A stretch of 24,000 nucleotides of DNA, taken from Clostridia bacterium (lineage in GTDB: Bacteria; Bacillota; Clostridia; HGM11514). Location of the stretch: assembly GCA_045540615.1 (NCBI GenBank), contig JAZQHN010000039.1:7996-31995 (forward strand). The letters run 5' to 3'. The notes below the pieces were generated by a model. It was given only the letters and a program-made list of their open reading frames with translations, did not search any database and was not told where the DNA came from. This document shows, one piece after another, positions 1 through 24,000 of this stretch. Each line of letters begins with the position of its first letter. Positions within the stretch are counted from its first letter, which is position 1. The translations under genes were made by a program, and so were the position numbers.

Positions 1-344
1 AAAACAGCAGCTTTCCCTGTTAACCCCCATTTTTTAGATAAATGGTATAAGCCAACGATTAAAAATCCATTGATCAATACATTAACTCCAAGCAACCAGG
101 GATAAATTACCGTAATTTCTTCTGAAAATGCCATAACCGGCAACAAAAACAAACTATAACCAGGTAAAAAATAAAGTCCGTCTCCCGTACCATTCAGTAA
201 TTTCTGCGCCCATCCAAGATACCCTGTTTCCTCCGGAAAAAGGGTAGGAATCCGTTCTCCAAACAGCAGAAGAATGCTGCAAAATAACACATATCCCGCA
301 TATAACCAAAGCTCTGTTTGGTACAGCTTTAATCGTTTGTTCAT
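1..344 (-). CDS. GT-C-like polytopic membrane protein, array paralog 4 (N-terminal 114 codons only; gene runs off the left edge)
   Basis: Not in the ORF track because it leaves the window. Hand translation of the minus strand from ATG 344..342 stays open to position 3: MNKRLKLYQTELWLYAGYVLFCSILLLFGERIPTLFPEETGYLGWAQKLLNGTGDGLYFLPGYSLFLLPVMAFSEEITVIYPWLLGVNVLINGFLIVGLYHLSKKWGLTGKAAV. It aligns with the N-termini of the three upstream paralogs (FPEETGYLGWA, YFLPGYS, IYP). GGAGGAG at 356..350 precedes the ATG. The ATG overlaps the upstream TGA (ATGA at 341-344). Confidence 0.85.
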   Translation of the reverse strand, partial: MNKRLKLYQTELWLYAGYVLFCSILLLFGERIPTLFPEETGYLGWAQKLLNGTGDGLYFLPGYSLFLLPVMAFSEEITVIYPWLLGVNVLINGFLIVGLYHLSKKWGLTGKAAV

Positions 345-2785
345 GGAAGCTCCTCCAATCTAATCTCTATGGCATCAATTGTCAGACCAAATTCATGATT
401 GTTCACACTTTTCCCCAAAATATCTTCAAATCGATGTACCGCAAACTGAACGGGCTTCAGATTACTGTCCAAAGATAAAAAGGACATCCATTTCGGCAAG
501 CCCGATTCTTCAAAGGGATTCACTGTATCGGTCCGGATAGTAATTGAGGTAATTTCCTCAAGTCCATCAAAAGGAAAATAATAAGCTCCGTTATCATATT
601 TTTCAGAAAAAACTGTCAGGCTATCATTAAATACTACAGACACATGATCACGCTGATCTCTTGATTCAATCAGCAACACGCCCTTTCCTCCGGGCATTTT
701 AATCTGTTCTATCCGTGCCTCAGCCCCTGTATCATTGCCATAAAATCCGACTAAATTTCCTGCATAACTGCTTCCTTCTACGGCATTGGCATATTTCAGA
801 TGAGAAAAAGCAATCCTCCGAAAGCTATGGTCATATTCCCAAAAAGATGTTTCTACAAATACACCTGCCTCTTTTTTTAATACCAAAGGAGTATCTCCTC
901 TGTCAGAAAACCAGGCAACAAATTCTGTCAGCGGTTGAATTTCCACATATTCACAAGCATCAGAAAAACGAACGGAAAAGGTCTGACTATGATCCCGATT
1001 TAAATTTTCGGAAAAATCAAATCTCTGGTCAGAAATCATATTTTTTTCTTTATCAAACTGCCGTACTCCCAGGCGTACCGCATGACGCAAATCCTTGACC
1101 GATGCCCAACATAGCCACGGACTTCCTACATTTTGAACCGTAATTTCCAAGGTGTTCTCTGTCTGATTCCAACGGTACTCTGCATCATAATCTGCTATTT
1201 CGTCGGGATAAGCAAGTGTCTCACCCTGACCGTTACGACTATAAAGATATACAGGGCGGTTATACTCTATTCCAATCAATATGCCCTCATCGCTTAACTG
1301 ACTGCTCATCATAAAGGGTTGTCCGTAATCCTCTGTACTCATTACCAAATCAGGACGTTGTACTCGGTAATTGTGATGTTCCCAGGAAAGACGGTCTGCC
1401 CGAACATAAATTTCCGCATGCTCCGGAAGCTGTTTTGCCAACGATAAAGCACGTCCTTTATAGTTGGATTCCGGTTCAAAATAACTTCCCTGCATCCAAA
1501 TGCTTTGTACTAAAAACGCTGCAAAAATACATACAATCGTTAAATTTTTTTCCTTTTTTCCAATCCACAAAAACAGCAAAGAACCTATTAAAAACAAGCT
1601 TGCTGCCCACCAATAACGAAAGGAATGTAATATCAATCGGCTAAAAAACAAACCAGTACAATGAATCATCCAACTGTCCAGGTTTGCCGTTTCCTTTCCA
1701 TATAAAACTCCTGTCAGCAATACAACTGCAAGAGATATCATCCAAAGCCAAAAGGGCACCTTTTGTTTGCTCCAGCGGGCATACACACCCAATAGCAAAA
1801 GAGGAACAATCACTTCCAGATAACGTCCGTATAAAATATGGTCAGGCCGTTCGTGATGATACATATACACCGCAGACAAACACCACAAAAAGAAGAGGCT
1901 TGCCAAGGTGAAAATCCAAAGAATATTTCCTTTCTCTCTTTTTCTCAAAGAAGAAATTCCGTAATATAAGCCTACTGCCGCCATCCCATAGGTAGAAAAG
2001 AGCAAATAACAAAAGTGAGAAAGCAGGGTAGTCAAGAACGAAAATATCCCCTTTGCGGTCATTAAATGGATCAACTGGTCCGTAATATGGGATGCCCCTA
2101 CATGAGAGGAACCGGAACATACCAAACATATTCCCGCACTAATCATACAGGCACAGACTATTCCGCACCCGATCAGCAATCTCTTTTTCTCCTTCAGCAA
2201 CACCGCTGCCGCCACCAATGCACCCAGACAGAACATCACACCTCTGGGATGAGTTAAGGATGCCCAAATTCCCAACACGCCAAGCAAAATCCACGTTCCT
2301 GCTGATGCTCTGTTTTTTTCTAAGGAAACCAAACAAAGAGCCATTGCCAACAATAAAACCGAAAGCAAAGTTTCACACCAACCAAGGCGGACATAAGAAG
2401 TAACCGCCGGATACAACGATGCAACGCTGCAAATAAATGCACGCTTTAGTACTGCTGCCGGTTTACACCATTCCTTGCTGAGGCGGTATAAAAAAACCGG
2501 AATCAACCCTCCCAAAAAAGCATTCAGCTTAATCATGAGGGGATAGACTAGGGTAATATCATCGGAAAAGAAAAAGAAAGGAGCAGCTAAAATACTGTAG
2601 CCGGGATAATAGTGCAATCCATCTCCCGCATTTCCTGCCAATATTCTTGCCCAACCAATATAACCCGCTTCATCAGGATAGATGATAGGGAATTTAGAAT
2701 CCTTTCCCAAATACAGAAAAAACAAAGCAAACAAAAGGAATAATATTCCTTCTGTCATGAAATCTGTCTTTTTCTCCTTTGTCAT
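341..2785 (-). CDS. GT-C-like polytopic membrane protein with large C-terminal extracytoplasmic-type region, array paralog 3 (814 aa)
   Basis: Long ORF. Many hydrophobic helices in aa 1-~435, then ~380 aa that are non-hydrophobic and beta-rich. Motifs: IYPDEAGYIGWAR (2645..2683), YYPGYS, SLYPA, THPRG, YHHERPDHILYGRY. SD GAGGTGA at 2799..2793. ATGA overlap with the upstream paralog (2782-2785). The GT-C assignment is inferred from architecture and motifs. Confidence 0.8.
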   Translation of the reverse strand: MTKEKKTDFMTEGILFLLFALFFLYLGKDSKFPIIYPDEAGYIGWARILAGNAGDGLHYYPGYSILAAPFFFFSDDITLVYPLMIKLNAFLGGLIPVFLYRLSKEWCKPAAVLKRAFICSVASLYPAVTSYVRLGWCETLLSVLLLAMALCLVSLEKNRASAGTWILLGVLGIWASLTHPRGVMFCLGALVAAAVLLKEKKRLLIGCGIVCACMISAGICLVCSGSSHVGASHITDQLIHLMTAKGIFSFLTTLLSHFCYLLFSTYGMAAVGLYYGISSLRKREKGNILWIFTLASLFFLWCLSAVYMYHHERPDHILYGRYLEVIVPLLLLGVYARWSKQKVPFWLWMISLAVVLLTGVLYGKETANLDSWMIHCTGLFFSRLILHSFRYWWAASLFLIGSLLFLWIGKKEKNLTIVCIFAAFLVQSIWMQGSYFEPESNYKGRALSLAKQLPEHAEIYVRADRLSWEHHNYRVQRPDLVMSTEDYGQPFMMSSQLSDEGILIGIEYNRPVYLYSRNGQGETLAYPDEIADYDAEYRWNQTENTLEITVQNVGSPWLCWASVKDLRHAVRLGVRQFDKEKNMISDQRFDFSENLNRDHSQTFSVRFSDACEYVEIQPLTEFVAWFSDRGDTPLVLKKEAGVFVETSFWEYDHSFRRIAFSHLKYANAVEGSSYAGNLVGFYGNDTGAEARIEQIKMPGGKGVLLIESRDQRDHVSVVFNDSLTVFSEKYDNGAYYFPFDGLEEITSITIRTDTVNPFEESGLPKWMSFLSLDSNLKPVQFAVHRFEDILGKSVNNHEFGLTIDAIEIRLEELP

Positions 2786-5199
2786 TTTTCTGTCACCTCT
2801 GATTCTATTACAATCTGTTTTATTTCCAAGCCCTCGTACCGACTTTCATACCAACGGTTTAACAGCTTTACATTAGAGGTTTTCCATTCCACGGGATACC
2901 GCAAAACCATTTCAGATACCCTGTCTGTTGATAAGGGGAATCTGTAACAGCCATCCTTCCATTCTGCTTTCCCTAAGGAAACCCCGTTTACCAAAACCTC
3001 CAAAGGCTGTCCTTTTTGAGCATATATTGCTAACATTCCCTGTTCAGGGACAGGACAGGAAAAATTGGTTATTCTGCTTTCTTTCCCTGCCATTCCATTG
3101 TAAAACCCACTTAAATTGGGCTTCCATGTTGTATTTTGAAGCTCGATTCCTTCTTTCATATGGCTTAATTCAATTCTTCCGAAAGAAAGAGTCGCGCTAT
3201 CCGCTTCTTTCTCAACGGGGACAAAAATGCTCTGTCCCTTTTTGTTTTCTATTTCATACATCTGACCTTCATCCAGCCAGGTGTTATATTCTTTTGCAGC
3301 TCTTACATACACATATTTTGCTTCCTTCGGAGGCTGTAACCTCCACTCGGCACTTTCTCCTCCATACAAATTCATAGGCAATTCCAATCGGTCGGAAAAA
3401 AGGAGCGTATCATCCTCCCCGTACCATACCGCAAGCAATGCCGTACATTCCCGAATATTTTGAGCAGATGCATAACAAAGCAGGGGGGCATCCTCAGCGG
3501 TAAGAGTCGCAGTTCCGTCAGAAGAAAGGGTCACCGTTGCCCTTGATTCTCCCCGATTCATAATATCATTTTCATATTTTTTCGCAGTTTCTTCTGTCCG
3601 TGCCCATAAATATACATTCACATTTTGCTCCATTGCAAGCAAGGGCAAATCATATCCTGTCTGACGGGTTAAAAGCAATCCTTGATTTTCTTCCTCTACC
3701 GTAATAGAAAGAGAAGGATTTTCCGTCATATATCGGTCATATTCCCAGGCATAACCCAAATTATTTTCTTCCTGTTCAATCACCTTAATTTGCTCTCCGT
3801 CCGCCAACACACCCATCAGCTCTGAAGGGGTATTTCTAGCATCAGACCAGGCTTTAAAATAAGTCAAATCTGTATAACAAATACTAATGAAAAACAACAC
3901 ACAAAGAGTTAGGATCTCTGCCACTCTGCTCTTTTTCCCAATCAGGAAAAGCAATACAGATAACAGACCAAACAATAATACCATTTGCCAATAATCAAAT
4001 ACTTGTAAAACCATTCGGTAAAGCCCGATGCCAAACACCTGCGCCACTTCCGAATCCACACTGCCCGAAGAAATTCTGGCAAGAAACTCTCCTTCATTTC
4101 CGTTTGCCAAAAGAGGAGCTTGCTTCCATCCTGTTACCAAAAGGGCAAACAAGCATGGAATAAGAACCCATTTTCCCATTCTTTTTTCTTTTAACATGGC
4201 TGTGATTCCTAACAAAAGCAGTCCTACAGTCATGCAATCATTGTACCGCCCGTAAAGAATATGCACCGGTTTTTCATGATGACTCATATAAAGACAAGAC
4301 AATAAAAATAAAAAACACCAACAGCTTAAAATGCACCAAGCAGCTTGCCATCCTTGCTCTTTTTTCACAATAATCCGAATTCCGTACCAAACACCGAAAG
4401 CACCTACAAAAAAGGTAGAACAAAGGAGATAAGCTCCTTGGGAAAGAATGGCATAAAGAAAATCTTTAATGCCACGGGAGGTAAGAAGTCCTACAAGCTG
4501 TTCCTGCAAATGAAGGGTGTTGGTATTGCTTCTCAGAAAAAACAAAAAGACGGTTATCAGTCCAACGACAAAAACTACTCCCACTCCCAGTATCGCTTTC
4601 TTTCTTTGCTCCCGTTTGACCAAAACAGGCAAACTGACCGCCAACGCAGGCAACACAATCAGAGCTCTGGTATGGGTAATCAGTAGAAAAGCCGTCAAAC
4701 ATCCCAGTCTGATCCACCCCCATGTATGTTTTGGATTCTGAGAAAGCAAACCGCATTGGAGTAGATATAGCACAAAAAGGGTCGCAAGAAGAATTTCACA
4801 TAATGCCATATTTGCATACATCAGATAAGCAGGATAAAGAGCACAAGCTACTGCACAAAGGAAACTGTTTCTATCAGAAAGTGCCAATACTTTGCCCAAG
4901 CGATATACCCCTACAGGTAAAAATCCTCCGATCAGTCCATTCACTGCCAATATCAAAGGATAGGCAACAGCCAGCTTGTTGGTCAAAGCAAAAACAGGAA
5001 GTAAAAATAGGCTGTACCCCGGCAGATACCGAACTCCATCAGACATTCCGTATATGATTTTTCTTGCCCAACCGATATATCCCCGTTCATCTCCATACAT
5101 AAGGGGCATTTTCGCCGCTTGCATTAAAATAAGATGCAACAGAACAAAGGAACAATATAAGAACAACTCTATCCGATATCGTTTCATAAATTGTTTCAT
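2782..5199 (-). CDS. GT-C-like polytopic membrane protein, array paralog 2 (805 aa)
   Basis: Long ORF. TM-rich aa 1-~445 and soluble-type aa ~446-805. Motifs: MYGDERGYIGWAR (5062..5100), RYLPGYS, ALYPA, THTRA, SHHEKPVHILYGRY. SD GGGGAGGG at 5210..5203. ATGA overlap with the upstream paralog (5196-5199). Confidence 0.8.
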   Translation of the reverse strand: MKQFMKRYRIELFLYCSFVLLHLILMQAAKMPLMYGDERGYIGWARKIIYGMSDGVRYLPGYSLFLLPVFALTNKLAVAYPLILAVNGLIGGFLPVGVYRLGKVLALSDRNSFLCAVACALYPAYLMYANMALCEILLATLFVLYLLQCGLLSQNPKHTWGWIRLGCLTAFLLITHTRALIVLPALAVSLPVLVKREQRKKAILGVGVVFVVGLITVFLFFLRSNTNTLHLQEQLVGLLTSRGIKDFLYAILSQGAYLLCSTFFVGAFGVWYGIRIIVKKEQGWQAAWCILSCWCFLFLLSCLYMSHHEKPVHILYGRYNDCMTVGLLLLGITAMLKEKRMGKWVLIPCLFALLVTGWKQAPLLANGNEGEFLARISSGSVDSEVAQVFGIGLYRMVLQVFDYWQMVLLFGLLSVLLFLIGKKSRVAEILTLCVLFFISICYTDLTYFKAWSDARNTPSELMGVLADGEQIKVIEQEENNLGYAWEYDRYMTENPSLSITVEEENQGLLLTRQTGYDLPLLAMEQNVNVYLWARTEETAKKYENDIMNRGESRATVTLSSDGTATLTAEDAPLLCYASAQNIRECTALLAVWYGEDDTLLFSDRLELPMNLYGGESAEWRLQPPKEAKYVYVRAAKEYNTWLDEGQMYEIENKKGQSIFVPVEKEADSATLSFGRIELSHMKEGIELQNTTWKPNLSGFYNGMAGKESRITNFSCPVPEQGMLAIYAQKGQPLEVLVNGVSLGKAEWKDGCYRFPLSTDRVSEMVLRYPVEWKTSNVKLLNRWYESRYEGLEIKQIVIESEVTEK

Positions 5200-7529
5200 A
5201 AGCCCTCCCCAACCATAATACGGTCAATTTGAATCCCACGGGGATTAAAATCCCAGCATTGATCAAATACCTTTTCCATCCCACGTACAAACAGAGAAAT
5301 CGGCTTACATAATGAATCAGACCGTAAAAATCCGAAAATTTTCGGAACTCCTGCTTCTTTGGCGGGCACTGTTACTTCACTTTCTATTTCAATACAATTG
5401 ATTTCGGTAATTCCTTCCAAATCATAACAATACCCTTCTTTTTTGTGTGAAACCAAATTTAAAGCGGTATCGTTCACTGTTACAAAAGGAGATTCTGTTT
5501 TACTGTCCGTTTCAATGATAAGACAGCTTCCGTCAACCTTCCAACCAAGATTATCATAAATTGTCATACCCGTACTATATCCGCGAAACATTCCCTTTGT
5601 CTGACGGGGATAGTCCTCCCCGCCCAAAACATCAAATCTTTTATTCTCCACTTTTGCTTGCTTACAATCTGTTAGTTTACCGTCCTGTACCGTTACCAAT
5701 ACACAAGCAGATGCTATCACTTCAGACAAATCTACCGAGGGAGAAATTTGGATTCGATAACTGCCATCTTTTAAAGAAAGAGGTATCTCCACAGTTGTTT
5801 CTTGTCCCTGATATAAATTATGCGGTAAATCGATTCGAAACTGTTCTTCATCGTTCTCAGAAGTCACCCAGACCACCAATCTGACACAATCTTCTAAATG
5901 CTCAGCACCATTGTAGCAAATCCAGGGTGCACCTGTATTCTTCATAAAAAGGGTCAGTCCTTTTTCGTTCCAATCTATAATGTTTGCATCTCCTGAAAGA
6001 GTTTGTTCTTCTCCCTCTTTCTGACAAAGGTATAAGGCATCATAGGTTTCGCTTCCGGCTATGATACCTTCTTTTTTCTGCGTTAACAACATATCTGCAT
6101 TCTTTGAAATTGTTAATTCAGGCTTAAGCGTAAGCAAATGATATACACCCCAAGGATACCCCATGGTATCCCCCTCCAAAGGTTTGGCATCCACTTCCCC
6201 ATTCACCAGATTCACAAGCTGAGACGGTTGATAGCGAGGAGCGGCTCCCTTGATAAAGTAATCATACTTGGTATAGCATGAAGTGACCAAAAACAAAACA
6301 CATAAAAACATAGTAGCAAAAACAGGGTTGTGCTGACGAATCAAATACATTATTCCGCCCCACAAACCAAACCAGACCGCCACACCTGCAAAAGTAAAGC
6401 GGCTGAACAAAATCTTATAAAAATATAAACCCCAAGTATGACATAAATTACTGTCAATTCCAACCAATTCTGCATGATAACGAAGACCTGTAAAGACGGC
6501 TAATATGGCAAATAAAACAGCAATCCACCAGTATTTCCGTTGTTTCAAAAATGAGGTCATCCCTAACAGTAAAATGCCTCCTAAAGCGAATTCATTGTAT
6601 CGTCCATAAAGGATATGATCCGGCTTTTCATGATGATTCATAAAAATCGCAGACAAAAGCATAGAAAACAGAAAACTAATCAAAATAAACCAAACGGCAG
6701 GATGATTTTTCTTTTTGAGAAGAACAATTCCCTGCCACACACCAAGTGCCCCTACCCCAAAGGTGGACAGCATGAGATAATAGCTTTGAGAAAACAGGGT
6801 AGAAACACTGTTCCACAATCCATTCACCGTCAGCAAGCCCATAAGCTGTTCTCGAAGATGTGCACCATTGATTGATTCTGTTCCAAATAAATACAAAACT
6901 CCCGCTATGGCTGTTAAAATCAAAATACCGCAACAGGAAAACACAGCTTTTTTTCGCCATGGCTTATTCCATGCAAAGCTGCAAAATGCCGCTAATACAC
7001 CAAGAATAACCGCGCCGCACCGACCGTGACTTACCATCATCCAAACACAACAAAGCAAAGAGAGAAGTCCCGCCCATTTATGTTTTCCCCATTGGCATAC
7101 TGACCATAACAGAAAAGTATATAAAAAAGTTAAAAATACCTCTGATAAAGCAAGATTGCCGTATAACAGCCATGCAGGATACAACCCTATCACCATAGTG
7201 CTCAGCAACCTTTTTTTCCCTTCTAAAAAAGTGCTTGAAATACCGTAAAAAAGTACAGGAATTGACGCACCCAGTAAACAATTGAAGAAAATTATGACAG
7301 GATAAGCCTTCAATAGATCATTAGTAAACCAAAAAATAGGAGAAAGAAGAAAACCGTATCCGGGCAGATACCGCCAAGTTTGAGCAGACCTGCCTGCAAG
7401 CTCTCTTGCCCATCCGATATAACCTGCTTCATCGGGATAAATTAAAGGAGAAACAGCCCCCCGGGTCATCAAAACCCAGATGGCTAAAAAAGTAACATAT
7501 ATCAAAATGTGTACTTTATATCTTCTCAT
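5196..7529 (-). CDS. GT-C-like polytopic membrane protein, array paralog 1 (777 aa)
   Basis: Long ORF. TM-rich aa 1-~420 and soluble-type aa ~421-777 (5199..6269). Motifs: IYPDEAGYIGWAR (7404..7442), RYLPGYG, GLYPA, SHGRC, NHHEKPDHILYGRY (6597..6635). SD AAGGA at 7541..7537 lies inside the last codons of the M16 gene. Only 3 nt separate the M16 stop (7533) from this start. Confidence 0.8.
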   Translation of the reverse strand: MRRYKVHILIYVTFLAIWVLMTRGAVSPLIYPDEAGYIGWARELAGRSAQTWRYLPGYGFLLSPIFWFTNDLLKAYPVIIFFNCLLGASIPVLFYGISSTFLEGKKRLLSTMVIGLYPAWLLYGNLALSEVFLTFLYTFLLWSVCQWGKHKWAGLLSLLCCVWMMVSHGRCGAVILGVLAAFCSFAWNKPWRKKAVFSCCGILILTAIAGVLYLFGTESINGAHLREQLMGLLTVNGLWNSVSTLFSQSYYLMLSTFGVGALGVWQGIVLLKKKNHPAVWFILISFLFSMLLSAIFMNHHEKPDHILYGRYNEFALGGILLLGMTSFLKQRKYWWIAVLFAILAVFTGLRYHAELVGIDSNLCHTWGLYFYKILFSRFTFAGVAVWFGLWGGIMYLIRQHNPVFATMFLCVLFLVTSCYTKYDYFIKGAAPRYQPSQLVNLVNGEVDAKPLEGDTMGYPWGVYHLLTLKPELTISKNADMLLTQKKEGIIAGSETYDALYLCQKEGEEQTLSGDANIIDWNEKGLTLFMKNTGAPWICYNGAEHLEDCVRLVVWVTSENDEEQFRIDLPHNLYQGQETTVEIPLSLKDGSYRIQISPSVDLSEVIASACVLVTVQDGKLTDCKQAKVENKRFDVLGGEDYPRQTKGMFRGYSTGMTIYDNLGWKVDGSCLIIETDSKTESPFVTVNDTALNLVSHKKEGYCYDLEGITEINCIEIESEVTVPAKEAGVPKIFGFLRSDSLCKPISLFVRGMEKVFDQCWDFNPRGIQIDRIMVGEGL

Positions 7530-7532
7530 ACC

Positions 7533-8783
7533 CTAATCCTTTTTCATTTTTTTAATCAAATCAGGAATTGCTCCTGCTGCAGCAATACAAAAACGTTCCG
7601 GAGTGAACACCCGTTCAATCACTCGTTTGGCATCCTCTAAGGTGACAGCATCAATCAGCTGCAACACCTGTTCCGGTGTTTTTACCGATTCTTCTAACAA
7701 TAGACCCTTACCCAAATGACTCATTCTTGAGGACGTAGATTCCAGACCTAATAAATATCCACCTGCCAATTGATCCTTACAAGCAGAAAGCTCTTCTTCA
7801 GAAATTCCATTTTCACACAATTCCTTGATTTCCCTGAAAATCAATTCCATGGTTTCTTCTGTATTTTCAGGGCTGATTCCCGCACTGATTGCTAATATTC
7901 CGGATTTGTTGTAACAAAGTGGGTACGACCCTATTGAATAAGCAAGGCCTCTTTGCTCGCGGATATTTTGGAATAGACGAGAGCTCATTCCGCCCCCGAA
8001 CAAAGTATTTACTGTTAACAAGGGATATAAATCCTTATCTTTTCTTGAAACACCTTCAAAACCAAATACAAACTGTGTTTGCTCCGCATCCTTTTCTTTA
8101 TAGCTCACTCCCGGATGAAATACCAAAGGAGATTCCGGAAATTGAGGAGTCCAAGACATCACCTTTGCCATTCTTTTTTCCAAAAGCTCAATGACCTGAG
8201 AAAGCTCAAAGCTTCCTGCAATGGCAAACACCATATTTTCAGGATGATAAAATCGATCCATATAGGAAATAAGATGATTTCGTTCAAATGCTTTGATTCC
8301 CTTTTGAGTCCCCAAAATCGTTCTACCGGCGGGACAATCGCCCCATGCTTGTTGAGACAGCAAATCTCCTACCAATTCCTCAGGGGAATCCTCATAAAGA
8401 CTGATTTCCTCTGCTATTACTCGTTTTTCCAGCTCCATATCTTCCGGAGAAAAAAGGGAATGAAACAACATATCGCAAAGGACGTCAATGGCTGTTTCCA
8501 ACTGTCTGTCCAGAGTTTTTACATAATAACAGGTATATTCATCTGACGTGAAAGCATTAAGCACGCCACCTGTTCTGTCTATCGCCTGAACAATTTGGCA
8601 CGCGCTTCGGTTTTCGGTTCCTTTGAACAACATGTGTTCCAAAAAATGAGAAATTCCGTTTTCCTGTTTTTTCTCCGTCAGACCGCCTGCCTGAATAAAA
8701 AATCCTGCGGTCACAGACTTTACATGGGAAATTTTTTCCGCTCCAATTCGCAAGCCGTTGGACAAAGTATAAAATTGAACCAT
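7533..8783 (-). CDS. M16 family (insulinase/pitrilysin-like) zinc peptidase
   Basis: HFLEHMLFKG carries the inverted HxxEH zinc motif typical of M16. Length and sequence are M16B-like. Its position after pnp matches the Bacillus-type rpsO-pnpA-...-mlpA neighbourhood. I moved the start to ATG 8783 (MVQFYTLSNGL...), preceded by GGAGGTGGAA. The 54-codon extension in the ORF track would cross the pnp-distal hairpin and overlap pnp. Confidence 0.9.
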   Translation of the reverse strand: MVQFYTLSNGLRIGAEKISHVKSVTAGFFIQAGGLTEKKQENGISHFLEHMLFKGTENRSACQIVQAIDRTGGVLNAFTSDEYTCYYVKTLDRQLETAIDVLCDMLFHSLFSPEDMELEKRVIAEEISLYEDSPEELVGDLLSQQAWGDCPAGRTILGTQKGIKAFERNHLISYMDRFYHPENMVFAIAGSFELSQVIELLEKRMAKVMSWTPQFPESPLVFHPGVSYKEKDAEQTQFVFGFEGVSRKDKDLYPLLTVNTLFGGGMSSRLFQNIREQRGLAYSIGSYPLCYNKSGILAISAGISPENTEETMELIFREIKELCENGISEEELSACKDQLAGGYLLGLESTSSRMSHLGKGLLLEESVKTPEQVLQLIDAVTLEDAKRVIERVFTPERFCIAAAGAIPDLIKKMKKD

Positions 8784-8794
8784 TTCCACCTCCG

Positions 8795-8849
8795 AAAAAA
8801 TAAAGGGACCGACCGGCAGGGAGCATGTTGTCCCCTTTGCCGCGGCCGG
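8795..8849 (-). terminator. GC-rich hairpin plus T-run between pnp and the M16 gene (putative partial terminator or 3' stabiliser)
   Basis: Minus strand reads ...CCGGCCGCGGCAAAGGGGACAACATGCTCCCTGCCGGTCGGTCCCTTTATTTTTTCGGAGG. Possible pairings are AAAGGGG/TCCCTTT and CCGGC/GCCGG, followed by TTTATTTTTT directly before the M16 SD. The folding is ambiguous by eye. Confidence 0.45.
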
Positions 8850-8874
8850 CCCATTCCATGTTATTATTCTGCTC

Positions 8875-10971
8875 TTATTCTTGTTCTTGTTCCGGCAGAG
8901 CGTCTTTTCTGGACAGATTGATTCTGCCCTGTTTGTCAAATTCAATTACTTTAACAACAATTTCGTCCCCTTCAGAAACAACATCCTCTACCTTTTCCAC
9001 ACGTTTCCGATCCAGCTTGGAAATGTGAACCAAGCCTTCTTTACCGGGCAGGAATTCTACGAAGCAACCAAATGCCATCAGCTTGGTTACTTTACCAGTA
9101 TAAATATCCCCAACTTCGGGTTCGCGGGTTACATCTGTTACCATCTTCACAGCCAAATCACCGGAGGCTTGGTCAGGAGATGCCACATATACAGTACCGT
9201 CATCTTCAACATCAATGGTAGCGCCGGTTTCTGCAATAATTTTCTGAATCATCTTTCCGCCCGGGCCAATGAGATCACGAATCTTATCCACATCAATCTT
9301 AAGCGTGGTAATCTTAGGCGCATAGGGAGATAATGTTTCTCTGGGTTCTCCAATAACAGGAAGCATTACTTCATCCAAAATATAGTATCTTGCATCTCTG
9401 GTCTTTTCCAGAGCTTCCTTAATAATTTCCTTGGTCAAACCGTGAATTTTAATATCCATCTGAATTGCGGTGATACCCTTTTTGGTACCTGCAACCTTAA
9501 AGTCCATATCACCATAGAAATCTTCTACACCTTGAATATCAATCATGGTAAGATAATCGTCTTTATCTGTTACCAAACCAACAGAAATACCTGCAACAGG
9601 AGCTTTAATGGGAACACCCGCAGCCATCAAAGCCAAAGTGCTTCCGCAAACACTACCCTGAGAGGTAGAACCATTAGAGCTTAATACTTCAGATACCAAA
9701 CGAATTGCATAGGGGAATTCGCTTACCGGAGGAATCACAGGCTCCAATGCACGTTCTGCCAATGCACCATGACCGATTTCACGACGTCCGGGACCTCTGG
9801 AAGGTTTGGTTTCCCCAACAGAGTAGGAGGGGAAATTATAGTGGTGCATATACCGTTTGGTTTCTTCTTCATCCAGTCCATCTAACCGCTGTGCATCAGC
9901 AACAGGACCTAAGGTTGCCAAAGTCAAAACCTGTGTCTGACCTCTGGTGAACATACCGGAACCGTGAGTTCTGGGAACCAAATCCACCTGAGCGTTCAGA
10001 GGACGGATTTCGTCAATCTTACGTCCGTCTACACGCTTGTGGTCAACCAGTAACCACCGTCTTACAATGGCTTTCTGGATTTTTTCAAAGATTTCACGAA
10101 CTTCTCCTTCGGTTACCTCCGGATACTTGTCCGCCAGATGCTCCATAGTATCAGCAATTACAATTGCCAATGCATTGTCACGAACAGTTTTATCATCCGT
10201 GTCCAGAGCAACTTCGATTCTTGCCTGTGCAAATGCTTTTACTGTTTCATACAGCTCTTCATCCACAGTCTGTGCTTCATATTCAAACTTGGGCTTTCCG
10301 ACTGCTTCTACTACAGTTTCGATGAAAGCACAAATCTTTTTAATTTCTTCATGGGCAAACAGGATTGCATTGTACATATCCTCTTCGCTTACTTCCTGGG
10401 CACCTGCTTCAATCATAACTACACGGTCTTTGGTACCGGCAACCGTTAATTGCAGAATGCTCTTTTCTCTCTGTTCTACGGTAGGATTGATGATAAATTC
10501 ACCGTCTACCATTCCTACGAACACACCGCCAACAGGGCCGTCAAAAGGAATGTCAGAAATAGAAATTGCCAGAGAAGTACCAATCATAGCGGTGATTTCA
10601 GGAGAGTTATCCTGCTCAACAGAAAGCACCAAAGAGTTTACCGTAACATCGTTTCTCATATGCTTGGGGAACAAGGGACGGATGGGACGGTCAATTACAC
10701 GGGAAGTAAGAATTGCCTTTTCGGAAGGCTTTCCTTCTCTTTTCTGGAAGCTGCCGGGGATTTTACCAACCGCATACAGCTTTTCTTCATAGTCAACACT
10801 CAGAGGGAAAAAGTCAATTCCTTCTCTGGGAGATTTGGATGCGGTTGCGGTGGATAATACAACAGTATCACCGTAACGCACCAGGGCAGAGCCGTTTGCA
10901 AGCTGTGCCATTTCGCCTGTTTCCACTACCAACGGTCTGCCCGCCAGAGTGGTTGAAAATACTTGTTTCAT
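8875..10971 (-). CDS. pnp: Polyribonucleotide nucleotidyltransferase (PNPase)
   Basis: 698 aa. The organisation is unmistakably PNPase: two RNase PH-like halves, then KH ([10 protein letters not shown]) and S1 ([33 protein letters not shown]) domains. AAGGAGG SD lies upstream of ATG 10971. Located downstream of rpsO. Confidence 0.98.
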
Positions 10972-11182
10972 GCTAAAAATAGCCTCCTTAAAAATAAATT
11001 TTCAGGAACCTTATTGGTCTTTAGCATTTAAATCACAGTTTTTTACCAACCTCGTTTTGGGTAATTAAGAGGTATATCCACGATCAAATCTATTTGAAAA
11101 TATAGTATTCAAATAAGACAAAAAACTGTCATCTAACTGCTAAATGTCCAACAAAATTCCAAAAGTAAAGCGTTCGGAAAAT

Positions 11183-11230
11183 AGAACAAAAAGGCGGCCG
11201 GGGAAGAAATCTTCCCCTCTGCACCGCCTT
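11183..11230 (-). terminator. rpsO-distal intrinsic terminator/attenuator hairpin
   Basis: Minus strand reads AAGGCGG-TGCAGA-GGGGAAG-ATTT-CTTCCCC-GG-CCGCCTT followed by TTTGTTCTATTTT. It starts 9 nt after the rpsO stop. The two-tier stem is 11191..11230. Confidence 0.75.
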
Positions 11231-11238
11231 CTCAATGA

Positions 11239-11502
11239 CTACTTTCTCAGGTTCAGTCTGGCAATCAGAGAACGATATCTTTCGATATCCTTGCTCATCA
11301 GATAATCCAAAAGCCCGCGTCTCTGACCAACCATCTTCAGAAGACCGCGTCTGGAATGATGATCCTTCTTGTGAGTCTTCAGATGTTCGTTCAGGTGGTT
11401 AATCCGCTGAGTCAACAGAGCAACCTGAACTTCGGGAGAACCGGTGTCGCCTTCGTGAGTTTTGTACTCATCGATAATTGCTTGCTTTACATCCTTCATC
11501 AT
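11239..11502 (-). CDS. rpsO: 30S ribosomal protein S15
   Basis: 87 aa with typical S15 sequence ([51 protein letters not shown]). GGAGG lies 9 nt upstream of ATG 11502. Confidence 0.98.
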
Positions 11503-11610
11503 GATACATTTCCTCCATTCATAATTTTACCCCTACAGCACAGAATACGGCTTGGAGTATTCCTTGTAATTTCAAGGATTCACCCGCAATCCGAGCAAAG
11601 GGACATAGTT

Positions 11611-11639
11611 ATTTTACCACAAAAAATCCTTTTTGTAAA
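11611..11639 (-). promoter_or_regulatory. Sigma-A type promoter of rpsO
   Basis: Minus strand reads TTTACA (11639..11634), a 17-nt spacer, then TGG-TAAAAT (extended -10; TAAAAT at 11616..11611). This predicts a ~100-nt leader. Confidence 0.65.
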
Positions 11640-11686
11640 GAGTTAAACGAAAATTTTTTAAAAAATCATACTAAATTTAGAAAAAA

Positions 11687-11965
11687 TCAGGGATTACAGT
11701 TCATGCAAGGCTGATAATATGCCTCCTCCGCTTCCTCTTTGGAAGAAAAATATACCCGATTTTTTTCCATGGGGAGAGAATAACAAGAACTGAGATGAAA
11801 TTTGCGCGTATTTTTATTGCCAATTAAAAAAGGAGAGGGAGTGGCAGTTTGTACAACGGGAACAACAGAAGACACCGCAGATTCCCTTGGCAAGGACACC
11901 CGTTCGCCACAGCTTGTCTGCCATAACAACAATAACACCACCACAGTAGGGATTAATTTCTTCAT
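11687..11965 (-). CDS. Small secreted or lipoprotein-like protein with C-terminal Ada-type Zn-binding-like motif
   Basis: 92 aa. N-terminal signal-like segment MKKLIPTVVVLLLLWQTSCGE. The C-terminus KFHLSSCYSLPMEKNRVYFSSKEEAEEAYYQPCMNCNP follows the Ada N-terminal Zn-domain pattern (F.....C...C/P...N.V.F.S..EA...G/Y..PC..C.P). AAAGGAG SD is present. Confidence 0.7.
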   Translation of the reverse strand: MKKLIPTVVVLLLLWQTSCGERVSLPRESAVSSVVPVVQTATPSPFLIGNKNTRKFHLSSCYSLPMEKNRVYFSSKEEAEEAYYQPCMNCNP

Positions 11966-12008
11966 TTTATTTTCTCCTTTTACTCAATTTATGGGATATT
12001 TTAATACC

Positions 12009-12037
12009 ATTATACCATATCAAATGAATAAAATAAA
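12009..12037 (-). promoter_or_regulatory. Candidate promoter for the 92-aa secreted protein gene
   Basis: Minus strand reads TTTATT (weak -35, 12037..12032), a 17-nt spacer, then TGG-TATAAT (extended -10; TATAAT at 12014..12009). It lies in a very AT-rich divergent intergenic region. Confidence 0.45.
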
Positions 12038-12157
12038 GGAAATTTATTTATTTAGTTGAATAATTTTTATAAATTTACACCTTCTGTCAAGTTTTAATAA
12101 AATAATAAATAGATTATAATATAAATATAAATAAAAATGATAAATGGGGAAATAAGC

Positions 12158-12493
12158 ATGAATAACGAATTGGATTTTAAAAAAATCGGAAATCGGATAC
12201 AATTTTACCGATTGGAGCATAAATTAACACAAGCTGAGCTGGCAGAATTAATTGGAACCAATCAAAAACATTTATCAAGAATAGAAGCAGGATATCATCG
12301 TTCTAATTTTGATACCATTATTGCAATTACCAAGGCTTTGCATATTTCTGTTGATGCTTTGATTGCCGATTATGATGACAGCACAGATGAGAGTACACTG
12401 AAAATGATTTTGGATGACATCCGGGGGATGAGTCCCAAACAGCTTGAAATGTTAAGGGATAACATTAAAACAATTAAAAAATTTGAATCTTAA
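12158..12493 (+). CDS. XRE-family helix-turn-helix transcriptional regulator
   Basis: The sequence LTQAELAELIGTNQKHLSRIEAG is a classic Cro/C1-type HTH. I prefer ATG 12158 (MNNELDF...), which has GGGGA 8 nt upstream, over the track start at 12137. The start is uncertain by 7 codons. Confidence 0.85.
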   Translation: MNNELDFKKIGNRIQFYRLEHKLTQAELAELIGTNQKHLSRIEAGYHRSNFDTIIAITKALHISVDALIADYDDSTDESTLKMILDDIRGMSPKQLEMLRDNIKTIKKFES

Positions 12494-12495
12494 TG

Positions 12496-12540
12496 AAACG
12501 AGTCTGCAGCAAAATAATTTTGCTGCAGACTCGTTTTTTG
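12496..12540. terminator. Near-perfect palindromic hairpin shared by convergent genes (strong on plus, weaker on minus)
   Basis: AAACGAGTCTGCAGCAAAAT-A-ATTTTGCTGCAGACTCGTTTTTT. The stem is ~20 bp, with a T6 run on the plus strand directly after the XRE stop. On the minus strand only TTT follows the stem. It sits 40 nt past the stop of the 12576 gene. Confidence 0.85.
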
Positions 12541-12575
12541 CCTTGTGTGGTGTGCGATTTTGTTACACCCTCTCT

Positions 12576-13265
12576 TTATGATTGAAATAAAGCTTGATAT
12601 GCCATTTCGGCAGCACTTAACTCCATATTGCATCGGATGATATAACAGTCCGAACATTCCAGTAAGTTTCCGATTAAATCCATAGTTTTGGACAGCTTTT
12701 CCGGACTTTTCGGCAAGTAAACCTGACCGAGCAGTCTGGGTAATACTTCTTTTTTTGCCAGAGGTACACATTGGTTTTCCTCTGCCCGTTCGATAAAACA
12801 AATTTTTTTCAAAGGCACCGAGGTATTGGTCTGAAGTCCTTCTTTCCCTGCCCATGGAGTGCCATAGGCAATCGGTTCTCCGTTTTTCATTCTGATCAAA
12901 GGCTTATCCCCGTTTACCACCGTTACCTTCTCGCCAAACAGCCGTTGCCACAATCTCAGGTGAGTGGTTTTTCCCGTTCCGCTTTTTGCAAGGAAGGCAA
13001 CACCTGTACCATTGATTTCCAATACCGCACCATGCATTAAAAATCCATCATAGTCTAAGAGCCGTTCCGAAATTTTCCGATAAACTGCAAGGGTTTCCAG
13101 ATAAGGAAGTGATCCCTCTCCTTCTGCTCGAATTTCTTCTTCGGTTACAGAAACAGTTATATCAGGCCGGGAAAAGGAAGTGAGATATGCCCGACACATC
13201 TGCTCAATCAAAGAAAATCGGTTTTCGATTTGAATATTCAATTCTGCCAGACAAACCTTAATCAT
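12576..13265 (-). CDS. HPr kinase/phosphorylase C-terminal-domain-like P-loop protein (function unknown)
   Basis: HGAVLEINGTGVAFLAKSGTGKTTHLRLW resembles the HprK-type 'G.GVL..G.SG.GKS' nucleotide-binding segment. I moved the start to ATG 13265 (MIKVCLAEL...), which follows GGAAGAGGAAGAG. The track start is a TTG further upstream. There is an 8-nt overlap with the upstream gene's stop (13258). Confidence 0.6.
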   Translation of the reverse strand: MIKVCLAELNIQIENRFSLIEQMCRAYLTSFSRPDITVSVTEEEIRAEGEGSLPYLETLAVYRKISERLLDYDGFLMHGAVLEINGTGVAFLAKSGTGKTTHLRLWQRLFGEKVTVVNGDKPLIRMKNGEPIAYGTPWAGKEGLQTNTSVPLKKICFIERAEENQCVPLAKKEVLPRLLGQVYLPKSPEKLSKTMDLIGNLLECSDCYIIRCNMELSAAEMAYQALFQS

Positions 13266-13764
13266 GCTGCTCTTCCTCTTCCATAAAAATCCAATCCATG
13301 CCAATAGGAGCTATGATAATCACCAATAATAACAATCCGTGAAAAATCAATGCAGAAACCAAATTGGAAATTCCCAAAGGGCTGTACCGCAAAAATTTTG
13401 TAATAGCAAAGCACCAGGCATACGCTGTATTACCTGCCAAAACGTAAACCAGTAAGGAAACTATCACAAACAAAAAGTATGCAATGAAATTAGAATAATA
13501 ATACATTTTTTTATCTTGCAAATCATAAAAACATTGCTTCAGCTGATGAAGATTCAGCAATAAATATGCCAATGTACCCAAGGTCAAAAACACCATCAGC
13601 ATTTTCTTCGAGCCGGCAATTCCTGAAAAATTAAATAAAATTCCAAATGCAGACAAAAACACCGACCAAAAGAGCATCTCAAGAAAGCGTCTGACCGTTA
13701 AACCGGCAACACCCGCTTGGAACATTTTTTCTTCGTCAAATTCTTGTTGTAAGTCAAAATTCAT
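13258..13764 (-). CDS. Four-helix integral membrane protein, unknown function
   Basis: About four hydrophobic segments (WSVFLSAFGILF, MLMVFLTLGTLAYLLL, FIAYFLFVIVSLLVYVL, LVSALIFHGLLLLVIIIAPI) and an acidic C-tail, EEEEQHD. ATG 13764 is preferred over the TTG at 13776. The start is uncertain. Confidence 0.65.
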   Translation of the reverse strand: MNFDLQQEFDEEKMFQAGVAGLTVRRFLEMLFWSVFLSAFGILFNFSGIAGSKKMLMVFLTLGTLAYLLLNLHQLKQCFYDLQDKKMYYYSNFIAYFLFVIVSLLVYVLAGNTAYAWCFAITKFLRYSPLGISNLVSALIFHGLLLLVIIIAPIGMDWIFMEEEEQHD

Positions 13765-13780
13765 CAATGTCAACAATCCT

Positions 13781-14227
13781 TTATTCTGTCAATTTTTCGT
13801 CAGTAATCACCACAGTGTTGGTTTCTTCCACCCAATCCACCTTCGCACTCAATGCCTCTGCTACCGCACGGACAGGCACCATAGTACGATCATTCGTTAC
13901 AAAAGGAACTGCATCTAACTTGATCTGACTATCTTCTCCGTTTTTACTAATGCTCATATTGTCAGAACCAATTTGCATGGTAATCAAAACCTCATCTCTC
14001 ACAGCCAAAACCAACTGATCTTCTTCAATCCAGGTTACCGTTGCACCCAAAGCTTCAAATACAGCTCTCATGGGAAGCATGGTTCTGTCATTCACCAACT
14101 GGGCAGGAACATCGCTTTCCAACACCCCACCGTTCACTGTAACGGTAATAGACTCCTCAGCTGCTCCTGTCATTACACAAAGCATAAGTAAAACAAAAAT
14201 CAACAAAATCAAACCTATTTTTTTCAT
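13781..14227 (-). CDS. Secreted copper-amine-oxidase N-terminal ('stalk') domain protein
   Basis: Signal peptide MKKIGLILLIFVLLMLCVMTGAAEE. The internal duplication VNDRTMLPMRAVFEALGATVTWIEEDQ / TNDRTMVPVRAVAEALSAKVDWVEETN is the hallmark of the Cu_amine_oxidN1-type stalk domain common in Clostridia. Confidence 0.8.
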   Translation of the reverse strand: MKKIGLILLIFVLLMLCVMTGAAEESITVTVNGGVLESDVPAQLVNDRTMLPMRAVFEALGATVTWIEEDQLVLAVRDEVLITMQIGSDNMSISKNGEDSQIKLDAVPFVTNDRTMVPVRAVAEALSAKVDWVEETNTVVITDEKLTE

Positions 14228-14263
14228 ATTATTTTCATCCTTTCCTCTTGATATAGCAGTATC

Positions 14264-14293
14264 ATTGTATCATCTTTTCTCGGTATTTGTCAA
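14264..14293 (-). promoter_or_regulatory. Sigma-A type promoter of the stalk-domain / 4-TM / HprK-like operon
   Basis: Minus strand reads TTGACA (14293..14288), an 18-nt spacer, then TGA-TACAAT (extended -10; TACAAT at 14269..14264). It lies ~37 nt upstream of ATG 14227. Confidence 0.7.
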
Positions 14294-14309
14294 TACCGAC
14301 GCATCATTT

Positions 14310-15134
14310 TTATCCCAAATGATTCAAAGTGTTTCCTATTCTGGTCATAAACCGAAGATAATCTCCTATTAATTCATCCGGCATTGCTCCGTAAACAGGT
14401 TCAAAACTTAGCATTCCCTGATAACCGATTTCTTTCAAGAATGCCATGTGTCCTTTCCAGTCAATAACACCGAAAAAGGGCGGAACGTGCAAATCAGAAC
14501 CATAATAATTGTCGTGCACATGAGTACAAGCAAGGCGGTTTCCTACTTTTCTGATTTCCTCCAAATCCTTTTCTCCATTTTGCTTTCTGCCATGACCATA
14601 ATCCCAGCAGCAAACCGCATCTAATCCGTCAATTAAAGCAATTAAATCCTCTGTCACCGAGGTATGGCGAAGCCTTCCTCGATTCTTATCCTCAAACACG
14701 TTTTCAAATGCAAGCTTGATTCCCTTCTTTTGGGCAAGCTCCGCTATGGGTGCATAAAACTCCATACTCCAACCAAGTGCATCCTCTGTATTACGGGAAA
14801 AAGTCCGAAATTCATCACCGTGAATGACCAGATAAGTTGCTCCCAAAATTTTTGCTGCTTCTACGGAACGGAGCATATAGTCATGAAACAGAGATTCCTC
14901 TATCATGCTGTACCGATTATAGGGGGCATGAGATTGATGCACCGTAATTCCTGCATCTGACAAAATCTTTGCTTCCTGATATGCCAGCTCCTCCCAGTTA
15001 TTCTCATTGATTGGGCTTAAATAATCTGCATAAGAAATCCCGCCTTCTTTACAAATACAAGCTGCTTGTTTCAGCGTTCTTGAAGTTCCTTCAGGAGATT
15101 TCTTTAAATAACCAATAGAAATACAAAGTTCCAT
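14310..15134 (-). CDS. Sugar phosphate isomerase/epimerase (xylose-isomerase-like TIM barrel family)
   Basis: Typical family features are present (LVIHG, FENV, CWDYGH, HVHDN metal/acid residues). The start is set at ATG 15134 (MELCISIGY...), preceded by AAGGATGG. The track's extension overlaps the upstream hairpin. Confidence 0.8.
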   Translation of the reverse strand: MELCISIGYLKKSPEGTSRTLKQAACICKEGGISYADYLSPINENNWEELAYQEAKILSDAGITVHQSHAPYNRYSMIEESLFHDYMLRSVEAAKILGATYLVIHGDEFRTFSRNTEDALGWSMEFYAPIAELAQKKGIKLAFENVFEDKNRGRLRHTSVTEDLIALIDGLDAVCCWDYGHGRKQNGEKDLEEIRKVGNRLACTHVHDNYYGSDLHVPPFFGVIDWKGHMAFLKEIGYQGMLSFEPVYGAMPDELIGDYLRFMTRIGNTLNHLG

Positions 15135-15151
15135 AATATTTCCATCCTTTT

Positions 15152-15186
15152 TTATAAAATTACGGGCAGACAAATTGCCTGCCCGT
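15152..15186 (-). terminator. Hairpin after the DUF4380-like gene
   Basis: Minus strand reads ACGGGCAG-GCAATTTGT-CTGCCCGT followed by AATTTTAT. It begins 6 nt after the stop at 15193. On the plus strand the same stem is followed by T6. Confidence 0.55.
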
Positions 15187-15192
15187 TTTTTG

Positions 15193-16122
15193 TTATTTTA
15201 CGTAAGCTTTCACTAACTCTTCCATTGCTGACTCATCTTCAGGGTCGGGAGCAGTAACACCGCTGTACAAAGACCAATGCTCCGTATGCTCAATGCATTC
15301 TCCGGGGGCTACCTTTTTCAAGGGGCTGATGGATTCCATTTCCAGCATCAGACTGTTGGTGTAGGTTTCAAAAGACATTCCTCCGTCGGGATACTCTGCA
15401 CCTTCATGAAGCTCAAACTGTTTTACAAACAAATCACCATTTAAGCAATAAGCTGCAAAACCATGTTCGCTGTTGATTCCGAACTTAATGGGGCAGTCAG
15501 CATCAGGATGCTGCTGTAAAGAAATGTAATTATCCCCCCAATAAACCCGTTTGTCAGTCATTTTGGTGTAGGGCCATAGGGCAAGCAAACGGTTGCCTAA
15601 CAGCACCGTATCCTTCTGAGGCTGAGGAACGATTTCAATTCCGCCTCTTGCCAAAACGGTCAGTGCCCATGCAGCAAATTCTATATCCCATGCACCTAAG
15701 TTTACAATTTTATGCTTTACGGTTACCTTTGCACTTTCAGGACACATGGTAATCTCCATTTGCTCCTGAAGCTGAGTCCATTTTTGAGGAGGAGGGGTCA
15801 GTAAAACACCATTTTCAATTTCCTCCCAGGCAACAGGCTCGTTATCAGGATAATAGGAACGGGGGCTTGCTTCGGGGCTGGTCCACAGTCTGTGTCCCCC
15901 ACGGATATACCAGGTAGCATCCTTGCCATACACCTGATCAAAATCTTCACCGGATGCAGAGGATTCCACTTCTGTATCTTCACAAAACAGATTTTGCCCG
16001 CCGATAAATCCGAAACGAATCACACGGGGACCGAAGTCCAGCGTAATCAACAGTTCAGCCTTGTCGTTGTAAAGCCGCAGGCAATTTCCCCAGCTTTCGT
16101 AAGTTACTTGTTCTAAGCTCAT
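15193..16122 (-). CDS. Galactose-mutarotase-like / DUF4380-like protein (tentative)
   Basis: 309-aa soluble protein. The segment GGHRLWTSPE and an overall beta-rich pattern resemble aldose-epimerase-like DUF4380 proteins. This is recollection only. GGAGAAAG SD is present. It starts 22 nt after the hpf stop. Confidence 0.45.
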   Translation of the reverse strand: MSLEQVTYESWGNCLRLYNDKAELLITLDFGPRVIRFGFIGGQNLFCEDTEVESSASGEDFDQVYGKDATWYIRGGHRLWTSPEASPRSYYPDNEPVAWEEIENGVLLTPPPQKWTQLQEQMEITMCPESAKVTVKHKIVNLGAWDIEFAAWALTVLARGGIEIVPQPQKDTVLLGNRLLALWPYTKMTDKRVYWGDNYISLQQHPDADCPIKFGINSEHGFAAYCLNGDLFVKQFELHEGAEYPDGGMSFETYTNSLMLEMESISPLKKVAPGECIEHTEHWSLYSGVTAPDPEDESAMEELVKAYVK

Positions 16123-16144
16123 TGGTCTTTCTCCTAACTTCTTT

Positions 16145-16675
16145 TTATTCTTTTTTTGTATTCATTAAGCCATAACCACCGTCATTACGACGATACACCA
16201 AATCCGTTTCCAGAGTTTCTGCATTCTGAAACAGGAAGAAGGTATGCCCCAACAAATTCATTTGCAGGATTGCTTCCTCCACGCTCATGGGTTTAATCTG
16301 CACCGATTTGGTACGGACAATATTGAATTCCTTTTCTTCTTCCTCAGGAGGAACATCCTCCTGCAAGAGTAACATACCTGTACGGAGCTGTTTTTCCAAA
16401 CGGGTTTTGTTTTTGCGAAGCTGACGTTCCAGCAATTCCTCCACTCTGTCAATACAGGGAAGAATTTCTTCTCCGCTTGCTTCACCCCGGAAAATCATAC
16501 CACCATGAGAGATGGTTGCCTCTACAATGACAAGCTTGCCTTTGTGAGGACGGATGGTAACGTGACAAATTACATCATCGGGGAAAAACCGATTCAGTTT
16601 TTCCAGCTTTTGCTCTGCCTTGTCCCGAACTGCATCCGAAATCTCCATTTTTCTGCCAACCATAATACACTTCAT
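16145..16675 (-). CDS. hpf: Ribosome hibernation-promoting factor, long form
   Basis: The N-terminus MEISDAVRDKAEQKLEKLNRFF and the C-terminal dimerisation-type segment IVRTKSVQIKPMSVEEAILQMNLLGHTFFLFQNAETLETDLVYRRNDGGYGLM are characteristic of long HPF (YvyD type). GAGGAG SD is present. Confidence 0.93.
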   Translation of the reverse strand: MKCIMVGRKMEISDAVRDKAEQKLEKLNRFFPDDVICHVTIRPHKGKLVIVEATISHGGMIFRGEASGEEILPCIDRVEELLERQLRKNKTRLEKQLRTGMLLLQEDVPPEEEEKEFNIVRTKSVQIKPMSVEEAILQMNLLGHTFFLFQNAETLETDLVYRRNDGGYGLMNTKKE

Positions 16676-16734
16676 TCAGATCACTCCTCAGGATACGAAA
16701 TTTTTGGAAGCAAAACATCTGCTCCTCTATGTTT

Positions 16735-16763
16735 ATTATACCCTACTTTTTCCAAAAATTCAA
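16735..16763 (-). promoter_or_regulatory. Sigma-A type promoter of hpf
   Basis: Minus strand reads TTGAAT (16763..16758), a 17-nt spacer, then TATAAT (16740..16735). It lies ~60 nt upstream of ATG 16675. Confidence 0.75.
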
Positions 16764-16791
16764 GACATTTTTTCAAATAATTGCACAAAAT

Positions 16792-19602
16792 TTATACAAA
16801 ATACCACTGAGGGAACCAACATAGCCACTGTTGAACAAACCCCCATGGTACTTCTGCCCCGGAAAGAACGGGATAAAAGAGCACGAACAACACACATGCA
16901 CAGCCTATCGCTCCCCATACAATTCCCTTCTGTACCTTTGAAGAAGGTGTTCTCTTCTGATACCAATACAACAATGCCAGAATCAGGAAGGGAGTGCAAT
17001 TAAAATAATGATAAATAAATACGATTCTGGTTACAAAAACCCAAGGCAAAATCTGTGCAAGATAACTGCATCCGATGATCCATGCTTCTTTGGATTTTTC
17101 CCGAATGCCTGTAATCGCCATAGCAATAATGGCAATCAGACCGCCCCACCAAATCACAGGATTTCCAAAGGTGGCAATGGTACTAATCCCTCCCGTAACC
17201 GTTTCCTGACGATAAAATACCATGGGCTTTACCATAATCAGCCATTCATACCAGGGAGAAGAATAGCCATGCTCTGCATCCAACTTGCTGTGATAATCAT
17301 ACATATCAAACTGATTGTTCCATACCGTTTGCCAGCTTTGTCCTGCACACTTTGTCCAAGGGAGATAAGATAAAGCATAAATTACCACAGGCACCAGCAC
17401 AAAGAAAATCATACAAAAACCGCATCGCTTCCAAGCAATTTTTTTGAAATTTTCTTCCTTGCGGTTAAGAAACAAATCCACGAAGAAAAGTACCGCCAAA
17501 CCAGCTCCCGCGTAAATACAAGTCCATTTAGATGCAGCACCCAATCCAAAGAAACTTCCGCACAAACCCAAAGAACGGTAGCTATGGGTTTTTAAATAAT
17601 CTGCCATAAACAGGGTCATAAGCAAAATGAAAAAGAGAGCATAGGTATCTATGGTTGCAATTCTGGTTTGAGCAAAGTGCATAAAATCAAGGGCAAACAA
17701 TCCGCATCCCAAAATTGCTGTTTTACCTTTGGGAAATATCTTTTTGCAAAGAAGATAAAATATGGGAAGCATCAGACAACCAAATAAGGTTCCCATAAAC
17801 CGCCAGCCAAAGGGTGTCATTCCAAACAGAGAAATCCCTACGGAAATCAAAACCTTGCCCAGGGGAGGATGAGTGGTTTCATAAGGGCTCATGCCATGAA
17901 TAAATTCATATGCTGTTCTTGCGTGGTAAATTTCATCAAAATAGGTTCCATTTTTATAAGTAGGCTCGTAAACTGCCAACTCCTGCTCATCTGTGATCAG
18001 CTCCCAAACAGGTTCAGACGGAATCGGAATCTGTTTTCCTTCTTTATCAAACAATGCCAACTCACCGATACTTCCCGGCATATCCAGAACACGGATGAAT
18101 AAGTACCGTCCTGAGAGGTCAGTATCTGATTGATGCCAGCTAAAGCAATAAGGAGATTCAAATCGTGCAATCTGTTCTTGGGCTCCTGTCACCTCTTTAG
18201 AAAGATAAAATTCATAATTGGCATGGGAAATTCCTGTATATACCATCAAACGGGACAAATCATACTCTTCCCCTAAATCCATCCACATAACCGTTCCTTC
18301 CGAAACATTCCAAAAGCTTTGAGGTGCAGATTTGTCTCCTAAGTTTACAAACGCTGTCACCGAATAAACCAAAGTAATCAAAAGCACCAAAGGAAGCTCA
18401 CGATTTTTTTTCCACTTCTTCAATGATATATTCACATCCTTTTTTCCATATGTAACACGATATTGCAAAGCTCCCGCAAACAAGCTAAGAAGAGAAAATA
18501 TCATAATTGCAGGAAAAGCAATGGGTCGGTATCCGTTCAAAGCAGATGTTAATGCCAACCATACATTAATAAAATTGGCAAGAGAAATCAAACCATAGGC
18601 ACTAATCAATCCCTTTTCTTTTTTCTCACCTTCAGCAAATGCCGCCAACAGCAACAAAACAACAGGATACCAATACCGTTCATGCATCATGGGACCGAAT
18701 AAAAAGAGAGTGGTCATGGCAGCAGCTGCAGATAACCAGCAGCCTTTTTTCCAAAGAAAATAAGAAAGAAAGCCTAAAATCACTCCGACCCCAATCATAA
18801 CCTTTCCCCAAAAACCATAGGTAAAAAACAAGAATGGCTGGGATAACTCTGTCCAGTTTGCTCCTAAAAAACCATACAAATTAAAAGCATTGACAGTAGC
18901 ATAAGGATATCCGCCCGTCATAGTACCGAAGTATTTGTCCAAAATTATCGAATAATCTCCAAGACAAAAGGGGAAGGTCGCAATCAGAAAAATTAAAAGA
19001 CCTGTTCCCAAAGCTTTCAAATATTCCAAAACCGGCTTTTTTTTGTCAAAATAAAATGCAGCCATCATAGGAAAAAACAGAAGTGCCTGTGGTTTTATCA
19101 ACACCGAGATTGCCAGCATTGCAGCACTTTTAATACGATTTTCCCTCCACAATATTGCCAAAAGAAGAAACAAACACCAAACAGAATCAATCTGTGCCCA
19201 AACGGATGAATTAATCACCATTAGCGGATTGAATAAAAGAAGAGCAACCACCAAAATTTGTCGTTTTTCTCCACCCTTTTCCAATGCCATTTTTCCTAAT
19301 AAAAAAGCAATCAGCAAATCTGCTGCTATAGCAGGCAGTCGTAAAATAAGAAACGAAAGGGGTCGTACCCCTTCGAACAATTTCATTAACCAACTCAAAG
19401 GATACAACAAATAAAAATATCCCGGAGGATAGTCGCAAAAATCGGTTGCCTGATAAAAGCCCCAAGGTGCTGCCTCCCTTAAGGTCTCAGCCCAACTAAA
19501 AAAACATGCCTGGTCAGTAGGGTGTCCCCATTGCCCGAACAGTCCCAAAGCAACCCGAAGAAGCAAACCAATGATAAAAAGCCAAATTACCTTTTTTTTC
19601 AT
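16792..19602 (-). CDS. Dual GT-C glycosyltransferase fusion: N-terminal DUF2029/Gpi18-like-type module plus C-terminal GT39 (PMT-type) module (936 aa)
   Basis: Numbering here follows the 945-aa track ORF.
- Module 1 (aa ~10-400): DFCDYPPGYFYLLYP (19417..19443) in the first loop, many TM helices, MHERYWYP.
- Then a TM helix and a ~130-aa beta-rich insert.
- Module 2: YFDEIYHARTAYEF (17905..17946), then THPPLGKVLISVGISLFGMTPFGWRF, the hallmark of PMT/GT39 enzymes.
The start is set at ATG 19602 (MKKKVIW...), preceded by AGGAGG. ATGA overlap with the upstream gene. Confidence 0.8.
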   Translation of the reverse strand: MKKKVIWLFIIGLLLRVALGLFGQWGHPTDQACFFSWAETLREAAPWGFYQATDFCDYPPGYFYLLYPLSWLMKLFEGVRPLSFLILRLPAIAADLLIAFLLGKMALEKGGEKRQILVVALLLFNPLMVINSSVWAQIDSVWCLFLLLAILWRENRIKSAAMLAISVLIKPQALLFFPMMAAFYFDKKKPVLEYLKALGTGLLIFLIATFPFCLGDYSIILDKYFGTMTGGYPYATVNAFNLYGFLGANWTELSQPFLFFTYGFWGKVMIGVGVILGFLSYFLWKKGCWLSAAAAMTTLFLFGPMMHERYWYPVVLLLLAAFAEGEKKEKGLISAYGLISLANFINVWLALTSALNGYRPIAFPAIMIFSLLSLFAGALQYRVTYGKKDVNISLKKWKKNRELPLVLLITLVYSVTAFVNLGDKSAPQSFWNVSEGTVMWMDLGEEYDLSRLMVYTGISHANYEFYLSKEVTGAQEQIARFESPYCFSWHQSDTDLSGRYLFIRVLDMPGSIGELALFDKEGKQIPIPSEPVWELITDEQELAVYEPTYKNGTYFDEIYHARTAYEFIHGMSPYETTHPPLGKVLISVGISLFGMTPFGWRFMGTLFGCLMLPIFYLLCKKIFPKGKTAILGCGLFALDFMHFAQTRIATIDTYALFFILLMTLFMADYLKTHSYRSLGLCGSFFGLGAASKWTCIYAGAGLAVLFFVDLFLNRKEENFKKIAWKRCGFCMIFFVLVPVVIYALSYLPWTKCAGQSWQTVWNNQFDMYDYHSKLDAEHGYSSPWYEWLIMVKPMVFYRQETVTGGISTIATFGNPVIWWGGLIAIIAMAITGIREKSKEAWIIGCSYLAQILPWVFVTRIVFIYHYFNCTPFLILALLYWYQKRTPSSKVQKGIVWGAIGCACVLFVLFYPVLSGAEVPWGFVQQWLCWFPQWYFV

Positions 19603-20123
19603 ATTGCTTCCTCCTTTTCTTTCACACAAGTAATCACACTGTAATGACCATCACACAGAAAACGAATTTCTCCGAACCCTGATTTTGTTAAAGAATGTTT
19701 GATCAAATCGGTATACAGATTGGTCTGAGGCTGTGCAAGAAAGATCAGCTTGCCCCCCTCTTTCACCAAACGGTATGCATCACCTAACAATTGCTCCAAA
19801 TCCTCTGTCAATAAGGTTTCAGGACAAAAAACTCCAATATCAAATACTCTGTCCTGAATCTGAGACAAGACACCTTCAAAGGAAATCATATGTTTCCCTG
19901 TTACTGCCAATTTTTTCTGTTCTTTGGTTTCTGCTTGGGCAACCGCCAACAACCGGGATGGCTTTTCCTCCAGTAATGCTTTCAGCATGGAAATAGGTGC
20001 CTCGTAGCAAATGATTTTCTTTCCCGGCTCCTCTGCAAATAATTTTGCCAACTGCACAGTTTTTTTATCCTTTGAAAGCTTTCCGGAAACAAATTCCGTC
20101 AGCACTTTTTGAAAATAGTTCAT
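19599..20123 (-). CDS. Class I methyltransferase-fold protein with degenerate SAM-binding motif I
   Basis: 174 aa from ATG 20123 (MNYFQKVL...), preceded by GGAAAGGAAG. FDIGVFCPETLL....LLGDAYRLVKEGGKLIF matches the post-motif II/III region of Rossmann-fold methyltransferases. The expected motif-I position reads KKIICYEAP, with no G.G.G. The promoter mapped at 20188-20217 lies inside the longer track ORF, which supports the shorter start. Confidence 0.6.
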   Translation of the reverse strand: MNYFQKVLTEFVSGKLSKDKKTVQLAKLFAEEPGKKIICYEAPISMLKALLEEKPSRLLAVAQAETKEQKKLAVTGKHMISFEGVLSQIQDRVFDIGVFCPETLLTEDLEQLLGDAYRLVKEGGKLIFLAQPQTNLYTDLIKHSLTKSGFGEIRFLCDGHYSVITCVKEKEEAI

Positions 20124-20187
20124 TATTACTTCTTCCTTTCCCATCATTTTACGAACTAACATCCCGAAAAGACATATTGTTGCATTC

Positions 20188-20217
20188 ATTATATCATATA
20201 CTCCGTCTCCTTTTCAA
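20188..20217 (-). promoter_or_regulatory. Sigma-A type promoter of the MTase-fold / dual-GT-C operon
   Basis: Minus strand reads TTGAAA (20217..20212), an 18-nt spacer, then TGA-TATAAT (extended -10; TATAAT at 20193..20188). Confidence 0.7.
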
Positions 20218-20266
20218 GCATATTTTACAAATTCGGGGAAAAAATAGGAGACGAGGTGATTTTATA

Positions 20267-20902
20267 ATGTTTACATCCTTTTTCCGAACCATTATATTAT
20301 ATTTCTTACTTGTTATTTTCATGCGGTTGATGGGCAAAAGACAAATCGGAGAACTGCAGCTTACCGAGCTTGTAGTCACCCTTTTAATTTCCGACCTTGC
20401 TTCTATCCCTATGCAAACCACTTCCCTTCCTCTTTTTTCCGGTCTGATTCCCATTCTCACTTTGCTGGTGCTGGAAATTACCATGTCTTATTTAACTTTA
20501 AAATGTCCTCGCTTTCATCGATTGCTTTCCGGTTCCTCTCAAATATTAATTGATCATGGCAAAATCGACCGAAAAATGCTGGGCAAACTGCGTTTTACAT
20601 TAGAAGACCTGATTGAAGAGCTTCGGTTACAGCAAATCGAACGAATTGAAGAGGTAGAGTTCGCAATTTTAGAAACCAACGGACAATTAAGTGTATTTCC
20701 AAAATCGAGTACAAAAACTTTGCCATGGCCTGTGATTCTGGACGGATATGCAGACAAAAAAGCAATGAAGCAAATAGGAATCACGGAAGAATGGATGCTG
20801 AAATATCTGAAACGGCAGGGAATTTCATCCCCAAAACAGGTGTTTTTATTAAATGTGGACGACCAAAAAAATTGTTATTTGGTGAGAAAGGAGGACGTAT
20901 GA
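20267..20902 (+). CDS. DUF421 (YetF-like) membrane protein
   Basis: From ATG 20267 (MFTSFFRTIILYF...), preceded by GAGGTGAT. MRLMGKRQIGELQLTELVVTLLISDLAS and the C-terminal LEDLIEELRLQQIERIEEVEFAILETNGQLSVFPK are typical of DUF421. The track's 74-codon extension runs antisense through the neighbouring gene. Confidence 0.85.
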   Translation: MFTSFFRTIILYFLLVIFMRLMGKRQIGELQLTELVVTLLISDLASIPMQTTSLPLFSGLIPILTLLVLEITMSYLTLKCPRFHRLLSGSSQILIDHGKIDRKMLGKLRFTLEDLIEELRLQQIERIEEVEFAILETNGQLSVFPKSSTKTLPWPVILDGYADKKAMKQIGITEEWMLKYLKRQGISSPKQVFLLNVDDQKNCYLVRKEDV

Positions 20903-21279
20903 ACCGATATTGGTATGGTTTGGCAGGATTGGCCGTATTAGCTGTTATGATTTTAGGTAGTGCCGATTATATCTGTCATATTTCTCAGCAAATGGAAACA
21001 CTGGTTGATCAAGCAGAACAAGAGTTGGAGACGGGAAACAAAGATGAGGCAGAATTTTTTCTTTTGACAGGACAAGAATTGTGGAACAAAGAACTAAACC
21101 GCCTAGAAACCATTCTGGACCATGAAGCAATCGAACGGGTTTCCCTTTCTCTTTCCGAGGCAGTAGCTTTTTTAAAGTATGAAAAGGATGCTCATTGCGC
21201 AGCTGCCTGTCATCGCCTTCTTCAATCTCTCCGTGCCCTTCGGGACGGTCAGAAGCCCCATTTGTACAATTTATTTTAA
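20899..21279 (+). CDS. DUF4363-like small membrane-anchored protein
   Basis: 126 aa from ATG 20899 (MNRYWYGLAGLAVLAVMILG...), preceded by AAAGGAGG. ATGA overlap with the DUF421 stop. One N-terminal TM helix plus a helical domain. The DUF421/DUF4363 pairing is a recurrent Firmicutes arrangement. Confidence 0.7.
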   Translation: MNRYWYGLAGLAVLAVMILGSADYICHISQQMETLVDQAEQELETGNKDEAEFFLLTGQELWNKELNRLETILDHEAIERVSLSLSEAVAFLKYEKDAHCAAACHRLLQSLRALRDGQKPHLYNLF

Positions 21280-21326
21280 ATTTCTTCTTTTCTGCAATAG
21301 AAGGTTTAATTCTCCCCGAAAATTCC

Positions 21327-21355
21327 TTGACTTTTTCAGAAAAATATGCTATAAT
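21327..21355 (+). promoter_or_regulatory. Sigma-A type promoter of pyrC-pyrK-pyrD
   Basis: TTGACT (21327..21332), a 17-nt spacer, then TGC-TATAAT (extended -10; TATAAT at 21350..21355). This predicts a leader of only ~28 nt before ATG 21390. Confidence 0.75.
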
Positions 21356-21389
21356 TTTATCAATAAGAGAAAGGGTAAGGAATATTTTT

Positions 21390-22652
21390 ATGAAGTATGT
21401 TTTATCAGGTGCAACCATATATCTGGATCACCAATTCCGCAAAGCTGACCTGTTGATTGAAGAGGGTCAAATTGTTGGAATTGCTTCTTCATTTTCCGAA
21501 ACAGCACAAGTGTTTCATTTTGAGGGCTGTATGATTTTTCCCGGTTTTGTTGATGTTCATGTTCATCTTCGAGAACCGGGTTTTTTGTATAAAGAAACAA
21601 TTGCCACAGGAACAAAAGCTGCCGCACGGGGAGGTTACACGCACATTTGCTCCATGCCCAATTTATCTCCTGTGCCCGACTGTAAAAATCATTTGGACGA
21701 ACAATTAACCGCAATCAAAAAAGATGCTCTCATTTCCGTTTCTCCTTACGGCTCCCTCACAGTGGAGCAACAGGGAGAATGTATTTCTGCCATGGAGGAA
21801 ATGGCACCCTTCGTAGTTGGTTTTTCGGATGACGGTAAAGGAGTTCAATCTCCCGATTTAATGAGAGAATGTATGAAAAAAGCCAACTCCCTGGAAAAGA
21901 TTGTGGTGGCTCATTGCGAAGATAATTCCCTGCTCAAGGGTGGTTATATTCACGATGGGGAATATGCAAAACAACACGGTCACAAAGGAATCTGCTCCGA
22001 AAGCGAATGGGGTCCCATTGCACGGGATTTGGAATTGGTAAAAGAAACCGGATGTTCTTATCACATTTGCCATGTTTCTGCAAAAGAAAGTGTAGCATTA
22101 ATTCGAAAAGCAAGAAAAGAGGGACTGGATGTAACAGCGGAAACAGGACCCCACTATCTGGTGCTGGATGATTCTCAATTGCAGGAAGAGGGTCGGTTTA
22201 AAATGAACCCGCCCATTCGGGGAAAAGAGGATCGGGAAGCCTTAATTGAAGGCATCAAAGACGGCACTATTTCCATGATTGCCACTGACCATGCTCCCCA
22301 TTCTGCAGAAGAAAAGAGCAAAGGTTTAGAAAAAAGCATGATGGGAGTTGTGGGATTGGAAACGGCTTTTCCCGTGCTTTACACCTATTTGGTTAAGGAA
22401 GGGATTCTCTCCTTGGAAGAGTTAATTCAATTGATGCATGACCACCCATCCAAGCGGTTTGGCATTGGCAATGAAATTGCCATCGGAAAGCCTGCCAACC
22501 TGACAGTTTTTGATTTAAATAAACAATACACCGTTACGCCTTCGGATTTTGTTTCCAAAGGAAAAAGCACTCCCTTTGAAGGAATGAAAGTATTTGGAGA
22601 GTGCCGTATGACGATTTATAACGGTAATATTGTATGGAAGGAAGACAAATGA
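21390..22652 (+). CDS. pyrC: Dihydroorotase
   Basis: 420 aa from ATG 21390 (MKYVLSGATIYL...). Contains FVDVHVHLREPG and IATDHAPH metal-ligand motifs typical of class I dihydroorotase. Followed by pyrK and pyrD. Confidence 0.95.
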   Translation: MKYVLSGATIYLDHQFRKADLLIEEGQIVGIASSFSETAQVFHFEGCMIFPGFVDVHVHLREPGFLYKETIATGTKAAARGGYTHICSMPNLSPVPDCKNHLDEQLTAIKKDALISVSPYGSLTVEQQGECISAMEEMAPFVVGFSDDGKGVQSPDLMRECMKKANSLEKIVVAHCEDNSLLKGGYIHDGEYAKQHGHKGICSESEWGPIARDLELVKETGCSYHICHVSAKESVALIRKARKEGLDVTAETGPHYLVLDDSQLQEEGRFKMNPPIRGKEDREALIEGIKDGTISMIATDHAPHSAEEKSKGLEKSMMGVVGLETAFPVLYTYLVKEGILSLEELIQLMHDHPSKRFGIGNEIAIGKPANLTVFDLNKQYTVTPSDFVSKGKSTPFEGMKVFGECRMTIYNGNIVWKEDK

Positions 22653-23380
22653 TGAAACAGGGAATTTATATCATTAATGAAAATAAAAAAATTGCCCGTG
22701 ATGTTTATAAAATGGTACTGAAGGGGGACACCTCTCCCATTACAGCTCCCGGACAATTTATCAATATTAAATTAGAAGGTCACTTTCTTCGCCGTCCCAT
22801 TTCCATTTGTGATTACAACGATTCAGAACTTGTAATTATTTATAAGGTTGTAGGAAAGGGCACAGAGCAGATGAGTCAAATGGCTTTGGGACAAACCTTA
22901 GACTGCCTGGTTTCTCTGGGAAACGGTTTTTCCGTGAAAAAGGGTGGTTTCTCTCCCTTATTGGTAGGAGGCGGTGTAGGAGTTCCCCCGCTGTATAAAC
23001 TGGCAAAAGAGCTGATTCAGGCAGGTGCAAAACCCACCGCGATTCTTGGCTTTGCATCAGCTGAGGATGTATTTTATGAAAAGGAACTGGAAGCTTTGGG
23101 CGTTACGGTAAAAATTGCTACCGCAGACGGAAGCTATGGAGTGAAAGGCTTTGTAACAGATGTTCCCATGGACGGATTTTCTTACTGTTATGCCTGCGGT
23201 CCTATCCCCATGTTAAAAGCCGTGTCTGACCATACGGATTGTTCGGGTCAGTTCAGCTTTGAGGAACGGATGGGTTGCGGATTTGGTGCTTGCATGGGTT
23301 GCAGTTGTAAAACAAAATACGGAAACAAACGGATTTGCAAAGACGGACCAGTTTTGGAAAAGGAGGAAATTATATGGTAA
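22649..23380 (+). CDS. pyrK: Dihydroorotate dehydrogenase B electron-transfer subunit
   Basis: Ferredoxin-reductase-like (RRPISI, GGGVGVPP) with the C-terminal 2Fe-2S cysteine cluster CGFGACMGCSC...C. ATG 22649 overlaps the pyrC TGA (ATGA) and follows GGAAGGAAG. The ATG at 22652 is an equally possible start. Confidence 0.92.
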   Translation: MMKQGIYIINENKKIARDVYKMVLKGDTSPITAPGQFINIKLEGHFLRRPISICDYNDSELVIIYKVVGKGTEQMSQMALGQTLDCLVSLGNGFSVKKGGFSPLLVGGGVGVPPLYKLAKELIQAGAKPTAILGFASAEDVFYEKELEALGVTVKIATADGSYGVKGFVTDVPMDGFSYCYACGPIPMLKAVSDHTDCSGQFSFEERMGCGFGACMGCSCKTKYGNKRICKDGPVLEKEEIIW

Positions 23381-24000
23381 CGAAAGTGGATTTGTGCGGT
23401 ATTTCTCTAGATAATCCCGTGATTCCTGCCTCCGGCACCTTCGGATTCGGATATGAATTTGCAGAACTTTATGATATCAACGTGCTGGGAACCTTTTCGT
23501 TCAAAGGAACCACCCGGGAAGCACGATTTGGAAATCCCACTCCCAGAATTGCAGAATGTCCCTCAGGGATGATTAATGCAGTAGGACTTCAAAATCCCGG
23601 GATTGACAAGGTCATCAGTGAAGAATTACCCAAATTAAAGCAATGCTTCCATAAGCCCGTTATGGCAAACATCAGCGGTTTTTCCATTGATGAATATCAG
23701 GAATGCTGCGAAAAAATTGATAAAGAAGAACAAGTGGGCTGGATTGAAGTCAATGTCAGCTGTCCTAACGTAAAGCATGGCGGAATGAGCTTTGGAACGG
23801 ATCCAGCCGCTGCTGCTGCTGTGACAAAAGCGGTAAAGGAAGTCACCAAAAAACCGGTGTTTATCAAGCTGACCCCTAACGTAACAGATATTGTATCCAT
23901 TGCCAAGGCTTGCGAAGAAGCAGGTGCAGACGGCATCAGTATGATTAACACAATGTTAGGGATGCGGATTGATTTAAAACGAAAAAAACCTGTGATTGCC
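23374..24000 (+). CDS. pyrD: Dihydroorotate dehydrogenase B catalytic subunit (5' 209 codons; runs off the right edge)
   Basis: Not in the ORF track. Hand translation from ATG 23374 (AGGAGG 7 nt upstream) gives MVTKVDLCGISLDNPVIPASGTFGFGYEF...NAVGLQNPGID...IEVNVSCPNVKHGG...FIKLTPNVTDI...INTMLGMRIDL, open to position 24000. This is the class 1B PyrD pattern. It overlaps the pyrK stop by 7 nt. Confidence 0.93.
   Translation, partial: MVTKVDLCGISLDNPVIPASGTFGFGYEFAELYDINVLGTFSFKGTTREARFGNPTPRIAECPSGMINAVGLQNPGIDKVISEELPKLKQCFHKPVMANISGFSIDEYQECCEKIDKEEQVGWIEVNVSCPNVKHGGMSFGTDPAAAAAVTKAVKEVTKKPVFIKLTPNVTDIVSIAKACEEAGADGISMINTMLGMRIDLKRKKPVIA

Follow-up and report, generated by a model that had tools for sequence, protein, structure and literature searches.

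The window, a 24,000-nt stretch of Clostridia DNA, carries at its left edge four consecutive minus-strand genes, here termed A to D, exactly at the positions assigned to them by an earlier model reading of the letters (the sequence-only reading). Paralog A (5196-7529; 777 aa), which is identical to protein P0001, combines a 13-TM GT-C-fold domain (residues ~1-430) with a predicted extracytoplasmic β-sandwich (~434-777), as delineated from the open reading frame, an AF2 model and Foldseek searches. Paralogs B (2782-5199; 805 aa) and C (341-2785; 814 aa) were identified by open reading frame and alignment and share the architecture of A; B has orthologs of 57% identity in relatives L007 and L016, and C has orthologs of 47-64% identity in L003, L006, L007, L012, L013 and L016. 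Gene D is open at the window edge (1-344), and motif alignment of its N-terminal 114 aa revealed FPEETGY in place of YPDEAGY. The proposed division of each protein into two domains was reproduced by the AF2 model, with helices extending to ~430 and followed by a β-rich region of 344-370 aa. ATG serves as the start codon of A, B and C, and the frame of D opens at the ATG at 344. Reading the sequence confirmed that all three minus-strand junctions within the window are ATGA stop/start overlaps (A/B, 5196-5199; B/C, 2782-2785; C/D, 341-344) and that each is accompanied, as had been claimed, by a Shine-Dalgarno-like purine run 3-7 nt 5′ of the ATG (GGGGAGGG at 5203-5210, GAGGTGA at 2793-2799 and GGAGGAG at 350-356, respectively).

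Upstream of the array, on the same strand, lie rpsO (11239-11502) and pnp (8875-10971), conserved genes assigned by eye and by synteny with Pfam-annotated genes of L015 and L016, followed by a Pfam-assigned M16-family peptidase (7533-8945), which probably starts from an ATG further inside the frame. Paralog A starts 3 nt past the peptidase stop codon. A consensus scan of positions 1-12500, in which counts were near the shuffled expectation, placed the best promoter-like site upstream of rpsO (11611-11639). It showed no convincing terminator between rpsO-pnp-M16 and the array, and within the array neither promoters nor terminators were convincing. The array and rpsO-pnp-M16 probably share a transcription unit. 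Relatives invariably show the gene order rpsO-pnp-M16 peptidase-array, as seen in L003, L005, L015 and L016, and the array sits among housekeeping genes, not in a glycan locus. Rfam gave no match.

The array had been suspected to continue past the left edge, and comparison with relatives bore this out. L016 carries a colinear A-B-C-D-E array on one contig, and an E-type protein, P0176, apparently derives from the window's own contig; from these two observations we infer a fifth copy, such that the window genome probably carries five copies, as judged from sequence. We consider it fairly probable, jointly with the functional interpretation developed below, that genes A-D are the leading four in a row of five diverged paralogs (A-E) and that these belong to a family, so far uncurated, of integral-membrane glycosyltransferases with a GT-C fold. 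The 114-aa D fragment, used as the query of a homology search, gave no match. Relatives of the array were found only in uncultured gut Clostridia MAGs, and the copy number at the syntenic site was one in L008, L009 and L011, two in L003 and L015, and four to five elsewhere.

Pairwise alignment supported the proposed end-to-end homology, spanning A-D over the full length available, with 28-34% identity among paralogs (A-B, 33.5% over 617 aa, E 1e-90; A-C, 28% over 791 aa, E 6e-85; B-C, 29% over 755 aa, E 9e-98); the D fragment was 44% identical to B (E 4e-29). At the DNA level, the four copies, spaced ~2.4 kb apart, were alignable only in motif-coding stretches (62-77% identity), indicating that the duplications are old and without recent gene conversion; both recent duplication and gene conversion were thereby ruled out. 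Furthermore, the paralogs fall into five orthogroups, each with ~50-75% identity between species compared to 28-34% between paralogs. The sequence comparisons thus place the origin of the five orthogroups before the divergence of the carrier species, in agreement with the age proposed for the paralogs by the sequence-only reading.

The same reading held that the coupling had been preserved at each junction, which proved too broad: ATGA is conserved only at A/B, where a 4-nt stop/start overlap was found by coordinates in L007 and L016 and ATGA in 3/3 readable genomes. At B/C, L007 has a 4-nt overlap and L016 an 11-nt gap; at C/D, L013 has a 4-nt overlap and L016 a gap of 23 nt. In other arrays, paralogs are separated by 10-64 nt. 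Moreover, ATGA also joins unrelated genes at 19599-19602 in the window, and L015 contains four 4-nt overlaps among non-array genes. Such junctions between unrelated genes, here and in relatives, ruled out the ATGA overlap as an array-specific feature; it is a general habit of these genomes.

These junctions bear on the idea that the paralogs constitute a hetero-oligomeric GT-C machine resembling EmbA-EmbB or Pmt1-Pmt2, wherein overlapping or tight junctions would serve co-translational stoichiometric assembly and D would be a specialized or non-catalytic partner. Obligate dimers are known among GT-C paralogs (EmbA-EmbB, 7bvc; PMT dimers, PMC7759382, PMC12705809), the junctions of five-copy arrays are always tight (-4 to 24 nt), the A-B-C-D-E order is colinear between genomes, and in group D four residues that are invariant elsewhere are altered together in a conserved way. 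However, ATGA is not conserved at B/C and C/D and is common between unrelated genes, and the variable copy number (1, 2, 4 or 5) means that a fixed subunit set is not required. This variation argues against an obligatory four-subunit machine, and modular enzymes fit a variable copy number at one syntenic site better than a fixed complex does. We regard the machine as unlikely, though with a real chance of being correct; it is not exclusive of the interpretation that we favor, a set of divergent glycosyltransferases, as pairs of these could dimerize.

Pfam and NCBIfam scans of the window paralogs produced no meaningful match (Pfam at E ≤ 1). The profile searches suggested beforehand (PMT_2, PMT, YfhO, GT87 and ArnT-like) matched no window paralog: the Pfam models PMT, PMT_2, PMT_4TMC and MIR were absent from A, B and C, with the same search recovering all three PMT models in the window's own 945-aa PMT-family protein, and the YfhO profile gave no match at E ≤ 1. 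Similarly, no Emb/arabinosyltransferase model (GT53) from Pfam or NCBIfam and no STT3 Pfam model (GT66) matched the window paralogs. PDB sequence searches with narrow and broad profiles yielded no trusted match, Emb chains included; the best of them, the WaaL-like 7tpg (E 0.078), was not trusted, and matches of the window proteins to PnuC and DUF4131 were weak and at chance level. A profile search with the TM domain retrieved 3512 relatives. Among 61 sampled relatives, seven matched Pfam PMT_2 weakly (best 9e-7) and two matched GT87, and one near-identical cluster member of a distant relative carries the NCBI name 'GT family 39 protein'. Alignment by hhalign of the narrow family profile with the 945-aa protein reached 76% probability in the N-terminal domain; the broad profile stayed below 5% in either half, and this weak comparison is given no weight here. 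Literature searches found no description of the family or of the arrangement. The family is real and uncharacterized, is expanded in tandem much as the Emb enzymes are and, going by the window proteins, belongs to no curated family; if its members are active, it would be a candidate new CAZy family.

We examined the fold through an AF2 model of paralog A (pLDDT 88.4, pTM 0.83). The best Foldseek match in the PDB was ArnT (5f15, E 7e-6, TMt 0.49), with further matches to EmbA/B/C, STT3, PglB, AglB, ALG9/12, AftB and DPY19; TM-scores were modest (0.3-0.5), and the Emb alignments extended over ~840 columns, the C-terminal part included. All PDB matches with a probability of about 1.0 were GT-C enzymes, and transporters were absent among the 15 matches at E ≤ 1e-3. 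The membrane domain, as modeled, has a GT-C fold, and its initial description as GT-C-like is upheld by the finding that every significant match is a GT-C enzyme. The likeness to GT53 Emb/Aft, judged from the model, is structural and architectural only. Topology analysis yielded 13 TM helices with the N-terminus inside, supported by a K+R share of 28-36% in the proposed cytoplasmic loops compared to 7-9% in the outside loops; these positive-inside counts also bear out the predicted location of the C-terminal domain outside the cell.

The fold and the conservation together leave very little probability for a membrane domain that is a transporter, a scaffold or part of a set of decaying duplicates. 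Such a reading could draw on the lack of a curated family match, on the chance-level PnuC and DUF4131 matches and on transporter matches in Foldseek, which are of low probability (≤ 0.3) and appear at rank 22 and beyond. However, all high-probability structural matches are GT-C enzymes, and invariant polar and acidic residues cluster in the outer loops. Decay is excluded by the intact ORFs and by orthogroups that are 50-75% identical across species.

Motif analysis was in line with an enzymatic role. YPDEAGY, which follows TM1, is invariant except in group D. In 61 distant relatives, D33, Y37, Y251 and R310 are invariant and E34, H168 and Y308-G309-Y311 nearly so; B and C keep all family-invariant residues. 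Under the 13-TM, N-in topology, all of these residues map to extracytoplasmic loops, with D33/E34 within the loop at 23-71 that follows TM1 and faces outward by positive-inside count. The acidic pair lies ~10 residues past TM1, and PMT and ArnT carry an acidic pair at a comparable distance after TM1. Judged from the motif set, which every orthogroup keeps, and from conservation of each orthogroup between species, all paralogs look functional. There are substitutions in group D, whose signature (D33E, Y31F, Y54F and H305Q) is conserved across D orthologs: the window fragment shows D33E, Y31F and Y54F, and the orthologs L016_4 (57%, 806 aa) and L013_2 (52%, 800 aa) carry the same substitutions as D. 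Given the replacement of the putative catalytic Asp by Glu together with three other changes, the five paralogs need not be equivalent enzymes; the conserved D-type variant amounts, provided that the proteins are active, to a natural experiment in altering the catalytic acidic motif.

The C-terminal domain was confidently modeled as all-β (pLDDT 92) and weakly resembles glycoside hydrolase accessory or CBM-type β-sandwiches and the Wzt O-antigen-binding domain (best E 6e-4, TM ≤ 0.25). On these weak structural matches, the domain may bind carbohydrate. The combination of GT-C and CBM domains is established in Emb, AftD and GT136, and larger GT-Cs carry acceptor-binding CBM domains (PMC11127046, PMC8035078).

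We also weighed whether the paralogs could be protein glycosyltransferases, acting by PMT-like O-glycosylation or in an OST-like manner on secreted, S-layer or cell-wall proteins, with the C-terminal domain recognizing the protein substrate. The DE-type motif after TM1 recalls the PMT signature (YFDEIYHARTA in the window's PMT-family protein, YPDEAGYIGWA in the paralogs), Foldseek matched STT3, PglB and AglB, in which C-terminal domains bind the substrate, distant relatives match PMT_2 weakly, and the window encodes a Cu_amine_oxidN1 wall-associated protein. Nevertheless, no PMT, PMT_2, STT3 or MIR Pfam model matches the window paralogs, and WWD[YWF]G, which covers the WWDYG motif, is absent from all of them. 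Moreover, the best structural matches (ArnT and Emb) are lipid- or glycan-modifying enzymes, and the C-terminal domain resembles glycan-binding accessory modules, unlike the peripheral domain of PglB and AglB. Protein glycosylation is, on balance, improbable.

GT-C enzymes of surface glycans had been said in the sequence-only reading to occur usually singly; embCAB, whose three tandem genes encode GT-C paralogs that end in carbohydrate-binding domains, is a counterexample, and loci with several GT-Cs are known (PMC11127046). The embCAB products form the EmbA-EmbB heterodimer and EmbC2 (PMC7305291; structures 7bvc, 7bvh). The mycobacterial EmbC-EmbA-EmbB arabinosyltransferases (GT53) and the present array both consist of GT-C paralogs that lie in tandem, are co-directional and diverged long ago. 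In both, a polytopic GT-C domain precedes an extracytoplasmic CBM-type β-sandwich, and both plausibly help to build a wall polysaccharide on the outer side of the membrane. Emb proteins differ in having 15 rather than 13 TM helices, ~1,100 rather than ~800 aa and a large second periplasmic domain between TM helices that the window paralogs lack; moreover, there are three Emb copies compared to five here, and the array lies in a housekeeping rpsO-pnp operon. To our knowledge, the Firmicute host, unlike mycobacterial Emb hosts, has no known arabinan. ArnT (GT83)/PMT_2/GT39 proteins share with the window paralogs 13 TM helices, an N-in and C-out topology and an acidic motif opening the first outer loop. 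In contrast, the periplasmic C-terminal domain of ArnT is small, PMTs carry a MIR domain in a loop and lack the C-terminal β-sandwich region, and the window paralogs reach no PMT, PMT_2 or ArnT model.

On the observed genes, homology, fold, topology, motif conservation, orthogroups and synteny, we infer that the proteins are glycosyltransferases that use a lipid-linked donor and a glycan acceptor and divide the labor among them. The array most likely builds or decorates a cell-surface sugar polymer, in the way of the three mycobacterial Emb enzymes, and it is reasonably probable, together with the gene-level reading above, that A-E are sub-functionalized GT-C glycosyltransferases, an Emb/Aft-like set in a Firmicute. 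In this model, each paralog would bind a polyprenyl-phosphate-linked sugar in a groove bounded by the TM bundle and the first outer loop, Asp33-Glu34 of YPDEAGY would be catalytic or metal-binding residues, and the site would be lined by the invariant outer-loop residues H168/R170, H224/Q228 and H299-H300...H305-YGRY311. Transfer of the sugar would take place outside the membrane, onto a cell-envelope glycopolymer or possibly a glycoprotein that the C-terminal β-sandwich domain holds, and the five paralogs, co-expressed from the rpsO-pnp-M16 operon, would differ in linkage, position or donor. A bolder version, which we hold to be a long shot, is that A-E co-assemble into a multi-enzyme extracytoplasmic glycan assembly line, a counterpart of the Emb/Aft arabinan machinery; the D-type protein would then be a mechanistically distinct subunit, either using another donor chemistry or handling the acceptor without catalysis, and the family would be the first of a new CAZy GT family. 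It would make a major wall polymer, so far undescribed, in gut Oscillospiraceae-like Clostridia.

Extracytoplasmic GT-C steps give bacterial surfaces their final sugar structure and thereby shape recognition by phages, antibodies and host lectins. Expansion to five genes is restricted to uncultured Clostridia that are abundant in the human gut, and sequence searches of Pfam, NCBIfam and the PDB missed the family. Activity of the proteins, if borne out, would indicate that these Clostridia have a wall glycopolymer pathway yet to be described. Nothing is overturned by the array, as the fold, the GT-C and CBM-like architecture and the tandem paralogy all have precedents.

The proposed model shares with the multi-component transmembrane glycosylation systems of Gram-positives (CsbB/GtcA/YfhO, GacI-L and GtlA/B) and with GT136 ORF12 the scheme in which a C55-P-sugar, once made in the cytoplasm, is flipped across the membrane and a GT-C enzyme then passes the sugar to a wall polymer. 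These systems usually have one GT-C per locus, compared to five here. Unlike them, the array has no adjacent partner synthase or flippase and no match to YfhO or another curated family: neither a polyprenyl-phosphate sugar synthase (GT2) nor a GtrA/Wzx flippase was found near it in the window. In L015, the array adjoins an SLH protein, a CsaB-like pyruvyltransferase, a Wzx-type flippase and a GT2, which are typical secondary-cell-wall-polymer genes.

The window carries four consecutive minus-strand genes whose proteins align end to end: paralogs A (5196-7529, complete ORF, 777 aa), B (2782-5199, complete ORF, 805 aa), C (341-2785, complete ORF, 814 aa) and D, an open frame of at least 114 codons running from an ATG at position 344 off the left edge. 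Pairwise BLASTP gave identities of 33.5% over 617 aa for A-B (E 1e-90), 28% over 791 aa for A-C (E 6e-85), 29% over 755 aa for B-C (E 9e-98) and 44% over 113 aa for the D fragment against B (E 4e-29). These alignments (identity 28-44%, E 4e-29 to 9e-98), together with the ORFs and junctions, confirmed the tandem of homologous genes with ATGA junctions and SD-like runs as the sequence-only reading had described it. DNA likeness among the paralogs was limited to stretches encoding the two strongest motifs (62-77% identity, ~2.4 kb apart). Since only this motif-coding DNA is still alignable, the duplications are old, as that reading had supposed, and have not been homogenised.

The A/B, B/C and C/D junctions in the window all read ATGA, and 3-7 nt 5′ of each ATG, still within the 3′ end of the gene before it, lies an SD-like purine run (GGGGAGGG, GAGGTGA and GGAGGAG). 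By coordinates, the 4-nt stop/start overlap recurred at A/B in L007 and L016, at B/C in L007 and at C/D in L013, all loci from related MAGs. The earlier claim that coupling is preserved at every junction went too far, because B/C and C/D are separated by gaps of 11 nt and 23 nt in L016; gaps in other arrays span 10-64 nt. A survey of related genomes, in which copy numbers of 1, 2, 4 and 5 were found, thus upheld the tight spacing and not ATGA at every junction: close spacing of the array genes is conserved, and the overlap itself is not. Moreover, an ATGA overlap between unrelated genes lies at 19599-19602 on the minus strand, with GGAGGAAG upstream, where the gene of a 196-aa protein (19599-20189, minus strand; no Pfam match) overlaps the probable ATG start (19602) of a 945-aa PMT-family protein, and the related locus L015 holds four 4-nt overlaps between non-array genes. 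The ATGA overlap is therefore a genomic habit and not specific to the paralog array.

The array begins 3 nt past the stop codon of an M16 peptidase gene. In a consensus scan, the array itself held no convincing promoter or terminator, and the best promoter-like site lay upstream of rpsO; we infer that the array probably closes an rpsO-pnp-M16 transcription unit. Read from its TTG start, the longest M16 ORF (7533-8945, minus strand) shares 71 nt with the end of pnp (8875-10971, minus strand). Its Pfam M16 domain is not reached until residue 73, and translation more probably starts at an internal ATG (MVQFYTL..., ~8783).

Pfam and NCBIfam scans of A, B and C returned nothing meaningful, and family profiles found no match among PDB sequences. 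AlphaFold2, given a family alignment of 23 sequences, modelled A with confidence (pLDDT 88.4, pTM 0.83). All high-probability Foldseek matches of this model in the PDB were GT-C glycosyltransferases, including ArnT (5f15, E 7e-6, TM 0.49 on the target), EmbA, EmbB and EmbC (alignments ~840 columns long, the C-terminal part included), and STT3, PglB, AglB, ALG9/ALG12, AftB and DPY19, while transporters lay far down the list at low probability. The GT-C-like membrane domain proposed from sequence was thereby borne out by the fold search. Reading the model helices against the positive-inside rule gave 13 TM helices, an inner N-terminus and, as anticipated, an outer C-terminal domain; Lys+Arg content was 28-36% in the proposed cytoplasmic loops and 7-9% in the outer loops of A, B and C alike.

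Every family-invariant residue fell in an outer loop: D33-E34 within YPDEAGYIGWAR, ~10 residues past TM1, H168/R170, H224/Q228 and H299-H300...H305...Y308-G-R-Y311. In PMT- and ArnT-type GT-C enzymes, an acidic pair opening the first outer loop is the hallmark position for catalysis or metal binding, and the window's PMT-family protein carries YFDEIYHARTA at the position equivalent to YPDEAGYIGWAR. By predicted structure, topology and motif position, the paralogs are assigned to the GT-C fold class. D33, Y37, Y251 and R310 were still invariant across 61 distant relatives, and a non-enzymatic role for the array proteins appears very improbable.

An exhaustive profile search (E <= 1e-3) recovered 3512 cluster representatives, most of which matched the membrane domain alone. 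Among the 61 sampled relatives, Pfam PMT_2 matched weakly in seven (best 9e-7), GT87 in two and NCBIfam GT-C models in none; A, B and C themselves matched no curated GT-C family. One distant relative has a near-identical cluster member that NCBI names 'glycosyltransferase family 39 protein'. Given the wide profile matches and the few weak PMT_2/GT87 matches, the membrane domain is thus a branch of the GT-C superfamily that is both widespread and uncurated, its putative link to the PMT_2 clan being transitive only. Membership of GT39, GT53, GT66 and YfhO was tested, and the family fell outside each. The 945-aa window protein (16792-19629, minus strand) has two polytopic domains: its C-terminal half (~557-942) matches PMT, PMT_2 and PMT_4TMC (GT39-like), and its N-terminal ~400 aa have no Pfam match and hold a D-x-x-x-F...YPPGY region. 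The narrow family profile aligned weakly to its residues 38-188 (hhalign 76%), and possibly two GT-C modules are fused in this protein, with a soluble domain of ~150 aa between them.

Full-length relatives numbered about 45 among 5.8 billion clustered proteins, found with a word-indexed search whose hit lists fall well short of covering this family: a query with the 114-aa D fragment gave zero matches, though D-type orthologs at 52-60% identity exist among the relatives, and the search seeded with A missed the window's own B and C. 'Hypothetical protein' is the sole name these relatives carry. All 14 loci found by scanning one genome per species are from uncultured gut Clostridia MAGs; one relative is labelled Ruminococcaceae/Oscillospiraceae. 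A family-HMM scan of the loci, reciprocal BLAST and an NJ tree resolved five orthogroups, A-E, with ~50-75% identity between species versus 28-34% between groups. L016 reads rpsO-pnp-M16 peptidase, A (808), B (805), C (816), D (806), E (793) and a 579-aa soluble orphan, and is colinear with the window (A 54%, B 57.5%, C 54%, D 57% identity). SUG2628 (L004, L007 and L012) carries A-B-C-E, a Hadza MAG (L005 and L013) A-C-D-E, L003 A-C and L015 two copies; L008, L009 and L011 carry one copy each in a different context, with yabQ-divIC upstream. The relative P0176 (795 aa) is E-type, differs from A, B, C and the D fragment, and comes from a 46,443-bp NCBI contig that agrees in source and length with the contig of P0001, which is identical to paralog A; the window's genome therefore very probably carries five copies. 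With the colinear A-E of L016, this supports the earlier suggestion that the array runs past the left edge.

Orthogroup D (the window fragment, L016_4, L013_2, P0029 and P0031) shows coordinated, conserved changes at otherwise invariant sites: Y31F, D33E, Y54F and H305Q, with H305 retained in P0029 and residue 305 lying beyond the window's 114-aa fragment. Orthogroups A, B, C and E retain the full motif set. Because its changes are coordinated and conserved, D is, judged from sequence, a long-maintained functional variant and not a decaying copy; it may have a different donor or acceptor chemistry, or a non-catalytic role. The D-type variant lends appeal to an obligate hetero-oligomer like EmbA-EmbB or Pmt1-Pmt2, and pairs are possible, but copy number varies between relatives, and we regard such an assembly as rather unlikely.

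The C-terminal region (~345 aa), modelled alone at a pLDDT of 92.1, consists of beta-sandwiches with a few short helices. It weakly resembles accessory modules of glycoside hydrolases (GH146, GH2, chitinase ChiA74, dextranase), the Wzt O-antigen-binding domain and RbmA, with structural matches no better than E 6e-4 and TM <= 0.25. By analogy with Emb, AftD and GT136 ORF12 (PMC11127046, PMC8035078), a carbohydrate-binding role is plausible.

Next to its two-copy array and on the opposite strand, L015, a human-gut contig, encodes an SLH-domain protein, a PS_pyruv_trans (CsaB-like) pyruvyltransferase, a Polysacc_synt (Wzx-type) flippase and a GT2 (16344-21861). Together such genes make up the classic set for anchoring SLH proteins through a pyruvylated secondary cell wall polymer. 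The case for a wall polymer as acceptor is circumstantial, built on the CBM-like domain and the L015 neighbourhood. What counts against it is that the window has no genes for donor synthesis or flipping close to the array; protein acceptors instead of glycans seem improbable. We lean towards five sub-functionalised GT-C glycosyltransferases acting on a wall glycopolymer via a polyprenyl-phosphate sugar. Each paralog would take up this sugar at the groove of TM1 and the outer loop and, on the outer side of the membrane, pass it to wall glycopolymer that the C-terminal domain holds; the five might form an Emb/Aft-like set or an enlarged Gram-positive multi-component transmembrane glycosylation system (PMC8035078).

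Precedents for the fold, for a GT-C domain joined to a CBM-like one and for paralogs in tandem exist in embCAB (7bvc, 7bvh; PMC7305291) and in GT136 with loci that hold several GT-Cs (PMC11127046); the sequence-only statement that GT-C enzymes usually occur singly was therefore overstated. What is new is the uncurated sequence family, its expansion within a housekeeping operon of uncultured gut Clostridia into five orthogroups that are conserved and keep their order, and the D paralog with its variant motif.

On the 3′ side of the arrays lies the gene of a conserved soluble protein, 527-591 aa long and, by eye, lacking TM helices and a signal peptide (L003:14814-16397, L013:5647-7422, L006:3501-5123, L012:3039-4778, L016:22157-, L017:3244-4986). 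It always follows the last paralog of multi-copy arrays, sometimes overlapping it or 2 nt off. Neither a Pfam search relaxed to E 10 nor a PDB sequence search gave a match to this protein. Its gene probably also sits just left of the window, and the protein may be part of the array system. Next come a class I Glu/Gln tRNA synthetase gene, trmB, glyA and mgsA. The single copies of L008, L009 and L011 (~9000-12900) directly follow yabQ (Spore_YabQ) and a DivIC-like septum-formation gene, with a cytidylate-kinase-like gene downstream, which is a sporulation and division neighbourhood and not the pnp operon. Elsewhere in the window, a small divergent unit (12137-13776) comprises a 118-aa protein (12137-12493, plus strand) resembling an XRE-type helix-turn-helix regulator by eye and, on the minus strand, two proteins of 242 aa (the one with a GTGKTT P-loop) and 172 aa, neither with a Pfam match; a Cu_amine_oxidN1-domain protein (13781-14227) adjoins it.

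Follow-up and report, generated by a model that had tools for sequence, protein, structure and literature searches.

Protein O-mannosylation of the PMT type is well studied in eukaryotes and Actinobacteria and, to our knowledge, hardly studied in Firmicutes. The yeast PMTs (Pmt1-Pmt2 and Pmt4; structures 6P25, 9E61 and 9I5K) carry a DE motif in the first luminal loop and act as dimers of GT-C modules, in which the partners are two GT39 paralogs with a MIR beta-trefoil in loop 5. The MIR domain is found in eukaryotic PMTs only, and bacterial Pmts lack it too. In mycobacteria a heterodimer has been predicted between Pmt (ML0192c/Rv1002c) and a GT87-like protein (ML2687c/Rv0051), supported by pull-down of a GT87-like partner with M. 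smegmatis Pmt (bioRxiv 10.64898/2026.07.15.738315). The mycobacterial Pmt has no CBM-like domain, a separate beta-propeller protein is used, and the genes are not fused. The same preprint mentions that Paenibacillus GT39 enzymes are fused to a GT87-family enzyme (bioRxiv 10.64898/2026.07.15.738315), and apart from this one sentence we found no characterization of a GT87-PMT fusion in the literature. The other well-described relatives are ALG6 (GT57, 6SNH), with 14 transmembrane (TM) helices and a lipid-linked oligosaccharide as acceptor, and PimE (GT87, 9DM5), which has a glycolipid acceptor. Both are metal-independent, inverting GT-C_A enzymes that depend on a polyprenyl- or dolichyl-phosphate-monosaccharide.

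We analyzed a 24,000-nt stretch of DNA from an uncultured gut Clostridia bacterium (the window, meaning this stretch at its full length), in which a single gene encodes two different GT-C modules, both of them complete, on one chain. The gene and its upstream neighbourhood are as follows:

16792..19602, minus strand: fused glycosyltransferase gene, complete with stop codon, 936 aa
19599..20123, minus strand: upstream gene of 174 aa, function unassigned, its stop overlapping the start of the glycosyltransferase gene (ATGA)
20188..20217, minus strand: candidate sigma-70-type operon promoter, TTGAAA-18-TATAAT, 11/12 with extended TG, a consensus match only

The ORF listing of the window gives a 945-aa frame from a TTG (16792..19629, minus strand). 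The AAGGAGG 7 nt upstream of the ATG at 19602, the ATGA overlap with the upstream stop and the gene calls of homologs all argue for this ATG as the true start, which gives the 936-aa product. The single frame of this length that had been described at 16792-19602 was present and was reproduced in independent assemblies, and an NCBI protein (P0189) is 100% identical to it. The upstream gene is conserved, lying at 171-174 aa directly upstream of the glycosyltransferase gene also in loci L001, L004, L005, L006 and L022. Its product in the window had no Pfam, NCBIfam or PDB match, the best being a SAM-methyltransferase at a non-significant E of 0.08. The number of promoter-like sites in the region was not above shuffle expectation. 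GT2 and GtrA genes were not found within the 24,000 nt. Elsewhere in the window, at 341-7529, three tandem paralogs without annotation look like a new GT-C family.

The N-terminal part of the chain comprises the following features:

18448..19602, minus strand: N-module, residues 1-385, a 12-TM GT-C_A module of ALG6/GT87/PIG-M type
19513..19515, minus strand: codon of D30, predicted catalytic base of the N-module, aligning to ALG6 D69
19432..19434, minus strand: codon of D57 in the DYPP motif, aligning to ALG6 D99
19093..19095, minus strand: codon of K170 in the KPQ motif, candidate donor-phosphate ligand by analogy with PimE K195
18682..18684, minus strand: codon of H307 in the MHERY motif, aligning to ALG6 H378

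As a single sequence the N-terminal half had no match in Pfam (E<=1), NCBIfam or PDB sequences, and its identity was revealed only by family profiles and structure. The family profile matched PDB ALG6 at E 1.4e-14 (6SNH, profile positions 24-372) and PIG-M at E 5e-15. The Pfam GT87 family (PF09594) was matched by 29/42 aligned N-module relatives, with a best E of 1.2e-10, and the window's own N-half stayed below threshold. PF03155 (Alg6_Alg8) was matched by only 19/42 relatives, and the window sequence had no Pfam match to it. GT87 membership of this N-module, as judged from its relatives, is transitive only and applies at clan level. The AF2 model of the N-module (pLDDT 93.8, pTM 0.93) has a GT-C_A fold of 12 TM helices, compared with 14 in ALG6/ALG8 (GT57), and Foldseek matched this model to ALG6 (TMq 0.70) and PimE (9dm5/9dm7, TM 0.62-0.66). 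In view of the profile matches to ALG6 and PIG-M and of the GT-C fold, we rejected the reading of this half as nothing more than additional TM helices in a long GT39 enzyme.

Equivalents of ALG6 D69, D99 and H378 were all found by profile alignment, as D30, D57 and H307 (in the chain numbering of 6SNH, which has an 18-residue tag, D69 is D87 and H378 is H396). ALG6 D69 is the catalytic base (PMC12653191), and D99 and H378 are essential for activity (PMC10859629). D30 was invariant in 64/64 fused homologs and 41/41 stand-alone relatives, and D57 in 64/64 fused homologs and 37/42 stand-alone relatives, the other 5 having N or P. H307 was invariant in 64/64 fused homologs, with H307-E308-R309 kept in 42/42 stand-alone relatives. 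In the model D30 sits at the start of helix 28-44, so that the N-module has a PimE-like fold whose first juxtamembrane helix carries the predicted catalytic Asp at its tip; PimE D58 has been equated with ALG6 D69 (PMC12041525). K170, by analogy with PimE K195 (PMC12041525), and H307 may correspond to the phosphate-binding K195 and H322 of PimE; the PDB profile search of the N-module family did not reach PimE. K170 itself was invariant in 64/64 fused and 42/42 stand-alone proteins. The preliminary description of this DNA had pointed to the motifs DFCDYPPGYFY and MHERYWYP, and both are present (residues 53-63 and 306-313). The aspartate of DYPP that it highlighted is conserved and corresponds to ALG6 D99, while the likely catalytic base is D30 instead. 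Likewise, of the Gpi18/DUF2029 resemblance that it saw, the DUF2029/GT87 part agrees with profiles and fold and the Gpi18 part does not. Gpi18/PIG-V (GT76) membership was rejected, since Pfam gave no such match either for the window sequence or in the leading families of its relatives; the term "Gpi18-like" comes only from the labels that JGI gives to some homologs.

The remainder of the chain, after a short linker, consists of the following:

18349..18396, minus strand: first TM helix of the C-module, residues 403-418, a model helix running from inside to outside
18028..18330, minus strand: extracytoplasmic beta-sandwich insert, approximately residues 425-525, CBM32 / F5-8 type C-like
17932..17937, minus strand: codons of D556-E557 in the first outer loop, the catalytic "DE" motif of PMTs, invariant in 64/64
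16792..17961, minus strand: PMT core of the C-module, residues 548-936, PMT/PMT_2 and PMT_4TMC

Here Pfam gave clear matches, with 59.6 bits for PMT_2 (cut-off 26.1), 56.9 for PMT_4TMC (32.4) and 42.5 for PMT (22.7). Of the two halves, whose separate scanning had been proposed, the C-half was identified by Pfam and the N-half as GT-C only by family profiles and structure. The top 7 Foldseek matches of the C-module were all Pmt4 and Pmt1/Pmt2 (E 5.9e-12 to 3.1e-8), led by Pmt4 (9i5k, E 5.9e-12) with Pmt1/Pmt2 (6p25) at E 2e-8 to 3e-8, and ArnT was weaker. The yeast structures are hence its best structural matches (E 6e-12 to 3e-8), and they share the DE motif, the catalytic motif of PMTs (bioRxiv 10.64898/2026.07.15.738315). 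D556-E557 lies within YFDEIYHAR in a loop predicted to be outside. The PMT/GT39 signature YFDEIYHARTAYEF was present as residues 554-567 and maps to 17902-17943, one codon off from the 17905-17946 originally assigned. Against the NCBIfam Pmt equivalog NF058602 (cut-off 800 bits) the whole protein scored only 58.7 bits and the C-half 61.8; the C-module is therefore a distant relative rather than an ortholog of the actinobacterial Pmt that has been characterised, and it may act on an acceptor other than protein. No MIR beta-trefoil was matched by Pfam in loop 5, where the model has only two short strands. In the window protein, unlike in the yeast PMTs, the partner module comes from another GT-C family, and the accessory domain is a CBM32-like sandwich that sits in loop 1. 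The strands of this insert span residues 431-519 in the model and Foldseek matched them to CBM32 modules (4a42, 7d29; TMt about 0.6); longer homologs carry PF00754 or PF02018.

The full-length model was of good quality (pLDDT 92, pTM 0.77), with disorder confined to residues 390-398 (pLDDT <50). Density of K+R was 0.33-0.60 in the inside loops vs 0.00-0.25 in the outside loops, and from this positive-inside analysis we infer that both ends of the N-module, with its 12 TM helices, are inside, that the Lys-rich linker is cytoplasmic and that the next helix leads the chain out. This predicted topology would place D30, D57, K170, H307, the CBM32-like domain and D556-E557 all on the outer face. Taken together, the profiles, Pfam matches and models bear out what had been proposed for the architecture of this chain: two complete and distinct modules, a GT87-type one followed by a PMT/GT39-like one, separated by a TM helix (403-418) and a beta-sandwich, and with both acidic loops predicted to face the same side.

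The rarity of such a chain, implied at first, was not borne out. More than 100 proteins span 97-100% of the query at 33-38% identity, collinear over both modules, and many of them have both PF09594 and PMT domains. Among the best 150 representatives, each from its own 50%-identity cluster, 149 are fused (975-1418 aa), including isolates such as Paenibacillus, and RefSeq labels the fused proteins either "phospholipid carrier-dependent glycosyltransferase" or GT39 family protein. In this Firmicutes family the fused architecture predominates. The Paenibacillus GT87-GT39 fusions (e.g. UniProt V9WAU2) have the same module order, GT87-like N-terminal and PMT C-terminal, and their alignments cover 97-100% of the window protein, with ~35% identity and with PF09594 and PMT domains; they are longer (~1250-1320 aa) with extra F5/8-type-C or CBM_4_9 domains, whereas the window protein is a minimal 936 aa. 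In Paenibacillus donghaensis GT2 and GtrA genes adjoin the fused gene, and a further PMT_2 GT-C and a sortase are found in the Paenibacillus cluster. GtrA also adjoins the GT/PMT genes in L021, L010 and L011, the last of which adjoins rhamnose-precursor genes as well.

Many close relatives have the same modules as separate genes. These split versions, whose existence had been anticipated, are adjacent genes with a 4-bp overlap, and all stand-alone N-module homologs examined are directly upstream of a PMT gene. Comparison of these loci shows the modules to be obligately paired, either fused or as adjacent, translationally coupled genes. The split relatives are a two-chain equivalent of the fused protein and resemble the mycobacterial pair, which likewise joins a GT39-type and a GT87-type protein. 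Judging from the tree, relatives switch between the two states, as at least 2 fusion/fission switches are required within this small clade. In the scan of species-representative genomes the relatives were all MAGs, and the window's own species was not among the matches.

The best explanation overall, which we consider rather probable, is a genuine single-chain, two-module GT-C enzyme in which both modules transfer sugar. Most likely the modules would form an obligate unit with two active sites that uses polyprenyl-phosphate donors to transfer sugars on the outer face of the membrane. A cytoplasmic GT2 enzyme would make polyprenyl-phosphate-hexose and a GtrA-type protein would aid its membrane crossing. 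In favour of this donor route are the GT2 and GtrA neighbours of the fused gene in Paenibacillus donghaensis and the GtrA neighbours in L021, L010 and L011, and against it is the lack of both genes in the window. Joined in the manner of the Pmt1-Pmt2 dimer, or of the Pmt/GT87-like pair proposed for mycobacteria, the two modules would then each transfer one sugar from this donor to an extracytoplasmic acceptor. The PMT module would most likely act on Ser/Thr of secreted or cell-surface proteins, after which the N-module would add a further sugar, and the CBM32-like domain probably helps to hold the glycosylated acceptor. A more specific version of this, in which the PMT module primes Ser/Thr and the tethered N-module extends the same glycan at once while the CBM32-like domain holds the nascent glycoprotein, is put forward only tentatively.

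Part of the overall explanation, and rather probable along with it, is that the fused state arose or was kept because the frame changed by 1 nt within the A-rich linker. The features of the junction are:

18397..18447, minus strand: Lys/Arg-rich cytoplasmic linker, residues 386-402, the fusion junction, 7 K+R in 17 residues
18440..18445, minus strand: A6 homopolymer; in in-silico variants A5 would give back a pair of genes coding for 389 aa and 547 aa
18432..18435, minus strand: vestigial GTGA, with in-frame GTG as V390

The linker aligns to the stop of gene 1 and start of gene 2 in split relatives, and the GTGA is at the position where the GTG start of gene 2 overlaps the TGA stop of gene 1. 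One extra A in 18440-18445, from a sequencing or assembly frameshift, could therefore falsely join two real genes, since A5 yields the exact split layout of close relatives (389 + 547 aa with the GTGA overlap). We regard this as highly improbable. An independent assembly (L005) has an identical junction, with the same A6 run and frame, despite 14 SNPs in 2811 nt (99.5%), and L022, at 86% nucleotide identity, is fused without the A6 run through a different junction sequence. Fused proteins were also found at 99% (P0064) and, through a non-homopolymer junction, at ~90% protein identity (P0185/P0187, 937 aa), and a species at 70% protein identity (P0065), seen in two JGI metagenomes where the synteny is conserved, is fused too. 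Moreover, the Shine-Dalgarno spacing at the junction is 1 nt in the window vs 8-11 nt in split relatives, so that gene 2 no longer has the spacing that it would need for an initiation of its own. The independent assemblies and diverged fused lineages largely rule out an assembly artefact, the earlier concern about the frame.

The fused chain could be a pseudo-heterodimer in which only the PMT module transfers sugar and the GT87-like module is a scaffold or an acceptor-recruiting partner. Such a role has a precedent in the GT87-like protein ML2687c/Rv0051, proposed as the partner of mycobacterial Pmt and reported to lack catalytic residues while co-purifying with Pmt, and another in Pmt2 of the Pmt1-Pmt2 structure; the preprint also cites the Paenibacillus fusions as a sign that dimerisation is general (bioRxiv 10.64898/2026.07.15.738315), and obligate pairing fits a structural partnership equally well. 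A pure scaffold is nevertheless not expected, because D30, D57, H307 and K170 are invariant in the fused homologs, in contrast to the mycobacterial partner, and are largely kept in stand-alone relatives (n=42), fully so for D30, K170 and H307-E308-R309; we consider this reading unlikely. Slightly less likely still is that both modules are active but each serves an acceptor of its own, or that the acceptor is a wall polysaccharide, a teichoic acid or the like and not a protein, instead of the two modules priming and extending a single protein O-glycan. The low equivalog score of the C-module is consistent with it, as are the CBM-like domain in the acceptor-side loop, the extra CBM domains of homologs, the additional PMT_2 GT-C and sortase in Paenibacillus and the position of L011 beside rhamnose-precursor genes. 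Against it, the C-module has its closest structural counterparts in true protein O-mannosyltransferases rather than in ArnT, and the PMT-specific PMT_4TMC domain is present.

An enzyme with two sugar-transferring modules in one chain thus remains our preferred explanation. The two-module design is common in Firmicutes and already mentioned in the literature, and the window protein is a further member from an uncultured lineage of gut Clostridia. Its practical value is modest, consisting of targets for mutagenesis (D30, D57 and H307 vs D556/E557) and of natural split and fused variants. In every homolog examined, the Firmicutes PMT-type module comes coupled with a second GT-C module that has its catalytic residues intact, and the coupling is tight enough for evolution to move freely back and forth between a single chain and a translationally coupled pair. 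The locus and its relatives support the proposal that bacterial Pmts act as hetero-pairs with GT87-like proteins, and the reported lack of catalytic residues in the mycobacterial partner makes for a testable difference from mycobacteria. If the two modules do act in sequence, this would be a self-contained O-glycosylation machine with two active sites in Firmicutes, and the repeated switching between fused and split forms would be natural evidence for Pmt-GT87 hetero-pairs in bacteria generally.

The reading frame of the glycosyltransferase gene covers 16792 to 19629 on the reverse strand and gives 945 aa when counted from a TTG codon. The ATG at 19602, which gives a protein of 936 aa, is the biologically supported start, since AAGGAGG is located 7 nt 5' of it, it shares an ATGA overlap with the stop codon of the gene before it, and the gene calls of homologs share the equivalent start. 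All motifs quoted in the preliminary description were found in the 936-aa protein; the PMT signature YFDEIYHARTAYEF exists as well, but it had been placed one codon off, its true position being 17902-17943. The gene and its nearest neighbours are:

15193-16122, reverse strand: DUF4380 gene
16145-16675, reverse strand: ribosome hibernation factor gene (Ribosomal_S30AE)
16792-19602, reverse strand: 936-aa fused glycosyltransferase gene
19599-20123, reverse strand: 174-aa gene, ending in the ATGA overlap with the glycosyltransferase start

The 174-aa gene is kept at the same position in the related contigs L001, L004, L005, L006 and L022. It had no significant match in Pfam, NCBIfam or PDB, the faintest pointer being to a SAM-methyltransferase (E 0.08), and it could be a glycosyltransferase accessory factor. 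Linkage of the hibernation factor and DUF4380 genes to the glycosyltransferase gene or gene pair is conserved in L001, L004, L006, L008, L020 and L022, and reaches relatives of about 38% identity (L020, L008).

The preliminary description claimed that two different GT-C modules are fused in one polypeptide. This claim depended on the N-terminal half, because the C-terminal half is recognised by Pfam whereas the N-terminal 390 residues alone gave no match in Pfam, NCBIfam or PDB sequences. Many homologs of the N-half carry PF09594 (GT87/DUF2029), Alg6_Alg8, ALG3, PIG-U or PMT_2 matches, and when 42 aligned relatives were scanned individually GT87 was matched in 29 and Alg6_Alg8 in 19. The profile of the relatives' alignment matched yeast ALG6 (6SNH) over nearly its whole length (E 1.4e-14) and GPI mannosyltransferase I with E about 5e-15. 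An AlphaFold2 model of the N-half (pLDDT 93.8, pTM 0.93) had its best PDB matches exclusively among GT-C_A enzymes, namely ALG6 (TMq 0.70), PimE (TM 0.62-0.66), GPI-MT-I and ALG3. The ALG6 alignment pairs chain residues D87, D117 and H396 with D30, D57 and H307 of the window protein; a tag shifts the chain numbering by 18 throughout, so the ALG6 residues concerned are D69, D99 and H378. Of these, D69 serves as the catalytic base (PMC12653191), and ALG6 activity requires both D99 and H378 (PMC10859629). The PimE counterpart of the catalytic Asp is D58, which sits on the tip of the first juxtamembrane helix (PMC12041525). D30 lies at the beginning of helix 28-44 in the full-length model. Conservation of the N-module residues was as follows:

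D30: 64/64 fused homologs, 41/41 stand-alone relatives
D57: 64/64 fused homologs, 37/42 stand-alone relatives
K170: 64/64 fused homologs, 42/42 stand-alone relatives
H307-E308-R309: 64/64 fused homologs, 42/42 stand-alone relatives

As the ALG6-equivalent residues are conserved, the N-module is more than additional helices and looks catalytically competent. The alternative that the N-half merely adds helices to a long PMT is ruled out by the profile match, the GT-C_A fold and the conserved catalytic positions, which together establish a complete GT-C module.

Pfam PMT, PMT_2 and PMT_4TMC all matched residues 548-933 well over their gathering scores. Against the NCBIfam Pmt equivalog the C-module reached 58.7 bits, far under the cut-off of 800, and it is therefore, by this sequence comparison, PMT-like and differs from characterised Pmt in being no ortholog of it. 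In the full-length model (pLDDT 92, pTM 0.77) disorder is limited to residues 390-398, and Foldseek searches against the PDB told three units apart: the N-module (ALG6, ALG3, PimE), the C-module (Pmt4 and Pmt1/Pmt2, E 5.9e-12 to 3e-8) and, at residues ~430-520, a region matching CBM32/F5-8-type-C beta-sandwiches (TMt about 0.6). Within the PMT module, the beta-sandwich occupies the first outer loop, following the first TM helix and preceding the invariant DE motif D556-E557. Loop charges obey the positive-inside rule, with a K+R density of 0.33-0.60 in loops predicted inside and 0.00-0.25 in those outside, and the Lys-rich linker has 7 K+R in 17 residues. The predicted topology has 12 TM helices in the N-module, whose two ends both lie inside, then a cytoplasmic linker and a next helix leading outward, and this would place the catalytic sets of both modules at the outer face, in line with the earlier expectation that the acidic sites share one side.

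The N-half is most closely related to stand-alone proteins of 391-395 aa. In these relatives the two glycosyltransferase genes are separate with a 4-bp overlap, while the synteny is identical to that of the window (DUF421, a ~171-aa gene, the GT87-like gene, a 542-aa PMT gene, HPF and DUF4380); the split versions that the preliminary description had regarded as evidence of a fusion do exist. In their DNA the GTG codon at which gene 2 starts overlaps the TGA stop of gene 1. The window retains GTGA (18432-18435), but the upstream frame reads through into the GTG. An A6 run (18440-18445) is located just upstream, and replacing it in silico with A5 gave proteins of 389 and 547 aa with the GTGA overlap. 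As a single base separates the fused from the split state, an assembly or sequencing artefact had to be excluded, and four results do so. The independent Logan assembly L005 differs at 14 of 2811 positions and has the same A6 run and frame; the 90% cluster includes members of 936 and 937 aa from several runs; L022 (86% nucleotide identity) is fused by a junction without homopolymer (AGA AAG AAG GAA GTG AAT); and an Oscillospiraceae MAG protein, 70% identical, is fused in two JGI metagenomes. The distance from AAGGAG to the gene 2 start is 8-11 nt in the split relatives vs 1 nt in the window, a spacing that would be expected if separate initiation of gene 2 had fallen into disuse.

Besides the A6 at the junction, the window gene contains A8 runs at residues 2, 187 and 398 and an A7 run at residue 720. 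Such long homopolymers are potential slippage or phase-variation sites and also typical places of sequencing error. In one assembly of a ~90%-identical lineage, an 8388-bp Logan contig has the fused gene broken at about residue 220, away from the natural junction, into P0184 (240 aa) and P0186 (717 aa), both of which fall in the 90% cluster of the window protein; the break reflects either a sequencing frameshift or a pseudogene.

The rarity implied by the preliminary description was overstated. A full-length search gave >100 proteins that align to 97-100% of the query with identities of 33-38%; they originate from Paenibacillus isolates and MAGs of Clostridia, Lachnospiraceae and Christensenellaceae, and many bear both PF09594 and PMT domains. 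When the 50%-identity representatives were searched exhaustively, 149 of the 150 best were 975-1418 aa long; RefSeq names these proteins 'glycosyltransferase family 39 protein' or 'phospholipid carrier-dependent glycosyltransferase'. The more distant stand-alone N-module homologs examined were likewise always immediately 5' of a PMT gene, the pairs measuring 429+563 aa (overlapping by 4 bp), 481+645 aa and 482+637 aa. The two modules are obligately paired, and in the majority of cases they are fused.

A neighbour-joining tree of the concatenated modules (905 columns, 200 bootstraps) placed the window in a clade with 100% support. The two basal branches of this clade, L008 and L016, are split with ATGA overlaps, and an inner group (98.5% support) contains the fused window species, fused L013 and the split group L014/L015/L018 with GTGA overlaps; L010 and L011 represent another split elsewhere in the family. 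Either scenario needs at least two fusion/fission changes within this small clade. The A-rich, Lys-codon-rich linker evidently permits ±1-nt switches that turn a single chain into two translationally coupled ones or the reverse, which provides natural 'Rosetta-stone' evidence for a joint function of the two modules.

The window also contains three translationally coupled tandem paralogs:

341-2785, reverse strand: 814 aa
2782-5199, reverse strand: 805 aa
5196-7529, reverse strand: 777 aa

These share 29-34% identity and had no Pfam, NCBIfam or PDB sequence match. The family is tiny, with 18 matches among 5.8 billion proteins, none with a Pfam domain. Their multi-TM N-half has invariant motifs, Y-x-D-E-x-GYIGWAR in the first loop and HHEKPxHILYGRY later. 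Profile-profile comparison with the N-module family (hhalign) gave a probability of 94.5% and E 8e-8 over 274 columns, pairing D37, the Asp of the paralogs' DE motif, with catalytic D30, LPGY with YPPGY and HHEK with MHER. The paralogs are probably a new GT-C_A family, and may exceed the fused enzyme in novelty. Elsewhere in the window, a 242-aa ORF (12576-13304, reverse strand) had no Pfam match and a weak NCBIfam similarity to ScmC (SynChlorMet cassette) and HprK-related kinases (E 1.4e-5, far below cut-off).

Genome context shows that distant homologs are associated with a donor pathway. In Paenibacillus donghaensis (L019, CP021780.1, 4992-13077) the fused 1268-aa gene stands between a PMT_2 GT-C gene (670 aa) and genes for GT2 (Glycos_transf_2), GtrA and sortase, and GtrA also adjoins glycosyltransferase genes in L021, L010 and L011; the 24,000-nt window itself has no GT2 or GtrA gene. 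The GT2 enzyme would make a polyprenyl-phosphate-monosaccharide donor that GtrA would help to flip across the membrane, and the two modules, held together like a Pmt dimer, would transfer sugar at the outer face. This scheme agrees with the three-component logic seen in other GT-C systems and with the kind of donor that ALG6, PimE and PMTs use. We favour, with some reserve, the reading in which each module is catalytic; that one protein acceptor would first be primed and then extended is a plausible but putative refinement, less likely than not. The L019 cluster, from a cultivable organism, is a candidate for a complete cassette of surface glycosylation and would be useful as an experimental model.

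Mycobacterial Pmt co-purifies with the GT87-like MSMEG6899, a homolog of ML2687c/Rv0051, and the two are predicted to form a heterodimer arranged like yeast Pmt1-Pmt2; the mycobacterial GT87-like partner is reported to lack catalytic residues (bioRxiv 10.64898/2026.07.15.738315). The same preprint points to translational fusions of GT39 enzymes with a GT87-family enzyme in Paenibacillus (UniProt V9WAU2), so the architecture is already noted, its members being uncharacterised. Unlike the systems described there, the window protein is minimal, with 936 aa and only one CBM32-like insert, and its close relatives alternate between fused and split. Taken together, the preliminary observation is confirmed and its interpretation partly supported: it was structurally correct in recognising two GT-C modules, although it overstated the rarity of their fusion. 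What is added to the known picture is the mapping of the catalytic residues, the lability of the junction, and a contrast with the dead mycobacterial partner, as the GT87-like catalytic residues are invariant in the window family.
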